From a virus: DNA of 64,000 bases. Shown here piece after piece: positions 1 through 64,000 of the stretch (positions within the stretch are counted from its first letter, which is position 1; every line of letters starts with the position of its first letter). The notes under the pieces are model-generated. The model had not been told where the DNA came from. It saw only the letters and a list, made by a program, of their open reading frames with translations, and ran no database searches. The stretch lies in the IMG/VR virus record IMGVR_UViG_3300044620_001243. The stretch is one strand, 5' to 3'. The position numbers and the translations under genes are program-made.

Positions 1-142
1 TCTTATCAATGATTTCATTGATTTGTTTGTCCATTACTGTTATTTCTTGAGGAGAACTATTTGTAGTTCCTTCTGTTAATTGTACAGTGATTGTTTGATT
101 GTTAACTGCTTGATTGTTTTTTTTACATCCGCATCCGGCCAT
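1..142 (-). CDS. hypothetical protein, 5' part only (gene continues past left edge)
   Basis: Minus-strand ATG at 142-140 opens MAGCGCKKNNQAVNNQ... with no stop down to position 1; truncated, so absent from ORF track. Confidence 0.3.
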   Translation of the reverse strand, partial: MAGCGCKKNNQAVNNQTITVQLTEGTTNSSPQEITVMDKQINEIIDK

Positions 143-231
143 AATTAGTGTTTTTTTATAAATATTTGGTTTATTGAAAATAATTTACTATATTTTTGAT
201 GAAAAAATATTAAAATACAAACAAAAAGTAA

Positions 232-885
232 ATGGAAAAAGATTTTAAAATCGTAAAAAGTGTCCAACATTCAAACTATGAGGCGATAAAAAACATCATG
301 GAACTCTATGGTATAGAGAGATTTGACTTAGATTGCACCTACTCAAAAGGTAATTTTTGGAAAAATTTACCTGAACCATTACATAAAACCGACTTGTATC
401 CACATTATGAACATGTTATTGAGGCGAATTCTGAAAATTTACCATTCGAAGATGGTTCAATGAAAAGTATTATGTACGACCCACCTTTTGTTATTGCGGG
501 AAAAACATTTAAAGAAAACAGACCCGGAAGTTCGATTATAGCAAAAAGATTTGAAGGTTATACCACATATAAGGAATTACAAGAAAATTACCACAATACA
601 TTAAAAGAATTATATAGAATTTGTCAAAAAGATGGATTTGTGGTTATGAAATGTCAAGATACCGTGTCAGGGGGTAAACAACACTTTAGTCACGTAATGA
701 TAATGAATATGGCGTTTAAGCTTGGATTTTATCCATTAGATATGTTTGTTTTAATAAATAATGTGAGACTTAATAGTTTTGGTACAAAATGGACAAAACA
801 AGAACATTGTCGAAAATACCACAGTTATTTTTGGGTATTCAAAAAAATTAAACCAAAAGTTAATTATGATTTTATTGGGTTTTGA
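232..885 (+). CDS. DNA methyltransferase (N6-adenine/N4-cytosine class)
   Basis: 217 aa ORF with catalytic motif IV DPPF (SIMYDPPFVIAG); size typical of small phage methyltransferases. Confidence 0.55.
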   Translation: MEKDFKIVKSVQHSNYEAIKNIMELYGIERFDLDCTYSKGNFWKNLPEPLHKTDLYPHYEHVIEANSENLPFEDGSMKSIMYDPPFVIAGKTFKENRPGSSIIAKRFEGYTTYKELQENYHNTLKELYRICQKDGFVVMKCQDTVSGGKQHFSHVMIMNMAFKLGFYPLDMFVLINNVRLNSFGTKWTKQEHCRKYHSYFWVFKKIKPKVNYDFIGF

Positions 886-1235
886 GGTGAACCCAAATAC
901 ATATTAACCTTGTCTCCAACTTTCATACCTGAACACGTTCCCGATGGAAATTCAATTACATGGTCACCAATACCCGAATATCTTTTTGGGTTCATTTCGT
1001 TTCGACCAGCGGGTTCACAATTTAGGTGAATTTTACTGATTCGACCATTTAATATAAAAACAATATCCAAATTAATAAGACAATTTTTCATCCAAAATGA
1101 ATGATGACCAATTTTACCCATATTAAAAACCATACACCCGTCTAAATGGTCTCTACCCATCATACCTCTTTGGATTTCTTCTGGAGTCGATAGATATTCC
1201 GCAGAATACTTTTGGTTATTAATTATTACTGACAT
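864..1235 (-). CDS. DUF192-like protein
   Basis: 123 aa; pattern RGMMGR...GMVF...FWMKN..I.LDIVF recalled from the DUF192/COG1430 family; one of three minus-strand genes called. Confidence 0.45.
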   Translation of the reverse strand: MSVIINNQKYSAEYLSTPEEIQRGMMGRDHLDGCMVFNMGKIGHHSFWMKNCLINLDIVFILNGRISKIHLNCEPAGRNEMNPKRYSGIGDHVIEFPSGTCSGMKVGDKVNMYLGSPQNPIKS

Positions 1236-1284
1236 TTTTTTATAAATATTTGTTTATCTCATTATTTTTTTTTATATTTTAGAT

Positions 1285-1530
1285 ATGAGACCCATTTTTG
1301 ACGGAAACTTTAATTTTGAAAACCACATTGAGTTGGAATATGTTTTGGATAATTTAAATCCAAAAATAGCAATTAACATACTAGAATTAGGAATAGAACA
1401 GGGACTAAGGGAAGGTATATATGATTTGACCGAAGTTCATTGTTTATATAAATCACTTAGATTTTTAAAAAATTATGAAGATAAGAATAATAATTTATTC
1501 AATGATAATAATGATGGGGATAATAACTAA
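1285..1530 (+). CDS. hypothetical protein
   Basis: 81 aa ORF after divergent intergenic region; no motif recognised. Confidence 0.35.
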   Translation: MRPIFDGNFNFENHIELEYVLDNLNPKIAINILELGIEQGLREGIYDLTEVHCLYKSLRFLKNYEDKNNNLFNDNNDGDNN

Positions 1531-1634
1531 ATTATTTGTTGATACAACATACATATTTAATCATTATTTTTTGAATGGAATGATTTTCATGTCTTTAGTG
1601 AATATTTTATTAGAATATTTAATTAATAGAAAAA

Positions 1635-1859
1635 ATGGGTAAAATAGAAACTAAAAAATATTTATACGATTTTTTTATTCTTAAAAAGAAACATTTTTGG
1701 TTTTTAATACCAACCCCAATTTTTTATTATAATAAAGAAACGTTTTTTGAAACCGGTGTATATACACCATCATTTGGGTTTACATTTAGGTTTTTAAATA
1801 TTATGATTGGAATACAAATTCAAAAAAACTTATATATTAAAAATGAAAACAAAAATTGA
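1635..1859 (+). CDS. hypothetical small hydrophobic protein (doubtful)
   Basis: 74 aa ORF overlapping the glutamine synthetase start; low-complexity, F/I-rich. Confidence 0.2.
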   Translation: MGKIETKKYLYDFFILKKKHFWFLIPTPIFYYNKETFFETGVYTPSFGFTFRFLNIMIGIQIQKNLYIKNENKN

Positions 1860-2958
1860 ATACGTATGGTTAGATGGATATATATCTGAACCTAATTTAA
1901 GAAGTAAAATAAAAATAATCGATTACGCCAATCCATCAAGAATAACATTGGGGGATATACCTAATTGGGGGTTTGACGGTAGTTCAACAAAACAAGCCGA
2001 AGGTAATTTTTCTGACTGTTATCTTAAACCAATCAAATTATATCGTTCGGATAATAATGAATCAGATACGATTTACGTATTATGTGAAGTTTTGGATGGA
2101 GACAATAATACACATGACTCAAATACTCGAGCATTAATTGGTGATGAAGATATTGATTTTTGGGTGGGTTTCGAACAGGAGTACTTTATCAGAAAAGGTC
2201 ATAATCAAAACATTTTAGGATTTAACGGTACAATCATTGACCCACAAGGAAAATACTATTGTGGTGTTGGTGGACAAATGCATGGAAGACATCTAAGTGA
2301 TGAACATTTGGATATGTGTCTAAAGTATGGAATCAATATTGAAGGAACAAACGCAGAGGTTGCTATTGGTCAATGGGAATACCAAATATTTGGTAAGGGT
2401 AAAATATCAACATCAGATGACTTATGGATGTCTCGATATTTTCTTTATAAATTGGCCGAAAAATATGGATACCAAATTGATTTACATCCAAAACCTATTC
2501 AAATTGGTGAGTGGAATGGTTCAGGTTTACATACAAATTTTTCAAATAAAAAAATGAGAGAAGTTGGAGGAGAAGAATATTTTAACTCAATTTTTAAATC
2601 TTTTTCAAGTAGAACAAAAGAACACATTGATGCATATGGTTCCGATAACCATTTAAGATTAACCGGAAAGTATGAAACACAATCGATTGACAGGTTTAGT
2701 TGGGGATTTTCTGATAGGGGAGCGTCTATTAGGGTACCTAAAATGGTATCTGAAAATTGGACAGGGTATTTGGAAGACAGGAGACCGGCTTCACATGCTG
2801 ACCCATATAGAATTGTTAAAGTTATTTCAGATACGTTAAAATTTGCGGATGAATTATATAAAACGTTATATATGATGTATTACGAATCGGATGTTATTAA
2901 AAATGATTATGGTACATTAACAAAAGATGAACTTCTTAATGATTTCAAACAAGACTAA
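1843..2958 (+). CDS. glnII: glutamine synthetase, type II (eukaryote-like GSII)
   Basis: IEYVWLDG, WGFDGSSTKQAEG, GFEQEYF, NAEVAIGQWEYQI, HPKPI..GEWNGSGLHTNFS, RLTGKYETQSI..FSWG..DRGASIRVP match GSII signature blocks; start taken at second in-frame ATG (1843). Confidence 0.85.
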   Translation: MKTKIEYVWLDGYISEPNLRSKIKIIDYANPSRITLGDIPNWGFDGSSTKQAEGNFSDCYLKPIKLYRSDNNESDTIYVLCEVLDGDNNTHDSNTRALIGDEDIDFWVGFEQEYFIRKGHNQNILGFNGTIIDPQGKYYCGVGGQMHGRHLSDEHLDMCLKYGINIEGTNAEVAIGQWEYQIFGKGKISTSDDLWMSRYFLYKLAEKYGYQIDLHPKPIQIGEWNGSGLHTNFSNKKMREVGGEEYFNSIFKSFSSRTKEHIDAYGSDNHLRLTGKYETQSIDRFSWGFSDRGASIRVPKMVSENWTGYLEDRRPASHADPYRIVKVISDTLKFADELYKTLYMMYYESDVIKNDYGTLTKDELLNDFKQD

Positions 2959-3200
2959 TGTTTATACATATAACACCCGACGAACTCGAGGATGAATTTA
3001 AAAATTCTTGGAAAAGTGGATTGTTAACAAACGCTCACATTGATTACGCCACCAATGCGATTCATTGTTTATTTATGAATAGACAAGAAGTTATTGTTTT
3101 TAAATTCGATAAATATGGATTTATAAACGATAATCGATGTAACAAATATTCACTCTCTTCAGGTTCCGCTGGAATAACCATTAAAATAGAAAAAACATGA
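2958..3200 (+). CDS. hypothetical protein
   Basis: 80 aa ORF, ATG overlaps upstream stop (TAATG). Confidence 0.4.
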   Translation: MFIHITPDELEDEFKNSWKSGLLTNAHIDYATNAIHCLFMNRQEVIVFKFDKYGFINDNRCNKYSLSSGSAGITIKIEKT

Positions 3201-3367
3201 TACATCAAGAAATTTTAGACACATTTGTATTTGAAACAATAAATGGTCAGTTCGGTGTTTGCGACCCAACAGAATTCGACCAAATTATTGGTTATTACAG
3301 TACAAAAATTGAAGCTGAAAACGCTTTAAAAGAATATGTAACTCGAGAACAGATTGTTTTTGAATAA
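3197..3367 (+). CDS. hypothetical small protein
   Basis: 56-codon ORF (MIHQEILDTFVFETINGQ...) found by eye; fills the gap between neighbours; below ORF-track cutoff. Confidence 0.3.
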   Translation: MIHQEILDTFVFETINGQFGVCDPTEFDQIIGYYSTKIEAENALKEYVTREQIVFE

Positions 3368-3368
3368 T

Positions 3369-3734
3369 ATGAGTAGAATATTCTTAATCGATATTGATGG
3401 TACCATTTGTGATGATATCAGTAATGAAAATAGTCACCTTTATCCAAATGCAAAACCTATGGTTGGTGCTCAAAACATCATCAATAAATGGTACGATGAA
3501 GGAAATATCATTACTTTCTTTACCGCTCGTGAATCCAAAGACAGGACAATCACCGAAAATTGGTTAGATACACACGGATTCAAATATCATGGTTTGATTA
3601 TGGATAAACCGCGTATTCAAGATGGTCAAGAATACGTGTGGATTGATAATAGAAAAGTTAGAGCCATAACTTATCTTGGTACTTGGTCTGAGTTAACAGA
3701 AGTAGACGCTAAAATTCAAATGTTTAAAAAATGA
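3369..3734 (+). CDS. HAD-family phosphatase, resembles T4 Pnkp 3'-phosphatase domain
   Basis: DxDGT motif (FLIDIDGTICDD), TARESKDRT..W and IDNR blocks parallel the T4 Pnkp C-terminal domain as recalled; start moved to ATG 3369. Confidence 0.5.
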   Translation: MSRIFLIDIDGTICDDISNENSHLYPNAKPMVGAQNIINKWYDEGNIITFFTARESKDRTITENWLDTHGFKYHGLIMDKPRIQDGQEYVWIDNRKVRAITYLGTWSELTEVDAKIQMFKK

Positions 3735-3913
3735 ATATACGTTTAATAACAAAAATGAAAGAGATACAGACTTTTTATAGAGAAATAGGAAGTTTTTGTT
3801 ACGAATTGTATACGTTGATGTACGCATTCGCATTAAAAGAAAATATACCTTACGGCTTAGATATTCATCTGAAACTCATGGATGTAGTAGAAGAAGAATA
3901 TGCGGGAATTTGA
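3731..3913 (+). CDS. hypothetical protein
   Basis: 60 aa ORF, ATGA overlap with upstream gene. Confidence 0.35.
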   Translation: MNIRLITKMKEIQTFYREIGSFCYELYTLMYAFALKENIPYGLDIHLKLMDVVEEEYAGI

Positions 3914-3939
3914 TTTTTTTTGAATTTTTGTTATATTTG
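3909..3939 (+). promoter_or_regulatory. Bacteroidota-type promoter
   Basis: TTTG (3909-3912), 19 nt, TATATTTG (3932-3939). Confidence 0.5.
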
Positions 3940-3967
3940 TATTAAACCGAAAATTATTAAAAAAGTT

Positions 3968-4567
3968 ATGAACAACGAGATGAATAACAAAGGAGGAAAA
4001 ACAATTATTATTGATGATGCTAAAGCATTTTTCGAACATCTATCATTTTGGCATAACAAATCAGATGATGAGTGTATTGAATTAGCAACAAATGAATATG
4101 GTTTAGACGCCGAACAAGCATTGAGGAACATGTTCGAAAGAGATTTTGTTACTGGTATGAATAATAATTTAATTGAAGAACTTAAAAATTTAAGAGACAA
4201 TGAGGATGAAGAAAGATACAATCGGATTATTGATGATGCTTATAAGAATTTCAAGAATAATTTCCCGATGAAAAAATCTAACCCACCGAAAGACTATATT
4301 AATAGTAAAGGACAATTACTAACAAAAGAAGAATTCATCAACAAATGTAAAACCGATACAGAATTCTCCCAAAGGTGGGGATTGAAGATTGAACAACGAG
4401 AGTTGAGTTTGGAAGAAAGAGCAAAATGGTTACAAGATAATAAAGGATACGACTTATTGGTTGGTAATTTAGACCACGACCATATAAGAGAAGTTGTTGA
4501 AGAAGAAGCACCAACCAAACTAATCACAATAACATATAACGATAAAACAATAGAAAGCTATGAGTAA
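3968..4567 (+). CDS. hypothetical protein, paralog of 4865-5311 (shares a ThyA-insert-like segment)
   Basis: Start moved to ATG 3968 downstream of promoter 3909-3939; contains EEFINKCKTDTEFSQRWG..RELSLEER and C-terminal ITITYNDKTIESYE shared with 4865-5311. Confidence 0.6.
   Translation: MNNEMNNKGGKTIIIDDAKAFFEHLSFWHNKSDDECIELATNEYGLDAEQALRNMFERDFVTGMNNNLIEELKNLRDNEDEERYNRIIDDAYKNFKNNFPMKKSNPPKDYINSKGQLLTKEEFINKCKTDTEFSQRWGLKIEQRELSLEERAKWLQDNKGYDLLVGNLDHDHIREVVEEEAPTKLITITYNDKTIESYE
4544..4563 (+). repeat. gene-junction motif AAAACAATAGAAAGYTATGA, copy 1
   Basis: Contains the ATG of the downstream gene. Confidence 0.6.
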
Positions 4568-4868
4568 AGAAATTAGCCCTGTTATTATAGTAGCAGTAGA
4601 TTTAATGAAACGTGTTAATGAGGGTTTGGAAGTGGAATTCATAGGTGAAATGAAAAGAACAGAACCATCGGAATACTATCCAATTGGTCAGTTGGGGATT
4701 TCCACTAAAATGACCTTGTTAGGTCTTGAAGAAAATGTTTTTTTAGGAGCACAACAATGTGAAGACATGATAAACCCTCTCGGACATCTCTTAGCTGAGG
4801 ATTTAGTGATGACAGTTTTTAGAGACAAGCTAAAAGTATTATTTGAGCAGATAAGCCAAAATAATTGA
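4560..4868 (+). CDS. hypothetical protein
   Basis: 102 aa ORF, start embedded in the conserved junction motif. Confidence 0.5.
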   Translation: MSKEISPVIIVAVDLMKRVNEGLEVEFIGEMKRTEPSEYYPIGQLGISTKMTLLGLEENVFLGAQQCEDMINPLGHLLAEDLVMTVFRDKLKVLFEQISQNN

Positions 4869-5311
4869 AAATTATGAATAAAGAACAACAAGAATTATTG
4901 GATGATGTTTATGAGACATACACAAATTATCCATTAGCAACAATACAAGACCATCATACAAACATACTTTATCAAAATTTATACAAAGGTTGGTGTATTC
5001 TCATTGGTCTTTCTATCGTATCCCCGCACCCAACTAGACATCTAACAAAAGAAGAATTCATCAACAAATGTAAAACCGATACAGAATTCTCTGAAAGGTG
5101 GGGATTAAAAATTGAAGAACGAGAGTTGAGTTTGGAAGAGAGGAGTATTATAGCAAAATCAAACCACTATGAAGTATCTCAGAACATAAAGAGGTCTGTT
5201 CGTGTTGATGAAGACCGCACATTACATAAAAATTTGGATGAAATTAACATCCCAACAAAACTAATCACAATAACATACAACGATAAAACAATAGAAAGTT
5301 ATGAAAGTTAA
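4865..5311 (+). CDS. hypothetical protein, paralog of 3968-4567
   Basis: Shares about 100 nt (5042-5143) and the 3' end with 3968-4567. Confidence 0.6.
   Translation: MKIMNKEQQELLDDVYETYTNYPLATIQDHHTNILYQNLYKGWCILIGLSIVSPHPTRHLTKEEFINKCKTDTEFSERWGLKIEERELSLEERSIIAKSNHYEVSQNIKRSVRVDEDRTLHKNLDEINIPTKLITITYNDKTIESYES
5285..5304 (+). repeat. gene-junction motif, copy 2
   Basis: AAAACAATAGAAAGTTATGA. Confidence 0.6.
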
Positions 5312-5591
5312 AATTAATGAAAAATGGTTTGAGGGTAGATATGATGATGAAAGAAAATTTATTATACCTCTATCTGAAGAACAAGATGTGATTTTTTTTT
5401 ATAAATGGCAAAAAAAATGTAATCTTGGATTGAATGGACAAATACCTAAATCAGATTATGTGAAAGATGTTGAATATAAAAGAATTTGCGAGTCTGGTAT
5501 TTTAAATAATTGTTACCCAACACTAAACCTAAATGAAGATGCGGTATGGTTAAAATTTGATAGTTATAAAACAATAGAAAGTTATGAATAA
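5301..5591 (+). CDS. hypothetical protein
   Basis: 96 aa ORF ending ...KTIESYE in the junction motif. Confidence 0.5.
   Translation: MKVKINEKWFEGRYDDERKFIIPLSEEQDVIFFYKWQKKCNLGLNGQIPKSDYVKDVEYKRICESGILNNCYPTLNLNEDAVWLKFDSYKTIESYE
5568..5587 (+). repeat. gene-junction motif, copy 3
   Basis: AAAACAATAGAAAGTTATGA. Confidence 0.6.
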
Positions 5592-5862
5592 AGAAATCAA
5601 AAAAGGAAATCTGAATTACGACGGGTCAGGTAGAGCATACCCTGATAATCCACAAATAAAAGAAAATTGGGATTGTATTTGGGAAAATAATGGTAAACAT
5701 TATATGCTAGTTGGTAGTGATGAACACAAGAAGTGGGAAATTTACTTGGGTGAAATGATTAATGTTTGGATTGAACGTCGTGGGTATCTTGATTTTGATA
5801 CTGATGAACAGGAGATTATTGATTTTTACAATAAGACACAACAAAACAATAGAAAGTTATGA
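5584..5862 (+). CDS. hypothetical protein
   Basis: 92 aa ORF; reads the junction motif in a different frame. Confidence 0.5.
   Translation: MNKEIKKGNLNYDGSGRAYPDNPQIKENWDCIWENNGKHYMLVGSDEHKKWEIYLGEMINVWIERRGYLDFDTDEQEIIDFYNKTQQNNRKL
5843..5862 (+). repeat. gene-junction motif, copy 4 (read in a different frame by the upstream ORF)
   Basis: AAAACAATAGAAAGTTATGA. Confidence 0.6.
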
Positions 5863-6434
5863 AAGGAATATTAACAAGGAATGAAGATGGTATTTGGATG
5901 GTAAAATGGTCTGATTTACATTCATTCGGTCACGGAACGCATTGGTCTTATACAGAACTATCTAATGATAGTAATTCAATCAAGTACATTAAAGATGGTG
6001 AAATTAAATATAACGTACTTAAAGAAGGTTTGGAAGTTGATTTCGAAATTATAACATCAGGATACGATAGGGTAAACTTTACACCAAATAATTCAGCTAA
6101 ACTTATATTCCCAGAAGTTGATATTTTTGAAAAAGAAGGTTATATTAAAGAGTATGTTAAAGAAGGTGGTGACCTATGGTCAATATACAATATATCAACT
6201 ATTAGGGATGGTGGTACAATTATGTTAATAAGACCACCACAAAGTAAATTAAACCCAATTTATATTCATAAAGATTATTGGACATTACATGATGGTTATC
6301 CAACAACGGATGAAAATCTAATAACTAATACAAATGAACAATATTACATAATAGATAGGTTACAAAAATATAAAAGAGATTGTGAATTTAATTTACGACA
6401 AATTAAAGATATTATAGAAAAAATAAAGCTATGA
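5859..6434 (+). CDS. hypothetical protein
   Basis: 191 aa ORF in co-directional gene train. Confidence 0.55.
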   Translation: MKGILTRNEDGIWMVKWSDLHSFGHGTHWSYTELSNDSNSIKYIKDGEIKYNVLKEGLEVDFEIITSGYDRVNFTPNNSAKLIFPEVDIFEKEGYIKEYVKEGGDLWSIYNISTIRDGGTIMLIRPPQSKLNPIYIHKDYWTLHDGYPTTDENLITNTNEQYYIIDRLQKYKRDCEFNLRQIKDIIEKIKL

Positions 6435-6868
6435 ATAAAGAAATAATAAAAAATAAATTTGGTGATGAATCCGTGTGGAATCAACCAGAATTAAATGAAG
6501 GATTTGATAAATTTATTAAGGAAAAAACATCTCCCATAGGTGAGGGAAATGACCCGTGGAACTACAATATTCCATTAAATGAATTAAACATTAATATAAC
6601 AAAAGTAGAAGGACCTACATTTGAATACAATGGACGAGCATTCATTTGTCAAATTAGAAAAGCACCTCTGTTAAGAATCCATAATTTAGATGAAAACTTT
6701 TCAAATCTTACAGATAACTCTAGAATAAAAAAAGAGTTGGAGGATTTTATAAATGATAACTTCACCCATATCTACCAAGTTTTTGAGGAGAGATTATTGT
6801 CCTTTGTTGGTGATAATAGAGTGATGAACGAAATCAAATATGTCGTTAGAGGAACTAAAATAATTTAA
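6431..6868 (+). CDS. hypothetical protein
   Basis: 145 aa ORF, ATGA overlap. Confidence 0.5.
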   Translation: MNKEIIKNKFGDESVWNQPELNEGFDKFIKEKTSPIGEGNDPWNYNIPLNELNINITKVEGPTFEYNGRAFICQIRKAPLLRIHNLDENFSNLTDNSRIKKELEDFINDNFTHIYQVFEERLLSFVGDNRVMNEIKYVVRGTKII

Positions 6869-6870
6869 TT

Positions 6871-8016
6871 ATGAACAATTTAGATAAAAAATACATAGCA
6901 CTCCTACAAGACATACTTGATAATGGAGTAGAAAAGAAAGACAGGACAGGTACGGGGACTCTATCAGTATTCGGTAGACAAATCCGTCATTCTATGAAAG
7001 ATGGTTTCCCACTATTAACTACAAAGAAGATGTATTTCAAAGGAATTGTAACTGAATTGTTATGGTTCTTGCGTGGCGACACAAACATCAAATTCCTTGT
7101 TGATAATGATTGTCATATTTGGGATGGGGACGCATACAAAAACTATACCAAAAAAATGACATACCACCCAGAAGAAAATTGGTTAGATGATGGAATAGGT
7201 GGGAAAACTTATCGTCAACTCACACAAGAAGAATTCATTAACAAAATCAAGACAGATGATGAGTTTGCTAAGAAGTGGGGGTCGCTCGGGCCCGTGTATG
7301 GTAAGCAATGGAGAAGTTGGAGTAAATTAGAACTTACTGAGGTTGGTAAAGAATTATCTGAAATTTGGGATGGTAGAACACATACTAAACTTGATTTTCC
7401 GATAGACCAAATCGCAAACCTAATCAACGACCTTAAAACAAACCCAGACTCAAGACGATTGATGGTTAGTGCTTGGAATGTTGGAGAATTAGACCAAATG
7501 GTTCTTCCTCCTTGTCACTACAGCTTTCAAGTTTATACAAGAGAGTTGAGTTTACTAGAAAGATATGAACTGATGAAAAAATTAGATAATTGGGTGTCGG
7601 TTCACTACAAAGAGCCTAAGACAATGGAGTATATGGATAAACATAATATCCCAACCAGAGCAATCTCATTAATGTATAACGCCAGAAGCCAGGACGTACC
7701 ATTAGGAACGCCCTTCAACATAGCCTCCTATGCACTACTCTTGGAAATAATTGCAAAGATGGTTAATATGGTTCCTGATGAATTGATTACTAATATGGGG
7801 GATTGTCATATCTACCTCAATCAAATTGAAGGTATTAAAGAACAATTGACAAGAGAACCTTACACACTGCCAAAATTATTGGGAAAGGATGAATATTATT
7901 ACTTAATGGATTTGGATATTCCTTTCTCTGAAAAAATTGATGCATTCAAACCCGATTTTTGGAAATTGGAAAACTACCAATCTCACCCAGCAATTAAATT
8001 ACCATTATCAAATTAA
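6871..8016 (+). CDS. thyA: thymidylate synthase (ThyA), long form with extra insertions
   Basis: DRTGTGT, GFPLLTTKK, LGPVYGKQWRSW, DSRRLMVSAWN, catalytic LPPCH, PFNIASYALL, GDCHIY; 381 aa versus about 264 aa for E. coli ThyA. Confidence 0.9.
   Translation: MNNLDKKYIALLQDILDNGVEKKDRTGTGTLSVFGRQIRHSMKDGFPLLTTKKMYFKGIVTELLWFLRGDTNIKFLVDNDCHIWDGDAYKNYTKKMTYHPEENWLDDGIGGKTYRQLTQEEFINKIKTDDEFAKKWGSLGPVYGKQWRSWSKLELTEVGKELSEIWDGRTHTKLDFPIDQIANLINDLKTNPDSRRLMVSAWNVGELDQMVLPPCHYSFQVYTRELSLLERYELMKKLDNWVSVHYKEPKTMEYMDKHNIPTRAISLMYNARSQDVPLGTPFNIASYALLLEIIAKMVNMVPDELITNMGDCHIYLNQIEGIKEQLTREPYTLPKLLGKDEYYYLMDLDIPFSEKIDAFKPDFWKLENYQSHPAIKLPLSN
7991..8016 (+). repeat. thyA 3'-end repeat, copy 1
   Basis: CAATTAAATTACCATTATCAAATTAA. 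Confidence 0.6.
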
Positions 8017-8032
8017 CACACAAATAAACACT

Positions 8033-8206
8033 ATGAAAAATCTACAAATTGAAATAACCATCACCGATGGCGAAAAAGAGGCAAAGGCATCAATCAATGT
8101 TGGAGAATATCAAATGATGAAAGAACTACACAATGTTAGTTTAATAGATATGCAAGTTGATGTTTTACTCAATGAAATCAAAAAATCAATCACACCCATC
8201 AATTAA
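8033..8206 (+). CDS. hypothetical small protein (cassette flanked by a thyA 3'-end duplication)
   Basis: 57 aa from ATG 8033 (track ORF 7937 overlaps thyA); flanked by 26-nt repeats. Confidence 0.4.
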   Translation: MKNLQIEITITDGEKEAKASINVGEYQMMKELHNVSLIDMQVDVLLNEIKKSITPIN

Positions 8207-8225
8207 ATTACCGCTTTCAAATTAA
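8200..8225 (+). repeat. thyA 3'-end repeat, copy 2
   Basis: CAATTAAATTACCGCTTTCAAATTAA (3 mismatches); flanks ORF 8033-8206. Confidence 0.6.
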
Positions 8226-8228
8226 AAA

Positions 8229-8498
8229 ATGGAAAAATATTACATCAATGTTAAAATTTCTGGCGGAAAATCAGAAATTAGTGAAATTCTAAATCTTTTT
8301 GCTAAGATACAATATCTTGGAAATGTCGGTGCCACCCGCACAATTCCGGTCGTTGTTGATGGGGATGGGTCAGGTCAGTTACGATTTGAAACTATTGAAA
8401 CGGACAACAATATAATTGACAACTTTGAATTAGAAAATTTCAAAAGTCAAGTTGACTCAGGCATAGATAAACTAGATGACCATTGGATAGGGGAGTAA
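8229..8498 (+). CDS. hypothetical protein
   Basis: 89 aa ORF. Confidence 0.45.
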   Translation: MEKYYINVKISGGKSEISEILNLFAKIQYLGNVGATRTIPVVVDGDGSGQLRFETIETDNNIIDNFELENFKSQVDSGIDKLDDHWIGE

Positions 8499-8526
8499 TA
8501 CATTTAAAAATTAAAATTAAAAAATT

Positions 8527-9099
8527 ATGAGTTTAACAAATTACGCAAAAAAAGAATTACAGACCGCCGGTTTCTTTGATGAAGATTCCGATTACGGGGG
8601 TTTAATTGGAGAGGCTGTAATGGAACTTATTGAAGTGTTCGATAAACAAGGACACTCGGGTATGTCTGCTCCTTATGTTGCTTCAATCTTTAACAAACTT
8701 GCCAACTTTGAACCTTTACTACCTATTACAGGTAAAGATGAAGAATGGGGAGATGTTAAGGATTTGGAAAGTGGAAAACCTTGGTATCAAAACAGGAGAT
8801 GTTCTGCTTTATTTAAAGATGGGAAGGATGGAAAACCCTACTTCATACACGCAATTATTAAAAGAGACCAAAATGGGAGTTGTTGGAGTGGAATGGCGTG
8901 GTTAAATGAAGAAGATTACAAATCAGGCGATAGAAGTAAAATGGTTGGAAAGAAGGGGTATGTTAAATCATTTCCTTTTGTTCCTAAAACATTTTACATT
9001 GATGTTAAGGATGTTGAGGTAGGAAAAGATGATTGGGAATCATTTGTTGTCGACCCATCACAATTGGAAGAGGTGTGGGAGTATTATGATAAGGATTAA
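8527..9099 (+). CDS. hypothetical protein
   Basis: 190 aa ORF; no motif recognised. Confidence 0.55.
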   Translation: MSLTNYAKKELQTAGFFDEDSDYGGLIGEAVMELIEVFDKQGHSGMSAPYVASIFNKLANFEPLLPITGKDEEWGDVKDLESGKPWYQNRRCSALFKDGKDGKPYFIHAIIKRDQNGSCWSGMAWLNEEDYKSGDRSKMVGKKGYVKSFPFVPKTFYIDVKDVEVGKDDWESFVVDPSQLEEVWEYYDKD

Positions 9100-9104
9100 T
9101 AGAT

Positions 9105-9341
9105 ATGGTTACTAAGATACACGTCAATCAACACCACATTCGTTCCAACAAAACCAAAGGAACTGATTTACCTGTTATCACCGTTAAACAGGGTAGAAAA
9201 AACACCTATTGTAATGAAGTGGAGATATTGGGACCAAGTAAAATAACTTACTGTGGAGCTGGGGATGATGTAAAACCTTTAATTTCTTGTGGAGCAAGAG
9301 TGGTTATTGAGACTGAATCTGATGTACGGATTTTGAATTGA
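9105..9341 (+). CDS. hypothetical protein
   Basis: 78 aa ORF. Confidence 0.45.
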   Translation: MVTKIHVNQHHIRSNKTKGTDLPVITVKQGRKNTYCNEVEILGPSKITYCGAGDDVKPLISCGARVVIETESDVRILN

Positions 9342-9356
9342 TTTATATTTATTGAT

Positions 9357-9788
9357 ATGATAAAACTTATAAATGTATTGAAAGAAATCGATGAACCACA
9401 AGAAATTGACCAAAAAGATTTGTTTAGATTTTTTGAAAAAGTATTTTATGAAATAAAAGATAAAAGACATGGTTTACCAACGTCAGACCAATTGGCCCAA
9501 TTAACACCTGAAGCAAAATCTTATTTGCTGACTGTGTTAGATACAGTTAAGATGTATGACAGCAAATATCAAAGACTAGGAAAATTCCTACACCCAGACA
9601 ACAACAAAGAACTTACATCAGAAGACGAGTTAATATCGTATCTTTCTTCTATGTACTTTGCTGGTTTTGATAGACCTTCAATATTGGGTAAACCAAATAA
9701 ACCTATTCAAGGGTTGAAATTACCCCAACCACCATCTCAAGAAGTGGTGAACAGTATAATCAATTTCGCTAAGGCTAGAAAAACTTAA
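9357..9788 (+). CDS. hypothetical protein
   Basis: 143 aa ORF. Confidence 0.5.
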   Translation: MIKLINVLKEIDEPQEIDQKDLFRFFEKVFYEIKDKRHGLPTSDQLAQLTPEAKSYLLTVLDTVKMYDSKYQRLGKFLHPDNNKELTSEDELISYLSSMYFAGFDRPSILGKPNKPIQGLKLPQPPSQEVVNSIINFAKARKT

Positions 9789-9800
9789 ATAAATTTGGAT

Positions 9801-9944
9801 ATGATACTTTTTTTTATTATATTATCAATGACAATACCTCTTTCCATTCTTTGGGTGCGAGGTATTGATTACATGAAAGAAAATCATCCTGACTATTGGG
9901 GTGAGAATTTATTTGATGAAGAAGATAAAATACACATAAGTTAA
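9801..9944 (+). CDS. hypothetical small membrane protein
   Basis: 47-codon ORF found by eye (MILFFIILSMTIPLSILW...), one predicted TM helix. Confidence 0.3.
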   Translation: MILFFIILSMTIPLSILWVRGIDYMKENHPDYWGENLFDEEDKIHIS

Positions 9945-9949
9945 TTTTT

Positions 9950-10138
9950 ATGAAAGAAACTAATTATAAATTCAAAGTAGGCGATAAGGCTTACAAACCA
10001 AAAGGATATAAATTTCCTTGTACAATTGTATCCGTTTTTGAAACAACTTCCTCTCAAGTAAGGGTGGTAGCGGAAATGGATGAATACGGATTGTTACATA
10101 TTTTTAACGAAGAACAGTTAGAACATTACACTCAATAA
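9950..10138 (+). CDS. hypothetical protein
   Basis: 62 aa ORF. Confidence 0.4.
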   Translation: MKETNYKFKVGDKAYKPKGYKFPCTIVSVFETTSSQVRVVAEMDEYGLLHIFNEEQLEHYTQ

Positions 10139-10139
10139 A

Positions 10140-10787
10140 ATGGCATATTTAAATCACAATTTACCTTTAACATCCTGTCTAATTAGAAATGAATTTTTAT
10201 ACAACCACGAAAAGGGACATGGAGAATATACCGTCGCAAATATGCATTCTGTGGCATCAGTGGAGGGTATGGTACCATTATTCGAAGCCTTTTTAGAAAA
10301 TGGTGTAAATTGGACTCGAAGACCGATTCATGCTTTTTGTTGGAAAAAAGATGCAGAAGTATTACCACTAACCGAACATGTATATTGGGATTCTTTTAGT
10401 CCGTACATTGATGTTCAAGTTAGGGCAAGGTTGTATCCACTCAGTGCTGAGTTAATTTCAATCACGGGAGTGAAAAGAAGAGGTGTTTATATGTTCACAC
10501 TTGACTGGTCTCATGAAAATAAAACCATGTTAGATACAAATTTTTCAGAAACAACTGAACACAAATGTGGACATATGTTCAAGATGGATAATGGCAATTA
10601 TTTTATTTACCCAAATAATCGAATTTTGTGGATAGATAAGGCATTTACATTTAAAAGAATAGACAAAAATCCTGGATTTAAAATAGATAGGACAATATAC
10701 ACGGTTGATTCCAATTCAGATTATTTCACGGATGAGAATTATATCACAAATTTTGAAAAAAATCCAAACACCAATGATAAAAGTTAA
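10140..10787 (+). CDS. hypothetical protein
   Basis: 215 aa ORF. Confidence 0.55.
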   Translation: MAYLNHNLPLTSCLIRNEFLYNHEKGHGEYTVANMHSVASVEGMVPLFEAFLENGVNWTRRPIHAFCWKKDAEVLPLTEHVYWDSFSPYIDVQVRARLYPLSAELISITGVKRRGVYMFTLDWSHENKTMLDTNFSETTEHKCGHMFKMDNGNYFIYPNNRILWIDKAFTFKRIDKNPGFKIDRTIYTVDSNSDYFTDENYITNFEKNPNTNDKS

Positions 10788-11139
10788 AACTATAATTAAA
10801 CTATCACCAGGTAAAGGAGTTGGATTATTTGCTTTAGAAAATATTATGAAAGGTCAATTAATTTACGATGAGGGAAGTTATGAAAAAATATTTCATAAAG
10901 ATAATCTGTCAAATTTAAACCAACATGAAATAGATTATTATGAAAATTATTCTTGGCGTGTTGGTGATTATATTTACCTTTCTACTGACAATACTATGTA
11001 CATAAATCATTCAAATGAACCAAATATAGATGGTATGAGTGGACGAGCGTTGAAAAATATTAAAATTGGAGAAGAATTAACTGAAGATTATTCAACATTT
11101 GATGCGGATTTTAATGATTACATCGAAACTTACATTTAA
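10774..11139 (+). CDS. SET-domain protein (putative lysine methyltransferase)
   Basis: GKGVGLFA, YINHSNEPN (NHSxxPN motif) and ELTEDY; start moved to ATG 10774. Confidence 0.6.
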   Translation: MIKVKTIIKLSPGKGVGLFALENIMKGQLIYDEGSYEKIFHKDNLSNLNQHEIDYYENYSWRVGDYIYLSTDNTMYINHSNEPNIDGMSGRALKNIKIGEELTEDYSTFDADFNDYIETYI

Positions 11140-11158
11140 AAAAAACAATTAAAAAAAA

Positions 11159-11407
11159 ATGAAAACACTTGGATTAATAAATTACGAAGGTGATAACCTA
11201 AGTCTAAAAAAAGTCGCACCCAATAAATTTATTGTGGTCGACCAATTTGATGTCAAGGTAAGTGAGTTAACTTTGGAAGAATTGTGTGATTGGATTGAAG
11301 GTAGAACCTCAATTAAAGATTCTCAAGGTATGGATTGGTATTACACATATCAACCTCAAGATGCGAGAGTCTCATTGTTTAAAATTATAAATTACATAAT
11401 GCGATGA
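11159..11407 (+). CDS. hypothetical protein
   Basis: 82 aa ORF. Confidence 0.45.
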   Translation: MKTLGLINYEGDNLSLKKVAPNKFIVVDQFDVKVSELTLEELCDWIEGRTSIKDSQGMDWYYTYQPQDARVSLFKIINYIMR

Positions 11408-12246
11408 TAAAATGGGTCACCTCCATTATAGAAAAATATAAAAAATCATTATTATTAATTTATTTTTACATTTTTATCTCCCAAATTATTTTTTTACTTG
11501 AACCATATGTTTTGGGTAAATCAATAGACGGATTGATAAATAAAGACTATTCGTGGATAATCGTTTTTTTACTTATAGATTTACTTGGATGTTTTTTTAT
11601 ATATAAAAGAATGGTATTTGATACAAAAATTTATACATCAATATACAACGATATTGTTTTTAATTATTTAGACAACACGAAAGATGGTGATGTTTCTACC
11701 AAATTGGGTAGAACAGACTTAGCACACAATATCATTGATTTTCTCGAACACCATATTCACTATTACATTGTTTCAATATTAACGGTTGTTGGTACACTTA
11801 TTTTTATAATGTATTCACATTTATTGACGGGATTAATTGCATTATCTACAACACCTTTTATTTGTTTTATTGTTTGGAAGTTTTATAGGAAAATTGCTCA
11901 ATCAACACAAGTAAGCCATAATCATCATGAAAAAAAAATGAACATTTTCAACACCAATAATGATGGATTTATAAAATCATTTTTTGAGAGAAGAAAAAAA
12001 TTGTGGATTTTTGGTTCAACAATTCAGGGAAAAAATTGGACAGCATTAAACACTACAAAAACATTTTTTTTGGTTTTATGTTTGGTGATATTTACAAATA
12101 AAAATATTAATTTATCACAAGGGGAGGCGATAGCAATGTATTCTTACATTAATCAATTTTTAAATTCTTTATTGTCTATACCTGTTGGTATGGAAATGTT
12201 TACAAGAATGAAAGATGTTATTCAAAGATTAAACACAACAATATGA
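11404..12246 (+). CDS. polytopic membrane protein (ABC-exporter TM-domain-like, no ATPase)
   Basis: 280 aa with about 5-6 hydrophobic helices; N-terminus resembles ABC exporter membrane domains (weak recall). Confidence 0.4.
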   Translation: MIKWVTSIIEKYKKSLLLIYFYIFISQIIFLLEPYVLGKSIDGLINKDYSWIIVFLLIDLLGCFFIYKRMVFDTKIYTSIYNDIVFNYLDNTKDGDVSTKLGRTDLAHNIIDFLEHHIHYYIVSILTVVGTLIFIMYSHLLTGLIALSTTPFICFIVWKFYRKIAQSTQVSHNHHEKKMNIFNTNNDGFIKSFFERRKKLWIFGSTIQGKNWTALNTTKTFFLVLCLVIFTNKNINLSQGEAIAMYSYINQFLNSLLSIPVGMEMFTRMKDVIQRLNTTI

Positions 12247-12467
12247 TAAAAAAAATAATAGTTTCAATTAGAAAATTATTCTCACCTGAAATAAAAAAAG
12301 AATTGTCATGGACGGTTAACGATTTTAATATTGCAAAAAAATGGGCAAGTTGTCGTTTTCATCCAAATCATGAAAATAAAACAATATGGGAAATTGTTTA
12401 TTCACCAAGACAAGATTCTGTTGATGTAATATACGAAATAAATAAACTAACAAAAAAAATAAAATGA
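12243..12467 (+). CDS. hypothetical protein
   Basis: 74 aa ORF, ATGA overlaps on both sides. Confidence 0.45.
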   Translation: MIKKIIVSIRKLFSPEIKKELSWTVNDFNIAKKWASCRFHPNHENKTIWEIVYSPRQDSVDVIYEINKLTKKIK

Positions 12468-13846
12468 AAGCAATAAAAGTACTAATAATAATTTTCGGTG
12501 TAATTTTTACAATTTACTCCTGTACAAAAGAAGAAACAATAACACCTGTTGATTTCCCTAAAGATTTGGGGATTGATAATTTTAAATTTCCTGAAGATTC
12601 TCTTGAGATAATGAAATGGGTCGAAAATCAAGATACACATAAAATAGTTTCACATGCTTGGGGTATTTGGGCGGGGTTAACCGAACCAACAAATCAAAAA
12701 TACAACGGTCAGACCTTATTGGTTTTTGAAACATGGATGGGAGTTCAAGAACTTGCGGCAATGTCCGCAAATGGACAAATCGCAAACAATAATATGGTTC
12801 GAAAAAATAGAACAAATTTAAATGTACCAAAACAATTTGTTCACGGTTTTTTATTAACTGGCGAAAAACACATCGTTGACACCAATTTTTCGGTGTTGGA
12901 AACGGTTTCTTATGACCCATCCGCATCAAAATTTGTAACAGAAAACTCACTTTTTAACCAATCAAAATTAAATTCATATAAAAAAGATGGACAAATAAGT
13001 AGTATTCCTGAGTTTCCAAATACATCAATCACAATAAAACCAACGTATTACGCTGGTGTTCCAAATAAAGATGGTTATATAAGAGTCCCTGTTTGGACAG
13101 AACCATACGGACCGGGTGCTTACAAATATACTGAATGGAAAGAATGGGTCTTTGTCGATATAAAAAATAGACAAGAAGAAGGTAAAGTTATATATCCAAC
13201 AACAGACCCATCTCCATCAAATAATGATATGTATTGGTCAACATGCAACTTAAAGGACTTTATTCATTATAAAATTGATAGAGTTGGTGCTGATTATTTA
13301 AATAATCATCAAGATGTTGGAACATCACCGAGTAGACAATTTATTGATGGTGATTACGTATTGTTAGTGGCAATGCACGTTACAACTAAGGAATTTAAAA
13401 ATTGGACTTGGCAAACATTTTTTTGGGTTCCTAATATTGAAAGTCCACCATATCCAAGTTCGTGGTTTGAATCAAATTTAATGCCCGTTGAATTAAAAGG
13501 AGCTGCTTCACATTATGCCGTTAGTGTGGCATATGCCATGGTTTGGCCAAATCAACCTGTTACTGGTGGTACGGATAAAGACGCCAGACCTATAATTGCC
13601 TTTAACCCATATTTGGAAGGTGGATTTGGACCAAAAGTTTTCAAATTACCAAATAAATTTAGAACTGATTTTGTTTACGGCATGCAAACCAATTGCATGT
13701 CCTGTCACGCGTTATCAACAATGTCTGGTAAAAATGGATATACAACAAACCAATACATTGATATGATGGATACTACACTTTTTAAAAACGACGTAAAATT
13801 AGATTTTACGTGGTCTATTCAAGGAAATATTAATTTGGATAAATAA
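12464..13846 (+). CDS. lipoprotein with C-terminal CXXCH motif
   Basis: Signal peptide plus lipobox (VIFTIYSC); single CMSCH (CXXCH haem-c type) motif near the C-terminus. Confidence 0.55.
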   Translation: MKAIKVLIIIFGVIFTIYSCTKEETITPVDFPKDLGIDNFKFPEDSLEIMKWVENQDTHKIVSHAWGIWAGLTEPTNQKYNGQTLLVFETWMGVQELAAMSANGQIANNNMVRKNRTNLNVPKQFVHGFLLTGEKHIVDTNFSVLETVSYDPSASKFVTENSLFNQSKLNSYKKDGQISSIPEFPNTSITIKPTYYAGVPNKDGYIRVPVWTEPYGPGAYKYTEWKEWVFVDIKNRQEEGKVIYPTTDPSPSNNDMYWSTCNLKDFIHYKIDRVGADYLNNHQDVGTSPSRQFIDGDYVLLVAMHVTTKEFKNWTWQTFFWVPNIESPPYPSSWFESNLMPVELKGAASHYAVSVAYAMVWPNQPVTGGTDKDARPIIAFNPYLEGGFGPKVFKLPNKFRTDFVYGMQTNCMSCHALSTMSGKNGYTTNQYIDMMDTTLFKNDVKLDFTWSIQGNINLDK

Positions 13847-13893
13847 AATAATTTTATTAATTTTGTGATATTTATAAATAAAAAAATATCACT

Positions 13894-15225
13894 ATGAAAA
13901 TGAACTTTTTCAACAGATTTCTAAGTTTTGTAAATAAAAAAAACCATAACAAAGAAAGGGCAAAAAAAATAGAAGAACTAAGTAAAAAAATTACATTACT
14001 TGAGCCCGTAGTTGCGGTGGTACCTGTCGTGGAAGAAACACCTGTTGTAGAAGAAATACCGGTAATTGAAGAAACACCTGTCGTGGAGGAACCCGTTGTA
14101 GAAGAGGTACCAGTAATTGAAGAGACACCTGTAGTTGAAGAAACACCTGTTGTAGAAGAACCTGTCGTGGAGGAAACACCTGTTGTAGAAGAAACACCTG
14201 TTGTAGAAGAGGTACCAGTAGTTGAAGAAGTACCTGTTGTAGAAGAGGTACCAGTAATTGAAGAAACACCTGTCGTGGAGGAACCTGTTGTAGAAGAGGT
14301 ACCGGTAATTGAAGAAACACCTGTTGTAGAAGAACCTGTCGTGGAGGAAACACCTGTTGTAGAAGAACCTGTCGTGGAGGAAACACCTGTTGTAGAAGAA
14401 ACACCTGTTGTAGAAGAGGTACCAGTAGTTGAAGAAGTACCTGTTGTAGAAGAGGTACCAGTAATTGAAGAAACACCTGTTGTAGAAGAACCTGTCGTGG
14501 AGGAAACACCTGTTGTAGAAGAACCTGTCGTGGAGGAAACACCTGTTGTAGAAGAAACACCTGTTGTAGAAGAGGTACCAGTAGTTGAAGAAGTACCTGT
14601 TGTAGAAGAGGTACCAGTAATTGAAGAGACACCTGTAGTTGAAGAAACACCTGTTGTAGAAGAACCTGTCGTGGAGGAAACACCTGTTGTAGAAGAAACA
14701 CCTGTTGTAGAAGAGGTACCAGTAGTTGAAGAAGTACCTGTTGTAGAAGAGGTACCAGTAATTGAAGAAACACCTGTCGTGGAGGAACCTGTTGTAGAAG
14801 AGGTACCGGTAATTGAAGAAACACCTGTTGTAGAAGAACCTGTCGTGGAGGAAACACCTGTTGTAGAAGAACCTGTCGTGGAGGAAACACCTGTTGTAGA
14901 AGAAACACCTGTTGTAGAAGAGGTACCAGTAGTTGAAGAAGTACCTGTTGTAGAAGAGGTACCAGTAATTGAAGAAACACCTGTTGTAGAAGAACCTGTC
15001 GTGGAGGAAACACCTGTTGTAGAAGAACCTGTCGTGGAGGAAACACCTGTTGTAGAAGAAACACCTGTTGTAGAAGAGGTACCAGTAGTTGAAGAAGTAC
15101 CTGTTGTAGAAGAGGTACCAGTAATTGAAGAGACACCTGTAGTTGAAGAAACACCTGTTGTAGAAGAACCTGTCGTGGAGGAAACACCTGTTGTAGAAGA
15201 ACCTGTGGTAGAGGAGACACCATAA
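13894..15225 (+). CDS. acidic PVVEE-repeat protein
   Basis: 443 aa; 35-aa basic N-terminus, then uninterrupted E(T/V)PV(V/I)EE and EPVVEE units to the stop codon. Confidence 0.6.
   Translation: MKMNFFNRFLSFVNKKNHNKERAKKIEELSKKITLLEPVVAVVPVVEETPVVEEIPVIEETPVVEEPVVEEVPVIEETPVVEETPVVEEPVVEETPVVEETPVVEEVPVVEEVPVVEEVPVIEETPVVEEPVVEEVPVIEETPVVEEPVVEETPVVEEPVVEETPVVEETPVVEEVPVVEEVPVVEEVPVIEETPVVEEPVVEETPVVEEPVVEETPVVEETPVVEEVPVVEEVPVVEEVPVIEETPVVEETPVVEEPVVEETPVVEETPVVEEVPVVEEVPVVEEVPVIEETPVVEEPVVEEVPVIEETPVVEEPVVEETPVVEEPVVEETPVVEETPVVEEVPVVEEVPVVEEVPVIEETPVVEEPVVEETPVVEEPVVEETPVVEETPVVEEVPVVEEVPVVEEVPVIEETPVVEETPVVEEPVVEETPVVEEPVVEETP
14040..15225 (+). repeat. 504-bp higher-order tandem repeat (about 2.3 copies) built from 15/18-nt PVVEE units
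   Basis: Landmark strings recur at +504 (14107/14611, 14247/14751, 14454/14958); the blocks compared by eye were identical. Confidence 0.8.
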
Positions 15226-15255
15226 AGATTTTTTTATTTTACAGTAAAAACTTTT

Positions 15256-15286
15256 TTTGTTGATTTAAGTTTTTTCCGTATCTTTA
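15256..15286 (+). promoter_or_regulatory. Bacteroidota-type promoter
   Basis: TTTG, 19 nt, TATCTTTA; 14 nt upstream of ATG 15301. Confidence 0.5.
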
Positions 15287-15300
15287 CAAAAAAAACGGAT

Positions 15301-17031
15301 ATGGAGATTTTAAACCAAAGATTTCAGTATTTCACAATAGACTTGTGCCAAAATTATTCAAACATAAATGGCTCGGATTGTTCCGATTCATATGATTTTG
15401 AAAAGTACAGGTACATGTCATTGACCCCAAAAGAAAAAAATCCAAAAAGAACAAAATACTATTACACAAATGACGCGCGTGGTGAAAGAATAATATTAAA
15501 ATCTTGTTTCCCAAAACCAATTGAGACACAAAAAGAAAAACAATTAAAAAGACATTATGGTAATCCTTTTGCTCAAGTAGAGACACATTTTAAACAAAGG
15601 AGTGTTAAAATTATTGATAATAAAATTTCTTTTAGAATTTTTAGTCATTCAAAATATAGGGGTATCAATGATAAATTTTTTATAAAAACCTCAAATGTCA
15701 AAATCATAAAAATGGATTTAAATACTGGAGATTTTACCTTATGCGATATTAATTCTAAATTGAAAAGGAAACAATTTAGAAAAAATAATTTTGAAACTTT
15801 AAAAAATTTTATAACTGAACATGATTTTTTTACAAAAAAATATCATTTATCTAATGAATCTTTAATGAAAGAACAAAACATATCATTAAATGATGATATG
15901 TTTATTGATGTTTTATTGAAAAAAATTTCTTCAAATTTGGAAAGTAAAGAGGTTTCCAATATGGATATTTACAATGCATTTATTGATTTTTTCGTTATGA
16001 AGAAAAAAATCAAAACACCAAACAACTACCACTCTCTTATTTCAAATTTATACCCAACAGAAAAATTTCTCAAGAAAAACGATAGAAAATTAATACTATC
16101 CGTTTTAGATAGTTTTGGGATGAAATCAAAATTTTTCATAAAATATTTTCATGAAAATTCAGACAAATCAATAGTGGTGCACTCATTTTTTGTTAAGTTT
16201 TTTGGTGACGATTATCCAAAATACATGACAGCATTGTCTCCGATGTACTATCACCAATCAAAAATTGAGAATTCCAAAGTTTCAGTTCCTACCGTTAAAG
16301 ATAGAAAAATAAAATTTATTACTTTTTTAGAAAAGAAAGAAAAAGAGAATCTTGTTAAAATAATTAATTCATTTATTAATTGTCAAGATTTTTTAAAACA
16401 TGAATCGACACCACTTAGAACTCTTTGTTTACTTATAGATGACCATATTGAAATGTACAAAAAAATAAAAGATTATGAAATCGATGTCAAAATTAATGCA
16501 ACTAATAAGGAATCATTTATGTTAGAACACCAAGAATTTACTAGACTATCTTCTTTGATAAAAAAAGGTTGGACGATAGAATATCAATATGACAATAGAA
16601 TGGTTAGATACGTGGAATCACCAATTACAGTAAATTATGTGAATAAAGAATATACGTTTTTCCCAATCATACTAAAAAGAGAAGAAGAATATGAAACCGA
16701 AGGTGATTTTATGCACCACTGTGTTGCGTCTTATTCATCAAAAGAAAATTCGTTAATTGTTTCACTGAGGACAAATAATGGGATGGATAGGGTGACCTGT
16801 GAGTTCAATAAAAAAACAGGTGAATGTGTGCAATCGAGACATTTTTGTAATGCCAATCCCCCAAAACATTTTGAAAGGGCACTAGATATTTTAGATTCAA
16901 GAGTTAAAAGATTCAAAAACCAAAGATTACTTAACCATGTGGATGTTAAAAAAGTTAGGGTATGTATAAATGGAATAGAAATAAAAAATAATACGGTTAA
17001 CAATGAAGTGTTACATCATTTACCATTTTAA
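15301..17031 (+). CDS. PcfJ-like protein
   Basis: 576 aa; C-terminal EGDFMHHCVASY...SLR...Q.R block recalled from the PcfJ family; promoter 15256-15286 upstream. Confidence 0.45.
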   Translation: MEILNQRFQYFTIDLCQNYSNINGSDCSDSYDFEKYRYMSLTPKEKNPKRTKYYYTNDARGERIILKSCFPKPIETQKEKQLKRHYGNPFAQVETHFKQRSVKIIDNKISFRIFSHSKYRGINDKFFIKTSNVKIIKMDLNTGDFTLCDINSKLKRKQFRKNNFETLKNFITEHDFFTKKYHLSNESLMKEQNISLNDDMFIDVLLKKISSNLESKEVSNMDIYNAFIDFFVMKKKIKTPNNYHSLISNLYPTEKFLKKNDRKLILSVLDSFGMKSKFFIKYFHENSDKSIVVHSFFVKFFGDDYPKYMTALSPMYYHQSKIENSKVSVPTVKDRKIKFITFLEKKEKENLVKIINSFINCQDFLKHESTPLRTLCLLIDDHIEMYKKIKDYEIDVKINATNKESFMLEHQEFTRLSSLIKKGWTIEYQYDNRMVRYVESPITVNYVNKEYTFFPIILKREEEYETEGDFMHHCVASYSSKENSLIVSLRTNNGMDRVTCEFNKKTGECVQSRHFCNANPPKHFERALDILDSRVKRFKNQRLLNHVDVKKVRVCINGIEIKNNTVNNEVLHHLPF

Positions 17032-17050
17032 TTAACTTAAAATCACAATT

Positions 17051-17368
17051 ATGACAAAAATAAACCCGCACAACCCAAATGAAAAAGATGTAACATTTGA
17101 ATATGGTTACATCAATATAAAAACATCAACAATCGTAAAATTAAATGAAACATTTATTGTTGATACCGAAGACGGACCTGTTTATTTAAATGTTGAAATT
17201 TCCTCAGATTTCAAATTAATAGATGAGAAATATCATGAATTGTTTCTTAATATCTTATCATCAAAATATCTCAATAGAGTTTCATTTGGTAAAAATCCAT
17301 TTTCAGAATGTAAACCAATGAAAAAAAGAAAATGGTATGAATTTTGGAAATCAGAATACTTCACTTAA
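17051..17368 (+). CDS. hypothetical protein
   Basis: 105 aa ORF. Confidence 0.45.
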   Translation: MTKINPHNPNEKDVTFEYGYINIKTSTIVKLNETFIVDTEDGPVYLNVEISSDFKLIDEKYHELFLNILSSKYLNRVSFGKNPFSECKPMKKRKWYEFWKSEYFT

Positions 17369-17822
17369 ACCAATACGGTATCTCTCTGTTTTTCCATTTC
17401 GCAAATTTTGATTTATCACCAATATAGTACTTTCTATACGATTCGACTACCGAATCTGTTTTATATTGGTCAGGCATTGCCATTGGTGGTATAGTAAAAC
17501 CTTTGTCACAAATATTGATTTTATTTGTGACACACCATTCAATTATGTATTTAGATTTGTGTTGGTTATTGTATCTATGATTATACTCTTTACATAATTC
17601 TAAACCTAATTCACATAGGTATAGATAATTTGACAAAGACTCTCTAACCCATTTAGAACATGGGTGATTTTTGTGTACCATTTTGTATGGGGCCTCTGAA
17701 CCTGAAACCCAATGGGAGGTGCATAATAATTGAGCACTTTCTAATATCATTTTAACAACATGTTTGTCACAATGATATTGGGCACATTTTCTGACATCTT
17801 CGTCTAAAAAGAATATATTCAT
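17361..17822 (-). CDS. conserved hypothetical protein (family recalled from phages and giant viruses)
   Basis: 153 aa minus-strand ORF; N-terminus FFLDED..KCAQYHCDKHVVKMILESAQLL recalled as a conserved family of unknown function. Confidence 0.5.
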   Translation of the reverse strand: MNIFFLDEDVRKCAQYHCDKHVVKMILESAQLLCTSHWVSGSEAPYKMVHKNHPCSKWVRESLSNYLYLCELGLELCKEYNHRYNNQHKSKYIIEWCVTNKINICDKGFTIPPMAMPDQYKTDSVVESYRKYYIGDKSKFAKWKNREIPYWFK

Positions 17823-17872
17823 GGTGTAAATATACTTATTATACCTTATATTTAAAAAAAAATTAAAAAAAG

Positions 17873-18541
17873 ATGAAAATTAATCATCCATTATTAAAGT
17901 GTGAAGTGGTTGAAATTAAACCGAGAATTTTTGTTGTGACCGTTAAAAATGATTATGATAGGTCAATGTTGTTTTGTAGATACCAAGAATACTACGAGTC
18001 ACCACATTCAATGTTTTATCGTAAATTTTTTACATTAGAAGAATTTATGAAAATCTATTCCAAAAAAAGAAAAACATCATTTTTTTCATATCCTCTTGAT
18101 TGGATTGGATTTAATATTCCATCAGAAGTTTTAATCGAATCCCACAATTTATTTAAAAACTCTGGCAGTTTTTATGATGATATCATGGGTCAGATTATTT
18201 CTTTCTGTAAAAAAGAAATAAATGATGATAGTAAAAATTGGTATTTAATTGGTACGGATAAATTAAATTCTAAAATTTTAAAACATGAAATTTCACATGG
18301 TTTTTATTATACAAATGTAGACTATAAGAAAAATATGGATAAAATTATTAAAAAAATAGATAATGAAGACTTTCTTTTAATGAAAAAAAAATTGATTTTG
18401 ATGGGGTATCGAAATGAAAAGAAAATAATTTATGATGAAATACAAGCATACATGTCAAGTTATAAACTACCATCATGGAGTGATAATATTTATATGAAAT
18501 ATAGGTATGAATTTATTGAAGTTTTTGATATTTATAAATAA
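17873..18541 (+). CDS. hypothetical protein with HExxH motif
   Basis: 222 aa; HEISH motif (possible zinc metallopeptidase). Confidence 0.4.
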   Translation: MKINHPLLKCEVVEIKPRIFVVTVKNDYDRSMLFCRYQEYYESPHSMFYRKFFTLEEFMKIYSKKRKTSFFSYPLDWIGFNIPSEVLIESHNLFKNSGSFYDDIMGQIISFCKKEINDDSKNWYLIGTDKLNSKILKHEISHGFYYTNVDYKKNMDKIIKKIDNEDFLLMKKKLILMGYRNEKKIIYDEIQAYMSSYKLPSWSDNIYMKYRYEFIEVFDIYK

Positions 18542-18551
18542 ATATATTATT

Positions 18552-18722
18552 ATGAAACCTACAAAAGAACAAATTTTTGGAATGATAAGACACGGATTAA
18601 CATTTATTGGTGGTGTTTTAGTTATGAACGGATTAATAAATGAAGGAATGTCTCAAGAACTAATTGGCGGTTTAATGACATTTATTGGAACCGTTTGGTC
18701 GGTTTTTGATAAAAAAAAGTAA
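18552..18722 (+). CDS. small membrane protein, holin-like by position
   Basis: 56 aa from ATG 18552, two hydrophobic segments, basic C-terminus, directly upstream of the M23 peptidase. Confidence 0.4.
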   Translation: MKPTKEQIFGMIRHGLTFIGGVLVMNGLINEGMSQELIGGLMTFIGTVWSVFDKKK

Positions 18723-18731
18723 TTTTATTTA

Positions 18732-20066
18732 ATGAAAAAACTCACGATTGAAGAGGAAATCAAAAGATTTCATGAGATAACTTTTGGAAAAACATTTCTA
18801 CCAGAAGAAGATAGGGGTTTTTTAAGTAGACTTTTTGGGAAGAAAAAAATTGATGACCCCAAGAAAGCAGATTTCGTAACTGATGATGTTACTCAATTTT
18901 TTAAAACCATAGAAGATGCTTCGAATTCAGGGGGACTGAAACAGAGTGAAAAGGGTAGTATGAATTTTCAAAAAGAAGTTGAGTCAATGCAAATTGGTTT
19001 AAAATTATTAGACCCAACAGTTTTACCAAAATATGGGGTTGACGGTTTATATGGACCCGAAACGGCGGCGGCGGTTAAGAGTTTTGTTGAGAAAAATTTA
19101 AGTCAACAAAAAACAGTTAATGAAGTTGCACTATCTTCTCCGATTGGTGACACTGTTATTACATCACCATATGGACCAAGAAATGGAAAGACTCACCATG
19201 GTATCGATTTAAAAGCTGATTCAGGTACACCAATTAAGGCCCCATTGGATGGTCAAATCATTGACGCAGAAATAAGGGCAGATGCATGTGGAGGAACGAT
19301 TAGAATACAACACGCTGATGGATTAACAAGTAGATATTGTCATTGTAAACAAATTAATGTGAAAAATGGTCAATCAGTAAAAAAAGGAGAGATAATTGGT
19401 TTAACAGGTGGAGGTCAAGGTGATTCGGGAAAAGGTCGTTCTACTGGTCCACATTTACATTTTGAACTTTATAAAAATGGACAGATTGTAAACCCCGTAC
19501 AGTATTTAGGTTCAGAAGTTGGGGAGTTTACAGGGGTAAATAGTGGTGGTTTTATGTATAATGCGTCTCCTGAAATGTTGAGAAAACTATTGGAGATGTT
19601 GAAAGAAAGAGGAGTTAAATCTGAAGAATTAAAATCGTTTATTGATGTTGGTGTTACATTTGTTGGTGAAGTTACCGATAAAGCAGTTTATGAAAAAATA
19701 TTACAAGAATTGGGGGCACCAATTACAGATGAAAATATGAAATTTATGTTTGCTTGGAGACAAGCGGAAGGAAAAGGAGGAAAAAATAACCCATTTAATA
19801 CCACTCAAAATATGGCAGGTGCAACCAATTTTAATAGTGTTGGTGTTAAAAATTATTTAACAATATCGGACGGAGTTAATGCAACATTAAAAACCTTAAA
19901 AAATGGTCGATATAATTGTATCATAAATGGTTTACAACAAAATATTGGAGCAAGTGAAATTGCGAAATGTCAATCATTAAAAACTTGGGGAACGGGTGAT
20001 TTGGTTGCAACAGTATTGAACGGATATGATAGTGGGGCTAAACCAAAAATCTCAAGTCTTGCATAA
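18732..20066 (+). CDS. peptidoglycan-binding M23 metallopeptidase (lysin)
   Basis: PG_binding_1-like GVDGLYGPETAAAVKSF; M23 motifs HHGIDL and GPHLHFEL. Confidence 0.85.
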   Translation: MKKLTIEEEIKRFHEITFGKTFLPEEDRGFLSRLFGKKKIDDPKKADFVTDDVTQFFKTIEDASNSGGLKQSEKGSMNFQKEVESMQIGLKLLDPTVLPKYGVDGLYGPETAAAVKSFVEKNLSQQKTVNEVALSSPIGDTVITSPYGPRNGKTHHGIDLKADSGTPIKAPLDGQIIDAEIRADACGGTIRIQHADGLTSRYCHCKQINVKNGQSVKKGEIIGLTGGGQGDSGKGRSTGPHLHFELYKNGQIVNPVQYLGSEVGEFTGVNSGGFMYNASPEMLRKLLEMLKERGVKSEELKSFIDVGVTFVGEVTDKAVYEKILQELGAPITDENMKFMFAWRQAEGKGGKNNPFNTTQNMAGATNFNSVGVKNYLTISDGVNATLKTLKNGRYNCIINGLQQNIGASEIAKCQSLKTWGTGDLVATVLNGYDSGAKPKISSLA

Positions 20067-20116
20067 CATTTACTTTTTATAGTTATTATTTTATAATATA
20101 ATTAAAAAGTAAAAAT

Positions 20117-20335
20117 ATGAAAGATAAATGTGTTATATGTGGAAAAGAATCACCTTATGATATTACAACCAATGTAGATTATAGAATCGGTTACATTGAT
20201 GGAGGTGGTCAGGGTTGTTTTCAATCCGAAATTTGTAAAAAAACAATTTCAATTAATGAAGAATTAATTAAAGATACCCCAAATGATTTTGAATTGGGTG
20301 GTAAAGTTAGAGAATTATTTAATAAAATTAAATAA
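20117..20335 (+). CDS. small zinc-ribbon-like protein
   Basis: 72 aa with CVIC...C...C cysteine pairs. Confidence 0.4.
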   Translation: MKDKCVICGKESPYDITTNVDYRIGYIDGGGQGCFQSEICKKTISINEELIKDTPNDFELGGKVRELFNKIK

Positions 20336-20373
20336 TATCTAATTTTTAGATATTTATAATAAAAAAATATTTT

Positions 20374-21570
20374 ATGGATAAATTAACTGAAAGTTATCTC
20401 AAAAAAATCATAATAGAATCACTATCTAGAGAAGTTGAAGAATTAGCTTATGTTCGTAAAGACAAACAAAGTACCTCACTAAAATCTGGCGAAAAAAGAT
20501 TAAGACAATATGTCCCAATGAATGACGATGGTTCGCCTTTTCCAGAAGAAGATAGAAAAAAAAGTATACCCGATTATGTTATTGCAAATCCAAATTTAAT
20601 AGATGGTGGGGAAATTATTGTCGTTCCATTAGGATGTAATGAACTTGAAATGTTTAAAGACCAAAACAAAGAATGGTTAGAAAGTCTTGGAGTTAAACAT
20701 GGTAATCTTGAAGTACAATTAATACAATGTGGTAGAACTAAATATCCACATAAGTCTCTTGAAAAATTTTATCCCAAAGAAAAAACGGGAGAAAAAATGG
20801 GAGAACAAGAAAAAATTAAGAGAAAATTTTTTAGAATTGTATACAATGAATTAGATAATTCTGAGTTTCAAGGAATATTGAATAAGGCTAGCATTCCCGC
20901 TTTAAATATGAAAGATAATTCGGAATTTGGTAAAGCTCAAACAAAGAAAACAAATATAAGTCAATATGATATGTACGGTAACGATAAAATTGAATTTAAT
21001 TTACACAGTTACAATGGATATGATAGTTTAAAAAATTTCTTAGATTCAGTAATTGGTCGAATAAAAGGTACAGAAAATATCCCTAATACGTTTTTTATGT
21101 CAAGACAATATAACACAGGAGGATATGGTAATTACGATGCTGCTAGAAAAATGGAAAAAAAATATAAAGGTAAAACACCAGTACAGAAAAAAGATTCAAG
21201 AGATTACTACGAACAAAATTTAGATGCGACAGTTAGACTTGAAATTAATATTACAGGTGAGTTAATGGATAATAGTTATTTGTGGAATTTTGGATTAAAA
21301 ACACTTATCGGAAGAAAACTTGAAGATGAAAGTGGATTGAAAGGTGGTTATTTGGACAATAATTTAATACAGTCTTCAGAGACCGTACAATTGGAACCTA
21401 ATATCGAATTCAATGAAGAAAATACAGTTATGGATAATAAAGACATTGTTAATGGATTGATAAATGTATTAGATGATGTGAAATCACAAATTGAACAAAT
21501 TAGTCCTAAAACCATGTTAAAATGGGCAACAGTGAGAAGGAACGAAGTAGTAAGAAACGAATTAGCATAA
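20374..21570 (+). CDS. hypothetical protein
   Basis: 398 aa ORF; no motif recognised. Confidence 0.55.
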   Translation: MDKLTESYLKKIIIESLSREVEELAYVRKDKQSTSLKSGEKRLRQYVPMNDDGSPFPEEDRKKSIPDYVIANPNLIDGGEIIVVPLGCNELEMFKDQNKEWLESLGVKHGNLEVQLIQCGRTKYPHKSLEKFYPKEKTGEKMGEQEKIKRKFFRIVYNELDNSEFQGILNKASIPALNMKDNSEFGKAQTKKTNISQYDMYGNDKIEFNLHSYNGYDSLKNFLDSVIGRIKGTENIPNTFFMSRQYNTGGYGNYDAARKMEKKYKGKTPVQKKDSRDYYEQNLDATVRLEINITGELMDNSYLWNFGLKTLIGRKLEDESGLKGGYLDNNLIQSSETVQLEPNIEFNEENTVMDNKDIVNGLINVLDDVKSQIEQISPKTMLKWATVRRNEVVRNELA

Positions 21571-21589
21571 ATTTAAAAAAATAAGAAAA

Positions 21590-21784
21590 ATGAAAAAAAA
21601 TATTGTAAAGTTGTCACTTAAGGACATTGAAAACATCGTAGAGAGAACAATTAATGAATCAATGAATGAAGACGATTCTTTAGAGGGTGTTTCTTCGGAC
21701 AGAAATATAATGATTGGTAAAGACGAGGATGGTAAAATATATGTTATGGATGTTGAGACGGGTGATATTTTAGGTACAAAATAA
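21590..21784 (+). CDS. hypothetical protein
   Basis: 64 aa ORF. Confidence 0.4.
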   Translation: MKKNIVKLSLKDIENIVERTINESMNEDDSLEGVSSDRNIMIGKDEDGKIYVMDVETGDILGTK

Positions 21785-22264
21785 TTAATTACTTTTTTTA
21801 CAATTTGTTTTTAATTTTTGCACCATCCGTATAAGTTTCTCATCTTTTTCTAATTGAATTTCTGTTTCCATCATTTTACCATTCACTACTCCACCATATA
21901 TGGTGTCACCATGGTAGATTTCACTAACCCTGTAAGTCGTTGATTTTTTAGGTTTTTTAACATAGTTTTCAATCTCATTAACAATTAATAAAATTTCATT
22001 TTCTCTTTCTATAATACGATTGGTACATTCTATCTGATTTTTTATAACTTTTTGATTTAAATCATTTACATTTTCATTTAATTCAGTTATTAATTTTTTT
22101 TGTAATTCAATCTTTGTTTCCAATTCTTCGTTGTTATATGTTGTTAATTCAACAATTTTTGGACCAATTGAGATAGATACAATTGAAAATAAAATAATAA
22201 TAAGTGCAACTACCCTTTGTGTTTGAGTGAATTTTGATAAAATCTCAGATATATATTTAAACAT
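21785..22264 (-). CDS. membrane-anchored coiled-coil protein
   Basis: 159 aa minus-strand ORF; N-terminal TM helix, then heptad-like E/K/L/N-rich region. Confidence 0.5.
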   Translation of the reverse strand: MFKYISEILSKFTQTQRVVALIIILFSIVSISIGPKIVELTTYNNEELETKIELQKKLITELNENVNDLNQKVIKNQIECTNRIIERENEILLIVNEIENYVKKPKKSTTYRVSEIYHGDTIYGGVVNGKMMETEIQLEKDEKLIRMVQKLKTNCKKSN

Positions 22265-22290
22265 AATAATAAATATTATACATTAAAAAA

Positions 22291-22647
22291 ATGGCAAAAA
22301 AAGATATTGAAGCAAAACTAGTGAATGTTTTCAATCCTGAAAACGGTGATGAATTTGAAGTTTTTGTTACTTATGAATTCATAAACGATAATTTGTTGGA
22401 AGAAGATGAAGAAATCTACATGTACAATTATGGTTTCGACATAAAAAGTTATGTTTCATCCAACAATGAAGACGTACCCGAGTGGATGACCGAAGAAATG
22501 GTGTACCACTCATTAAGTGAGATTATTAATGATTCAATGATTGAAGATATGTTTTATGATGATGGAGACATTGACGATGCCGATGAAATTGAAGATTATG
22601 ATGACGATTTAAATTTCTCCGAATCTGATGATGAGGATGATTGGTAA
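22291..22647 (+). CDS. highly acidic protein
   Basis: 118 aa, D/E-rich throughout (C-terminus DDGDIDDADEIEDYDDDLNFSESDDEDDW). Confidence 0.5.
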   Translation: MAKKDIEAKLVNVFNPENGDEFEVFVTYEFINDNLLEEDEEIYMYNYGFDIKSYVSSNNEDVPEWMTEEMVYHSLSEIINDSMIEDMFYDDGDIDDADEIEDYDDDLNFSESDDEDDW

Positions 22648-22662
22648 AAATTTGTTATCCAT

Positions 22663-22693
22663 TTTGATTTTTAATGTTTTTTTTATATATTTG
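22663..22693 (+). promoter_or_regulatory. Bacteroidota-type promoter
   Basis: TTTG, 19 nt, TATATTTG. Confidence 0.5.
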
Positions 22694-22710
22694 TTTTATA
22701 ATCGACAAAT

Positions 22711-23811
22711 ATGAAAATAAACATATCTAATGCAACCTTTTCTTCTATTGTGGGTATTGGGCAGAAAGTAAAAAGAGCAGCTAAAGAAACTGGACACGAG
22801 TATTTGGAGTTAAATAGGGGGGTCAATGCTGTTGTTGAAATCGATTTAGAAAATATTATTAAAACTATTGATTTTAATTCAAAAGAATTTCAAGTATATG
22901 CGCCAAATTTAGGTATAGAATCTTTTAGAAAATCGATTCTTAAAGAATATTTTCCATCAATAGATGTTAACGAAGAATCATTAAATTATGTGTCGGTAAC
23001 ACCGGGGGGAATGCCCGCACTTGATTTAGTAATTCAAATATTGAACGTTGAAAATGTTTTATTTCCCAAATTTTATTGGGGGTCTTATTCTAAAATGGCA
23101 ACAATAAGAAAACGTTCATTCTCCTTTTATGAATCAATAGAATCTTTAGATGTTGATAAACTCAACGAATCCTCTTGTGTTTTCATATGTGACCCAAATA
23201 ACCCAACGGGAATAAAAATTAACGATGGGAAGTTATTAAACAAAATAGAGGAATTAACAAAAAAAGGAGTAATTGTCGTATTTGATTCACCATACAGAAA
23301 ACTTTTTTTTGACAATGATGATTTTTTTAATACGATATCCAAATTCGATAATTTAATTATTACAGAGTCGTTTTCTAAATGGATTGGACTATCTGGACTT
23401 AGAATGGGATTTATCTTCTGTAAAAATAAGGATTTCAATTCCGAATTAAATATACGTTTATTATACGAATTTAATGCTGTATCCTCACCATCACAAATGA
23501 TTGTCGAAAGAGTAATATCAACACCAGAAGGTAAAGAGGCTCACACAAAATTTAGAAATATTACGGTAGATAACATTCGTAAAAATATTGAACTATTAAA
23601 AAATTTAGAACTCTTACCTTATGAAATATATGGTGATAAATCACCAATAGGTATTTTTTCTGTAATAAAAAAATCTGAAGATTTTCTATTTCAAAACAGA
23701 ATAGGTGCGGTAGGAATGGATAAATTTGTTTATCACGATAAAGATTACTGGTCATCATATTCCAGAATATGTGTGTCAGTTAAACATGAATTATTTTATA
23801 AATTTTTTTAA
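22711..23811 (+). CDS. PLP-dependent aminotransferase (class I/II fold)
   Basis: 366 aa; FICDPNNPTG, SFSKWIGLSGLRMGF (PLP-lysine motif); promoter 22663-22693 upstream. Confidence 0.65.
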   Translation: MKINISNATFSSIVGIGQKVKRAAKETGHEYLELNRGVNAVVEIDLENIIKTIDFNSKEFQVYAPNLGIESFRKSILKEYFPSIDVNEESLNYVSVTPGGMPALDLVIQILNVENVLFPKFYWGSYSKMATIRKRSFSFYESIESLDVDKLNESSCVFICDPNNPTGIKINDGKLLNKIEELTKKGVIVVFDSPYRKLFFDNDDFFNTISKFDNLIITESFSKWIGLSGLRMGFIFCKNKDFNSELNIRLLYEFNAVSSPSQMIVERVISTPEGKEAHTKFRNITVDNIRKNIELLKNLELLPYEIYGDKSPIGIFSVIKKSEDFLFQNRIGAVGMDKFVYHDKDYWSSYSRICVSVKHELFYKFF

Positions 23812-23822
23812 AAAAAACAAAA

Positions 23823-24041
23823 ATGCAAACACTATTATTTAACACAACAAATAAAGAAGTAAAATTATTTAGTTCTTCTTTACATGAATCAAAACTATTA
23901 TTGATGTTTACCGATATTCCAACTGTTAGAATGTCCTCCGATGGGTATTATGAAGTTATGAAAAGAGATGAACTAAACGATAGGAACATTCCGGTTCTTA
24001 GAGTTCCTATTGCAAATACAAACATGTTAATTGAGCGATAA
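23823..24041 (+). CDS. hypothetical protein
   Basis: 72 aa ORF. Confidence 0.4.
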   Translation: MQTLLFNTTNKEVKLFSSSLHESKLLLMFTDIPTVRMSSDGYYEVMKRDELNDRNIPVLRVPIANTNMLIER

Positions 24042-24056
24042 TTCTTTAAAAGAAAT

Positions 24057-25970
24057 ATGACAAATTTTGTTCCAAGTAAGTATCAAAAAGAAATTTTTAA
24101 CTTTATTTCAAAAGACACCAAAAATGCGGTAGTATCTGCCGTTGCTGGTAGTGGTAAGACCACAACTTTGATAAATGCGTTGGATAAAGTACCTGACACA
24201 AAAAGTGTTTTATTTTTGGCATTTAATGTTAGTATTGTTGAGGAACTACAAAAAAGATTGGTTGGTAAAAACAACATTCGAATTAGTACTGTTCACAAAT
24301 TCGGATTCGATATTTTAAGGAACAATTTTTCTTGTGAAAAAAATAATCAAAAATATCGAGACATCTTTAAACAAATATTGTGCGAATATTTTGATGTAAA
24401 AAAATACATCACAAATATTACATTTGATGAAATTCATTATCCATATGTTGAAAAAATATATCAATTTCTTTCGGCTGATGGATTAGATAGGACAAAATTT
24501 ATTTCCAATTGTATTTCTTTATGTGATTTGGCTCGTTCAAATTATGTTGATTTTGAAATAAAAGCAATTGGAATTGGTGAAATAAATAGTTTGGCCGAAA
24601 ATCATGGTATTAGTAATGAAGATGGGGAATCAACAGTTACATGGTATTTGGGTAAATTAGGTTCTATGTTTACTAATGTGATTGATTTTACCGATATGAT
24701 TTTTTTACCAAATATCTTAAATGTAAAATCTGAAGAATTTGACTTTGTGTTTATTGATGAGTGTCAAGATTTAAATAGTTGTCAGAGATTAATAATGCAA
24801 AAAGCGGTTAAACTAGAAACAGGTAGATTTATTGCCGTTGGAGACCCAAAACAAGCAATATATGGTTTTGCCGGTGCCGATTATCAATCGTACAATAAAT
24901 TAAAATCTTTACCAAATACTGTTGAACTACCGTTATCATTCACATATCGAGTGGCCCCTGAAATTTTAAATTTGGTTAAACACATAAACCCTTCAATATC
25001 TGCACACAGTAAAAATAAAAAGGGAAGAATAGATAACAATTCATCATACAAAGACATTATGGATGGTGACATGGTCTTATGTAGAAATACTTTTCCCTTG
25101 GTTGTTTTATGTATCAGGTTATTACAAGAAAATAAAAAATCATATATTATTGGTTCAGATATTGGCGCATCCTTAAAATTTTTAATTTCAAACCATATAA
25201 ATCACAATGAACCACATACAATGGAAAACGTGATTATTAGTTTAATAAAAGAAAAGGAGAGAATGATTGAGAAAATTATGTCAACACACAATGTTGATAG
25301 GTCAGTTGCATGTGAAGAAAATTCAGTAATATTATTTAGTGAAAATATAAAAGTTATTGAAGCGTTATCTGAAAATATTGAGAATCCCGATAAGGTAATT
25401 GAAAAAATAGATAGTATTTTTTCAAAAGATACTAAAATAGGTATTTGTTTGAGTACAATACATAAAGCAAAAGGATTGGAATCCGATAGAGTATTCATTT
25501 TACACCCTGAACTAATACCTTCAAAATATGCTAAATTAAGTTGGCAATTAGAACAAGAAAAAAACTTAGAATATGTGGCCTATACTAGAGCAAAAACGTT
25601 TTTAGGTTTCATAACCGATTTCGATGCGTTTAAAGAACATAAATCAAAAAATTATGATTCAAATAAACTTAAAGTAAGTAAACATATTGGTAAACCAAAT
25701 GATAAACTTTGGTTAAGTTTAACAGTTACAAATATTAGACAAGTTGATTCTAAATTTGGTGGGGGAAAAACGCTAGTGTATGATATGGTTGATGATGAAG
25801 GAAATGTTTTTTGTAAATTTGATAAAATTGATAATTCTTTTTTAGATGATGACAATGATACCGATAGAATTGAAATAAATTCCAAAGTATCTTTTTATGC
25901 AAAAGTAAAAAACCACGGAGAATTTAAAGGTATAAGATATACCAATTTATCCACAATTTCACATTATTAA
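24057..25970 (+). CDS. UvrD/Rep-family (SF1) DNA helicase
   Basis: Walker A AVAGSGKTT, FIDECQD, GDPKQAIYGFAGA, STIHKAKGLE; extra C-terminal domain of about 100 aa. Confidence 0.85.
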   Translation: MTNFVPSKYQKEIFNFISKDTKNAVVSAVAGSGKTTTLINALDKVPDTKSVLFLAFNVSIVEELQKRLVGKNNIRISTVHKFGFDILRNNFSCEKNNQKYRDIFKQILCEYFDVKKYITNITFDEIHYPYVEKIYQFLSADGLDRTKFISNCISLCDLARSNYVDFEIKAIGIGEINSLAENHGISNEDGESTVTWYLGKLGSMFTNVIDFTDMIFLPNILNVKSEEFDFVFIDECQDLNSCQRLIMQKAVKLETGRFIAVGDPKQAIYGFAGADYQSYNKLKSLPNTVELPLSFTYRVAPEILNLVKHINPSISAHSKNKKGRIDNNSSYKDIMDGDMVLCRNTFPLVVLCIRLLQENKKSYIIGSDIGASLKFLISNHINHNEPHTMENVIISLIKEKERMIEKIMSTHNVDRSVACEENSVILFSENIKVIEALSENIENPDKVIEKIDSIFSKDTKIGICLSTIHKAKGLESDRVFILHPELIPSKYAKLSWQLEQEKNLEYVAYTRAKTFLGFITDFDAFKEHKSKNYDSNKLKVSKHIGKPNDKLWLSLTVTNIRQVDSKFGGGKTLVYDMVDDEGNVFCKFDKIDNSFLDDDNDTDRIEINSKVSFYAKVKNHGEFKGIRYTNLSTISHY

Positions 25971-25972
25971 TT

Positions 25973-26185
25973 ATGAAATTCTTAGAATTACTTGCGATTT
26001 TAATATCTACAATTTTGGGATTTGTACCAATGTATTTAATTATTTTTTTTCTAACAAAAAACCCATATCTGTTGGAATGGGATTTGTGGGAAAAAATTCT
26101 TTTTCTTTTCATTTCATACGGATTATCCGGTATCTTATACGATAAGATAAAAAAAAATGTAGATGAAGATGATGAAGTTGTTTGA
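25973..26185 (+). CDS. small membrane protein
   Basis: 70 aa with two TM helices and an acidic tail. Confidence 0.45.
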   Translation: MKFLELLAILISTILGFVPMYLIIFFLTKNPYLLEWDLWEKILFLFISYGLSGILYDKIKKNVDEDDEVV

Positions 26186-26226
26186 TTTTTGAACTTTTTT
26201 TCTTATATTTTTTATAAAAAAACATT

Positions 26227-27081
26227 ATGATAATAAAAACTTTTACACCCGAATGGAAACTGTGGATATGGTCGAATATTGTAAACGGATTTAATAAAGA
26301 ATCTGTTTTTAATATTTTGTTAAATAACGGATTTGATTATTCACTAATAAGAAATGAGCTTGGAATTGAACCAACAAACTCTTTAATATGGAGAAGACAA
26401 TACAACCAAGAAAGTTTAAATACACCATATGAAGTTGAACTATATCCATATAATAAATTCATATGTGATAATCCGAGAGCGTATCGTATAGAAAATAATC
26501 AAATGGAAATATATCATTTTCCTGAATTGTTAACATATGAAGAGTGTGATGAATTACTTTCAATAACAAATAAAAAATTAAATAAGAAAAATCAAGTAGC
26601 ACATAAATTGGACATGTCGTTAGATATATCCAAAACAATTAATAAGAGACTATGTGATGTTATTGGTCTTTCAGAAGATTTTGGTGAGGACATCTTTATT
26701 CAAAAATATTCATCAAATGTTGAATATGGTGAAAATGTTGATTATATGTTACCAGAATTAACAGACAATTTGTTTCAGACAAAAGGTCAACGAGTTTGGA
26801 GTGTGCACATTTGGTTAAATAATGTTAATGAAGGTGGACATTTAACTCTAAAATCGATAGATAAAAGTATTAAACCAGTTAAAGGGGAGGCGACCATATG
26901 GAAAAACATTCATCACGATGGTAGTATTAACGAAAACACTAGTTATGTTCACAACTCATTTACCGATGGCGATAAATACGTTTTAGTAAAATATTTTAGG
27001 GAAAGAGGCGATGTTAGTGTTGAGGTTTTAGAAAGTAAGGGTCCTACTGAAATTGAGTTCGAAATTACAGAAATTAAATAA
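26227..27081 (+). CDS. 2OG-Fe(II) oxygenase (prolyl 4-hydroxylase-like)
   Basis: C-terminal half resembles P4Hc: WSVHIWLNNVNEGGHLTL...GEATIWKN. Confidence 0.55.
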   Translation: MIIKTFTPEWKLWIWSNIVNGFNKESVFNILLNNGFDYSLIRNELGIEPTNSLIWRRQYNQESLNTPYEVELYPYNKFICDNPRAYRIENNQMEIYHFPELLTYEECDELLSITNKKLNKKNQVAHKLDMSLDISKTINKRLCDVIGLSEDFGEDIFIQKYSSNVEYGENVDYMLPELTDNLFQTKGQRVWSVHIWLNNVNEGGHLTLKSIDKSIKPVKGEATIWKNIHHDGSINENTSYVHNSFTDGDKYVLVKYFRERGDVSVEVLESKGPTEIEFEITEIK

Positions 27082-27082
27082 A

Positions 27083-27634
27083 ATGGGAAATTACAATTTC
27101 TCTGAAGATTTAAAATTTGGTAATATTGGTGAGGAAATTGTTGCAAAATATCTAACCAAAAATTATGGCGCGAAATTAATCGGTAAAAGTGATGTAAAAG
27201 AAAAAAACCATAAACATTTTGATTTATCTTTTGAATTTCCACATTCCAAAAATGTAACTTACGAAGTTAAGTCTGAAGACATTTATATTGTACCAAAAAA
27301 AGTTTTACCTAATGGTGCAATTTTTCCAGGAAAAGATACGGGTAATCTTTTTATCGAATATATGTGTTATCAAAAAGATAGTGGTATTATGGTGACGATG
27401 GCAGATTGGTGGGCACATGTTTTGGTACACATTGGTGAAATATGGTTTATTAAATGTGAAGAACTAAAATCGTTATTAGACAAAAACAATTTTCCAAAAA
27501 CTATTGGTGGGGATTCTAAAGATAGAAGTGGTAATATAATAAAAGAAGAAGATAGGTCACATGGTTATTTGATTCCAAGAAAAGAAGTTGAAGAACATTT
27601 TATCATAAAAAAATTTAACATCAAAAACTTGTAA
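27083..27634 (+). CDS. PD-(D/E)XK-like nuclease (putative)
   Basis: GNIGEEIVAKYL...FDLSF...YEVKSE arrangement (D...E.K); start moved to ATG 27083. Confidence 0.4.
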   Translation: MGNYNFSEDLKFGNIGEEIVAKYLTKNYGAKLIGKSDVKEKNHKHFDLSFEFPHSKNVTYEVKSEDIYIVPKKVLPNGAIFPGKDTGNLFIEYMCYQKDSGIMVTMADWWAHVLVHIGEIWFIKCEELKSLLDKNNFPKTIGGDSKDRSGNIIKEEDRSHGYLIPRKEVEEHFIIKKFNIKNL

Positions 27635-27684
27635 TTTATTTAACAAAAAGATAAATATTTATCTTAATAAAGAATTTAATACCT

Positions 27685-27876
27685 ATGACATCAGAAGAAA
27701 TGTATGAATATTACGGTTGGATGGCGTATCGCCATGGTTTTTTTAATGAATGGAGAAATGAAGTAACCAAAGAAATTAAACAAAACATAAAAGAACATGA
27801 ATTTTCCACAAAAAAAGCGGAAATTTCTGAAATCGTTTTTAGTAAAATATTATCAATTAAAAACATAAACGAATGA
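27685..27876 (+). CDS. hypothetical protein
   Basis: 63 aa ORF. Confidence 0.4.
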   Translation: MTSEEMYEYYGWMAYRHGFFNEWRNEVTKEIKQNIKEHEFSTKKAEISEIVFSKILSIKNINE

Positions 27877-28574
27877 AAGTAGAATCGTTGTTTTTATCTG
27901 ACATTCATTTGGGTTCAAAAGGTTCCAATTCAGATTTAGTTCTTAAAATATTAAAAAAATATGAACCCGAATATCTTTTTTTAGTTGGGGATATTATAGA
28001 CGGTTGGTTATTGAAAAGAAGATTTAGGTGGAAACAATCTGATACAAATGTTATAAGAAAAATTCTTTCATATTCAAAAAATGGAACAAAGGTAATTTAC
28101 ATAACTGGTAATCATGATGATTTTTTAAGAGAATATGGTGATTTAAATTTTGGTAATATTGAAATTTGTTTAGAATATAAATATAAAAATATTTTTATAA
28201 CCCATGGTGATTTATATGATGGAGTTATAAAATTAAAATGGTTGGGCGTGTTAGGTTCTTTTGGATACGATTTAGCAATTTCAATCGATAGATTTTTAAA
28301 AAAAATTGGATATAAACGTTCATTGTCTAAATTCTTAAAAGATAAAGTAAAAGAGGCGGTAAAATTTATAACCAGTTTTGAAAATGAATTAGTTAGACAA
28401 GCGAAAAAAAGAGAGTGTGATGTGGTGATTTGTGGACACATTCACAACCCCGAAGATAAAACAATTAATAATGTTCGTTATTTAAATTGTGGGGATTGGA
28501 TTGAAAACAACACATACATTACTTTTGATAAAAATATATTCAAAATTAATTATATTAAAAATGAAATACCTTAA
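27873..28574 (+). CDS. LpxH-like metallophosphoesterase (UDP-2,3-diacylglucosamine hydrolase family)
   Basis: FLSDIHLG, GDIIDGW, TGNHD, THGD, CGHIH motif series. Confidence 0.65.
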   Translation: MKVESLFLSDIHLGSKGSNSDLVLKILKKYEPEYLFLVGDIIDGWLLKRRFRWKQSDTNVIRKILSYSKNGTKVIYITGNHDDFLREYGDLNFGNIEICLEYKYKNIFITHGDLYDGVIKLKWLGVLGSFGYDLAISIDRFLKKIGYKRSLSKFLKDKVKEAVKFITSFENELVRQAKKRECDVVICGHIHNPEDKTINNVRYLNCGDWIENNTYITFDKNIFKINYIKNEIP

Positions 28575-29289
28575 TATAAAAGAAAAATTGACCATTGTCA
28601 TTCCTTGTTATAATGAAGAAAATTATTTGAAAAAAACTGTTGAATCTATATATAAACAAATTTATATAGAAGGAACTAGAGTAATTATATCAGATAATCA
28701 TTCGACAGACAGAACAAGACAGATTATTCATAATTTATCTAAAATGTATGCCGATAAGTTGAGAATTGAGTTAATTGATGGTGGGCCCGTTGCTGTATCG
28801 AGAAACTTGGGTAGTGATTTAGTGGATACCGAATATGTTTTATTTATGGATGCGGATACTCATTTATTTACGATTACAACAATATATGAAACATTGAATA
28901 ACATGATTGATTATGAATTAGATTTATTAACTTGTAAAATAAAATCTATTTCAAATGACATAAAAAGCAAAATAATATTTTCATTGTTTAATATTTTAAA
29001 TAACTTCATAAGTCTTACAAGTCCATTTGCTGTTGGTACTTATTTTTTAACACGAATTGATATTTTTAGAAAACTCGGTAAATTTGATGAAACATATAGA
29101 CATAGTGAAGATTATGGGTTAAGTAGAAAATACAACCCAACTAATTTCATGATATCTAAAAATTTTGTTGGTCAAGACAATCGTAGATTCAAAAAGTTTG
29201 GTTATATTAATATGTTAAAGTTGGTAATAAACTCATATAAAAATAGAAACAACCCTAATTTTTTTAAAAAAGATGTTGGGTATTGGTAA
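28561..29289 (+). CDS. family 2 glycosyltransferase
   Basis: IVIPCYNEE, SDNHSTD, MDADT (DxD); start moved to ATG 28561. Confidence 0.75.
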   Translation: MKYLNIKEKLTIVIPCYNEENYLKKTVESIYKQIYIEGTRVIISDNHSTDRTRQIIHNLSKMYADKLRIELIDGGPVAVSRNLGSDLVDTEYVLFMDADTHLFTITTIYETLNNMIDYELDLLTCKIKSISNDIKSKIIFSLFNILNNFISLTSPFAVGTYFLTRIDIFRKLGKFDETYRHSEDYGLSRKYNPTNFMISKNFVGQDNRRFKKFGYINMLKLVINSYKNRNNPNFFKKDVGYW

Positions 29290-29299
29290 AAAATAAGAT

Positions 29300-29737
29300 A
29301 TGACAAAAAAAATTTATATCGCATCGGACCACGCGGGTCTTGAATTAAAAAAAATTTTAATAAATAGAATAGTAAAATCGAACATAGATTTTGAAGATAT
29401 GGGTCCATTCACATATGAACCTGTTGATTATCCAGAATTTGCCCATAAGGTGTCCGATTGTGTATCGAAAAATGGGGGCACAATGGGAGTGTTAATTTGT
29501 GGTAGTGGTAATGGTGTTGCAATGACCTCAAATAAATGGGAAAATATAAGAGCATCTCTTTGTTGGAGTAGAGAAATTGCGAGTTTAGCTAGGTCACATA
29601 ACGATTCGAATGTCTTATGTATACCTGGAAGATTTTTATCAGTTGAAGACGCTATCGATATTTTGGATTATTTTATACACACACCCTTTGAAGGTGGAAG
29701 ACACGAAAATAGAGTCAAAAAAATAAACAAAACATGA
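29300..29737 (+). CDS. rpiB: ribose-5-phosphate isomerase B / sugar-phosphate isomerase (RpiB/LacAB)
   Basis: IASDHAGLELK, ICGSGNGVAMTSNK, SREIASLARSHNDSNVLCIPGRF. Confidence 0.8.
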   Translation: MTKKIYIASDHAGLELKKILINRIVKSNIDFEDMGPFTYEPVDYPEFAHKVSDCVSKNGGTMGVLICGSGNGVAMTSNKWENIRASLCWSREIASLARSHNDSNVLCIPGRFLSVEDAIDILDYFIHTPFEGGRHENRVKKINKT

Positions 29738-30498
29738 ACGTAACAATTCTTCAAACCGACATCAAGTGGAATGATGTTATTTATAATAGAAATAGAATAG
29801 AAAATAATTTAATTGATTTAAAAGACAGTGATTTAGTTATTCTTCCTGAAATGTTCACAACGGGGTTTAACATGAACCCATCTGAATCATTCGAAACAAT
29901 GGAAGGGGATACAGTTAACTGGATGAAAAAAATATCAAACGATAACGGTTTTGCGATTTGTGGGTCGATTATAATTAAAGAAAACAATAAATTTTACAAT
30001 AGATTTTTGTGGGTTGAACCAAATGGCACAGTTAAGTCTTATGATAAAAGACATTTATTTTCTTATTTGGGTGAAAATGTTAATTATGTTAAAGGTAACA
30101 AAAAAGTTATTATAGAATATAAAGGTTTTAAATTTTTACCTTTAATTTGTTATGATTTGAGATTTCCTGTTTTTTCAAGAAACAGTGAAAATTATGATGT
30201 TTTAATTTATATTGCAAATTGGCCATCAAAAAGAATAGATTCATGGGGAAACTTATTAACCGCTAGGGCGATTGAAAACCAATCTTACGTATTTGGGGTA
30301 AACAGGGTGGGTGAAGATGAGAATGGATTAACATACAGTGGTATGTCTCAAATCATTGACCCAAATGGAAACAAAATAATAATTATGTTACACATTGAGG
30401 GTAAATACACCTATACAATTGAAAAAGACCACATATCACAGATAAGGTCTGAATTTCCCTTTTTAAAAGACAAAGATTATTATCAACTATATATGTGA
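29734..30498 (+). CDS. carbon-nitrogen hydrolase (nitrilase superfamily, omega-amidase-like)
   Basis: LPEMFTTGF (Glu), KRHLF (Lys), ICYDLRFP (Cys) catalytic triad context. Confidence 0.8.
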   Translation: MNVTILQTDIKWNDVIYNRNRIENNLIDLKDSDLVILPEMFTTGFNMNPSESFETMEGDTVNWMKKISNDNGFAICGSIIIKENNKFYNRFLWVEPNGTVKSYDKRHLFSYLGENVNYVKGNKKVIIEYKGFKFLPLICYDLRFPVFSRNSENYDVLIYIANWPSKRIDSWGNLLTARAIENQSYVFGVNRVGEDENGLTYSGMSQIIDPNGNKIIIMLHIEGKYTYTIEKDHISQIRSEFPFLKDKDYYQLYM

Positions 30499-30544
30499 TT
30501 CAATTGAACATGGTTGCATAATATAAATTTTATTTTTAATTCAT

Positions 30545-30567
30545 CGGTAAAATTTTACCGATTTTTT
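30545..30567 (+). terminator. rho-independent terminator (AT-rich stem)
   Basis: Palindrome CGGTAAAATTTTACCG followed by ATTTTTT, after the nitrilase gene. Confidence 0.45.
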
Positions 30568-30596
30568 GGTTTTTACGAAAAAAACCACTATATTTG
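30565..30596 (+). promoter_or_regulatory. Bacteroidota-type promoter
   Basis: TTTG, 20 nt, TATATTTG. Confidence 0.5.
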
Positions 30597-30623
30597 ACTG
30601 TAATTTGAAAATTAAAAAACGTT

Positions 30624-31046
30624 ATGAAGATAACTCAATCAATGAAGTTAAATGATTGGACCTACAATCAAAAAAGAAATGTCGTTTCAAGGGCAATTAA
30701 ATGGTGTAAAGAAAATATTAAATCAAATAAGAAAAGTAAAATTCCATTAACATATGTTGTAAAAAAATACGAAAAAGATAAAATAACCTACGGAGGTTAT
30801 AGTCATGATTATAATAGAATATTTATTTACTTTAAAAATATAAATAATTTAAAATTATTATTGTGTACAGTAATTCATGAATACCAACATTCAACTCAAC
30901 CAATGATAGTAAAATATAATTTGTATTCAAAAAAATATGGTTATTGGAAAAATCCATTAGAAATTGAAGCGAGAGACGCAGAAAAGAAGTATTTTCGCGA
31001 ATTGTATAAACACATTAAAAAAACACAAAATGAAAACCAAAATTGA
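30624..31046 (+). CDS. hypothetical protein with HExxH motif
   Basis: 140 aa; VIHEYQH; promoter 30565-30596 upstream. Confidence 0.4.
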   Translation: MKITQSMKLNDWTYNQKRNVVSRAIKWCKENIKSNKKSKIPLTYVVKKYEKDKITYGGYSHDYNRIFIYFKNINNLKLLLCTVIHEYQHSTQPMIVKYNLYSKKYGYWKNPLEIEARDAEKKYFRELYKHIKKTQNENQN

Positions 31047-31149
31047 GTTTATTATAAATCTAATCATTAGTTCAACTTCGATTATTGCTTTTTCAATTCT
31101 TGTTTATGGGGTATACACCTTAATAAATGATATGTTTAATAGAGGATGA
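31030..31149 (+). CDS. small membrane protein
   Basis: 39 aa from internal ATG of track ORF 30964; single TM helix. Confidence 0.3.
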   Translation: MKTKIEFIINLIISSTSIIAFSILVYGVYTLINDMFNRG

Positions 31150-31817
31150 TTTTAATATCTAAATTAAAAAAAACCATGAAAAGTAAATTCGAATTCAAAG
31201 ACAATCGTTCTTTTAGTGTAAAGATGAAAGATTTTGCTCAATCTCTACTTTTTTGGAAAGGTAGAAAAAAAGGAATGATTTACACTCGTGATATTGTGTG
31301 GGGTGATATTCGTGAAATATTCTTTCCTAAAAACTTTGAGGAAAAATATGGTTATTTAGGTTCGGTTCCTTATGACCCGAGGACAAATACTTTTAAGGCA
31401 CTTTTACCCTTAGTTCTTGCTATGGATTACGAAGCAAAACCTAAATGGTGTCCTCGTTGGGTATTGAGATTTCTTTATGTATTTGGTGATGATAAATCTA
31501 TGGTAAGGGTTCGTAATAGGTTTTTATCTAATTTATCTAAAAAACTAACCAAAGGAATTACATTATACGATTACAAGACTAAATGGTCGTACTATGATTT
31601 AAGGATTAGTATTGGTGCTCCCCAATATCTACAAGATTTGGCCGATGACATTGAGCATGGTTATTACCAAAGAGGTAGGAGAGAAGAACTATTGAGTAAT
31701 ATCAAAAAGTATGAACCAGATTTTAATAAATGGATGACCATAAAAGAATTAGGTGAATATTTGGATGGTTTATCAGAAAAAAAAATAGTTAGAAAAAATG
31801 ATGAGGAGGGCGATTAA
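31146..31817 (+). CDS. hypothetical protein
   Basis: 223 aa ORF; same frame as 31818-32075 with only one TAA between them. Confidence 0.5.
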   Translation: MILISKLKKTMKSKFEFKDNRSFSVKMKDFAQSLLFWKGRKKGMIYTRDIVWGDIREIFFPKNFEEKYGYLGSVPYDPRTNTFKALLPLVLAMDYEAKPKWCPRWVLRFLYVFGDDKSMVRVRNRFLSNLSKKLTKGITLYDYKTKWSYYDLRISIGAPQYLQDLADDIEHGYYQRGRREELLSNIKKYEPDFNKWMTIKELGEYLDGLSEKKIVRKNDEEGD

Positions 31818-31877
31818 ATTAGAGATGAAGCAGATAAAATACTGAGCGAAGGTAGAAACAAACTCCTACAAGAAGAT

Positions 31878-32075
31878 TTGGGTAAAAATGGAAGTTATAG
31901 TATTTATAACCCCAATGAAGTAGATGAAAGTTGTAGGGTTGCTTTTGACTTGATACAGGTTATTAGACATGAATTTTGGAAAAACGAACCAAACAGAAGT
32001 AGCATAACTGTCGATTCATCAGTACATTTGAGAACAAAGGAATCAGGTAAAATTAAATGTAAAATAGATGTCTAA
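31878..32075 (+). CDS. hypothetical protein (TTG start, or read-through extension of 31146-31817)
   Basis: Frame is open from 31818; no ATG start available. Confidence 0.3.
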   Translation: MGKNGSYSIYNPNEVDESCRVAFDLIQVIRHEFWKNEPNRSSITVDSSVHLRTKESGKIKCKIDV

Positions 32076-33363
32076 ATACAAACCCATAGGGATTACACCC
32101 AAAGAAAAAGCAGACCAGTTGTTAGAATCTGTTATGTTTAGTCTAAATAAACAATTTGACCCAAACACAGGTGAATATCAACCAATCCCAACCAACCCGC
32201 ATTATAAAGAATGCGCATTAGCAATTGTAAACGAAATCTTTGAGTTTATTAAAAAAGATGATTTAGATTCCGAAACGGCGTATTGGGCAAATCATCCTAT
32301 TTCTAATTTTTGGGTTGAAGTTGAACGTGAAATTAAAAAACAAATGAATTTGATTCAAATTTTAGAGAATTATTTTCAAAAAGGTTGGTTGATTAAACAA
32401 ACTCACCCAACTTTACCTCTGACAATTTGGAATTATTCCCAAACAACCCAATACGAGGGTAGGTGGGATGAAATAACCCTCATGTGTAGAGGTTTGGTTA
32501 CAGATGATGATGGAAATATTGTTGCCAGACCTTTCAAGAAGTTTTTCAATTTAGAAGAGGGAAAACACACACCAACCTCAGAATTCGAAGTATATGAAAA
32601 GATGGATGGTTCTTTGGGTATTTTCTTTTATTATCAGGAGCAACCCGTTTTTGCATCCAGAGGTTCTTTCACTTCCGACCAAGCCATCAAAGGAAGAACT
32701 CTTTTAGATAAGTATAATTGGCAAGGTGGAACTTACCCTGGCTACACTTACCTATTTGAGATTCTTTACCCGGAAAATCGGATAGTAGTAAATTACGGTG
32801 ATTTAGAAGAACTGGTTGTTTTGGGTGTGCTCAATACCCAAACTGGAGAAGAGTGTGATTTTTCAGAAATGAAAAACGAAGGATTCGTTCTAGTTAAAAA
32901 ATACGATGGAGTTAAAGACTATACCAAATTAAAGAGTATGATTTTTAACAATCAAGAAGGGTTTGTTGTAAAGTTTTCAAACGGAAATAGGGTAAAAATC
33001 AAAGGAGAAGAATACTTGCGTCTTCATAAGATTATGACTGAAGTTTCGACTAAATCTGTTTGGGAGATTTTATCCAATGGTGATAATATGGAAGAGATAC
33101 TCAGAGATGTTCCTGATGAATTTTTTGATAAGGTCAAGGAATATGAAACAGAACTTGTTTCTAAATTTGATGATATAAAGAATGAATACACTTGGATTTA
33201 TAAAGTTTTAGAAAGAAACGAGGAAATTTCAGAAAATAGAGCTATCTTTGCCCAATACGCTAAAAGATACAAACACCCATCCATTTTATTTGGTCTATTG
33301 GACGGTAAAAATATAGACCCTATGATTTGGAAAATAATACAACCCGAATATAAAAAACTATGA
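32068..33363 (+). CDS. rnlA: RNA ligase, T4 RnlA (Rnl1) family, with about 92-aa N-terminal extension
   Basis: CRGLV...IVARPFKKFFN, adenylylation motif I YEKMDGSL (T4: KEDGSL), SRGSFTSDQA, FEILYPENRIVVNY, EGFVVKF..G.RVKIKGEEYLRLH all parallel T4 Rnl1 as recalled. Confidence 0.85.
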   Translation: MSKYKPIGITPKEKADQLLESVMFSLNKQFDPNTGEYQPIPTNPHYKECALAIVNEIFEFIKKDDLDSETAYWANHPISNFWVEVEREIKKQMNLIQILENYFQKGWLIKQTHPTLPLTIWNYSQTTQYEGRWDEITLMCRGLVTDDDGNIVARPFKKFFNLEEGKHTPTSEFEVYEKMDGSLGIFFYYQEQPVFASRGSFTSDQAIKGRTLLDKYNWQGGTYPGYTYLFEILYPENRIVVNYGDLEELVVLGVLNTQTGEECDFSEMKNEGFVLVKKYDGVKDYTKLKSMIFNNQEGFVVKFSNGNRVKIKGEEYLRLHKIMTEVSTKSVWEILSNGDNMEEILRDVPDEFFDKVKEYETELVSKFDDIKNEYTWIYKVLERNEEISENRAIFAQYAKRYKHPSILFGLLDGKNIDPMIWKIIQPEYKKL

Positions 33364-33773
33364 AATACTCAATTTACTTAGATGATGTGAGGACACCCAT
33401 TCCGGGTAATATAGACTGGATTGTTGTCAGAAGCTACGACGAGTTTGTGAGTAAAGTCACCCAAATCGGTCTTGACAACATAGACCTTATTTCCCTCGAC
33501 CATGACCTTGGCGACTCTGCTATGAAGGAGTGGCACACAAATGTCTATCACAACTACACGCTGGATTACAACAACATTACAGAAAAAACAGGTATGGACT
33601 GTGCAAAATGGTTGGTTAATCAGTGGCTGGACGGTGCTCCCGTGGTGAAAGTTATGGTTCATTCTGCAAACGCTATCGGCTCGGCTAATATGATGGGTTA
33701 CATCAACAATTACAAGCATGTGCATAGAATGATACAAGATTGCCAAAGGTGGGTAGTTCCACACACGGTTTGA
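33360..33773 (+). CDS. receiver-like domain protein of the type found next to RNA-repair genes
   Basis: IYLDDVR...W..VRSYDEF...ISLDHDLG pattern, recalled as a 'cyclic-phosphate processing receiver'-like domain (low certainty). Confidence 0.4.
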   Translation: MKYSIYLDDVRTPIPGNIDWIVVRSYDEFVSKVTQIGLDNIDLISLDHDLGDSAMKEWHTNVYHNYTLDYNNITEKTGMDCAKWLVNQWLDGAPVVKVMVHSANAIGSANMMGYINNYKHVHRMIQDCQRWVVPHTV

Positions 33774-33811
33774 TTTTTTGGGAATTTTTTTGTATGTTTG
33801 TGTAAAATGAA

Positions 33812-34021
33812 ATGATGAAAAAATTGTTGTTCCTGATATGTTTTTTCACAATCTCCTGCAATAATGAACGTCCGTGGCGAGTCATTGAGGTGAGACAAAA
33901 AAGTGAAATGTGTGAGTACGTTCTGAGCCGCAGTAACGGACTAGGTCCACAGTTAAAAGAAGTAATCGACACTTGTGGAAAATACCAATGGAATCAAGTA
34001 ATTCAAAACAAAGACCTATGA
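33812..34021 (+). CDS. small lipoprotein
   Basis: MMKKLLFLICFFTISC signal peptide plus lipobox. Confidence 0.5.
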   Translation: MMKKLLFLICFFTISCNNERPWRVIEVRQKSEMCEYVLSRSNGLGPQLKEVIDTCGKYQWNQVIQNKDL

Positions 34022-34446
34022 AACAATACTTAGAGTGGCTTGAAAAACAAATTGACTTTTATTTAGAGGATAAAACGATGCAAAGAGAACATTGGGCTTT
34101 TTGTAAGGCATACGAGAAGTTCAAAAGCCTTGAAACGACCGCTGAATCAGAAGAACTCACACCCTACATTGAATACTACTCCAACGGAAATGTATCTATT
34201 AAAGGACAATTGAACTCCAAAGGACAAGAAGAAGGTCTTTGGGAGTGGTTCTATCCAAACGGAAACATCGAATGGAGAACCCCATACAAGGAGGGTAAGA
34301 TGGATGGAATTGAGGAGCGGTTTGATAAACAAGGAAACATCAAATGGAGAATCCCATACAAAGAGGGAAGGAGGATGGGATTGAGGAGGAATTTGATGAA
34401 CGAGGAAACATCACCGAAACCCATATTTGGAAAGATGGAGAACTAA
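34018..34446 (+). CDS. MORN/YwqK-type repeat protein, frameshifted at its last repeat
   Basis: Repeats YYSNGN..G.W.WFYPNGNIEWRTPYKEGKMDGIEE; after about 34368 the conserved repeat continues in another frame (ending 34454). Confidence 0.55.
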   Translation: MKQYLEWLEKQIDFYLEDKTMQREHWAFCKAYEKFKSLETTAESEELTPYIEYYSNGNVSIKGQLNSKGQEEGLWEWFYPNGNIEWRTPYKEGKMDGIEERFDKQGNIKWRIPYKEGRRMGLRRNLMNEETSPKPIFGKMEN

Positions 34447-34470
34447 TTGAATAAACTAAACACTAAACCT

Positions 34471-34719
34471 ATGAAAGACGGACAAACAATCGGCCAATGG
34501 CTGAACTGGGACTTTGAGGACAATGGTAACCTTAATGTTAAAGACAAGAATGGCAATCTCATCTACCAAGAATCTCCAAGTGGCTTTTGGGATAGGCGCG
34601 AATTTAATTCGAATGGCTTTGTCATCTACTATGAAAATTCAGATGGTGTCATTACTGACAACCGCACTCCCGAAATCATCGAACACAACGGACGCAAATA
34701 CCAATTAATTCCTAACTAA
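34471..34719 (+). CDS. hypothetical protein
   Basis: 82 aa from ATG 34471 (track ORF starts at TTG 34447). Confidence 0.45.
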   Translation: MKDGQTIGQWLNWDFEDNGNLNVKDKNGNLIYQESPSGFWDRREFNSNGFVIYYENSDGVITDNRTPEIIEHNGRKYQLIPN

Positions 34720-34725
34720 AACAAA

Positions 34726-35382
34726 ATGAAACTAATTTTAGAAAAAGACCAAAGATTATTTTTTACTAGTGATACCCACTACAATCACTCTAATATTTGT
34801 AGGGCAACTACAAAATGGGAGGACAGTTATGATGCCACTCGTGATTTTAAATCTTTAAGTCACATGAACGACAGTATTGTTCAGAATATTAATGATTTGG
34901 TAAAAGAAAATGATGTTTTAATCCACATGGGAGATTGGTCATGGGGTGGATTTGAATATATTGAAGAATTTCGAAAAAGGATTGTTTGTAAAAACGTTCA
35001 CTTAGTTTTTGGAAACCATGATGAACATATTAAAAAAAATACAGAAAACATTCAAGATATATTCACATCAACTCATGATTATTTACATTTGGATGTTAGA
35101 CAACCTTCCTCAACCAACAAAGGGTCAGTAAATAAGTTTGAATTTATTTGTATGCACTATCCTATTGCTAGTTGGGATGGTTTGTACCACGGTACAATTC
35201 ATTTACATGGTCACACACATCTAACTCCTAACTCTAGAATTTCACAAGGAAAAGCAATGGATGTTGGTGTAGATGGTAACGAGTATAAACCTTTACTTAT
35301 GCAAGAGATTATTGTTATCATGGGAAATAGAGAAATAAATCACCTTTGTTTACCAAAAGACCGTAACGAAAAAAGAATTTGA
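34726..35382 (+). CDS. calcineurin-like metallophosphoesterase
   Basis: SDTHYNH, MGDWSWG, FGNHDEH, MHYP, LHGHTH motif series. Confidence 0.75.
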   Translation: MKLILEKDQRLFFTSDTHYNHSNICRATTKWEDSYDATRDFKSLSHMNDSIVQNINDLVKENDVLIHMGDWSWGGFEYIEEFRKRIVCKNVHLVFGNHDEHIKKNTENIQDIFTSTHDYLHLDVRQPSSTNKGSVNKFEFICMHYPIASWDGLYHGTIHLHGHTHLTPNSRISQGKAMDVGVDGNEYKPLLMQEIIVIMGNREINHLCLPKDRNEKRI

Positions 35383-35783
35383 AAATTATGAAAAATCTAA
35401 TATTATTAAGGGGTTTACCTGGTTCGGGAAAATCGACAGTCGCAAAAATGTTGGTCAACAAAGACTACTGTCATAAAGAAGCAGATATGTTTTTCGTCGA
35501 CAGAGAAGGCAACTATAAGTTCGAGCCGTCGAAAATCAAAGACGCACACGCTTGGTGCCAAGAAGAAGTTGAGTTCTTGTTGAGACTCGAACACACGCCG
35601 GTGGTTGTTTCCAACACATTCACACAAGAATGGGAGATGGAAGCTTATTATAAGTTGGCCAAAGATTACGGTTACACAGTTTTCTCATTGATTGTTGAAA
35701 ACCGACACGGCGGAAGGAATATTCACGGTGTTCCTGATGATAAGTTAGAAATTATGAAAAACAGATTTGAAATAAAATTATGA
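35379..35783 (+). CDS. P-loop polynucleotide-kinase-like kinase (PNK/N4BP2 clade)
   Basis: LLRGLPGSGKSTVAK Walker A, EADMFF, VVSNTFTQEWE; about 134 aa stand-alone kinase. Confidence 0.6.
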   Translation: MKIMKNLILLRGLPGSGKSTVAKMLVNKDYCHKEADMFFVDREGNYKFEPSKIKDAHAWCQEEVEFLLRLEHTPVVVSNTFTQEWEMEAYYKLAKDYGYTVFSLIVENRHGGRNIHGVPDDKLEIMKNRFEIKL

Positions 35784-36130
35784 AAGAAAAACAAATTGAT
35801 AAGTTATACCTAGACAGATTCATCGATTCGATGGAGAATGATTATGAAAATTGGAAAATGGACCATTACGCCGGACCAGGGATGTCATGGGCAGAATTTC
35901 ATAGTCCAACTTATGAAAAAGAAAATGGAGGAAGGTTATCTTTTGGTTGGAGTTCAAATCATATTGGTGCCTGGGTGAACGGTCATTTTTCTTGGAAAAT
36001 ACCGTTTGCTGTTTTGAATCCATTCAATCCTATTTTTTGGAAATTCAGAAGGGCCGAAAAAAGAATGAAAAATTATTTGAGAAGTAAAGAAAAAGAGTTA
36101 TATTTGGATAATTTAAAAAACGTATTGTAA
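35780..36130 (+). CDS. hypothetical protein
   Basis: 116 aa ORF, ATGA overlap. Confidence 0.5.
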   Translation: MKEKQIDKLYLDRFIDSMENDYENWKMDHYAGPGMSWAEFHSPTYEKENGGRLSFGWSSNHIGAWVNGHFSWKIPFAVLNPFNPIFWKFRRAEKRMKNYLRSKEKELYLDNLKNVL

Positions 36131-36669
36131 TGATTAAACTATATTATATAATACTCAAAGATAAAATCCGGTCTTGGAAAAACTTTATCAAAAATATTTG
36201 GTTATTTAGAAAGGAGCTTACTGATTTTCATTGGTGGGATTATAGTGGTCTAATTCAATTTATGAACACAGGCATTAATGAAATGGTTAATGGGATTGAG
36301 AATAAAGGTAGTGAGATTAAGTCCACTAAAATGAAAAAAGTGGACAAAATGAGGCGTGCTTGTGAGATTTTACAAAACCATATAGATGATAACTACACCA
36401 CAATGGCTGAAAACATTTTGGGTAAACTTTACGATTCTGAAATTAAATTTGTTCCTTTGGAAGATAGACCTGATTTATTTAGATATGAAGATGGTTTAAC
36501 TGAAGAACAAAGTGAACACAACTTAAAAGTTTTTTTAAAATCTCGTGAACTTGAAGTTAAGGAATGGGAAGAATTTTGTGAAATAATTAAAGGACAGGGA
36601 GATTTTTTCGAACAAGATAGTTGGGAGGAAGAGTTTGATGGTTCGGGACTTAAAAATTGGTGGAATTAA
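36130..36669 (+). CDS. hypothetical protein
   Basis: 179 aa ORF. Confidence 0.5.
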   Translation: MIKLYYIILKDKIRSWKNFIKNIWLFRKELTDFHWWDYSGLIQFMNTGINEMVNGIENKGSEIKSTKMKKVDKMRRACEILQNHIDDNYTTMAENILGKLYDSEIKFVPLEDRPDLFRYEDGLTEEQSEHNLKVFLKSRELEVKEWEEFCEIIKGQGDFFEQDSWEEEFDGSGLKNWWN

Positions 36670-36691
36670 AATTTTCAAAGCATAAAAAATT

Positions 36692-36982
36692 ATGAAAATA
36701 GAAATAAACAAAACATATTTAACAAAGCACGGTCGATTTGTGAAAATGGTATGTGAGCCTTGGTCCGGAGTATTTAACGGTGAATATGAAGAAGATGGAA
36801 GAGGGGGGGATATGGTTCCCAGATATAAAGAAGATGGAAAAGCGTGGAATGTTTTTTTTACCATGGGGGGTGTTTATTTTCCCGAACACGACATCATAAT
36901 GGAAGATAGTGCTGAAGCAAGAAAACTTGCTCAAGAAATGAAGTTAGAAAGAAAGAGGAAAGCATACGAAGAAACTAATTAA
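36692..36982 (+). CDS. hypothetical protein
   Basis: 96 aa ORF. Confidence 0.45.
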   Translation: MKIEINKTYLTKHGRFVKMVCEPWSGVFNGEYEEDGRGGDMVPRYKEDGKAWNVFFTMGGVYFPEHDIIMEDSAEARKLAQEMKLERKRKAYEETN

Positions 36983-37006
36983 GTATTAATTTTTAATCGA
37001 AAAAAT

Positions 37007-38032
37007 ATGAAAAAACTAGAATTAACAAAAGACGAATTGGAAAAACTTTATTATCTCCCCCCAAAGGATGTTGAGAAAGAAACAGAATTCCAAATAACCT
37101 ATCGAATGGGTAGAAACTCATTAGTGTTGGAGTTGATAAAAAAGATAGATGAGGAACTCACACCCTACATTGAATACCACGACAACGGAAATGTGTGGAT
37201 TAAAGGACAAGAGAACTCCGTAGGACAACGAGAAGGCATTTGGGAGTATTTCTGGGTGAACGGAAACATCGAAAGGAGAATCCCTTTTAAAGAGGGTAAG
37301 GTGGACGGTATTCAGGAGGTTTTCTATCCAAACGGGAACATCGATTTTAGAACCCCATTCAAAGATGGTAATATGGATGGAATTCAGGAGTGGTTTGATG
37401 AACAAGGAAACATCACCAAAACCACTCTATGGAAAAATGGTGAAGTAATTGAAGAAACTGAACCCGAACTCACACCATACGTTGAATACCACGACAACGG
37501 AAATGTAGCGGTAAAAGGACAAAAGAACTCCGTAGGACAGGAAGAAGGTATTTGGGAGTTCTTCTATTCAAACGGAAATATCCAATATTCAAACGGAAAT
37601 ATCCAATGTAGAACCCCATACAAAGAGGGTAAGGCGGATGGTATTCAGGAGGTTTTCTATGAAAGCGGAAACATCCATTGGAGAACCCCATACAAAGAGG
37701 GTAAGAGGGATGGAATTGAGGAGTGGTTCTATGAAAACGGAAACATCGAATGGAGAACCCCATACAAGGAGGGTAAGATGGATGGAATTGAGGAGCGGTT
37801 TGATAAACAAGGAAACATCAAATGGAGAATCCCATACAAAGAGGGAAAACTGATTGAAGAAACTAAACCCAAACCACAACCTGACCCACAACTAATTGAT
37901 TTTATGGCAATGAGATACAGACATGACTTTGGGTTTTTGGATGAAAAACACAAAGAATCCATCAGAATAACAATGAAACAACTTTGGGAAGAAGTTGTTG
38001 GTCTTGGATTTTATAAACCAAAATCAAAATAA
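37007..38032 (+). CDS. MORN/YwqK-type repeat protein
   Basis: 341 aa; about 9 tandem roughly 23-aa repeats (G.W..F..NGNI..R.P.K.GK.DGI.E.F). Confidence 0.7.
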   Translation: MKKLELTKDELEKLYYLPPKDVEKETEFQITYRMGRNSLVLELIKKIDEELTPYIEYHDNGNVWIKGQENSVGQREGIWEYFWVNGNIERRIPFKEGKVDGIQEVFYPNGNIDFRTPFKDGNMDGIQEWFDEQGNITKTTLWKNGEVIEETEPELTPYVEYHDNGNVAVKGQKNSVGQEEGIWEFFYSNGNIQYSNGNIQCRTPYKEGKADGIQEVFYESGNIHWRTPYKEGKRDGIEEWFYENGNIEWRTPYKEGKMDGIEERFDKQGNIKWRIPYKEGKLIEETKPKPQPDPQLIDFMAMRYRHDFGFLDEKHKESIRITMKQLWEEVVGLGFYKPKSK

Positions 38033-38038
38033 TGAAAT

Positions 38039-38338
38039 ATGAATAAAATTAAATTTTACAGGGATTCTCATAGCATTTCCCGAGATATGTATGAACATAT
38101 TAATGACCCATCTTTGGTAGATGAATTAGATAAATGGGAATCGGTTCGATATAGAATGAGTGATGAAGGAATTGAATATTGTTTTAAACATTATTCTACT
38201 TTTAGTGAAATTGAAGATGAACAATTCCATTCAAAACGTGAAAAACTAATTGAACTGATGGTAGACATAGAAGAATATGTCCAAAATAAAATCACAGAAA
38301 TAAAAGACGAAATAACCAAACTAACAGAAGATGAATAA
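38039..38338 (+). CDS. hypothetical protein
   Basis: 99 aa ORF. Confidence 0.45.
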   Translation: MNKIKFYRDSHSISRDMYEHINDPSLVDELDKWESVRYRMSDEGIEYCFKHYSTFSEIEDEQFHSKREKLIELMVDIEEYVQNKITEIKDEITKLTEDE

Positions 38339-38380
38339 AATCGAAAAAGCAATTTACGACACAAAACTCCATATTGAAAA

Positions 38381-38412
38381 GTTGGAAAATCAAAATTTAC
38401 TTCGTATATTTA
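38381..38412 (+). promoter_or_regulatory. Bacteroidota-type promoter
   Basis: GTTG, 20 nt, TATATTTA. Confidence 0.45.
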
Positions 38413-38430
38413 CACCATAATTAAATCTCT

Positions 38431-38658
38431 ATGAAATACATTCTCCACAAAACACTCATACTTGTCATGTTTGCATTATTTTGCTCCGAAGTATTGAAAA
38501 TATGCTTCGGATTAATGAACCAACCATCCACACTTCAATTCCTAACGGGCGTTGCAGTACTGATGACAGGAATTTATGGTTCTTTTTACTTTGTAAAATG
38601 GCTTATCAATTACCCAACTTCAAAAACCAAAAATAACTCTCAAAATCAAAACAATTAA
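38431..38658 (+). CDS. small membrane protein (possible partner of the SPFH protein)
   Basis: 75 aa, two TM helices; promoter 38381-38412 upstream; directly precedes the SPFH gene. Confidence 0.45.
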   Translation: MKYILHKTLILVMFALFCSEVLKICFGLMNQPSTLQFLTGVAVLMTGIYGSFYFVKWLINYPTSKTKNNSQNQNN

Positions 38659-38670
38659 AAAACAAAAAAA

Positions 38671-39525
38671 ATGAATCAGAAAAACTTAATTATTCTCGGA
38701 GTTGCCGCCTTTATCTTAGGCCTCTTCTCTATGACCAGCTGTGAAATAATCGACGCTGGTCACGTTGGTGTTAAAGTCAATCTTTACGGCGACGGAAAAG
38801 GTATTGACGATGTGACCGAAGTCAATGGCAGGGTATTCTACAACCCCTTTACCACAAAAATTGTTGAATTTCCAACTTTTATCCAGCACAAAGAATACAA
38901 ACACAACGGAGAAGACAATCCCGATGAATCTTTTGTGGTCAACTCAAAAGATGGGTCAGAGTTTCATGTATCTCCATTATTGAACTATTCAGTCAAGAGG
39001 GAAAGAGTTCCTTATATTTTCGGTAAGTACCGAGTTACTCTGGATGAAATCGAATCTGGTTTCTTAAAAACAGCAGTCTATGATGCCTTTCGTGTTGTCG
39101 CAAATTCATACACCGCAGATGAATTGATTTCAAATCGTGAACAGTTCGAAGTAAAGGTTCGTAAGGTTTTGGTAACCCATCTCTTACCCGAAGGATTCAT
39201 ACTAGCACAATTTACATCTAATCTTGTCTATCCCGAAACATTCAAGAAAGCCATTGAAGCTAAGAACAATGCGGTTCAATCAGCACTCACCGCAGAGAAC
39301 AGAGTAAAACAAGCGGAGGCCGAGGCAAAAATCAAAATTGCACAAGCCGAAGGTAATGCTCAAGCAATGCTGACTTCGGCCAAGGCAGAAGCGGAGTCAA
39401 ACAGGATGAAACAACAAACCATTACACCTATGCTTCTACAACTTGAGTACATCAAGAAATGGAACGGAGTTGAACCCACAACACAATTGTGTTCAGGGTC
39501 AAATATGATGTATAACATAAAATAG
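38671..39525 (+). CDS. SPFH/Band-7 (prohibitin-homology) domain protein
   Basis: N-terminal anchor, SPFH core, and A/E/K-rich coiled region RVKQAEAEAKIKIAQAEGNAQA typical of the family. Confidence 0.7.
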   Translation: MNQKNLIILGVAAFILGLFSMTSCEIIDAGHVGVKVNLYGDGKGIDDVTEVNGRVFYNPFTTKIVEFPTFIQHKEYKHNGEDNPDESFVVNSKDGSEFHVSPLLNYSVKRERVPYIFGKYRVTLDEIESGFLKTAVYDAFRVVANSYTADELISNREQFEVKVRKVLVTHLLPEGFILAQFTSNLVYPETFKKAIEAKNNAVQSALTAENRVKQAEAEAKIKIAQAEGNAQAMLTSAKAEAESNRMKQQTITPMLLQLEYIKKWNGVEPTTQLCSGSNMMYNIK

Positions 39526-39550
39526 AAATTAAAAGAGAAATGTTTAAAGA

Positions 39551-39576
39551 GGGAAGAATTGTCTTCCCTTTTTTTT
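39551..39576 (+). terminator. rho-independent terminator
   Basis: GGGAAGA-ATTG-TCTTCCC followed by TTTTTTTT, 25 nt after the SPFH stop. Confidence 0.65.
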
Positions 39577-39601
39577 GTTTGGTATTTTAAAATTTATTTC
39601 G

Positions 39602-39609
39602 TATATTTA
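39602..39609 (+). promoter_or_regulatory. -7 box TATATTTA
   Basis: Directly after terminator 39551-39576 and 4 nt before ATG 39614. Confidence 0.4.
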
Positions 39610-39613
39610 CACT

Positions 39614-40333
39614 ATGAAAACCGTATTCATCGGCGATATTCACGGACGTTCCATTTGGAAAGAAATTGTAGAACAGGAAAAACCTGATAGGGTTATTTTT
39701 GTCGGAGACTATTTCGACTCACTTGATATTCCAGGTATTGACCAAATTCATAATTTTAAAGAAATCATTCACCACAAAAAAACAAGTGGAATTGAGGTTG
39801 TACTGTTGGTAGGTAATCACGATTATCATTATATGGATATGGGTGAAACTTACAGTGGATTTCAACCTGCTCTAAAATTTGATATTGGGCAGTTACTCAA
39901 AGAAAATATGGAACATTTACAAATGGCACATTCATTTGATAATTTCCTTTGCACCCACGCTGGTGTATCTTCGGTGTTTATGAATGATAATTTTAGAGAT
40001 AGTTGGGATTGCGATAATTTAGTTGAAAAACTGAATGAAACATTTAAATATTCTCCATTCATTTTTAAGTTCAATGGTTTTAATCCATATGGGGATAATG
40101 AAACACAATCACCTATTTGGATTAGGTTGAATTCATTGAGAAGTTCAAATAACAAACGAGGTAAAGATGGAATTAAAAAGCAATTTATTCAAGTGTTTGG
40201 ACACACCCAAGTTAAAGAAATTGATTTGGTTGGAATGGCGAAATTTTTAGGTGGTAGATATATTATGATTGATGCTTTACCATCCCGTCAATACCTAATT
40301 TACAATGGAGAAATTAAAGTAGGAAAAGTGTAA
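39614..40333 (+). CDS. Ser/Thr phosphatase-type metallophosphoesterase
   Basis: VFIGDIHGR, VGDYFD, VGNHD, THAG, GHT motifs; start moved to ATG 39614 downstream of promoter. Confidence 0.7.
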   Translation: MKTVFIGDIHGRSIWKEIVEQEKPDRVIFVGDYFDSLDIPGIDQIHNFKEIIHHKKTSGIEVVLLVGNHDYHYMDMGETYSGFQPALKFDIGQLLKENMEHLQMAHSFDNFLCTHAGVSSVFMNDNFRDSWDCDNLVEKLNETFKYSPFIFKFNGFNPYGDNETQSPIWIRLNSLRSSNNKRGKDGIKKQFIQVFGHTQVKEIDLVGMAKFLGGRYIMIDALPSRQYLIYNGEIKVGKV

Positions 40334-40337
40334 GAAA

Positions 40338-40538
40338 ATGAAAGATTTGATATACGTTAAAGACCCAAAACTAAGTGCCATACCGATTACAAAATTAATG
40401 AAATTAGTTTACGAGTTTATCCCAATAGAACAAAGAGAAGAATTTTTATCTGAATATAAAAAATTATATATGGAATCGTTACAAGACTTACAAAAATCAT
40501 ATGAATATGGACTTAATGAAAAAATACATAACGAATAA
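40338..40538 (+). CDS. hypothetical protein
   Basis: 66 aa ORF. Confidence 0.4.
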   Translation: MKDLIYVKDPKLSAIPITKLMKLVYEFIPIEQREEFLSEYKKLYMESLQDLQKSYEYGLNEKIHNE

Positions 40539-40636
40539 AAAAATAGTTATTATTGTTTCAGTAATAATTCTTCAAATACTCTTCGGTTTTGACCCCAAAT
40601 TCACATTTATAAATCTCATCTGGTTACTTTTTTAAT

Positions 40637-40969
40637 ATGAACAACAAATTAATATCCACATCAAATTATCTCTATTTGGTAGACGATTCAATAATAAACA
40701 ATGGTGATTATGTTTTTAACATTGAGGCTAAAATTGTGTGTGATTATAATTCTGATTTTAATGTAAACAAATCTTCTCTAAAAAAGATAATCGCCCATTT
40801 ACCATTGAAAGAAGATTCGTTTTATTTAAAAAAATTAAAATTACTTCCAAAATTAGATATGAACCTAATGCCAAATAAATTTATCTGTGAAACAGATTCA
40901 TCAGGTAAACCAGTAATTAAGGTTGACGAAAAAAATAGACCTATTTTGGTTGGAAAATACGAATATTGA
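40637..40969 (+). CDS. hypothetical protein
   Basis: 110 aa ORF. Confidence 0.45.
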   Translation: MNNKLISTSNYLYLVDDSIINNGDYVFNIEAKIVCDYNSDFNVNKSSLKKIIAHLPLKEDSFYLKKLKLLPKLDMNLMPNKFICETDSSGKPVIKVDEKNRPILVGKYEY

Positions 40970-41310
40970 TGAAAAATTTATTATACGGCATTTTCTTAAT
41001 GGTTATTGCACAAATTTTAACTTTTTATCAAATACAAGGTCCACTTAAAATTGCGTTTTTTAAAAACAATTATTGGTTTGCCATTTTGATGGGTATTCCT
41101 TTATCGATTTTATATGTGGAGTCAGTTAAACAAATTGTAACATATTATGATGGTTTAGTGTGGCCAGGTAGATTAATTGGTTTTGGTGTTGGTGTGATTG
41201 TCTTTGGGATTTTTTCCTATTATGTGTTTAATGAAACATTAACCACAAAAACATTATTGTGTCTTTTACTGTCTTTAGGGATTATAGCTATTCAACTTTT
41301 TTGGAAATGA
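40966..41310 (+). CDS. membrane protein
   Basis: 114 aa with about 4 TM helices. Confidence 0.5.
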   Translation: MMKNLLYGIFLMVIAQILTFYQIQGPLKIAFFKNNYWFAILMGIPLSILYVESVKQIVTYYDGLVWPGRLIGFGVGVIVFGIFSYYVFNETLTTKTLLCLLLSLGIIAIQLFWK

Positions 41311-41369
41311 TAGAATATTCAGATGTGATTGTCGATTTACATATGATATATAATTTATTTAATGAAAAA

Positions 41370-41401
41370 TTTGGTTTTTTGAATTTTATTGCGTATATTT
41401 G
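41370..41401 (+). promoter_or_regulatory. Bacteroidota-type promoter
   Basis: TTTG, 20 nt, TATATTTG; drives the lipoprotein ORF and first shell RNA. Confidence 0.5.
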
Positions 41402-41420
41402 AATCATAAAAAAAACACTT

Positions 41421-41579
41421 ATGAAAAACCTATTTATGTTTTTGGTTCTTTGTGGTCTAACAATGACCTCATGTTCCAATGGTGGTGAAAACTCGAGCGA
41501 GACTCCTGTTGAGGTACCACAAGATTCAGTATCCGTCGATACCGTCCCAGCGTATACGGATACTGTTCGTCCACTTTAA
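41421..41579 (+). CDS. small lipoprotein
   Basis: 52-codon ORF found by eye: MKNLFMFLVLCGLTMTSC (lipobox); promoter 41370-41401 upstream; stop lies 7 nt before a tRNA-like element. Confidence 0.45.
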   Translation: MKNLFMFLVLCGLTMTSCSNGGENSSETPVEVPQDSVSVDTVPAYTDTVRPL

Positions 41580-41586
41580 GTGGAAT

Positions 41587-41725
41587 AGTCAGATGGCGAA
41601 ATGTAGCCGCTATTTGGGTAAAACAGTTTAACACGAGACGCGAACCTCACACAAAGCCTGATAATAACCAAATGAAAGTGCGAAGTACAGTAACACTTAT
41701 ACGGGTTCGACTCCCGTTCTGACTG
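41587..41725 (+). ncRNA. tRNA-Leu-like shell RNA 1 (divergent copy)
   Basis: AGTCAGA-TG-GCGAAATGTAGCCGC ... ACGGG-TTCGACT-CCCGT-TCTGACT-G; 90-nt insert with ATTTGG/CCAAAT stem around 51 nt, plus AAGTG/CACTT arm. Confidence 0.55.
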
Positions 41726-41737
41726 CGAGCCAGAGAT

Positions 41738-41911
41738 ATGGTAGTAATCGCACTGGTATATGAAGTAATTCAAATGTTGAATCCTAAGAATCTCAATCTT
41801 ACAACTATGGGTGGCTTAATTGTTGGTTCTACTCCTGAAATTACAGAGGAAATTGTCCTGAGAAAACAAGAGTACTCTGTAATCAGGTTAAATTTAAAAC
41901 AAAAATCATGA
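41738..41911 (+). CDS. hypothetical small protein (doubtful)
   Basis: 57-codon ORF starting 12 nt after tRNA-like element 41587-41725; contains a 13-bp hairpin, so it may instead be non-coding. Confidence 0.25.
   Translation: MVVIALVYEVIQMLNPKNLNLTTMGGLIVGSTPEITEEIVLRKQEYSVIRLNLKQKS
41834..41887 (+). other. long imperfect hairpin
   Basis: CCTGAAATTACAGAG ... CTCTGTAATCAGG (13 bp plus one bulge) around 26 nt. Confidence 0.4.
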
Positions 41912-42018
41912 TACAAATAATTTCAGTTTTATTGATTTACGTTCTTATCTACTTAATAGTTTCCGCTTGGATTAAGTTCTCAAATGAAAACACAATTAAA
42001 AACCTTTACAAAAAATAA
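41908..42018 (+). CDS. hypothetical small membrane protein
   Basis: 36-codon ORF MIQIISVLLIYVLIYLIVSAW..., ATGA overlap. Confidence 0.25.
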   Translation: MIQIISVLLIYVLIYLIVSAWIKFSNENTIKNLYKK

Positions 42019-42022
42019 AAAT

Positions 42023-42184
42023 ATGAAACAAAACAGTCACCTAATTCTTGCAATTAGTTTATTTTTACTTGGAATTTTAATTCAATGTGTATTACCACAG
42101 TTTACCGTTTTAGCGCATTTATCCTGTTTTATTTCGGGATGGTTTTTTGGTAACTATTTTTTCAATAAACAATATTCAGAATAA
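42023..42184 (+). CDS. small membrane protein
   Basis: 53 aa from ATG 42023 within track ORF 41984; two hydrophobic segments. Confidence 0.35.
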   Translation: MKQNSHLILAISLFLLGILIQCVLPQFTVLAHLSCFISGWFFGNYFFNKQYSE

Positions 42185-42194
42185 ATTTAACAAC

Positions 42195-42271
42195 AGGGAT
42201 GTATCCCCTCATGCTTATACCATGTAGAAAGGGTAATTGGTGACATATGAGTTCGAGTCTCATCTTCCCTA
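42195..42271 (+). ncRNA. atypical tRNA-like element lacking a D arm (candidate UAU anticodon loop)
   Basis: Acceptor AGGGATG/CTTCCCT (6 of 7 bp), T arm ATGAG-TTCGAGT-CTCAT, hairpin CATG-CTTATAC-CATG at positions 16-30, no foldable D arm; 77 nt. Confidence 0.4.
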
Positions 42272-42300
42272 CAATTCAAAAATCAAATTAAAAAAAAACC

Positions 42301-42711
42301 ATGAAAAAACTGTTCACATTTTTATTCTTAATGATTATTTCCATTGTTTCATATGGTCAAAAACCAATGGTTGGTTTTACGGAAGACGATATTAAAACAT
42401 ATAATAGAATTCAAAATGAAACGTTTTTTTGGGATAAAATTTATGAATCAAATATATGGTGTCTTTGGACAAAACACCAAACTCTTGATTTAATGAGCTT
42501 TTATGTTTTTGAATATGGTAAAAATAAAAACACCATGTTTGTAAACGCCACAAAAGATGATGAACTTGCTTTAATTATTTTAGATAAAATAAGAGAAGAT
42601 TGTGTTTTTTTAGGTAATGATAGGTACTTTAACAAAGACAATGGTTTGACAGTAAAATGTGAGTACAACCAAAGTGAGAAATCATTCATGTTTAAGTGGT
42701 GTTTTGAATAG
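42301..42711 (+). CDS. secreted protein (signal peptide)
   Basis: MKKLFTFLFLMIISIVSYG N-terminal signal-like sequence. Confidence 0.5.
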   Translation: MKKLFTFLFLMIISIVSYGQKPMVGFTEDDIKTYNRIQNETFFWDKIYESNIWCLWTKHQTLDLMSFYVFEYGKNKNTMFVNATKDDELALIILDKIREDCVFLGNDRYFNKDNGLTVKCEYNQSEKSFMFKWCFE

Positions 42712-42727
42712 TTTAAAAAAACATAAC

Positions 42728-43375
42728 ATGATTAATAATATTGAACTTATTAAACCCCTATTGAATTATGAAGAACACGGGGATTTTTACATGCTCTATG
42801 TTTTTAAAAGAAAAAAAGACCAACCCGAAGGAGAAAAAGATAACCATCAATCTGTTAGGACAATAAAAACATATTGTGTAGAAAGTATTGAATACTTAGA
42901 AAAAAGATTTGATGAGATAAAAGAATTGTGTGAATATTTTAAAGCGAGAGCATACATCCATGTTCAAAAACAAAACCATAAGGATGTCTCATTAGATATG
43001 ATGATTAGTTTGGCGGAAAAAATTAAAAATGGGCAACTGAATCAAAAGAATCTATTTGATTCGGTTGTTGGTCAAATAAAAACACACGAGAAAAGATGGG
43101 TCATTGACATTGATGGGTCTGAAACCCCATCTCCATTAATGATGGCAAATATTGAATATCATTGTAAACCAATAACCACACTTAAATATGATAAATCGGG
43201 GGTGATGAACGGTTATACTTCTGGCCCAAAAATTGAGGCCATTATCCCAACAAAAAACGGTCACCATATCATCACGAAAAAATTTGATGTGATGGAGTTT
43301 AAAAAATATTATCCCGATGTCGATATTCAAAAAAAGAATCCAACATTATTATATTATCCAAAAAGTTTAGGATAA
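42728..43375 (+). CDS. hypothetical protein
   Basis: 215 aa from ATG 42728 (track ORF 42659 overlaps upstream gene). Confidence 0.5.
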   Translation: MINNIELIKPLLNYEEHGDFYMLYVFKRKKDQPEGEKDNHQSVRTIKTYCVESIEYLEKRFDEIKELCEYFKARAYIHVQKQNHKDVSLDMMISLAEKIKNGQLNQKNLFDSVVGQIKTHEKRWVIDIDGSETPSPLMMANIEYHCKPITTLKYDKSGVMNGYTSGPKIEAIIPTKNGHHIITKKFDVMEFKKYYPDVDIQKKNPTLLYYPKSLG

Positions 43376-43399
43376 TTTTTTATTTTCAATTTTTTTTCT

Positions 43400-43407
43400 T
43401 ACATTTG
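43400..43407 (+). promoter_or_regulatory. -7 box TACATTTG
   Basis: 23 nt upstream of ATG 43431. Confidence 0.4.
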
Positions 43408-43430
43408 TACTAACAAAAAAAAATACCAAC

Positions 43431-44411
43431 ATGAAAACAAAAAAAACTCAATTTGTAAATCTTTATGACGTATACAAAATAATTTTTAGTGATGATAAAA
43501 CTAAATATATTGATATGTTGTCAAGAATTTCAACTAAAAGTATTGAAAACGTTGAATTAATCAACTTACGAGAACATTTACTATCGTATGGTATTGGCGT
43601 TGATGTTTTAGATAAAATGTCAAATGTTGATTTATTGTTTCTTCATTCTGTTATGGATGGGATATTTCGTTATCACATGAAACTTGATAAGCAAGAAATT
43701 CAAACCGTAAGGAAGTTTATTGAATACAATGAGAGAGGTTTAATTGCAAATAATGATGTGTCCACATATAAAGATTTTAAAGAATTAGAAGATTCTGTTA
43801 GAATTGCAAATCTCAAAAGTCTTGATAAAGAAATGAGTAAAGAAATAAAAGAAATTTATTCTGACGATGAATGGTTTGTTTTAAGACCACTCACCACTTT
43901 ATCTGGTGAAAAATATGGATACGGTACTAAATGGTGCACAACCATGAATTCTGAATATTTTTTAAGATATTCACGAAATGGTATTTTGATTTACATAATC
44001 AATACAAAGACAGGAAAAAAAGTTGCATGTCATTCCTCTTTGGTAGAAGAAAATTCTACTTCTTTTTGGAATGAAGCAGATAATAGGGTGGACTCGATTG
44101 ACACAAATTTACCCGATTTTATTCTTGAAAAATTAAGAGTTGAACTTAAAAGTGGGGTAGACAATTTCAGTTTTCTTTCTGAAGAAAAACAAAAAATTGA
44201 ATTAGATAAAATTCATATAACCCTTAAAGAAAGTCATGAAATTGTAGAAAATATGGCAATGGATGAAATAATGGGGGAGGATGAGATGATTCCGACTCCA
44301 ATAAATCTGCATGAAAATATACGAAGGATGATAAATGGTGGTGGGGTGACGGGATTAAGAGGAAATGAATACGAACCCACGGAACAGAGGGAAGAAATTA
44401 GTGAAGAATAA
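43431..44411 (+). CDS. hypothetical protein
   Basis: 326 aa; promoter 43400-43407 upstream; no motif recognised (GTKWCTT block noted). Confidence 0.55.
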   Translation: MKTKKTQFVNLYDVYKIIFSDDKTKYIDMLSRISTKSIENVELINLREHLLSYGIGVDVLDKMSNVDLLFLHSVMDGIFRYHMKLDKQEIQTVRKFIEYNERGLIANNDVSTYKDFKELEDSVRIANLKSLDKEMSKEIKEIYSDDEWFVLRPLTTLSGEKYGYGTKWCTTMNSEYFLRYSRNGILIYIINTKTGKKVACHSSLVEENSTSFWNEADNRVDSIDTNLPDFILEKLRVELKSGVDNFSFLSEEKQKIELDKIHITLKESHEIVENMAMDEIMGEDEMIPTPINLHENIRRMINGGGVTGLRGNEYEPTEQREEISEE

Positions 44412-44439
44412 GAAATACCACGGTTTATTGGATAAAATT

Positions 44440-44604
44440 ATGCAACCAAAAGAATCAAAAACAAATACCCATTTTCAATTAAGTTTGATAAAATCTCTTT
44501 TAAGGATATTAGGATGTATTTATCTATTCTTTGGGTGTACAAGTATGTTTGTAATTATTTTCATATTTGCAGAAATTCTTGGAATTTTAGAAGAAATTTT
44601 GTAG
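44440..44604 (+). CDS. small membrane protein
   Basis: 54 aa from ATG 44440; C-terminal TM helices. Confidence 0.35.
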   Translation: MQPKESKTNTHFQLSLIKSLLRILGCIYLFFGCTSMFVIIFIFAEILGILEEIL

Positions 44605-44628
44605 TTTGAATTTTTTTTCGTATATTTG
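44598..44628 (+). promoter_or_regulatory. Bacteroidota-type promoter at the head of the RNA array
   Basis: TTTG, 19 nt, TATATTTG; tRNA-Met starts at 44654. Confidence 0.55.
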
Positions 44629-44653
44629 TATTCTGAATATGAAAATAAACAAT

Positions 44654-44727
44654 AGCGGGGTGGTGGCAGATGGTAGCCCGCCAGGCTCATAACCTGGAGG
44701 TCGTAGGTTCGAGTCCTACCCCCGCAA
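44654..44727 (+). tRNA. tRNA-Met (CAU), initiator-like
   Basis: Hand-folded cloverleaf colinear with E. coli tRNA-fMet (AGCGGGG..CCAGG-CTCATAA-CCTGG-AGGTC-GTAGG-TTCGAGT-CCTAC-CCCCGCA-A); A1/A72 mismatch; one bulged U in the D stem; starts about 25 nt after the -7 box at 44621-44628. Confidence 0.75.
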
Positions 44728-44791
44728 CCGTATAGTTTTTGTTCTTTGACATCTTGGGAATTAAAAGTAAAAGTCGAGAGACTTAAAAATT

Positions 44792-44901
44792 AGTCAGGTG
44801 GCGGAATTGGTAGACGCAAGTGAGAATAGTAATTGCGCTGATGTAGCGGCAGATGCAGTAAGTTATTATTCATACAGGTTCGAGTCCTGTCCTGACTACC
44901 A
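44792..44901 (+). ncRNA. tRNA-Leu-like shell RNA 2
   Basis: Consensus ends (AGTCAGGTGGCGGAATTGGTAGACGC ... ACAGGTTCGAGTCCTGTCCTGACTACCA); 56-nt insert forms a rod GAATAGTAA/TTATTATTC + TTGC/GCAG + GCTG/CGGC; no 5-7-5 anticodon arm. Confidence 0.6.
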
Positions 44902-45008
44902 AAGAAACAAGTAAAACGCAAACGCACAGTCCCTTGATGCATCAGGTGAGGCGCACACTGTATACTGGATGACCTCTGTTTCTTTTTTAATCAGTCAGGT
45001 GGCGGAAT
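44871..45008 (+). repeat. 138-bp exact duplication, copy 1 (T arm + acceptor + spacer + next 5' half)
   Basis: Identical by eye to 45339-45476. Confidence 0.8.
44902..44992 (+). ncRNA. structured 91-nt spacer RNA candidate (copy 1 of 2)
   Basis: AAAGAAACA (from 44901, sharing the terminal A of the preceding CCA)/TGTTTCTTT 9-bp closing stem, internal ACAGT/ACTGT and GAGG/CCTC pairings, palindrome TGATGCATCA; identical copy at 45370-45460. Confidence 0.3.
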
Positions 45009-45101
45009 TGGATAGACGCATTGAGGAATCTAAACTTGGTAGCATTTGTTAGATTTAATAGTAATCCTCCTTCCTTACAGGTTCGACTCCTGTCCTGACT
45101 A
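44993..45101 (+). ncRNA. tRNA-Leu-like shell RNA 3
   Basis: Consensus ends; 57-nt insert with GAGGA/TCCTC and ATCTAA/TTAGAT stems. Confidence 0.6.
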
Positions 45102-45267
45102 CGACAGTTAGCAGATAATACTTGGTAGTTCTTGTAACGTCTGACTATGCGTGAGGTGGTTTTATAACTTTCCACCAGCTGGTCCAAAACTAAAAGTTAA
45201 TACAGGTTTAATAACGGGGTGAAGGAAAGTCTAACTAACAAGTACTTCACTACCTACTGTAAAAATT

Positions 45268-45369
45268 AGTCAGGTGACGAAATTGGTAGACGTGCCACGA
45301 ATAAAACTAAGTGGTGGAGAAACAGCTTTCAGGCACTCCATACAGGTTCGAGTCCTGTCCTGACTACCA
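45268..45369 (+). ncRNA. tRNA-Leu-like shell RNA 4
   Basis: Ends AGTCAGGTGACGAAATTGGTAGACGT ... CCTGACTACCA; 48-nt insert with CCAC/GTGG and GGAG/CTCC hairpins. Confidence 0.6.
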
Positions 45370-45476
45370 AAGAAACAAGTAAAACGCAAACGCACAGTCC
45401 CTTGATGCATCAGGTGAGGCGCACACTGTATACTGGATGACCTCTGTTTCTTTTTTAATCAGTCAGGTGGCGGAAT
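45339..45476 (+). repeat. 138-bp exact duplication, copy 2
   Basis: Identical by eye to 44871-45008; offset 468 bp. Confidence 0.8.
45370..45460 (+). ncRNA. structured 91-nt spacer RNA candidate (copy 2 of 2)
   Basis: Identical to 44902-44992. Confidence 0.3.
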
Positions 45477-45558
45477 GGTAGACGCACTGGACAGGCGATG
45501 CATTTAAAACAGAAATAAGCCCAGTCGGTACTTACAGGTTCGAATCCTGTCCTGACTA
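45461..45558 (+). ncRNA. tRNA-Leu-like shell RNA 5
   Basis: Consensus ends; 48-nt insert with ACTGG/CCAGT + GGC/GCC around a 22-nt loop. Confidence 0.6.
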
Positions 45559-45926
45559 CAAATCTTAGGAGTAATTAACCTAAGACTGAGAGGTTCGAAA
45601 CTCTCGATTGGCTATGGTGTAATGGGCACAGAGAAACGGAGTACGAAAGGGGTTACGGGAATTTTCCCGCAAACATCAGAAACGGGACTCAGGATTATGG
45701 TTCGAATCCATATTAGTCAACAAGCCGTCTTTTTTTCTTGTCCGCCGTGGACGTGGATTGTTGAGACGTAAAAGTAACAATCGATTGATTAGAGAACGGT
45801 AGGATACAGGTTCACTAGACGAAGGTAGAAGTTTTTTTTTGATAGATGGGTTTGAGTTCTTTATAACAACAAACCAACTATAATTCAGTAGGGACAAATG
45901 GGAGCGGCTTACTCCAGTCCCGAAAT

Positions 45927-46085
45927 AGTCAGGTGGCGGAATTGGTAGACGCTATGAAATCATGTTTTAAGATTGAACGGGTAGGCAGACGTAACATATA
46001 GGTAAAAGAGTGTTATCGCCGAATACACTTATAAGGGTCCTATGAAAAAACTTCAATCATACAGGTTCAAGTCCTGTCCTGACTA
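45927..46085 (+). ncRNA. tRNA-Leu-like shell RNA 6 (largest insert)
   Basis: Consensus ends (T loop TTCAAGT); 108-nt insert with GATTGAA/TTCAATC closing stem and nested helices. Confidence 0.55.
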
Positions 46086-46328
46086 CACGTTCCGAAACAG
46101 ACAACGGATAGTTCCACTATGAACGATGAGAAACAGGGTGATGTCCTGTATTAGTTATCGCCTCCCGAATGCGGTCGGGATAGGTTGACCACCTAAACAT
46201 CAGCAATGTGAACGGTCTATTTCTAACTCACCTACGTTTGTAAGACAACATAGAAGTGACGAGACGGGAAACTCGTCGTGAGGACATCCAAGACACCTGT
46301 AAGTTGGATAAATTAGGGTGTTATTTTT

Positions 46329-46451
46329 AGTCAGGTGTGGGTAAAAATGCGCTAACTGGAAACCCACTGAAAGCGAAAGCAAAGTCGAGGTCTAAATGCG
46401 CACTATGGCCGAGGTAATGGCGAGATACAGGTTCAAGTCCTGTCCTGACTA
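46329..46451 (+). ncRNA. tRNA-Leu-like shell RNA 7 (D arm replaced)
   Basis: AGTCAGG-TG, then GTGGGT/ACCCAC hairpin instead of the D arm, GC-GAAA-GC hairpin, consensus T arm and CCTGACT-A. Confidence 0.5.
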
Positions 46452-46596
46452 CAAAGACAATGGTTTTCCCCATTCAACGGATGTCGACAATCCAGAATGG
46501 AATCGGAATTCAGCACCCTCAGCCGAGGCGCCTCGTAAAACTACGATTAAGCTGTTAAGATTGGAGCGAGACGGGTACTCCATCATTGTCTTATTT

Positions 46597-46668
46597 GGTC
46601 GGTTCATCTAGAGGTTAGGATACAAGATTTTCATTCTTGTCACATGGGTTCGATTCCCATACCGACTA
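46597..46668 (+). tRNA. tRNA-Glu (UUC)
   Basis: GGTCGGT/ACCGACT acceptor, D arm ATCT-AGAGGTTA-GGAT, anticodon arm CAAGA-TTTTCAT-TCTTG, T arm ATGGG-TTCGATT-CCCAT, A73. Confidence 0.85.
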
Positions 46669-46843
46669 CCTTGGAGGTATAGGGGTAAACCCTTGAGGCG
46701 AAGTACAAGCCATAGTCACTGAACTTAAACTGACCTCCAACCAAATTAGAAGTGTCGCAATACGCGTTTCAATCTAATTGATAGACGTATCAATGAAGAT
46801 GTTCGAGGGTGAAAATCCCAAGCTTCTAATCCTCCATTCTTAG

Positions 46844-46938
46844 TGTTATGTGGTTAAAACACGTTAACTCTTACATCGCCTGATTAGCGCTAATCCGAAT
46901 GTAAGACGAGTAAGTTGGTTCGAATCCAACAGAATGGA
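46844..46938 (+). ncRNA. tRNA-like RNA of a second lineage with rod-like anticodon arm
   Basis: Acceptor CCATTCT/AGAATGG (7 bp), D arm GTGT-TATGTGGTTAAA-ACAC, T arm GTTGG-TTCGAAT-CCAAC, A73; 50-nt rod TTACAT/ATGTAA + palindrome GATTAGCGCTAATC. Confidence 0.55.
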
Positions 46939-47216
46939 CAATGAGTAAGAGATACTCAGAGTCTTTGGTCTAAGACTTAAACAATAGACTCGCAGAATGT
47001 CTACGGCGTGAGTGGGACATCATGGGAACAAAGAAGAGTCACACACCTTCTCCCAGTAGTGTTGACAGGTTTTTATGTGGTAAGACACTAATGAAAAAGA
47101 CTCGTTCTATGGGGTACTTATCTGGAGTATCAAACAAGTGTGAGTGATATGGTTCTCGAACAGACAGAGAAACCCGTTAAAATCTACCCGTCTGGAATCT
47201 CAGGATGGGGAAACAT

Positions 47217-47319
47217 AGTCAGGTGGCGGAGTGGGCTAACGCTAACTTGGAAGAGTCTGAGGAGTGGTAACCAAGTACCTATACTCTGATGACCGCAGGT
47301 TCGAATCCTGTCCTGACTA
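47217..47319 (+). ncRNA. tRNA-Leu-like shell RNA 8
   Basis: AGTCAGG-TG-GCGGAGTGGGCTAACGC ... GCAGG-TTCGAAT-CCTGT-CCTGACT-A; 52-nt insert with ACTTGG/CCAAGT stem; loop AGAGT complementary to downstream ACTCT. Confidence 0.6.
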
Positions 47320-47337
47320 CAAAAATAAATTAAAATT

Positions 47338-47598
47338 ATGTTTATAGAAAGATTTTTTAACCCCTATGTGTCATCTCACGAAAGGGTATTATATGAGAAT
47401 AAAGAAGCAATTGAACATTGTTTGAAATATCATACATGGATTAGACATTATTCATTTGAAGGTGATGAATATATCAAAAATGTTAATGGTAAATTAGTTT
47501 GGAATGATGGTAGTAAAGTTGATAAAAGAAAATTACCTAAAAAAGGAAAAGGATGGGGCAGATATTCAAGTGAACTTTATAATTTGTGTTCTTTTTAA
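47338..47598 (+). CDS. hypothetical protein (cassette between tRNA-like elements)
   Basis: 86 aa ORF starting 18 nt after element 47217-47319 and ending 7 nt before element 47606. Confidence 0.5.
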   Translation: MFIERFFNPYVSSHERVLYENKEAIEHCLKYHTWIRHYSFEGDEYIKNVNGKLVWNDGSKVDKRKLPKKGKGWGRYSSELYNLCSF

Positions 47599-47605
47599 AT
47601 TAAAT

Positions 47606-47751
47606 AGTCAGGTGGCGGAATTGGTTAGACGCTGTAAAAGTAAGATATGGGAATTGTGCACTCGGTAAACCTACGCACAAGGCTTAGATAGTTGTGCAAC
47701 AGCGGAAAGTCTTACAAAACTATCTTACAGGTTCGAATCCTGTCCTGACTG
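47606..47751 (+). ncRNA. tRNA-Leu-like shell RNA 9
   Basis: Consensus ends (G73); 94-nt insert with AAGATA/TATCTT and TTGTGC/GCACAA stems. Confidence 0.55.
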
Positions 47752-47764
47752 CAAAATTAAAGAT

Positions 47765-47908
47765 ATGTTTAGAACATTAAATTATATTTGGAAATTGTTT
47801 TGGAAAAGACCTAGTAGAAGAGTATTTTTTATATTTTTTAGAATGCTAAAAACGGAAATTAAGTGTTTAATGTTGACTGGATACTCAACAGATGAATTAC
47901 TAAATTAG
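47765..47908 (+). CDS. hypothetical small protein (cassette between tRNA-like elements)
   Basis: 47-codon ORF found by eye; its TAG stop overlaps the first 2 nt of element 47907. Confidence 0.3.
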   Translation: MFRTLNYIWKLFWKRPSRRVFFIFFRMLKTEIKCLMLTGYSTDELLN

Positions 47909-48033
47909 TCAGGTGGCGGAATTGGTAGACGCACGATTTATTGTTTAACGATGTGGCTCAATGTCCTAATGGATGAGAGAAAATAAACAGAGAAATATAC
48001 CACATACAGGTTCGAATCCTGTCCTGACTACCA
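47907..48033 (+). ncRNA. tRNA-Leu-like shell RNA 10
   Basis: Consensus ends with encoded CCA; 73-nt insert with crossing complementarities TTTATT/AATAAA and ATGTGG/CCACAT. Confidence 0.6.
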
Positions 48034-48085
48034 AGTTAACCCACTAAGACTAGAAACGGGTGACACCTCGGAAAGACGAGGACAT

Positions 48086-48170
48086 AGTCAGGTGGCGGAA
48101 TGGATAGACGCGGCCCTATCAGGGGTAGAGGCGAAAGAAACTCATACAGGTTCGAATCCTGTCCTGACTA
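48086..48170 (+). ncRNA. tRNA-Leu-like shell RNA 11 (tRNA-sized, non-canonical anticodon loop)
   Basis: 85 nt; best arm CCCTA-TCAGGGG-TAGAG has a C/A mismatch and C at position 33; looks like a damaged Leu(CAG) loop. Confidence 0.5.
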
Positions 48171-48278
48171 CACAGTGTTGGCTTCAAGGACCTATTAGGG
48201 AAGTACACTTAAATAAAACAAGAACGGGGAAAACACCGAATCTGCAGATAACGGCGAAGTACCAACGAAAGGTGAAAC

Positions 48279-48352
48279 GACCTCATAGCTTAATTGGTAA
48301 AGCACCTGGCTTTTAACCAGGGGAGTCCAGAGTTCGAGTCTCGGTGGGGTCA
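48279..48352 (+). tRNA. tRNA-Lys (UUU)
   Basis: GACCTCA/TGGGGTC acceptor, D arm GCTT-AATTGGTA-AAGC, anticodon arm CCTGG-CTTTTAA-CCAGG, T loop TTCGAGT, A73. Confidence 0.8.
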
Positions 48353-48517
48353 CAAAGGTTGATTGGGGAATGATGGTGACAAAGACTTGAGAGTTTATGC
48401 CGGTCGTTACCATCGGAGTTGGGAGGTATAAACCTAAGCAATGCCAATCGTAAAAGGAGTTGTCCACTCGACCATCTTCTCCTTTCCTTTTTTTTAAAAA
48501 AATTCTTAAAGACACAT

Positions 48518-48549
48518 TTTGGTTTTATCATTTTACTTTTGTATATTTT
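48518..48549 (+). promoter_or_regulatory. Bacteroidota-type promoter
   Basis: TTTG, 20 nt, TATATTTT. Confidence 0.4.
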
Positions 48550-48553
48550 ACAT

Positions 48554-48820
48554 ATGAAAAACATAATAAACATAAGAAAAGTTGTATCTCAACTAACTCA
48601 AGAATATCTCTTTTTTAAAGAGGCATTTGAATCAGACGTGGATTCTGAAACTATGGAAAACACCAAAACGATTATGGATGATTTTGAAGATTTCGTTGAT
48701 GCATATTTGGATGAAAACGATGTTGATGATACGATAACAGACGATGAGATTTTAGATGATTGGATTGAAAAAAATGAGAGGTCAATGTATAAAAAGTTGA
48801 ATCGAAACGATATCAATTAA
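48554..48820 (+). CDS. acidic protein
   Basis: 88 aa from ATG 48554 downstream of promoter 48518-48549; D/E-rich. Confidence 0.45.
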   Translation: MKNIINIRKVVSQLTQEYLFFKEAFESDVDSETMENTKTIMDDFEDFVDAYLDENDVDDTITDDEILDDWIEKNERSMYKKLNRNDIN

Positions 48821-48870
48821 TCAATGGAAAAGAAGTGACCAAGTTTACTTTAATAAAATTTTTGAATTTT

Positions 48871-48902
48871 TTTGGAATTCTCATTTCTTTTAGTTATATT
48901 TG
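48871..48902 (+). promoter_or_regulatory. Bacteroidota-type promoter
   Basis: TTTG, 20 nt, TATATTTG; about 100-nt leader to ATG 49002. Confidence 0.45.
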
Positions 48903-49001
48903 TATCATATTCGTTCTTTGAAATATTAAAAATGTAATTAATACCATTAACACTTATAAATACCCTTTCTATAACGATATAAATAATTTATAGATATTTA
49001 T

Positions 49002-50435
49002 ATGTGTGAATTTTTACCAAAAAGAATGGGTTATAAGTTAGAATTACTTAAAAGTGCGTTAAGTATTGATGGGGTTGAATCAATAGATAATGTGATAAAT
49101 TGGATTTTACTTCAAAATAAATCAACACATATTTCTGTAAATCGTGTTGATTTAATGTCACTTAAAAATTGGTTTTTTTCAAATGACATTCAAAACATAT
49201 ATCATAAAACTGGTAAATTTTTTTCTATTGATGGAATAACAGTTAAAACTAATTGGGGAACTATTAATGAATGGGACCAACCCATTATTAACCAACCTGA
49301 AATAGGGTTTTTAGGGTTTATCACACAAGAAATAAATGGGGTTTTACATTTCTTATTACAAGCTAAGATTGAACCAGGAAACGTAAATTATGTGCAATTA
49401 TCCCCAACTTTACAAGCCACACGTAGTAATTACACTCAAATTCATAGAGGAAATAAACCTTTTTTTCTTGAATATTTTTTAAATGTTAAATCAGAAAACA
49501 TTCTTTTTGACCAGTTACAATCTGAACAAGGTGCTCGTTTTTTGCGAAAACGAAACAGAAACATTATTATTAAAGTTGACGAACCAATAAAGCCACCTTC
49601 TAATTTTATGTGGTTAACTTTAGGTCAACTCAAACTATTAATGAAGATGTCTAATATCGTAAATATGGATACAAGAACAGTAATTTCTGGTATTTTATTT
49701 GACGGTCTTTCTCAATTTAATTATGAACAAATCATGAATGAAAAAGGAATAGTTCCTTCTGATTTGGGTGTTTCATTTTTTAAATCTGCAATTCTTAATG
49801 AAGGGTCTCTTCATAGTATTGAAGAGATAATTACATTTTTAACTAAACACAAAAGTTTTTTTGAAATTTTTATTGAACGAATACCACTTACTCATTTACG
49901 TAAATGGGAAGTCAAATCAGACGAGATTGTACGTCCTGATAATAAATATTTTAAAATTATTGGTGTAAATGTTGAAATTGATAATCGAGAAGTATCTAAT
50001 TGGGACCAACCGATGTTAATGCCATTGCAAGAAGGTATTTGTGCCATGATTGTTAAAAACATAAATGGTGTAATGCATTTTTTAATGTTAGCAAAATTAG
50101 AGTGTGGTAATCATGATATTATTGAATTTGCACCAACTATTCAACACACATCAACTGGCAATGATTTGTCATCTAATTGTCCACCATTTTTAAATTATGT
50201 GCTTGAATCCAATGAAAAACAAATAATTTACGACACTTATCAATCAGAAGAAGGTGGTAGATTTTATCGAGAACAAAATAGGTATCTAATTGTCCTCGCA
50301 GATGAAGATTTTAAAAACGAAGTGCCTGAAAATTATATTTGGATGACATTGTATCAAATTCAAGTTTTTTTAAAATTTAACAATTATATTAATATACAGG
50401 CACGTAGTCTTATCGCGGCTATTTCTTATTTATGA
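49002..50435 (+). CDS. NDP-hexose 2,3-dehydratase
   Basis: 477 aa with two internal repeats of the hexose-dehydratase domain (WDQP...G.L......G...FL.QAK.EPGN; second copy WDQPML...HFLMLAKLECGN; GGRF). Confidence 0.7.
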   Translation: MCEFLPKRMGYKLELLKSALSIDGVESIDNVINWILLQNKSTHISVNRVDLMSLKNWFFSNDIQNIYHKTGKFFSIDGITVKTNWGTINEWDQPIINQPEIGFLGFITQEINGVLHFLLQAKIEPGNVNYVQLSPTLQATRSNYTQIHRGNKPFFLEYFLNVKSENILFDQLQSEQGARFLRKRNRNIIIKVDEPIKPPSNFMWLTLGQLKLLMKMSNIVNMDTRTVISGILFDGLSQFNYEQIMNEKGIVPSDLGVSFFKSAILNEGSLHSIEEIITFLTKHKSFFEIFIERIPLTHLRKWEVKSDEIVRPDNKYFKIIGVNVEIDNREVSNWDQPMLMPLQEGICAMIVKNINGVMHFLMLAKLECGNHDIIEFAPTIQHTSTGNDLSSNCPPFLNYVLESNEKQIIYDTYQSEEGGRFYREQNRYLIVLADEDFKNEVPENYIWMTLYQIQVFLKFNNYINIQARSLIAAISYL

Positions 50436-51418
50436 AAAAACGTTTTGTTGTTGGTATCATGGGTTGTGCAAGTATTGCTGAGAGAATGATGATTCCGGCA
50501 ATACAAAATAGTTTGTATTTTGATTTAAAATTAATAGCGAGTAGGTCTCAATCAAAAGCAAAACAATTTGCTCAAAAGTTTAATATTGAGGCGGTAGTTG
50601 GTTATGAGAATTTATTAAACAATCCAAATATAGAAGTCATATATATGCCTCTCCCAACTGGTCTTCATTTAGAATGGGCAATAAAAACATTAAATGCGGG
50701 AAAACATTTACTTATAGAAAAATCATTAGCAAATAATTACGAAGAAACTAAAACGATAGTATCTTTAGCAAAAAAGAAAGGACTTCTTGTTATGGAAAAT
50801 TTTATGTTTCAGTATCACAGTCAGATGGGTGAATTAAGTAAATTATTAGATTCACATGTAATAGGTGATATTCGTTCTGTACATATTAGTTTTGGATTCC
50901 CACCATTCAAAGATTCCTCTAATATTCGTTACTCTCATGAGCTTGGGGGTGGGTCGTTACTTGATGCGGGGTCATATACATTGAAAATCGCTCAATTATT
51001 ACCTGTAGGTAAATTAAAAATTCAAGGAGCCAGTTTAGTTCAATCAAGAACCCATGGTGTTGATATTTCAGGAGAATGTTTTCTAACTACTAATCAAGGT
51101 ATAGGAATACACACTTCTTTTGGATTTCAACACTATTATCAGTGTAAATTAGAAATATGGGGTAGTCAAGGTAAAATCATCGCTCATCGTATTTTTACCG
51201 CTGGTCCGAATGTGATTCCTAAAATTGAAGTTGAAACAGAAAAAAAAACCATTCAAATATCTACTTCCGCAGATAATCACTTTATAAATCTATTGTCTCA
51301 TTTTGGAAATTGCTTACAACAAATGGATTTTATTGAGTCTGAATATCAATTACTTTTACAACAATCGTATTTATTGGAGGAATTAAGGTTAAAAGCCGAA
51401 ATTTTTTATCAAAATTGA
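50432..51418 (+). CDS. Gfo/Idh/MocA-family oxidoreductase (likely NDP-3-keto-deoxysugar reductase)
   Basis: N-terminal Rossmann fold GIMGCASIAERMMIPA, EKS motif (LIEKSLA); ATGA-coupled to the 2,3-dehydratase. Confidence 0.65.
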   Translation: MKKRFVVGIMGCASIAERMMIPAIQNSLYFDLKLIASRSQSKAKQFAQKFNIEAVVGYENLLNNPNIEVIYMPLPTGLHLEWAIKTLNAGKHLLIEKSLANNYEETKTIVSLAKKKGLLVMENFMFQYHSQMGELSKLLDSHVIGDIRSVHISFGFPPFKDSSNIRYSHELGGGSLLDAGSYTLKIAQLLPVGKLKIQGASLVQSRTHGVDISGECFLTTNQGIGIHTSFGFQHYYQCKLEIWGSQGKIIAHRIFTAGPNVIPKIEVETEKKTIQISTSADNHFINLLSHFGNCLQQMDFIESEYQLLLQQSYLLEELRLKAEIFYQN

Positions 51419-51469
51419 TAAAAAAAACACAAATACAATCTTAAAATTTACGTAAGATATTTATATCAT

Positions 51470-52702
51470 ATGAGAGAATTAATTAGAAAAATTTTATATG
51501 AGACGGTTGGTGTGCCTTCAGGTATCACCACAGTCGGAAAAAACATTTATAATAAATTAATGGAGTATTTGAGACAAAATCCGGATTTTGCTATAAATGG
51601 TCAAGAAATAAGATTTTACAATGAAGATGGACCCAACGGTCGTATATTTGACTTTGCAGATGTTGGACCAGAATATATCAATATATATATAAATTTAAGA
51701 GAAGTAGATAGTGATGAACTTAATAGATACGTTATGATAGGACTTGGTCTAAGAGAACATATCAAGTTTAACGTAGATACATTAAAAGTTGACATACCAC
51801 CAAGAAATTTCATTAGTTTAAATTTTAATATTGCATATCCGTCCAACGACACTCCAAAACCTGAAAGTGTTATTGATTTATTAAAAAAAGATACGGAAAC
51901 AGAAAAATATGATAATGGAATTGATATAATATCCTCAATCGTTCACGAAATTATGCATGATTACGATTCATTTAAAAAGAAAAGAGAGGGGGTAAGAGAA
52001 AGGACAAAATACTCAAACGCGGCGAATAAACGATTTGGTATTAAAGTTATTGATAAATTTATTTATAATACCTATTTTGTCACCAATATTGAATCGACTG
52101 TTAGACCAAGTGAGATTTTTTCTAAATTTGAATTAATGAATGTAACCCAAGAAACTTTTTTGGAAGAATTAAGAAAGACCAAAACATACGAGAAATTAAA
52201 AGAAATCGAAAGCTTTACGTATGATAAATTTATAGAAAGATTAAAAAATGAAGTTGATTTAGATAGCCCACCCAAGACAGATAATATGACCGAGGAAGAA
52301 AAAGTTAAATTATTTTTAAAGAGAGTATATGTTGCATTTCACCAAAGTTTTGTTGATTTGTTGCCAAGATTTTTAGGAATGGAAACTTTCACATCAATTT
52401 TAGATAGTGATGACACCAAAGAGAAGAAAAGAAATATGTACGATAAACTTTCCAATGAAGTTGTTAGAAACGTTGATAACCCAATAGATTATTTTCAAAA
52501 GACAATAAAAAGAAATTCATTTCTTGCTCAAAACGCAATAAAAAGGATTTCAAAAATTTATTCACTATTACCATCATCAAAAAATCAAAATAATTCAATA
52601 AATCCAAATATTGCATTAAAAGAATATGATTATTTTCCAGAAAAAAGGGTAAAGTTGGGTGGAGTAAAAATTAAACGTCTTAATTTTAAAAAAGATAACT
52701 GA
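51470..52702 (+). CDS. hypothetical protein with HExxH motif
   Basis: 410 aa; VHEIMHDYD. Confidence 0.5.
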   Translation: MRELIRKILYETVGVPSGITTVGKNIYNKLMEYLRQNPDFAINGQEIRFYNEDGPNGRIFDFADVGPEYINIYINLREVDSDELNRYVMIGLGLREHIKFNVDTLKVDIPPRNFISLNFNIAYPSNDTPKPESVIDLLKKDTETEKYDNGIDIISSIVHEIMHDYDSFKKKREGVRERTKYSNAANKRFGIKVIDKFIYNTYFVTNIESTVRPSEIFSKFELMNVTQETFLEELRKTKTYEKLKEIESFTYDKFIERLKNEVDLDSPPKTDNMTEEEKVKLFLKRVYVAFHQSFVDLLPRFLGMETFTSILDSDDTKEKKRNMYDKLSNEVVRNVDNPIDYFQKTIKRNSFLAQNAIKRISKIYSLLPSSKNQNNSINPNIALKEYDYFPEKRVKLGGVKIKRLNFKKDN

Positions 52703-52746
52703 AATGGTTTTTTACACATCTTGTTAATTTTATATATTTATTATAT

Positions 52747-53517
52747 ATGAAAATAATAAGATTAGTTGAAGAAATTGTTATTGATAAATATAGGTTAAAA
52801 CTATTGACCGAAAACCTTGAGGTTTTTTTATCAAAAAATGTTGGAAATGAGGGTCAGGTAACACAAGAAGAGTACGATAAAATTGATAAAACATTTAGTA
52901 AATACGGCCAGGGTTACGTTCAATGGATGGTAAGGAGAATAAATGAAAAGAAAATAAAACTTGAAGATTTAATTCAATGGGATATCATTATTGATACTTA
53001 TATTAAACCAATATACAAAAATGAATGGGCTCAAAGTGGGGTTCCAAGGGATATCAATCAAATTAAAACGTTGGATGATATTGTAATGTTATCTAAAGCA
53101 TCCCAAGATGTTAGAAGTAAACATAGAGAATCTATGGGTATTACTTCCGATGTTGATGTTCTTGATACAAATAATTATCTAAGTCCGAAAGACATTCAGA
53201 GATTAAAAAATGTGGGAATTATTTTTCATGGCATTGTTGAGGGATATCAATTATTTCAAGTACCACCTTCCGCTGCAAATTTTAATGAGGACCAATGGAA
53301 AGTTTATAAAGGAATACTCGGCCAATGTGCGAACCGTGAAAGTGAAAAAGTTGCATTATGTACGGTGGCCACATTAGAACATTTTCATCATTACCTTAAT
53401 CTACATCCAGATTCCTCTTATTGGGTTTTGTTTAATTTGGGTGACCCGTTGTCCCCATATCAGTTTCATTATGAAAGTGGTCAATTTATGCATAAAAATA
53501 ATCTTACCATCTTATAA
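52747..53517 (+). CDS. hypothetical protein
   Basis: 256 aa ORF. Confidence 0.5.
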   Translation: MKIIRLVEEIVIDKYRLKLLTENLEVFLSKNVGNEGQVTQEEYDKIDKTFSKYGQGYVQWMVRRINEKKIKLEDLIQWDIIIDTYIKPIYKNEWAQSGVPRDINQIKTLDDIVMLSKASQDVRSKHRESMGITSDVDVLDTNNYLSPKDIQRLKNVGIIFHGIVEGYQLFQVPPSAANFNEDQWKVYKGILGQCANRESEKVALCTVATLEHFHHYLNLHPDSSYWVLFNLGDPLSPYQFHYESGQFMHKNNLTIL

Positions 53518-53524
53518 TTAGAAA

Positions 53525-54256
53525 ATGGATAAAGATAAATTAAAAAATATCATTACCAGAATTGGTCAAATAAATCCAAAATATGAATTGGAAAATATTC
53601 TGCCTCAATCGCCAAAATTAATTAAATTAATGCCTAAATTAATTCAACTCATGGGTGACCCATTAGAAGATGCTCAATTGGCTGCAGTTAAAAAAGATGG
53701 TTTAACAATCGAATATATCGTTAAAGGTGGAATCACCCCATCAGAAGATGTTCAATTGGCTGCAGTTAACGAAAATGGTTATGCAATCCAATATATCATT
53801 AATGGTGGAATCGTCCCATCAGAAGGTGTTCAATTGGCTGCAGTTAACAAAAAGGGTTATGCAATCTCAAATATCATTAAAGGTGGAATCGTCCCATCAG
53901 AAGATGTTCAATTGGCCGCAGTTAACGAAGAGGGTTATGCAATAGGATATATCATTGATGGTGGAATCGTCCCATCAGAAGGTGTTCAATTGGCCGCAGT
54001 TAATAATAATGGTTATGCAATCCAACATATCATTAATGGTGGAATCGTTCCATCAGAAGGTGTTCAATTGGCCGCAGTTAACAAAAAGGGTTTATCAATC
54101 GAATATATCATTGATGCCGGAATCATTCCATCAGAAGATGTTCAATTTGGAGCAGTTAATTATAATGGTTTATCAATCCAATATATCATTGATGCTGGAA
54201 TCACCCCATCAGAACGTGTAAAAGAACTTGCTCGTTCCAAGGGTGTTCAAATATAA
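53525..54256 (+). CDS. DUF4116-like repeat protein, paralog 1 of 3
   Basis: Seven roughly 30-aa repeats GGI.PSEDVQLAAVN.NGYAIQYII; shared N- and C-termini with the next two genes. Confidence 0.6.
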   Translation: MDKDKLKNIITRIGQINPKYELENILPQSPKLIKLMPKLIQLMGDPLEDAQLAAVKKDGLTIEYIVKGGITPSEDVQLAAVNENGYAIQYIINGGIVPSEGVQLAAVNKKGYAISNIIKGGIVPSEDVQLAAVNEEGYAIGYIIDGGIVPSEGVQLAAVNNNGYAIQHIINGGIVPSEGVQLAAVNKKGLSIEYIIDAGIIPSEDVQFGAVNYNGLSIQYIIDAGITPSERVKELARSKGVQI

Positions 54257-54261
54257 ATAAC

Positions 54262-54897
54262 ATGGATAAAGATAAATTAAAAAATATCATTACCAGAATT
54301 GGTCAAATAAATCCAAAATATGAATTGGAAAATATTCTGCCCCAATCACCAAAATTAATTCAATTCATGGATAATCCATCAGAAGATGTTCAATTGGCCG
54401 CAGTTAAAAAAGATGGTTTAACAATCTATTATATCATTGAAGCCGGAATCGTCCCATCTGAAGATGTTCAATTGGCTGCAGTTAATAATAATGGTTCATC
54501 AATCTATCAAATCATATATGATGCTGGAATCACCCCATCAGAAGATGTTCAATTGGTTGCAGTTAAAAAAGTGGGCGACTTAATCTATGATATCATTAAA
54601 GTCGGAATAACCCCATCAGAAGATGTTCAATTGGCTGCGGTTAATAATAATGGTTCATCAATAGGATATATCATTAACGGTGGAATCACCCCATCAGAAG
54701 ATGTTCAATTGGCCGCTGCTAATCAAAATGGTAGGGTAATCCAATATATCATTAAAGCTGGAATCACCCCATCAGAAGATGTTCAATTGGCCGCAGTTAA
54801 TAATAATGGTTATGCAATCCAACATATCATTAACGCCCGAATCACCCCATCAGAACGTGTAAAAGAACTTGCTCGTTCCAAGGGTGTTAATATATAA
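54262..54897 (+). CDS. DUF4116-like repeat protein, paralog 2 of 3
   Basis: Same architecture; N-terminus MDKDKLKNIITRIGQINPKYELENI identical. Confidence 0.6.
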   Translation: MDKDKLKNIITRIGQINPKYELENILPQSPKLIQFMDNPSEDVQLAAVKKDGLTIYYIIEAGIVPSEDVQLAAVNNNGSSIYQIIYDAGITPSEDVQLVAVKKVGDLIYDIIKVGITPSEDVQLAAVNNNGSSIGYIINGGITPSEDVQLAAANQNGRVIQYIIKAGITPSEDVQLAAVNNNGYAIQHIINARITPSERVKELARSKGVNI

Positions 54898-54902
54898 GTT
54901 AT

Positions 54903-55616
54903 ATGGATAAAGATAAATTAAAAAATATCATTACCAGAATTGGTCAAATAAATCCAAAATATGAATTGGAAAATATTGTGCAGCAAGCGCCACAATTAAT
55001 TCAATTCATGGATAATCCATCTGAAGAAATTCAATTGGCCGCGGTTGAAAAAGATGGTAAATATATAAAAAATATTATTGAAAGTGGAATCAAACCATCA
55101 GAAGATGTTCAATGGACAGCTGTTAATCAAGGTGGTCAGTCACTTTATTTTATCCTTGAAGCCGGAATCGTCCCATCTGAAGATGTTCAGTTGGCAGCGG
55201 TTAGAAGTAGAGGTTCGGCAATCCAATTTATCATTGAAGCTGGAATCATTCCATCAGAAGATGTTCAATGGTTTGCGGTTAACGAAAATGGTTATGTAAT
55301 CCAAGATATCATTGATGCCGGAATCACCCCATCAGAACGTGTTCAATTGGCCACAGTTAATTATAATGGTTTGTTAATCAAATATATCATTGATGTCGGA
55401 ATCACCCCATCAGAACGTGTTCAATTGGCTGCTGTTAATCAAAATGGTTTGTCAATCAAAGATATCATTGAAGCCGGAATCGTCCCATCTGAAGATGTTC
55501 AGTTGACTGCAGTTAGAAGTAGAGGTTCGGCAATCCAATTTATCATTTATAATGGTGGAATCAAACCATCAGAACGTGTAAAAGAACTTGCTCGTTCCAA
55601 GGGTATTAATATATAA
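54903..55616 (+). CDS. DUF4116-like repeat protein, paralog 3 of 3
   Basis: Same architecture; C-terminus PSERVKELARSKG.NI shared. Confidence 0.6.
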   Translation: MDKDKLKNIITRIGQINPKYELENIVQQAPQLIQFMDNPSEEIQLAAVEKDGKYIKNIIESGIKPSEDVQWTAVNQGGQSLYFILEAGIVPSEDVQLAAVRSRGSAIQFIIEAGIIPSEDVQWFAVNENGYVIQDIIDAGITPSERVQLATVNYNGLLIKYIIDVGITPSERVQLAAVNQNGLSIKDIIEAGIVPSEDVQLTAVRSRGSAIQFIIYNGGIKPSERVKELARSKGINI

Positions 55617-55621
55617 ATAAC

Positions 55622-56194
55622 ATGGAAAAAAATCTAAATGAAGAGATTTCAAGAATAAAATCAATAATCAATTTTATGAATGAAAATGAATTGCCCAAAA
55701 ATTCTGGAGACTTAATAAGGATGTTACCTGAAAAGTTAAAAGAATTATTTTTCAATCAATGGAAAGCAAAACAAAACCCAAAATGGCACCCCGAAGGTAA
55801 CACATTGAAACATATTCTTGTTGTAATTAAAAGGGCTTATCATTATTATCCTGATGACCCCAATATGATTATGGCGGCGTTGTTTCATGATTTGGGGAAA
55901 ATTGATACATACAACATTAACCCAAAAACGGGGGAACCAACTGCGTATGGTCATGAGAACAAGTCAGTGCAATATGTGGAAGAATTCAAAGATTGGATTC
56001 AGAGTTTTGAGGGAACGAACGTGGAAGAGATTAAATATTTGGTTAAAAACCATATGAAGGTAAAACCATCCACATGGGACTCAATGAGGGATATTAAGAA
56101 AGAACCGATACAATCACACCCCGCATTTGATAAATTAATGGGTTTTACAAGTAAATTGGATGGTGGGGGGATTAATTTGGAAAAAAATATTTAA
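55622..56194 (+). CDS. HD-domain phosphohydrolase (CCA-enzyme HD-domain-like)
   Basis: NPKWHPEGNTLKH and LFHDLGK (H...HD) resemble the HD domain of bacterial CCA-adding enzymes. Confidence 0.6.
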   Translation: MEKNLNEEISRIKSIINFMNENELPKNSGDLIRMLPEKLKELFFNQWKAKQNPKWHPEGNTLKHILVVIKRAYHYYPDDPNMIMAALFHDLGKIDTYNINPKTGEPTAYGHENKSVQYVEEFKDWIQSFEGTNVEEIKYLVKNHMKVKPSTWDSMRDIKKEPIQSHPAFDKLMGFTSKLDGGGINLEKNI

Positions 56195-56211
56195 ACAAAA
56201 AAGTTAATTTT

Positions 56212-56243
56212 TTTGGAAGTATGGTATCTTTTACTTATCTTTG
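56212..56243 (+). promoter_or_regulatory. Bacteroidota-type promoter
   Basis: TTTG, 20 nt, TATCTTTG. Confidence 0.5.
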
Positions 56244-56249
56244 TAGAAG

Positions 56250-56369
56250 ATGAAAACAAATCTATTCATGGAAATATTAATTTATATTGGGTTTATCTTG
56301 TGGTTTTTTGCGGGATATAATATGGGTGTGTGTGACCAAAGAATGAAAAATTTATTTAAAAATAAATAA
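56250..56369 (+). CDS. hypothetical small membrane protein
   Basis: 39-codon ORF found by eye, downstream of promoter 56212-56243. Confidence 0.3.
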   Translation: MKTNLFMEILIYIGFILWFFAGYNMGVCDQRMKNLFKNK

Positions 56370-56376
56370 ATCCAAA

Positions 56377-56631
56377 ATGGGAACCGAAGTAAAATTGTTT
56401 GTCAAATACAATGAAATTGACGGTAGGTCATATTTTGATTTAAGTGTTGGTGATGGTAATAAAGACATATCTTTACGTGATATTCGTGCAATATTAACTG
56501 GTGCCGTTGCTATGACCATTAGATTATCTGAAAATGATGTCGAGGCAATGACAGAGGTTATAAACTTATTGAATGAACAATTTGTGAGTCCTCATGCATT
56601 CGAAGATGGTAAATTAAAAAAAATAATATGA
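56377..56631 (+). CDS. hypothetical protein
   Basis: 84 aa ORF. Confidence 0.45.
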   Translation: MGTEVKLFVKYNEIDGRSYFDLSVGDGNKDISLRDIRAILTGAVAMTIRLSENDVEAMTEVINLLNEQFVSPHAFEDGKLKKII

Positions 56632-56819
56632 TATTACTTAGACAACAAAAAGTATTGGTGACTGGTGATGAATACGCCGGCGATATTCAGAACAAGATTG
56701 ACAAAATCTTGGAAGATGGTTGGTTCATTGTATCTGTAACAGCACAACACATATCAACAGGTAGTAGTAGTTATCTAAGAGGAGGTTATCTCATCGTGTT
56801 TGAAAGAACCATTAGTTAA
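56628..56819 (+). CDS. hypothetical protein
   Basis: 63 aa ORF, ATGA overlap. Confidence 0.4.
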   Translation: MILLRQQKVLVTGDEYAGDIQNKIDKILEDGWFIVSVTAQHISTGSSSYLRGGYLIVFERTIS

Positions 56820-56830
56820 ATCCAAAACCG

Positions 56831-57448
56831 ATGCAAAAAGTTATTTTCTTGGATATTGATGGGGTAATGAACTCACATATTTTCTATGAACAAAGGCATA
56901 GAAAAAGATGGTTGAAATGGAGAACTTATTATTTTTTGATTAGAAGATTTTTGGGGATTAAATCCAAATCCGTGAGTCTTGCTAACCACAAAACACCCAA
57001 ATCCCATTGCACATACCAACACCAATTTAAAAGATTAAAAGAAGAGACTTGTCAGCAAAAATGGAAATGGCTTGCTAATTTCTGCAACGAGACTGGAACT
57101 AAAATTTGTGTATCATCTGTGTGGAGATTTCATTTTGGAAATGAAGAATCGGTTATACCCCTGTGGTGGGAACGAGCACTGATTGATTTGGGTTTCAACG
57201 AAGGAACATTTGTTGGTATCACCGACAGATTGGGAATGAGAGGAGAAGAAATCAAGGATTGGCTTCAAAAAAATCAGGAAGTTCAGGAATATGCAATTTT
57301 AGATGATGACTCTGATATGCTACCTGAACAGATGGATAAATTTTATCATTGTGATGGATATTTTGGTCTTTCTCCCAATCACTTATATCGTATCCAAAGA
57401 GCCTTCTCGGGTAAAAGTAAATATGGACATTTGAATAAAACCGTATAA
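56831..57448 (+). CDS. HAD-like phosphatase (recalls the HAD domains of 'Swiss-army-knife' RNA-repair proteins)
   Basis: VIFLDIDGVMNS motif I; ILDDDSD motif near the C-terminus. Confidence 0.45.
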   Translation: MQKVIFLDIDGVMNSHIFYEQRHRKRWLKWRTYYFLIRRFLGIKSKSVSLANHKTPKSHCTYQHQFKRLKEETCQQKWKWLANFCNETGTKICVSSVWRFHFGNEESVIPLWWERALIDLGFNEGTFVGITDRLGMRGEEIKDWLQKNQEVQEYAILDDDSDMLPEQMDKFYHCDGYFGLSPNHLYRIQRAFSGKSKYGHLNKTV

Positions 57449-57467
57449 ATTTATAATTCAAAATCGA

Positions 57468-58595
57468 ATGAGACACGAAAAATTGATTGAAAAACATTTA
57501 GGTATTAACACACCTGATTGGGTTAAAGAAAAAGTAAATAATGCCATAGATGAAGCACTTGGTTATAATTTGAAAAAATCTGAAGAACTCACACCATACA
57601 TTGAATACTACTCCAACGGAAATGTACTTGTCAAAGGACAAAAGAACTCCAAAGGACAAGAAGAAGGTCTTTGGGAGTGGTTCTATAAAAACGGAAACAT
57701 CCGTATGAGAATCCCATACAAAGAGGGTAAGGAAGATGGAATTGAGGAGGTTTTCTATGAAAACGGAAACATCAGTATGAGAATCCCATACAAGGAGGGT
57801 AAGATGGATGGAATTCGGGAGTGGTTTGATAAACAATGGAACATCAAAGCAAGAATCCCATTCAAAGAGGGTAAGGAGGATGGAATTGCGGAGTGGTTTG
57901 ATGAACAGGGAAACATCACCGAAACCCGTGTATGTAAAAATGGTGAAGTAATTGAAATAACTAAACCCGAACTCACACCCCACATCGAATACTACTCCAA
58001 CGGGAACGTAAGGGTCAAAGGACAAAGGAATTCCAAAGGACAACGAGAAGGTATTTGGGAGTGGTTTTTTGAGAACGGAAACATCCTATGTAGAACCCCG
58101 TACAAAGAGGGTAATATGGATGGTATTGAGGAGTTGTTCTATGAAAACGGAAACACCAAATGGAGAATCCCATACAAAAATGGCGTGGAGGATGGAGTTC
58201 AGGAGTGTTTTGATGAACAGGGAAACATCACCGCGACCAGTCATTGGAAAGATGGTGAAGTAATTGAAGAAACTAAACCCGAACTCACACCCCACATTGA
58301 ATACTACCCCAACGGAAATGTATGGTTCAAAGGTCAAAAGAACTCCAAAGGACAACGAGAGGGGATTTGGGAGATTTTTTGGATGAACGGAAACATCGAA
58401 TGGAGAACTTCTTACAAAGAGGGTAAGGAGGATGGTATTGATGAGGGGTTCTATTCAGACGGAAACATCCGTTGTAGAACCCCATACAAAGAGGGTAAGG
58501 AGGATGGAATTGAGGAGCGGTTTGATGAACAAGGAAACATCACCGAAACCCGTCATTGGAAAGACGGGGAAATAATTGAAGAAACTAAACACTAA
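57468..58595 (+). CDS. MORN/YwqK-type repeat protein
   Basis: 375 aa; about 12 tandem roughly 23-aa repeats in three blocks, each starting ELTP.IEYY.NGN. Confidence 0.7.
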   Translation: MRHEKLIEKHLGINTPDWVKEKVNNAIDEALGYNLKKSEELTPYIEYYSNGNVLVKGQKNSKGQEEGLWEWFYKNGNIRMRIPYKEGKEDGIEEVFYENGNISMRIPYKEGKMDGIREWFDKQWNIKARIPFKEGKEDGIAEWFDEQGNITETRVCKNGEVIEITKPELTPHIEYYSNGNVRVKGQRNSKGQREGIWEWFFENGNILCRTPYKEGNMDGIEELFYENGNTKWRIPYKNGVEDGVQECFDEQGNITATSHWKDGEVIEETKPELTPHIEYYPNGNVWFKGQKNSKGQREGIWEIFWMNGNIEWRTSYKEGKEDGIDEGFYSDGNIRCRTPYKEGKEDGIEERFDEQGNITETRHWKDGEIIEETKH

Positions 58596-58598
58596 ACT

Positions 58599-59222
58599 AT
58601 GACACACAACATCATTAAAACAGACAACTATCTTTTTATTGGTTCTGATGATGACATTAGAAGAGGATTGTTTTATTGTGTAAGAAGGAAAAATATTTTC
58701 CAAGATGAGGGTGAAGATATTCATTGTTGTATGGGAGATATCAGAATTATGGCCCACTTACCACTCAACAACTCACCTGTTCTTGAAGGTATAGACTTAT
58801 TACCCGCTTTAGAGGATGGTGTTGAGAAGTTGGCTGAGGAATTTAAAAGTTCATATAAAAAAGTTGGAGTTACTGATTATGAGGTTTCATCATTTATTGT
58901 AGGCTACAACAAAGCCAAAGAGAAGTACAAGTACACAGAAGAAGATTTGAGAGAAGCTTTATTTGAAGTATTAAATACATCAAAAGAAGAATGTTGTGCA
59001 ACTCATACGAAAGATAGTATTGTTCGTAGAGTAATCAAATCCCTCCAACAACCAAAGATACCTGATGCTTTTGAGTGTGAGATGGTAACTATGAACAAAG
59101 GTTATACTGAAGAATCTGACTATCCGTATCAACAGTGTGATATACCAAAAATCACAACCAACTCACAAGGTCTCACGCAGTGGGTTGGTAGCTATATCTT
59201 TAAAACCAAAAATCAAAACTAA
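58599..59222 (+). CDS. hypothetical protein
   Basis: 207 aa ORF. Confidence 0.5.
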   Translation: MTHNIIKTDNYLFIGSDDDIRRGLFYCVRRKNIFQDEGEDIHCCMGDIRIMAHLPLNNSPVLEGIDLLPALEDGVEKLAEEFKSSYKKVGVTDYEVSSFIVGYNKAKEKYKYTEEDLREALFEVLNTSKEECCATHTKDSIVRRVIKSLQQPKIPDAFECEMVTMNKGYTEESDYPYQQCDIPKITTNSQGLTQWVGSYIFKTKNQN

Positions 59223-59232
59223 ATTAAAAATT

Positions 59233-59427
59233 ATGCAAAATTTAATCTCAACCGAATTATACGAAGTAACCGAAAAACTTTACAGAGATATGAACCCAAA
59301 TGGCAGGATGTCAGAACCACCGAGTAGTGTCTATGTTACTGTTATTGAAAAGTGGTATCCCGAATACCGGCAATCAAATTCCGAATTGAGTTTCTACGAA
59401 TGGTGTAAAAAAAATAAAAGTAATTAA
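59233..59427 (+). CDS. hypothetical protein
   Basis: 64 aa from ATG 59233 (track ORF 59137 overlaps upstream gene). Confidence 0.4.
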   Translation: MQNLISTELYEVTEKLYRDMNPNGRMSEPPSSVYVTVIEKWYPEYRQSNSELSFYEWCKKNKSN

Positions 59428-59429
59428 AT

Positions 59430-59549
59430 ATGATAGGACTTATTATTTTCGGATTGTTGATTTTTTGGATTATTATAACGGAAGGAAATATTTTTCTTCG
59501 CGATAATGACGATGATTGGGACGGAACAAATCAAAGTATAGATTTGTGA
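59430..59549 (+). CDS. hypothetical small membrane protein
   Basis: 39-codon ORF found by eye (MIGLIIFGLLIFWIIIT...). Confidence 0.3.
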   Translation: MIGLIIFGLLIFWIIITEGNIFLRDNDDDWDGTNQSIDL

Positions 59550-59590
59550 TTATTTTCAAAAATAATTTTTTTTTTTGAACTTGTAGTTAG

Positions 59591-59598
59591 TATATTTA
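59591..59598 (+). promoter_or_regulatory. -7 box TATATTTA
   Basis: 22 nt upstream of ATG 59621. Confidence 0.4.
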
Positions 59599-59620
59599 CA
59601 CCATCAAATCAAGATTAAAA

Positions 59621-59875
59621 ATGTACGAAGCAAAATACGTAATCGTTGAAGGGAGTGGAATCATCTTTTCCGCAGCAATCCAACACAAAGACATGGTTGG
59701 TTATAATGAAAAATGCGAAGGTGCTGGGTTCGTAAGGTTTGCCGTTGAAAAAGATAGCTACGGCGATGACATCATCGTTGCCCAATGCTACGGCGAGTCC
59801 ATTTCATTGGGTATCGAATCTCGACCAGAAAAAGATTCAAAAATTCTAACGCGTCAAATCACCAATCCTTTTTGA
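59621..59875 (+). CDS. hypothetical protein
   Basis: 84 aa ORF downstream of the -7 box at 59591-59598. Confidence 0.5.
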   Translation: MYEAKYVIVEGSGIIFSAAIQHKDMVGYNEKCEGAGFVRFAVEKDSYGDDIIVAQCYGESISLGIESRPEKDSKILTRQITNPF

Positions 59876-59901
59876 ATGTAAAACTAAAAAATATTAAAAC
59901 G

Positions 59902-60105
59902 ATGATAACAATTTCAACTCTATTCATTTTGCTGTACTCATACAGTCTGTATAAAATTAGAAAAGACTCTGGGTCTTGGAAAGAATTCGACCCATTTGGG
60001 AGTAGTCTATTTGTCTCGTTGGTATTCATATTCGGTACATCAGCAATCATAGTATGTGTGTTAGGAATTCTAGGTTATGTGGTACAAAATAATTTAATAC
60101 CCTAA
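59902..60105 (+). CDS. small membrane protein
   Basis: 67 aa from ATG 59902; two TM helices. Confidence 0.4.
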   Translation: MITISTLFILLYSYSLYKIRKDSGSWKEFDPFGSSLFVSLVFIFGTSAIIVCVLGILGYVVQNNLIP

Positions 60106-60117
60106 ATAATACAAAAC

Positions 60118-60225
60118 ATGAAAAAAGAAAAAACATATTTTGATGGAATTATAGTAGGGTTTGGTATAACTTTTATACTTTATTCAATCTTGTTAGGTTA
60201 TATCATTTCAATCTTAACACCATAA
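60118..60225 (+). CDS. hypothetical small membrane protein
   Basis: 35-codon ORF found by eye. Confidence 0.25.
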   Translation: MKKEKTYFDGIIVGFGITFILYSILLGYIISILTP

Positions 60226-60239
60226 AACTCTTCAACCAC

Positions 60240-60947
60240 ATGTACGTAGTATACGCAAAGAATGATTTCACTCTTTTAGGAAAAGAGTATTTCGGTACTG
60301 ACGAAAAAAGTATCATCGGCTTTCATGACCCAGTTAGAGCTTCTCACTTTGAATCTGTTGAAGCGGCAGAAGAGTTCTGTAAACTTTTTGACTATCCAGA
60401 TAGAAAGATAGAACCTCTGTCAAAACACATAAAGCTTTTTCAAAAGTGCACTTATGTTTACAGAAAGATTGATAAGCTAGATGACTGTATAAACATCAAG
60501 TATGATGAGAAAAAGCACGATGCTCTCGCAGTTCTTGATTGGAGAATGAAACATGCTAAAGAACCAGAAAGAGCGGTTGCTTATGAGAACTATCGAACTT
60601 GGCCAGATTTGTATTCTGTATTTACATACTTATTCAAACTCACTAGATACTACTCAAGAGATTACAAATCCCTGTTCTATTCGGTTCAGTTAAAGACTCC
60701 AAAGAACGGAAACTACGAGGCTTTTTACAAGGAATTCGCACTCGTTCTTGACTATTGTACTTTTGTAGATGAGGATGGCAGAAAGGTATTTGACATTATA
60801 GACCTCGAACTTTGTGAATATGAAAGAAGAAGATTATGTTTCGGTGGAGAAGATGATTGCACCATTTCAAATGGTAGGCGCGACATCTTCAAGGGAACTC
60901 TGAAAGAGTGTTTTGAGGAAATGAGAAAAGACTTTTGGTATAACTGA
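60240..60947 (+). CDS. hypothetical protein
   Basis: 235 aa ORF, less AT-rich than surroundings. Confidence 0.55.
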   Translation: MYVVYAKNDFTLLGKEYFGTDEKSIIGFHDPVRASHFESVEAAEEFCKLFDYPDRKIEPLSKHIKLFQKCTYVYRKIDKLDDCINIKYDEKKHDALAVLDWRMKHAKEPERAVAYENYRTWPDLYSVFTYLFKLTRYYSRDYKSLFYSVQLKTPKNGNYEAFYKEFALVLDYCTFVDEDGRKVFDIIDLELCEYERRRLCFGGEDDCTISNGRRDIFKGTLKECFEEMRKDFWYN

Positions 60948-60965
60948 TATTCCAAGAAATCTTTA

Positions 60966-60992
60966 CCCAGATTTGAATCCTATCTTGACAAC
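60966..60992 (+). other. decayed 3' half of a shell element
   Basis: CCAGATTTGAATCCTATCTTGACAAC versus consensus ACAGGTTCGAATCCTGTCCTGACTAC; followed by the shared cassette leader. Confidence 0.5.
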
Positions 60993-61015
60993 AAAAAAAA
61001 CAAAAAACAAAACAA

Positions 61016-61222
61016 ATGAAAAACAAAGTTTGGAACAAAACAGTTATTGCAACTGAAGAACAAAACGTAAGCATTTATCCGACAGATGAGTTTGATGGCA
61101 TTATAGTTGAAACAAAAGAGTTGGACGATAAAACATTAAATGGTAAGTTGTATCTTAACAAAGATGAAATGGAACTGTTGATTCAGAAAATGGTGGAAAT
61201 GATGAATTACGTAAAAAGTTAA
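61016..61222 (+). CDS. hypothetical protein (cassette after a decayed tRNA-like 3' half)
   Basis: 68 aa; leader AACAAAACAAATGAAA shared with other cassettes. Confidence 0.45.
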   Translation: MKNKVWNKTVIATEEQNVSIYPTDEFDGIIVETKELDDKTLNGKLYLNKDEMELLIQKMVEMMNYVKS

Positions 61223-61237
61223 TCGAATCCTGACTGC
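61223..61237 (+). other. truncated 3' half of a shell element
   Basis: TCGAATCCTGACTGC equals the consensus T-loop/acceptor with an internal 5-nt deletion; followed by the shared leader. Confidence 0.45.
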
Positions 61238-61264
61238 AAATCAAATCAACTAAAAACAAAACAA

Positions 61265-61405
61265 ATGAAAAATAAGTTAAAAACAATTTGGCATGATTTT
61301 TGGACTGACCCCCTATACTACATTGTAATTATGTCGTATATTGGTTTGCTTTTAATTATGTTAATAGTTAGTGTGGCTTGGTTTATCCAACCTTTAATAA
61401 AATAA
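61265..61405 (+). CDS. hypothetical small membrane protein (cassette)
   Basis: 46-codon ORF found by eye; same leader; stop 6 nt before the tRNA-Leu at 61412. Confidence 0.35.
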   Translation: MKNKLKTIWHDFWTDPLYYIVIMSYIGLLLIMLIVSVAWFIQPLIK

Positions 61406-61411
61406 CAAAAC

Positions 61412-61501
61412 AGTCAGGTGGTGGAATTGGTTAGACCGTCCCCTCCCTTAAGTGGAAGGGGGAGACCGAAAGGTATACAGGTTCGAATCCTGTCCTGACT
61501 A
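61412..61501 (+). tRNA. tRNA-Leu (UAA), type II; the most intact member of the AGTCAGG shell family
   Basis: Family acceptor and T arms; anticodon arm CCTCC-CTTAAGT-GGAAG (one C/A mismatch; U33, UAA, G37); variable arm ACC-GAAA-GGT. Confidence 0.5.
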
Positions 61502-61518
61502 CTAAAAATTAAAGAATT

Positions 61519-61680
61519 ATGAAAATAAAAGTACACTTATTAAGTCAATCTAAACCGATTGAATATGAGGATGTGAAAAACGCATACACAAAAAGCGGTT
61601 TGTATTGTGTCTATCTAAAAAACAATCAAGTACACAAATACCCTTTGTGTAATGTATTTAGAATTGAAGAAGATTATTAA
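61519..61680 (+). CDS. hypothetical small protein (cassette)
   Basis: 53-codon ORF found by eye between elements 61412-61501 and 61686-61768. Confidence 0.35.
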   Translation: MKIKVHLLSQSKPIEYEDVKNAYTKSGLYCVYLKNNQVHKYPLCNVFRIEEDY

Positions 61681-61685
61681 AACAT

Positions 61686-61768
61686 AGTCAGGTGGCGAAA
61701 TTGGATAGACGCTAGGGAAACCTTCCCGAGAATGAAAGTTCATATAGGTTCGAGTCCTGTCCTGACAA
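61686..61768 (+). ncRNA. tRNA-Leu-like shell RNA 13 (tRNA-sized)
   Basis: 83 nt; A1/A72 mismatch (CCTGACA); centre folds as GGGAA-ACC-TTCCC, not a 7-nt anticodon loop. Confidence 0.5.
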
Positions 61769-61784
61769 CTAAAAATTAAAGAAT

Positions 61785-61967
61785 ATGGAATGGGTTGAAA
61801 TTAAAAATGGAAAACCAAAAGATGGTAGTTGGGTACTAATTCAAAGTTCTTTGAAGAACGTACCGAAATATGAGGTTTGCTATTATGAAAATGATGAATG
61901 GTACATACCTTCGTATAATGATGTATGTGAAGAGAAACATATTATTAAATGGTCGTACATTGAATAA
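61785..61967 (+). CDS. hypothetical protein (cassette)
   Basis: 60 aa ORF between elements 61686 and 61974. Confidence 0.45.
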   Translation: MEWVEIKNGKPKDGSWVLIQSSLKNVPKYEVCYYENDEWYIPSYNDVCEEKHIIKWSYIE

Positions 61968-61973
61968 TCAAAC

Positions 61974-62096
61974 AGTCAGGTGGCGGAATTGGTAGACGTA
62001 TAGAGTAGGGAGTAGCACTCCATTTATGGTAAGGCAAGCAAATAAGACCTAACCCTCTAAGGTAGCACCATACAGGTTCGAATCCTGTCCTGACTA
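61974..62096 (+). ncRNA. tRNA-Leu-like shell RNA 14
   Basis: Consensus ends; 72-nt insert with TAGAG/CTCTA closing stem and GGAG-TAGCA-CTCC hairpin. Confidence 0.6.
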
Positions 62097-62115
62097 CAAA
62101 CAAACAAAAAAAAAT

Positions 62116-62322
62116 ATGAGTCAATTTATCAACACAAATCACGCAAACGAAGCGGCAAGAGAAGCCTTTCAGGGTTATAGGAAAGACACAGAAAGAATCA
62201 AACAAATCAGACAGATGTTACAGAATGGTGAATCTGTTAGCAATGAAGATATTCTTTGGTTGTGTCAAAGAGCTCAATCAGGCATACTACAAGAAGAATC
62301 AAGTTGGTATGACCACGGATAA
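62116..62322 (+). CDS. hypothetical protein (cassette)
   Basis: 68 aa ORF between elements 61974 and 62329. Confidence 0.45.
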   Translation: MSQFINTNHANEAAREAFQGYRKDTERIKQIRQMLQNGESVSNEDILWLCQRAQSGILQEESSWYDHG

Positions 62323-62328
62323 AAATAT

Positions 62329-62435
62329 AGTCAGGTGGCGGAATTGGTAGACGCAATAAGGCATGGAAACATGCGCATCATGACGGATTGGTGATATTAG
62401 CCAAAGTTATACAGGTTCGAATCCTGTCCTGACTA
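62329..62435 (+). ncRNA. tRNA-Leu-like shell RNA 15
   Basis: Consensus ends; 56-nt insert with ATAA/TTAT closing stem, GCATG-GAAA-CATGC (GNRA tetraloop) and TTGG/CCAA hairpins. Confidence 0.6.
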
Positions 62436-62454
62436 CAATAAAAAAACAAAACAA

Positions 62455-62943
62455 ATGAAACTAAATCAAAACTCACTCTCGGCAAAACTCTATCGTTGGT
62501 TCTATAAAACCGACACAATGCCAACCAACCTATGTCCTTACTTTTGGAAACTGGTCACTGCGGTGATTCTTTCACCTTTGCTTGCAATTCACACCCTACC
62601 CTATGAAATCATCAACTACAAACGTCAGCGTTGGGATACATACAGTGATATGCTCGGAATATCGCTTGTTTGTTGGTGCCTTATCGCTGTTGTTATTTGC
62701 ATGATTTCATCATTGGGTCTTTTCTTTTACATCCCTGATAAGGGTTCATCACTTTGGACAATGATGTCAATCGGTCTTATTTGTTGGGGTACCCTTATCC
62801 TAGTTGGCATTACTTGGGCTATTACTAAAACAGTAGTATACTTAAAATCAAAGAAGAGTGATAATGAAAAGACAGACAACATCATCGTTGAAATGGTGAA
62901 AGCAAAGTATCACAAATACTGCCCTAAAATTGATTGGAAGTAA
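62455..62943 (+). CDS. membrane protein (cassette)
   Basis: 162 aa with about 4 TM helices, between elements 62329 and 62951. Confidence 0.55.
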   Translation: MKLNQNSLSAKLYRWFYKTDTMPTNLCPYFWKLVTAVILSPLLAIHTLPYEIINYKRQRWDTYSDMLGISLVCWCLIAVVICMISSLGLFFYIPDKGSSLWTMMSIGLICWGTLILVGITWAITKTVVYLKSKKSDNEKTDNIIVEMVKAKYHKYCPKIDWK

Positions 62944-62950
62944 AACAAAT

Positions 62951-63028
62951 AGTCAGGTGGCGGAATGGTAACGCAGCTCGCGGTGTACACAAAGGGGTGA
63001 ATTGCAGGTTCGAATCCTGTCCTGACTA
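62951..63028 (+). ncRNA. tRNA-Leu-like shell RNA 16 (shortest)
   Basis: 78 nt; 29-nt centre tested at every register for a 5-7-5 arm, none found. Confidence 0.5.
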
Positions 63029-63047
63029 CAATAAAAAAACAAAACAA

Positions 63048-63320
63048 ATGAAAAGACTATTTTTATTTCTTCTCAGAAGATACAGCAACACTGAATCACA
63101 ACGAATGGAAATTTACCGTGAGTTGTGGGAAAAAACCAAAGAGGAATATTGGGCACAAACCGCATTTGGAAATGTCTACAATATGAATATTGAGGTTCTA
63201 ATGGCAAATCCATTTTTCGAAAGTAGAGTTAAGTTAGGAGAGGATGAACATTTAAGAATGTTAAAAGCTGGACTATCAGATTCATTTGACGATAGTGTTG
63301 AATATATCCTGAATGGTTGA
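63048..63320 (+). CDS. hypothetical protein (cassette)
   Basis: 90 aa from ATG 63048; the track ORF start at 62934 reads through the tRNA-like element and is rejected. Confidence 0.45.
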   Translation: MKRLFLFLLRRYSNTESQRMEIYRELWEKTKEEYWAQTAFGNVYNMNIEVLMANPFFESRVKLGEDEHLRMLKAGLSDSFDDSVEYILNG

Positions 63321-63374
63321 AAAAATTAATTTACTGTTTCTCTAAATTTAAAAATATGTCAGATTTCAAAGGTA

Positions 63375-63424
63375 GTAAATTTTTCTTTGGAGATTCGGAA
63401 AATCAAAATTTATTACTTATATTT
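63375..63424 (+). repeat. 50-nt promoter-bearing repeat, copy 1
   Basis: GTAAATTTTTCTTTGGAGATTCGGAAAATCAAAATTTATTACTTATATTT. Confidence 0.7.
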
Positions 63425-63425
63425 A
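63418..63425 (+). promoter_or_regulatory. -7 box TATATTTA inside the 50-nt repeat
   Basis: 24 nt upstream of ATG 63450. Confidence 0.45.
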
Positions 63426-63449
63426 GGCCATAATTAAACAAAAAATAAG

Positions 63450-63638
63450 ATGGAAAAACAATTGAATATATCTGATGATAGAAGTAGTAAAATTATATAC
63501 ACAGTTGTACCTTACTTTTCAAATGGATATGAAGTAAATCAAAATGATGTAAAATCTTTCACTGATTTTAAAAAAGCGGAAGAATATACATGGACATTAA
63601 ACTGTCATTTTGATGTGATTGAAAATGAACTTATATAA
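63450..63638 (+). CDS. hypothetical protein
   Basis: 62 aa ORF downstream of repeated promoter module. Confidence 0.45.
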   Translation: MEKQLNISDDRSSKIIYTVVPYFSNGYEVNQNDVKSFTDFKKAEEYTWTLNCHFDVIENELI

Positions 63639-63687
63639 TTTTATTTCATATAACGTCCGCACTTGATTTGAAATTAATTTTAAAACT

Positions 63688-63885
63688 ATGAACGGAAGAA
63701 AATTATACAGAGAGTATGCTCAAAGTAAAGGTAAAGAAGCAAAGGAATTTGTAAAAATAGAAGAAGATTGGTACAACCAAGACACATTAATTACGAAAGA
63801 TAACAAAGGTAATGAAGAACGAACAAGTATTAATTACAAAGACCTTGTGAACTGGATTATACGTACCGTACCCAATGGTGCGTAA
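63688..63885 (+). CDS. hypothetical protein
   Basis: 65 aa ORF. Confidence 0.45.
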   Translation: MNGRKLYREYAQSKGKEAKEFVKIEEDWYNQDTLITKDNKGNEERTSINYKDLVNWIIRTVPNGA

Positions 63886-63903
63886 CGTCCACAAATATGA
63901 GTG

Positions 63904-63953
63904 GTAAATTTTTCTTTGGAGATTCGGAAAATCAAAATTTATTACTTATATTT
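63904..63953 (+). repeat. 50-nt promoter-bearing repeat, copy 2
   Basis: Identical 50-mer; a partial relative (GGAAAATCAAAATTTACTTCGTATATTTA) lies at 38384-38412. Confidence 0.7.
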
Positions 63954-63954
63954 G
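63947..63954 (+). promoter_or_regulatory. -7 box TATATTTG inside the 50-nt repeat
   Basis: Second copy of the promoter module near the window end. Confidence 0.45.
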
Positions 63955-64000
63955 CTGTTAGAAATAGTTAGACATAATTGTTTCTAACGGTTGGGTATAT

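Follow-up and report, generated by a model that had tools for sequence, protein, structure and literature searches.

A cluster of RNA heal-and-seal genes of an already-described type in an uncultivated phage

What would a phage do with genes for an RNA ligase, a phosphoesterase and a kinase in the same stretch of genome as an array of tRNA-like RNAs? We addressed this question for a 64,000-nt stretch of the virus record IMGVR_UViG_3300044620_001243 (hereafter, the window). A first-pass annotation, made from the letters alone, had described four ORFs as an RNA break-repair toolkit and the accompanying ‘shell’ RNAs as its possible substrates, decoys or sensors. All four ORFs were recovered on the plus strand at the annotated coordinates (Table 1 gives the revised starts of ligase and kinase). 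Our analyses identify the cluster as a real RNA heal-and-seal gene set of a type already described. The host lineage probably belongs to the Bacteroidota, because the nearest cultured relative is Flavobacterium phage immuto.

Domain content of the cluster

Profile searches run for each ORF bore out all four domain calls – ligase, cREC, metallophosphoesterase and P-loop kinase – with Pfam, PHROG, sequence and fold comparisons in agreement for the ligase. Neither the ligase nor the kinase was placed in a DNA-specific family; by fold, RNA ligases rank first for the former and polynucleotide kinases for the latter.

Table 1. Features of the repair cluster and its surroundings (window coordinates)
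Feature	Coordinates	Strand	Basis
Small upstream ORF, 92 codons, in-frame fusion to ligase	32068..32343	+	Relatives' gene layout
Rnl1-family (T4 RnlA-type) ATP-dependent RNA ligase, predicted sealing enzyme	32344..33363	+	Pfam PF09511, PHROG 562, T4 Rnl1 2c5u, AF2 fold
cREC (cyclic-phosphate-processing receiver-like) protein, accessory	33360..33773	+	Pfam PF20274, PHROG 1479
Lipoprotein-like ORF	33812-34021	+	In inserted block
MORN-repeat protein	33973-34446	+	MORN_2 at 1.7e-8
ORF without assigned function, inserted block	34447-34719	+	
Binuclear metallophosphoesterase, predicted 3'-end healing enzyme (2',3'-cyclic phosphodiesterase and/or phosphomonoesterase)	34726..35382	+	Metallophos, PHROG 547
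Stand-alone 131-aa P-loop polynucleotide-kinase-like protein, predicted 5'-OH kinase	35388..35783	+	AAA_33, PHROG 2071, PHROG 505, Foldseek
Two ORFs without assigned function, packed against kinase	35780-36130, 36130-36669	+	Conserved with kinase in close relatives
Distal HAD phosphatase, ‘Swiss-army-knife’ RNA-repair type	56831..57448	+	Pfam HAD_SAK_2 at 4e-19

As annotated, ORF 32068-33363 aligns colinearly with T4 Rnl1; it retains every nucleotidyltransferase motif as well as the upstream residues specific to Rnl1. Its translation contains LMCRGLV...ARPFKKFFN, EKMDGSL, FEILYPENRIV and EGFVVKF...KIK; KxDGSL, FEIL, EGFV and KIK align with T4 K99, E159, E227/G228 and K240/K242, the upstream CRG and KFF align with R54 and K75/F77, and all catalytic residues are kept. 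The ligase matched Pfam RNA_lig_T4_1 (5e-17, 62.8 bits; cut-off 28.3 bits), PHROG 562 (4e-71, amino acids 90–430) and, in a profile search of the PDB, T4 Rnl1 (2e-17). T4 Rnl1 was also the top Foldseek match of its AF2 model (pLDDT 83; 5e-17, 379 columns), followed by archaeal, fungal and T4 Rnl2 RNA ligases; the Trl1 ligase domain was among the matches (6n0t, 1.5e-8) and DNA ligases appeared only at ~1e-4. Identity to T4-like Rnl1 is ~26–28%, and the score of 84 bits lies below the NCBIfam T4 RnlA equivalog cut-off of 242 bits.

The first-pass annotation had also reported an unexplained 92-residue N-terminal extension. The extra residues are present, but they are not a domain of the ligase, which most likely starts at Met93 (32344). 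In relatives L004, L007, L008 and L022, a separate upstream ORF ends ...EIKLR*, and its TGA stop and the ATG of the ligase overlap (AGATGAAC). The corresponding junction in the window (AAAAAACAAATGAAT) is in frame, and the ligase keeps its own Met93 despite the read-through. Homologues of the upstream ORF fall into 50 clusters, none with a Pfam domain, of stand-alone proteins of 53–114 amino acids (mostly ~92); for those sharing 64% and 55% identity, no ligase lies alongside. In keeping with the separate gene in relatives and the stand-alone homologues, residues 1–92 are a fused upstream ORF whose stop codon was lost. P0121–P0123 share the fused 431-aa form; P0124 and P0125 have an unfused ligase of 339 amino acids.

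ORF 33360-33773 had been likened to the receiver-type domain of RNA-repair operons. The domain itself is clear: the ORF matched Pfam cREC_REC (1.8e-21, 77 bits; cut-off 27 bits) and PHROG 1479 (3e-24), and D8, D9, D47, H48, D49, S102 and N104 are invariant among nine homologues. Core membership did not hold up, since the gene is missing from the closest ligase–phosphoesterase–kinase operons (L004–L009); cREC is an accessory insertion outside the conserved core. Next to it, a passenger block (33812..34719, plus strand) separates ligase and cREC from the phosphoesterase. This block is absent where ligase and phosphoesterase abut (L004–L009), is replaced by a different ~5 kb block in L022, and probably lies outside the repair function.

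The function of cREC is itself a prediction (PMC9503650), and cREC, possibly with the phosphoesterase, might instead degrade immune signals (ADPr>P, cADPR-like molecules or 2',3'-cyclic nucleotides), so that part of the cluster would serve anti-signalling and not RNA end healing. Iyer et al. propose this alternative for cRec, which is often Nudix-fused in jumbo phages (PMC7824862 section 3.4.8; PMC9503650 section 3.4.5), and it accords with a gene that the conserved trio can do without and that moves separately from it. The window would moreover counter NAD-derived signalling because it encodes a Tad3-type Thoeris inhibitor, an anti-defence gene that is also consistent with a counter-defence genome region. 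We nevertheless regard the anti-signalling reading as unlikely: the cREC ATG overlaps the ligase TGA stop (ATGA), which suggests translational coupling, cREC recurs near phosphoesterase and ligase in L018, L020, L021, L022, L071 and L107, and a scan of ~85 window ORFs turned up no sirtuin, KptA, Nudix, Macro or 2H domain.

The full metallophosphoesterase motif set claimed for ORF 34726-35382 is present, with the metal-ligand motifs D16/H18, G69-D70, G96-N97-H98, H144 and G162-H163-x-H165 invariant in 16 homologues. The protein matched Metallophos (1e-6) and PHROG 547, labelled phosphoesterase (6e-40). Its only PDB relative is aq_1665 (1xm7, 1.5e-6), and no sequence match to the Pnkp or Pnkp1 phosphatase domain was detected; the protein is not a phosphatase of the Pnkp type. 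The window contains two further, unrelated Metallophos genes.

The kinase most likely starts at ATG 35388, because homologues are 131–132 amino acids long and the TTG at 35379 is merely the first possible start. At least 8000 candidate homologues were found at E<=1e-5; among the matches listed, lengths were 131–149 amino acids, mostly 131–132. The protein matched AAA_33 (4e-13), PHROG 2071 (7e-43) and PHROG 505 polynucleotide kinase (3e-10), and its sequence similarity to Pnkp1 and T4 PNK in a PDB profile search is marginal (E ~0.02). D33, aligned to T4 D35, is invariant; T4 Arg38 has no evident counterpart in the kinase. Its model is of medium confidence (pLDDT 64.5), with CthPnkp kinase, T4 Pnkp and Pnkp1 as top Foldseek PDB matches (TMq 0.60–0.67). 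All of the top 18 are labelled polynucleotide kinase or are Mucorales stand-alone kinases, which we take to be polynucleotide kinases. Together with PHROG 505, these matches agree with the annotation's placement of ORF 35379-35783 in the polynucleotide-kinase clade.

Three further genes may be connected to the cluster. The starts of the two ORFs downstream of the kinase overlap the preceding stops; the ORFs are 94–97% and 80–83% identical in L004–L009 and L022, and a 37% homologue of the second adjoins phosphoesterase and kinase in L046. They have no Pfam match, their PHROG match (8579) carries no assigned function, and their membership of the module is uncertain. The HAD_SAK_2 gene lies ~21 kb downstream of the cluster. 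A 78% homologue directly follows an Rnl1-type ligase in L107, and the protein is a possible additional 3'-phosphate remover.

Conservation of gene linkage

Of 23 related viral contigs, ~15 keep ligase, phosphoesterase and kinase near one another. The trio occurs in two permuted orders (ligase, phosphoesterase, kinase or phosphoesterase, kinase, ligase), often with overlapping stop and start codons, and the phosphoesterase adjoins kinase and/or ligase in most relatives. Aeromonas phage phiA009 encodes phosphoesterase, Rnl1 and kinase (55% identical) as overlapping genes, and trio linkage spans phages of different bacterial phyla. The clustering exceeds chance, because permuted orders recur in relatives at 50–60% identity and in the Aeromonas phage. 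PHROG 8238, a fused kinase–phosphoesterase–ligase family, matches all three window proteins. This conserved linkage supports a joint heal-and-seal function.

The same observations bear on a reading with no shared pathway, in which the ligase would help to attach tail fibres as T4 gp63 does, the kinase would serve nucleotide metabolism and the phosphoesterase would dephosphorylate proteins or nucleotides; in another version, the genes would act on DNA ends. In favor of such readings, ‘tail fiber protein attachment catalyst’ forms part of the PHROG 562 label, PHROG 2071 is called just ‘ATPase’, APS kinases come next after polynucleotide kinases by fold, and many metabolic genes surround the cluster. 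Both versions are very improbable given the permuted, phylum-spanning linkage and the retained ligase catalytic residues; GDxxDRG, a motif of PPP protein phosphatases, is missing from the phosphoesterase, and DNA ligases fall far below RNA ligases in the fold ranking.

Relation to tRNAs and shell RNAs

The nearest GenBank ligases (36–39% identity) belong to Streptomyces phages, where they lie within tRNA arrays and have a polynucleotide kinase or AAA-ATPase in their vicinity. Among 20 relatives, 8 have canonical tRNA genes no more than 10 kb from the ligase, and the other 12 have none in that range. The only cellular relative found, in Rapidithrix thailandica (44% identity), belongs to an operon in which Rsr, five YrlA-like RNAs, Rnl1 and Pnkp follow one another; Rnl1-type repair genes can thus adjoin tRNA-like RNA arrays.

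This operon is also a precedent for a toolkit that acts mainly on the phage's own shell RNAs, maturing, splicing, circularizing or recycling them or re-sealing them as cut decoys, with host tRNAs not the main target. The window contains ~17 shell RNAs, at least 9 kb from the toolkit. Three copies lie directly upstream of the ligase in L024, two inside the cluster in L022, and one ~30 nt from a cREC gene in L107. Across the dataset, though, shell copies lie within ~10 kb at only 4 of 23 ligase loci, and a toolkit gene turned up at only 8 of 120 shell loci (~9 kb stretches each). By a rough estimate this approximates random placement in a ~150 kb genome, leaving same-genome presence as what speaks for the annotated role of shell RNAs. 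Aeromonas and Streptomyces phages have the triad as well, and the shell sequence matched none of 50,697 GenBank phage records. Shell RNAs have ordinary, non-permuted tRNA topology; their variable middles share no common anticodon arm, which excludes a single tRNA split by introns. With no Rsr/TROVE protein or YrlA match in the window either, we think it quite improbable that shell RNAs are the main target.

A proposed split repair module

We favor, at a probability of roughly 0.6, a split heal-and-seal RNA repair module whose likely substrates are host or phage tRNAs nicked by host RNases. A repair role has already been predicted for neighborhoods of ligase, cREC, kinase and calcineurin-like genes (PMC9503650 section 3.7.3; PMC7824862 section 3.4.9), and a tRNA-repair role is plausible here. 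The kinase would phosphorylate 5'-OH ends, and the metallophosphoesterase would convert 2',3'-cyclic or 3'/2'-phosphate ends to 3'-OH/2'-OH; cREC, by opening the cyclic phosphate, and the distal HAD_SAK phosphatase may assist in this 3'-end healing. The Rnl1-type ligase would then adenylylate the 5'-phosphate and join the ends. The most likely physiological substrates would be tRNAs whose anticodon loop has been cut by metal-independent RNases of the host, either defence enzymes or toxins. We infer the activities, the step order, the tRNA substrate and the existence of the host nuclease; domain identities, intact catalytic motifs and gene linkage are observed directly. If correct, the phage would restore translation, as T4 does with Pnkp and Rnl1 against PrrC.

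This repair reading is supported by family and fold, invariant catalytic residues, trio linkage, phiA009, the Streptomyces phage tRNA arrays, the tRNA genes near the ligase in 8 of the 20 relatives, the Rapidithrix operon, the literature and Tad3. Weighing against it are the marginal sequence similarity of the kinase, its medium-confidence model and its missing Arg38 counterpart, the non-Pnkp phosphoesterase, the two other Metallophos genes of the window, the ligase score below the RnlA equivalog cut-off and the 12 of 20 relatives that are tRNA-free within 10 kb.

Comparison with known systems

Phage T4 Pnkp and Rnl1 (RnlA, gp63) repair tRNA-Lys cut by the PrrC anticodon nuclease. The window ligase is of the same family and colinear with T4 Rnl1 over its full length, the order of logic (5' kinase, 3'-end healing, sealing) is shared, and by fold the kinase most resembles the Pnk kinase domains of T4 and Clostridium. 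In contrast to T4, the healing activities reside on separate polypeptides, the 3' healer is a metallophosphoesterase and not a HAD/DxD phosphatase fused to the kinase, the kinase is minimal (131 amino acids), cREC is extra, and the ligase is divergent.

Fungal and plant Trl1 likewise combines kinase, cyclic phosphodiesterase and ligase on 2',3'>P / 5'-OH breaks, but its phosphodiesterase is of the 2H type and it depends on a 2'-phosphate and Tpt1; the window lacks 2H and Tpt1/KptA and has a different polypeptide architecture. Bacterial Pnkp/Hen1 and Pnkp1-Rnl-Hen1 (Clostridium thermocellum, Capnocytophaga gingivalis) share the chemistry of kinase, binuclear metallophosphoesterase and ATP-dependent RNA ligase, and the window kinase model matches the CthPnkp and Pnkp1 kinase domains. 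The window proteins differ in being separate and not fused, with no Hen1 methyltransferase found, a phosphoesterase that does not detectably match theirs in sequence, and an Rnl1-type ligase in place of the Pnkp ligase domain. Rsr (Ro60)-YrlA-RNA ligase operons show, as in Rapidithrix, that Rnl1-type repair genes can neighbor tRNA-like RNA arrays; they differ from the window in their TROVE protein, YrlA RNAs, permuted topology and adjacency.

The neighborhoods of the E. coli phage V5 / Proteus phage Mydo type described by Iyer, Burroughs, Anand, de Souza and Aravind (Viruses 2022, PMC9503650) combine a T4-like tRNA ligase, cREC, a nucleotide kinase and MazG, sometimes a calcineurin-like phosphoesterase, and a sirtuin; cRec was named in Viruses 2021 (PMC7824862). 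The window shares with them the Rnl1-type ligase, cREC, small P-loop kinase and calcineurin-like phosphoesterase, and the predicted clearing of 2',3'-cyclic phosphate ends for ligation. It differs in that neither MazG nor sirtuin was found in the window, in its probable Bacteroidota host, and in a lineage where the phosphoesterase is the constant core and cREC the variable part. The computational precedent for such neighborhoods is that of Iyer et al. (2021, 2022), and the present cluster is one more example.

A compact gene array with a predicted role in RNA repair

The gene cluster at 32-36 kb of the window is best read as a split heal-and-seal RNA repair pathway, for which we infer both the enzymatic steps and the substrate. 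The four ORFs that the first-pass annotation had placed in it – a ligase, a receiver-like domain, a metallophosphoesterase and a P-loop kinase – are all present on the + strand with the boundaries it had drawn, and the motifs it quoted occur in their translations. They form part of a densely packed array with all genes on the same strand (32068-36669). The ligase stop overlaps the start of the gene for the cyclic-phosphate-processing receiver-like domain, cREC (CTATGA), the kinase ATG lies 5 nt past the phosphoesterase stop, and the kinase stop is overlapped by the start of the next ORF. In a scan of 30.4-38.5 kb, promoter-like sites were not commoner than in shuffled sequence, and the sole + strand terminator-like site was at 30543, upstream of the toolkit block. 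The absence of an internal + strand terminator-like site fits co-transcription without arguing for it.

GC content steps from ~0.28 (window 20000-32000) to 0.35-0.36 (32000-40000) across the toolkit region. Identity to the related viral contig L004 is mosaic within the operon (ligase 92%, phosphoesterase 76%, kinase 98%, following ORF 97%), which suggests recombinational swapping of modules. The repeat units of the window's three MORN_2-repeat proteins are very alike, and these proteins differ among relatives in number of copies and in position.

Features of the window discussed in the text
Feature	Position	Strand	Basis or remark
Glutamine-synthetase-like	1807-2958		
Tad3 homologue	8527-9099		Pfam match
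SET-domain protein	10705-11139		
Metallophos gene	27873-28574		
Ligase proper	32344-33363	+	RNA ligase, Rnl1 family
cREC	33360-33773	+	PF20274 profile
MORN_2-repeat protein	33973-34446		within the toolkit insertion
Phosphoesterase	34726-35382	+	Metallophos motifs
Kinase	35388-35783	+	P-loop; probable start, from homologue length
MORN_2-repeat protein	37007-38032		
Metallophos gene	39575-40333		
Shell RNA genes	41587-41725, 44792-48170, 61412-63028		tRNA-Leu-like
NDP-hexose 2,3-dehydratase / GFO-IDH-MocA oxidoreductase pair	49002-51418		
Three DUF4116-repeat ORFs	53525-55616		tandem paralogues
HD-domain protein	55622-56194		
HAD_SAK_2	56831-57448		Pfam match
MORN_2-repeat protein	57468-58595		

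An independent small gene is fused in frame to the ligase ORF

The 92-aa N-terminal extension that had been noted as an unexplained part of the ligase ORF proved to be a separate small gene joined to it by a lost stop codon. Four related contigs (L004, L007, L008 and L022) carry these first 92 codons as a separate ORF, which ends in EIKLR and whose TGA overlaps the ligase ATG (AGATGAAC). At the corresponding window junction (AAAAAACAAATGAAT) the stop is gone and both ORFs are in frame, with the ligase's own start codon (Met93) retained. Homologues of two lengths were recovered: P0121-P0123 have 431 aa (90-99% identity), whereas P0124 and P0125 are 339-aa ligases whose first residue corresponds to query Met93. 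The 92-aa sequence itself has 50 homologue clusters, all of them stand-alone proteins of 53-114 aa (mostly ~92) without Pfam domains, and homologues with 64% and 55% identity occur in phage-like contigs with no adjoining ligase. The separate ORF in relatives, the stand-alone homologues and the loci without a ligase thus identify the extension as an independent small gene; frame comparison and homologue search rule it out as a ligase domain. Judged from these junctions, the fusion of the two reading frames arose through stop-codon loss.

The ligase is a member of the Rnl1 family

ORF 32068-33363 matches Pfam RNA_lig_T4_1 (PF09511; 5e-17, 62.8 bits against a gathering score of 28.3) and PHROG 562 (4e-71, covering profile positions 8-366 of 377), and a PDB sequence search aligned it to T4 Rnl1 crystal-structure sequences (2e-17). 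Nucleotidyltransferase motifs I, III, IV and V are all present – EKMDGSL, FEIL, EGFV and KIK, in register with T4 K99, E159, E227/G228 and K240/K242 – as are Rnl1-specific elements upstream of motif I, where CRGL and RPFKKFFN are in register with T4 ECRGI and RPMEKFFN (T4 R54, K75 and F77). Shuman-lab mutagenesis identified the T4 residues as essential. When an AlphaFold model built from 54 sequences (pLDDT 83) was compared with the PDB by Foldseek, T4 Rnl1 ranked first (5e-17, 379 aligned columns against the 375-residue 2c5u chain), followed by archaeal Rnl3, fungal Trl1 ligase domains and Rnl2/Rnl5. Pfam, PHROG 562, motif alignment and fold all agree with the first-pass assignment to a T4 Rnl1-type ligase, and placement in a DNA-specific family, the outcome that would have spoken against it, came out negative: RNA ligases head the Foldseek ranking, and DNA ligases do not appear before ~1e-4.

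The match to the NCBIfam equivalog TIGR02308 reached 84 bits, short of the 242.25-bit cut-off. The ligase is therefore an Rnl1 family member by Pfam and fold, yet not a T4 RnlA equivalog by the NCBI criterion. Its identity is ~26-29% to T4-like Rnl1 and 36-39% to the nearest GenBank relatives, which are from Streptomyces phages. The all-helical C-terminal domain of T4 Rnl1 confers tRNA specificity. Our model is helical at residues 314-423; its alignment to 2c5u has a TM of 0.45-0.51 and an rmsd of 14.8 A, so that domain orientation and detail are uncertain.

In another related contig (L026, 10004-11952), an 849-bp ORF that weakly matches I-TevI DNA-binding and NUMOD3 domains interrupts the Rnl1-type ligase gene after FEIIY, around motif III. 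This interruption looks like a homing-endonuclease insertion or intron.

A minimal kinase and candidate end-healing phosphatases

The kinase is very abundant in metagenomes, with at least 8000 homologues: every candidate scored passed E<=1e-5. Among the 120 matches listed, identities are 77-98% and lengths mostly 131-132 aa, so that the start codon is most likely the ATG at 35388. The P-loop (GLPGSGKST) and D33 are invariant among homologues; D33 lines up with the catalytic Asp of T4, D35, and with the NRDD motif of Pnkp1, and T4 R38 has no clear counterpart in the kinase. Profile searches of the PDB gave long alignments only to Pnkp1 and T4 polynucleotide kinase, at a marginal E of 0.017, and the match to PHROG 505 (PNK) was 3e-10. 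Using a medium-confidence AlphaFold model (pLDDT 64.5), the top 18 Foldseek matches in the PDB (3e-5 to 3e-4, TMq 0.60-0.67) were to C. thermocellum Pnkp, T4 Pnkp, Pnkp1 and Mucorales stand-alone kinases, the last of which we take to be polynucleotide kinases; APS kinases rank behind. The description of this protein as a stand-alone P-loop kinase thus stands, and its proposed membership of the polynucleotide-kinase clade is likely but not proven, favoured by the fold ranking and marginal by sequence (E ~0.02).

The full metallophosphoesterase motif set ascribed to the phosphoesterase is there: the calcineurin-like metal-ligand motifs DxH, GD, GNH(D/E), H and GHxH are invariant in 16 homologues. 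When the PDB was searched with the single sequence and with a profile, 4xrp and the other Pnkp entries stayed unmatched at E<=1; the one solved relative is aq_1665 (1xm7), an uncharacterised protein from Aquifex. Since aq_1665 alone was matched in the PDB, the phosphoesterase is not a Pnkp-type phosphatase domain and belongs to another Metallophos subfamily; it could do the same chemistry as the Pnkp phosphatase. The two other Metallophos genes of the window are unrelated to it in sequence, and the one downstream of the toolkit is kept near the cluster in the closest relatives (L004-L009) and in contig L107.

The receiver-type domain, which the first-pass annotation likened to that of RNA-repair operons, is a clear cREC (77 bits against a cut-off of 27), and all 9 homologues compared share its receiver-type residues D8, D9, D47, H48, D49, S102 and N104. 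No related solved structure emerged when the PDB was searched with cREC, by single sequence or by profile. Cyclic phosphodiesterase activity has been predicted for this experimentally uncharacterised family (PMC9503650). The window also encodes HAD_SAK_2, a 'Swiss-army-knife' RNA-repair phosphatase (Pfam, 4e-19).

Phosphoesterase, kinase and ligase form a conserved unit

To define linkage, all neighbouring window proteins were mapped onto 23 viral contigs that encode ligase relatives. In the closest relatives (L004-L009), ligase, phosphoesterase and kinase directly abut, without cREC and MORN genes. Contig L022 has an insertion between ligase and phosphoesterase as in the window, which starts with cREC and spans ~5 kb. 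Relatives with 52-63% ligase identity have the order phosphoesterase-kinase-ligase, abutting in L010-L012; the same order is found within 4-5 kb in L014, L015, L017, L019 and L023. Three contigs (L018, L020 and L021) combine cREC, phosphoesterase and ligase without this kinase, and in L107 the ligase is directly followed by a 78% homologue of the window's HAD_SAK_2. Overall, the ligase is accompanied by the phosphoesterase at 19 of the 23 loci, by the kinase at 16 and by both at 15, these contigs being partial. Aeromonas phage phiA009, whose host belongs to a different phylum, encodes the phosphoesterase (28% identity), Rnl1 (29%) and kinase (55%) as three contiguous overlapping genes. This pattern across loci marks phosphoesterase, kinase and Rnl1 as the conserved functional unit, and cREC and HAD_SAK as mobile accessories.

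L021 also encodes two adjacent RNA ligases (5286-7373), an Rnl5-like one (PHA02142 OB fold plus RNA_ligase) directly upstream of the Rnl1-type one, with cREC, a Pyr_excise-like ORF and the phosphoesterase just before both.

A predicted pathway for tRNA repair

In the proposed pathway, the kinase would yield a 5'-phosphate and the metallophosphoesterase a 3'-OH/2'-OH, cREC possibly opening a cyclic phosphate and HAD_SAK possibly removing a linear one; Rnl1 would join the ends. Its substrates would most plausibly be tRNAs nicked by host metal-independent RNases. Defences that cleave tRNA are widespread – PrrC, RloC, PARIS, and retron- and CRISPR-associated nucleases – and phage answers to them include spare tRNAs and RNA repair, with T4 Pnkp and Rnl1, which counter PrrC, as the established precedent. 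Circumstantial evidence for a tRNA role comes from the nearest GenBank ligases, which lie within tRNA arrays with a polynucleotide kinase nearby, from canonical tRNAs at most 10 kb from the ligase in 8 of 20 relatives, and from the window itself, which encodes tRNA-Lys(UUU), tRNA-Glu(UUC) and tRNA-Met. A fourth circumstantial observation is a strong match to Tad3 (6e-38), the type I Thoeris inhibitor, whose homologue marks the region as rich in counter-defence.

The nearest cultured relative is Flavobacterium phage immuto (71% protein identity for cREC, 58% for the phosphoesterase), and the lineage probably infects Bacteroidota. Auxiliary metabolic genes are unusually rich for a phage segment, including a SET-domain protein, a glutamine-synthetase-like protein and an NDP-hexose 2,3-dehydratase / GFO-IDH-MocA oxidoreductase pair.

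Shell RNAs show no specific linkage to the toolkit

The window contains ~17 tRNA-Leu-like shell RNA genes, in which a near-identical acceptor stem, D arm and T arm (AGTCAGGTGGCGGAATGG ... CAGGTTCGAATCCTGTCCTGACTA) surround unrelated 30-110 nt cores; CCA is not encoded. In IMG/VR, no fewer than 120 contigs contain the 3' shell 23-mer. A search of GenBank phages with the shell sequence gave no shell match, just a weak one to tRNA-Leu, and a literature search for such tRNA-like arrays found nothing relevant. One shell core (44993-45101) is conserved in contig L007 (5228-5336), and the HAD_SAK_2 and HD-domain genes are placed between two shell-RNA arrays.

We rejected the interpretation of oversized tRNA hits (98-159 nt) as intron-containing tRNAs spliced by the toolkit: the 17 shell RNAs do not have an anticodon arm in common, and the sequences in their middles bear no relation to one another. 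A Pfam match of ORF 54262-54897 to the splicing endonuclease subunit Sen15 was treated as spurious, because no stretch is individually significant and the ORF belongs to a family of tandem DUF4116-repeat paralogues. The three ORFs of this family also have DRTGG and Ub-Mut7C matches that look equally spurious.

Shell RNAs had been proposed as substrates, decoys or sensors in the repair conflict, a role that the linkage counts do not bear out. A shell copy lies within 10 kb at 4 of 23 ligase loci, and any toolkit gene is found at 8 of 120 shell loci (stretches averaging ~9 kb). By a rough estimate from partial contigs, these counts match random placement in a ~150 kb genome, so no specific linkage is shown. 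Adjacent cases do occur: three shell copies just upstream of the ligase in L024, copies inside the cluster in L022 and one beside cREC in L107. We consider it very improbable that repair enzymes and shell RNAs form one system. In such a system, the phage would express a library of tRNA-shaped RNAs, constant in the shell and variable in the core, to serve as target or sink for host nucleases that attack tRNA; the enzymes would re-seal these RNAs, or else build them by cleavage and ligation. Positive support for this idea consists of co-residence and these adjacent cases. If true, it would give phages an equivalent of the bacterial Rsr / Y-RNA / ligase operons.

Comparison with known repair systems

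In T4 Pnkp the kinase is fused to a DxDxT HAD 3'-phosphatase, whereas the window kinase is a stand-alone protein of 131 aa and the HAD_SAK_2 gene lies separately, 21 kb away. Bacterial Pnkp/Hen1 combines a fused kinase-phosphatase-ligase with the Hen1 2'-O-methyltransferase; the activities predicted for the window are instead on three separate ORFs, and a scan of ~85 window ORFs detected neither Hen1 nor an RNA methyltransferase domain.

The sole cellular ligase relative found (44% identity) is in Rapidithrix thailandica (NZ_JBDKWZ010000004, locus L153). Its operon (2398-8002) encodes Rsr/TROVE, five tandem YrlA-like Y RNAs (Rfam 35-42 bits, E 1e-7 to 3e-5, under the gathering score), an Rnl1-type ligase and a fused T4-type Pnkp (AAA_33 + HAD_PNKP). 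It is a form of the Rsr / Y-RNA / RtcB repair operon that uses Rnl1 and Pnkp, and it shows that arrays of tRNA-like RNAs can adjoin Rnl1 repair genes. In contrast to that operon, the window's shell RNAs have normal tRNA topology and are not permuted, and neither a TROVE gene nor YrlA was found in the window.

The window cluster is a clear example of a predicted RNA-repair cluster from an uncultivated, probably Bacteroidota-infecting lineage. Its phosphoesterase / minimal kinase / Rnl1 operon is a conserved unit that Aeromonas phages share, and its compact, separately encoded enzymes are suited to asking whether a non-Pnkp metallophosphoesterase and cREC heal RNA ends. cRec received its name from the Aravind group, who also pointed out that in phages it is linked in operons to RNA ligases (PMC7824862). 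From medium-sized phages, the same group described neighbourhoods of T4-like tRNA ligase, cREC, nucleotide kinase and MazG, with an occasional calcineurin-like phosphoesterase and with a sirtuin (PMC9503650, section 3.7.3). Compared with these, the window cluster is without sirtuin or MazG, and the phosphoesterase is a constant member. The cluster is a further example of this already described neighbourhood type and alone reveals no new mechanism; new here are the distinction between core and accessory genes, an account of what the N-terminal extension is, a corrected start for the minimal kinase and its placing by fold, and the finding that the linkage counts give no support to a tie with shell RNAs.

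Follow-up and report, generated by a model that had tools for sequence, protein, structure and literature searches.

Between the open reading frames (ORFs) at 41984-42184 and 42301-42711, the window (the whole 64,000-nt stretch of IMG/VR record IMGVR_UViG_3300044620_001243 that was analysed) carries a 77-nt sequence that resembles a tRNA in its acceptor stem, T arm and anticodon loop and that has no D arm in the usual place. The question raised by this locus is what such a sequence specifies: a tRNA that reads codons, a mimic of one, a signal for RNA processing or the remains of a gene. Comparison with homologues points to the first, the element being very likely a functional phage tRNA-Ile(UAU), a decoder of AUA, that belongs to a structural class of phage tRNAs in which a segment of the D arm has been transposed.

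Sequence layout and detection by standard tools

The gene (42195-42271, on the + strand, as are all of its parts; CCA not encoded) lies on the coding strand, 10 nt past the stop of the upstream ORF and 29 nt ahead of the ATG at 42301. Its acceptor stem consists of AGGGATG (42195-42201; positions 1-7) and CTTCCCT (42264-42270), which pair at six of seven positions, the exception being a U.U mismatch at 6:67, and is followed by the discriminator A73 (42271). The T arm reads ATGAG-TTCGAGT-CTCAT (42247-42263). Just six nucleotides (TCCCCT) separate A9 of the U8 A9 connector (TA; 42202-42203) from the anticodon stem, and the D-arm hairpin of a canonical tRNA is absent. A hairpin CATG-CTTATAC-CATG (42210-42224) is nested inside a CCC/GGG helix (42205-42207 with 42231-42233); with a U.U at 27:43 added to its four Watson-Crick pairs, it forms an anticodon arm at 42209-42225 (stem T-CATG/CATG-T). 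The loop reads directly as C32 U33, the anticodon TAT (UAU, for the Ile codon AUA; 42216-42218) and A37 C38. From the anticodon stem, the linker AGAAA (42226-42230) leads to GGGT (42231-42234), and the 13-nt single strand TAATTGGTGACAT (42234-42246) extends to the T arm. The 7-bp acceptor stem, the 5-bp T stem with its T-psi-C loop and the 7-nt anticodon loop with U33 are those of a canonical tRNA. The initial annotation had described the acceptor paired at six of seven positions, the T arm, the early hairpin stacked on CCC/GGG, a loop suited to Ile-AUA decoding, the impossibility of a D arm at positions 10-25 and the distances to the two ORFs, and all of these descriptions agree with the sequence.

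Standard searches do not recognize the element. ARAGORN called six tRNAs in the window, none of them at 42195-42271, and the Rfam tRNA model RF00005 gave no match at its gathering threshold (29 bits) and still none when a 301-nt search admitted hits up to E<=10; the conventional cloverleaf that software might have substituted for the hand fold of the initial annotation thus did not appear. When all Rfam families were compared with the element, only chance-level matches to unrelated families were obtained (E of 1.1 or higher), which places it outside the tmRNA type as well. Among the 235 family elements described below, ARAGORN calls overlapped two, and both calls were aberrant. Standard tRNA finders probably miss the element because half of its D arm would lie beyond the anticodon arm. 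Folding of the single sequence was no better than that of shuffles (z=0.29) and is thus uninformative, so that the case for function depends on comparison. The failure of tRNA finders, the non-significant single-sequence fold and the U.U mismatch in the acceptor stem are all compatible with a decayed or rearranged tRNA pseudogene without function, which was one of the readings offered by the initial annotation.

Homologues and covariation

The neighbourhood of the element did not lead to its relatives. No match was found for the 3.5-kb neighbourhood among GenBank phages by blastn, the exact T arm plus acceptor of the window copy had 0 matches in IMG/VR, and eighty loci reached via the neighbouring 238-aa protein contained no homologue of the element. 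The closest protein-level relatives share 74-78% identity in this 238-aa protein, and around the closest relatives of the neighbouring proteins (238-aa and 136-aa) neither a homologue nor any tRNA was present within about 6 kb. The gene is thus not syntenically fixed, since it is absent from the DNA fetched around the relatives of the 238-aa protein. Pfam and PHROG scans of the neighbouring ORFs revealed no tRNA-metabolism genes.

A custom scan for acceptor and T arms found the window to be rich in other, non-decoding tRNA-like elements with one common acceptor and T arm. Phage contigs that carry the 25-mer common to these elements included L166 and L126, both with clear homologues of 42195-42271. 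Even among these three copies, each of the four helices shows compensatory changes: the acceptors are wholly different yet paired, CCC/GGG of the window is replaced by CUC/GAG and CAUG/CAUG by CAAG/CUUG, and the T stem is altered as well. A pattern scan for CTTATACNNNGTAGAAAG then yielded at least 104 full elements (at least 66 of them distinct), and the overall count reached 235 elements in 224 loci on phage contigs, with homologues in marine, freshwater, soil and gut phages.

In GenBank, blastn located the same scaffold in about 77 Streptomyces phages (for example, Jay2Jay, Samisti12 and EGole), in Rhodococcus phage Peregrin, in crAss-like phage cr130_1 and in Bajarodcaudo virus 1, two of the last three being gut-derived. 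The EGole copy, the only Streptomyces copy that was read, has the loop CTGATAA and thus a GAU anticodon; it is labelled tRNA-Leu (UUA), and everywhere else the scaffold is unannotated. All of these carriers, including the cultured Streptomyces phages, fall into an annotation blind spot, and since scaffold genes are unannotated or mislabelled, studies of phage codon usage and tRNA repertoires miss putative decoders for Ile and Arg. The family is widespread and overlooked by standard tools, and it is testable in culturable phages, the Streptomyces phage carriers making experiments immediately feasible. Outside phages, a 20-base anticodon-free pattern applied to 185,579 species genomes matched only 22 contigs, each from a metagenome-assembled genome (MAG); of the 13 that were scanned, most also contain other tRNA genes, which in several form dense arrays like those of phages. 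The scaffold family is thus essentially phage-restricted. No description of a transposed-D-arm architecture was found in the literature, where the search was thin on subscription journals and an earlier description is possible.

A covariance model (R1) built from the homologues scored the window element at 93.1 bits (E=3e-24), with the window sequence being part of the training alignment. Untrained members scored 76-103 bits and divergent members 38-59 bits, while canonical tRNAs reached at most 31 bits.

The fold was examined in two alignments. Alignment A1 comprised 70 sequences chosen only by the loop and linker pattern and by loose T/acceptor pairing. Relative to the model, 98.0% of its cells are paired and 17 of the 20 pairs show changes on both sides; covariation scores 0.664, compared with 0.20 in shuffles, of which 0 of 500 reached that value, and slid controls paired at 37-47%. 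The CCC/GGG helix, on which A1 was not selected, is 99.5% paired, with pairs 11:39 and 12:38 covarying among C-G, U-A, A-U and G-C. Strong covariation was also found in the anticodon stem, where pairs 17:29, 18:28 and 19:27 are among the top mutual-information (MI) pairs. All seven acceptor-stem pairs (98% of cells paired) and four of the five T-stem pairs vary on both sides among homologues. In the more diverse alignment A2, which has 120 sequences, 97.7% of the cells are paired and covariation scores 0.917, where shuffles score 0.22; as its members were pre-filtered by helix pairing, the weight rests on the covariation counts and not on the percentage paired. Moreover, RNAalifold independently returned the same 19 pairs, CCC/GGG included, and when 136 distinct members of 77 nt were scanned for MI, the top 13 column pairs all proved to belong to the model.

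Beyond the four helices, pair 42:52, which is of the R15-Y48 type, covaries between A-U and G-C (60 and 9 sequences in A1, 79 and 25 in A2; MI 0.67). A hairpin inside the 13-nt strand (for example, through 44:49) was considered and rejected, as covariation within that strand is confined to 42:52. Among the 136 distinct members, the U8 A9 connector is unchanged in all 136 and the discriminator is A in 132; the C at 42208 is invariant, and T58, T59, C60 and A62 of the T loop are invariant in A1. The AGAAA linker is conserved in the main subfamily, its invariance and that of the loop being partly imposed by the search patterns, and divergent members carry TTA, ATAA or CATTAACAA in its place.

These data bear directly on the reading of the element as a functionless relic. 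The initial annotation had named a comparison with homologous loci in related phages as a way to judge the element, and this comparison produced more than 230 homologues from phages of marine, freshwater, soil and gut origin, in which every helix shows compensatory change and the positions of the tertiary core are invariant. Even the U.U mismatch at 6:67 is found in 15 of 136 distinct members. The pseudogene reading is in practice refuted by this covariation, and we assign it next to no probability.

The proposed rewired D arm and known tRNA architectures

The 13-nt strand, which the initial annotation had likened to a D loop, has the consensus T-A-R-Y-T-G-G-T-Y-R-C-A-Y. The likeness proved to be exact in its core, as AATTGGTTA recurs unchanged in the D loop of canonical phage tRNA-Ile within the same set of loci, and the strand also contains the covarying R15-Y48-type pair. 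In members with Arg anticodons, the D-loop core AATTGGATA is likewise that of canonical phage tRNA-Arg. In the window copy, the D-loop equivalent AATTGGTGA (A14 R15 Y16 U17 G18 G19 U20 N A21) occupies 42235-42243, with A41, G45 and G46 in element numbering invariant or nearly so, and is followed by C A T (42244-42246), a two-base spacer plus the Y48 equivalent, position 42 (R15) covarying with 52. The family as a whole is recognized by a 3-bp helix around the anticodon arm, then an A-R-Y-U-G-G motif, and then a Y that covaries with R, of which CCC/GGG, AATTGGTGA and A42-T52 are the instances in the window copy.

These features suggest a mapping onto canonical numbering. GGGT (42231-42234; element positions 37-40), which precedes A14, would take the place of the 5′ strand of the D stem (10-13), and TCCC (42204-42207; element positions 10-13) through the C at 42208 (element position 14) would take the places of the 3′ strand (22-25) and of position 26. 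The chain would then run from the 5′ strand of the acceptor through U8 A9, 22-25, 26, the anticodon arm and the linker AGAAA to 10-13, the D loop 14-21, C A, Y48, the T arm and the 3′ strand of the acceptor, so that segment 10-21 would have been transposed from before 22-25 to beyond the anticodon arm. The mapping is supported by the invariant pair G37:C13, as canonical tRNAs have a conserved G10:C25. It is also supported by the length of the stack, which in the sequence as read consists of four Watson-Crick pairs, U.U, C.A, three Watson-Crick pairs and U.U, i.e. 10 layers, the length of the canonical anticodon/D stack. GGGT and TCCC covary with each other, and the divergent members (38-59 bits) keep the same topology, with hand parses of two of them giving about the same stack length.

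The nucleotides of the canonical tertiary core (U8, A14, R15-Y48, G18G19 and T54-A58) are all present, with T8, A41, G45, G46, T58 and A62 in element numbering invariant or nearly so. With a 10-layer stack and with U8, A14, R15-Y48, G18G19, T54, Psi55, C56 and A58 in place, the usual L-shape is expected, and the element would probably be equivalent to a canonical tRNA in three dimensions. If this is confirmed, a tRNA L-shape can be built in nature from another strand connectivity, which is relevant to how tRNAs fold and evolve and to their design, that of orthogonal tRNAs included.

Two other accounts of the segment order were rejected. An intron fails, since the removal of 10-36 leaves no anticodon arm. 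Circular permutation fails as well, because the rearrangement involves three breakpoints and cannot be returned to the canonical order by rotation. The mature RNA itself must therefore, by this reasoning from sequence, be non-canonical. This sets the element apart from the permuted tRNA genes of Cyanidioschyzon merolae, where processing restores a canonical mature tRNA. What the element has in common with the circularly permuted genes of that alga (PMC3728597) is a gene segment order that differs from the canonical one.

The element agrees with canonical tRNA-Ile (RF00005) in its acceptor stem of 7 bp, its T stem of 5 bp and TTCRANY loop, U8 and A73. It also has a 7-nt anticodon loop containing U33 and A37, the D-loop sequence AAUUGGUUA, a pair of the R15-Y48 type and 10 layers in the anticodon/D stack. 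However, it has no D hairpin, its segment 10-21 lies 3′ of the anticodon arm, and its junction is three-way, whereas the canonical one is four-way. The element thus stands outside RF00005 and yet is expected to work much as a canonical tRNA does.

An armless tRNA of the mitochondrial style had also been offered by the initial annotation. In D-armless mitochondrial tRNAs, a short connector on the 5′ side replaces the D arm, the contacts between G18G19 and the T loop are lost, and the molecule is flexible (PMC7609411). The likeness is that no D hairpin stands between the acceptor and the anticodon arm, that the junction is three-way, and that such tRNAs function in translation, which for the element is an expectation. 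Unlike them, the element keeps the GG motif, which is invariant, and a D-stem equivalent that covaries, both on the 3′ side, and its family resides in phage genomes with otherwise canonical tRNA sets. Therefore, the part of that reading that stood is a tRNA for AUA without a D hairpin, while the loss of the arm did not, as the D-stem equivalent CCC/GGG and G18G19 are kept in a changed order.

The use of UAU, rather than lysidine-CAU, to read AUA is shared with the tRNA-Ile(UAU) of Mycoplasma mobile and a few other bacteria, which are cell-encoded canonical cloverleaves; the element has the same anticodon strategy and differs in being phage-borne with a rewired core. Non-canonical architectures mined from metagenomes include the allo-tRNAs and the (8/4) and (9/3) tRNAs, some of which lie in phage tRNA clusters, and UAU is one of the predominant anticodons of allo-tRNAs (Mukai et al. 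2017, PMC5389517). The element family resembles them in its origin from metagenome mining, its location in phage tRNA clusters and its UAU anticodon. However, the 8/4 and 9/3 tRNAs have an altered acceptor/T split, whereas the family keeps a 7/5 split and has a rewired D arm, and allo-tRNAs, unlike the family, are marked by a long variable arm and by a D arm resembling that of tRNA-Sec.

Anticodons, array context and alternative functions

Pattern scans, including ones that excluded UAU, found the scaffold with the anticodons UAU, GAU, CAU, ACG, UCG, UCU and CCU. Among 150 distinct sequences, UAU occurs in 67, GAU in 54, CAU in 18, ACG in 8, and UCG, UCU and CCU in one each. A strict 20-base pattern found no member with G or U at position 35 in IMG/VR viral contigs, and the single match to the G/U-35 pattern in a metagenome collection arose by chance. 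The tally and the lack of G or U at 35 limit the scaffold to Ile, CAU and Arg, and it would therefore serve only Ile, CAU (Met or Ile2) and Arg, all of them clients of class Ia synthetases. Why only clients of IleRS, MetRS and ArgRS should adopt the rewired fold is a question that these data raise.

Most copies lie among canonical tRNAs. Canonical tRNAs are present in the same locus for 213 of the 235 elements, at a median distance of 39 nt to the nearest one, with 92 elements lying within 20 nt; for example, the L126 element is 4-5 nt from the canonical-looking tRNA sequences that flank it, and that of L571 directly abuts a canonical tRNA-Ile(GAU). Arrays that contain 12 or more canonical tRNAs were compared, absence being absence from a fetched stretch of at most 15 kb. 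Of the 25 such arrays with a scaffold GAU gene, 4 also have a canonical GAU tRNA, versus 26 of the 35 without a scaffold GAU gene (P=1.6e-5; Fisher test), and a canonical ACG tRNA was found in 0 of 5 arrays with a scaffold ACG gene versus 26 of 55 without. Only one of 116 scaffold UAU genes has a canonical UAU tRNA in the same locus. Scaffold GAU genes and canonical tRNA-Ile(GAU) thus tend to be mutually exclusive within arrays.

Without modification, an anticodon with U34 could misread AUG, and most bacterial IleRS are adapted to G34 or lysidine-34, not to U34. The published determinants of bacterial IleRS are A73, U20/U21, A35, U36, A37 and G34 or lysidine-34, and those of bacterial ArgRS are A20, C35 and A/G73 (PMC9976931). 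The scaffold follows both sets according to its anticodon. In A2, an A directly after GG (A20) is found in 11 of 11 Arg members and in 0 of 109 others; G73 is exclusive to members with Arg anticodons, and A73 is present in all Ile-type members. The window element has A73, A35, U36, A37 and U20, while its position 34 is U, neither G nor lysidine. It carries G-C where many GAU members have U12-A23. The U.U mismatch at 6:67, the lack of an encoded CCA, U34 and the lack of syntenic fixation count against a functional tRNA, as does the single-sequence fold.

The main rival to a decoding tRNA is a tRNA mimic, an anti-defence decoy RNA that would retain the shape of the acceptor and T arm and an Ile-like anticodon loop so as to soak up or block a host tRNA-targeting nuclease or a tRNA-binding defence protein, and that would take no part in decoding. 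Such a role would suit the unusual fold, the essentially phage-only distribution (22 matches in 185,579 species genomes, all in MAG contigs) and the many other non-decoding tRNA-like RNAs of the window. It would also suit the proposal that phage tRNAs counter tRNA-targeting defences (PMC10264068). However, a decoy for an anticodon nuclease needs no identity elements, and those of the scaffold track its anticodon (A20 and G73 with Arg, U20 and A73 with Ile). Furthermore, scaffold genes replace canonical tRNA-Ile(GAU) in arrays instead of duplicating it, and the 10-layer arm length is kept together with the full set of tertiary-core nucleotides. A non-decoding mimic is thus considered unlikely.

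The initial annotation had also considered a punctuation element, i.e. an RNA-processing signal in which the acceptor and T arm would only recruit RNase P and 3′ nucleases between the two flanking ORFs. The position of the element, on the coding strand between a stop 10 nt upstream and a start 29 nt downstream, accords with this; so does the lack of a terminator between the two ORFs. A scan for promoters and terminators stayed at background level. Any tRNA in an operon would be excised likewise. But processing needs the acceptor and T arm only, which leaves the conserved 7-nt loop with U33 and A37 unexplained, as it does the restriction to Ile, Met and Arg, the Arg-specific A20 of the D-loop motif and the exclusion with canonical tRNA-Ile(GAU), and most members are located between other tRNAs, not between ORFs. 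A role in processing alone is accordingly rated as very improbable.

A functional tRNA-Ile(UAU) remains the favoured reading of the element, whose family exhibits four covarying helices, 15-48-type covariation, the D-loop motif, a restricted set of anticodons and placement within tRNA arrays, where it substitutes for canonical tRNA-Ile(GAU). As judged from sequence, RNase P and 3′ nucleases would cut the tRNA from a polycistronic transcript, after which CCA would be added, the host IleRS would charge it, and decoding of AUA by the ribosome would follow.

For the family, we lean slightly towards a broader proposal: an undescribed, essentially phage-restricted class of tRNAs in which the 5′ strand of the D stem and the D loop lie 3′ of the anticodon arm and the canonical tertiary core is kept. 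The class would serve only Ile (UAU and GAU), CAU (Met or Ile2) and Arg, all class Ia clients, and would be invisible to standard finders, so that phage tRNAs would be systematically under-counted. Through the rewiring, these tRNAs may resist, or be orthogonal to, modification enzymes or tRNA-targeting nucleases of the host; a further question is whether the fold offers protection from host tRNA-targeting defences. As for demand in the window itself, where ARAGORN detected no canonical tRNA-Ile, AUA accounts for 27% of the Ile codons and, at 23.4 per 1000 codons, is as common as AUG.

Duplication and anticodon switching in the transposed-D-arm scaffold

The 77-nt putative tRNA-Ile(UAU) (42195-42271, + strand) belongs to a scaffold in which the proposed equivalents of the 5′ D-stem strand and the D loop lie 3′ of the anticodon arm. 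Two tRNAs of this scaffold are carried per contig at the fetched IMG/VR loci L212, L352, L374, L390, L417 and L542, in some cases adjacent to each other, with the pairings UAU plus GAU, two GAU, two CAU, or ACG plus UCG. Because some contigs carry two such tRNAs, duplication and anticodon switching inside the scaffold are shown.

A homologue of the putative tRNA-Ile(UAU) is present in Streptomyces phage EGole (MK494112.1, 75265-75341; locus L320, 1495-1571). Its GenBank annotation is a tRNA-Leu recognising UUA; its loop, CTGATAA, places the anticodon GAU (Ile) in register. At the homologous site of the remaining listed Streptomyces phage records, no feature is annotated.

Scaffold UAU genes were also located on contigs of metagenome-assembled genomes (MAGs). 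On the Saprospiraceae MAG contig CAKZTD010000033.1 (L577), the UAU gene lies within a 21-tRNA array, which also harbours a tRNA with anticodon TTA (2023-2096 of the locus); the latter is a potential TAA suppressor and hints at stop-codon recoding in this phage. The Actinomycetota MAG contig CAVZHA010000005.1 (L571; 712,738 bp), which could stem either from a very large phage or from a chromosome carrying a prophage, contains a 23-tRNA array, and at 3170-3320 of the locus a canonical tRNA-Ile(GAU) adjoins the scaffold UAU gene with zero spacer.

AUA decoding in the window

The tRNA called as Met(CAT) (44654-44729, + strand) has an A1.A72 mismatch topping its acceptor stem (AGCGGGG/CCCCGCA) and in this respect resembles an initiator tRNA. 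If it is indeed an initiator, the window would be devoid of a lysidine-type tRNA-Ile2, and the UAU gene would be the sole phage-encoded decoder of AUA.

A tRNA-Leu-like scaffold in many copies

The window contains a tRNA-Leu-like (class II) scaffold at least 14 times, always on the + strand and with shared acceptor, D arm and T arm: 41587-41725, 44792-44898, 44993-45101, 45268-45366, 45461-45558, 46329-46451, 47217-47319, 47907-48030, 48086-48170, 61412-61501, 61686-61768, 61974-62096, 62329-62435 and 62951-63028. From copy to copy there is almost no change in the acceptor (AGTCAGG/CCTGACT-A), the D arm (GGCGGAATTGGTAGACGC) or the T arm (ACAGG-TTCGAAT-CCTGT), and the middles are hypervariable (total length of 78-139 nt). 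The 'anticodon' hairpins bear loops of 3-30 nt and cannot decode. Rfam reported some copies as tRNAs with 30-56-nt inserts, and ARAGORN called three, with arbitrary anticodons. These copies could represent scaffolded small RNAs, decoys, or anticodon-independent substrates of LeuRS.

Beyond the window, the 25-mer 3′ end of this scaffold is exactly matched in more than 120 IMG/VR contigs; the fetched loci harbour approximately 200 copies (54-160 nt), 78% of them without an ARAGORN call.

Modules that combine a T arm and an acceptor with an irregular 5′ part were located at 45605-45720, 45979-46085 and 47623-47751 (all + strand). The latter two share the CCTGACT 3′ end of the tRNA-Leu-like family; they may be truncated or divergent members of it. 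A 105-nt tRNA-like element (46834-46938, + strand) features a fully paired acceptor stem (7/7; CCATTCT/AGAATGG). It also has a D arm, its T arm reads GTTGG-TTCGAAT-CCAAC, and about 30 additional nucleotides lie inside the stem CTTACAT/ATGTAAG in place of an anticodon loop; it was called neither by ARAGORN nor by the tRNA model of Rfam.

Neighbouring protein-coding genes

The gene at 42659-43375 (+ strand; phrog_14949) encodes a 238-aa protein that matches no Pfam family. Large tRNA arrays enclose or adjoin this gene in more distant relatives (L027, L071, L073, L076 and L079), a setting that may point to a connection of the protein with tRNA biology. Directly after the tRNA-like region, an NDP-hexose 2,3-dehydratase gene (49002-50435, + strand; PF03559, E=8e-145) suggests phage sugar or DNA-modification chemistry.
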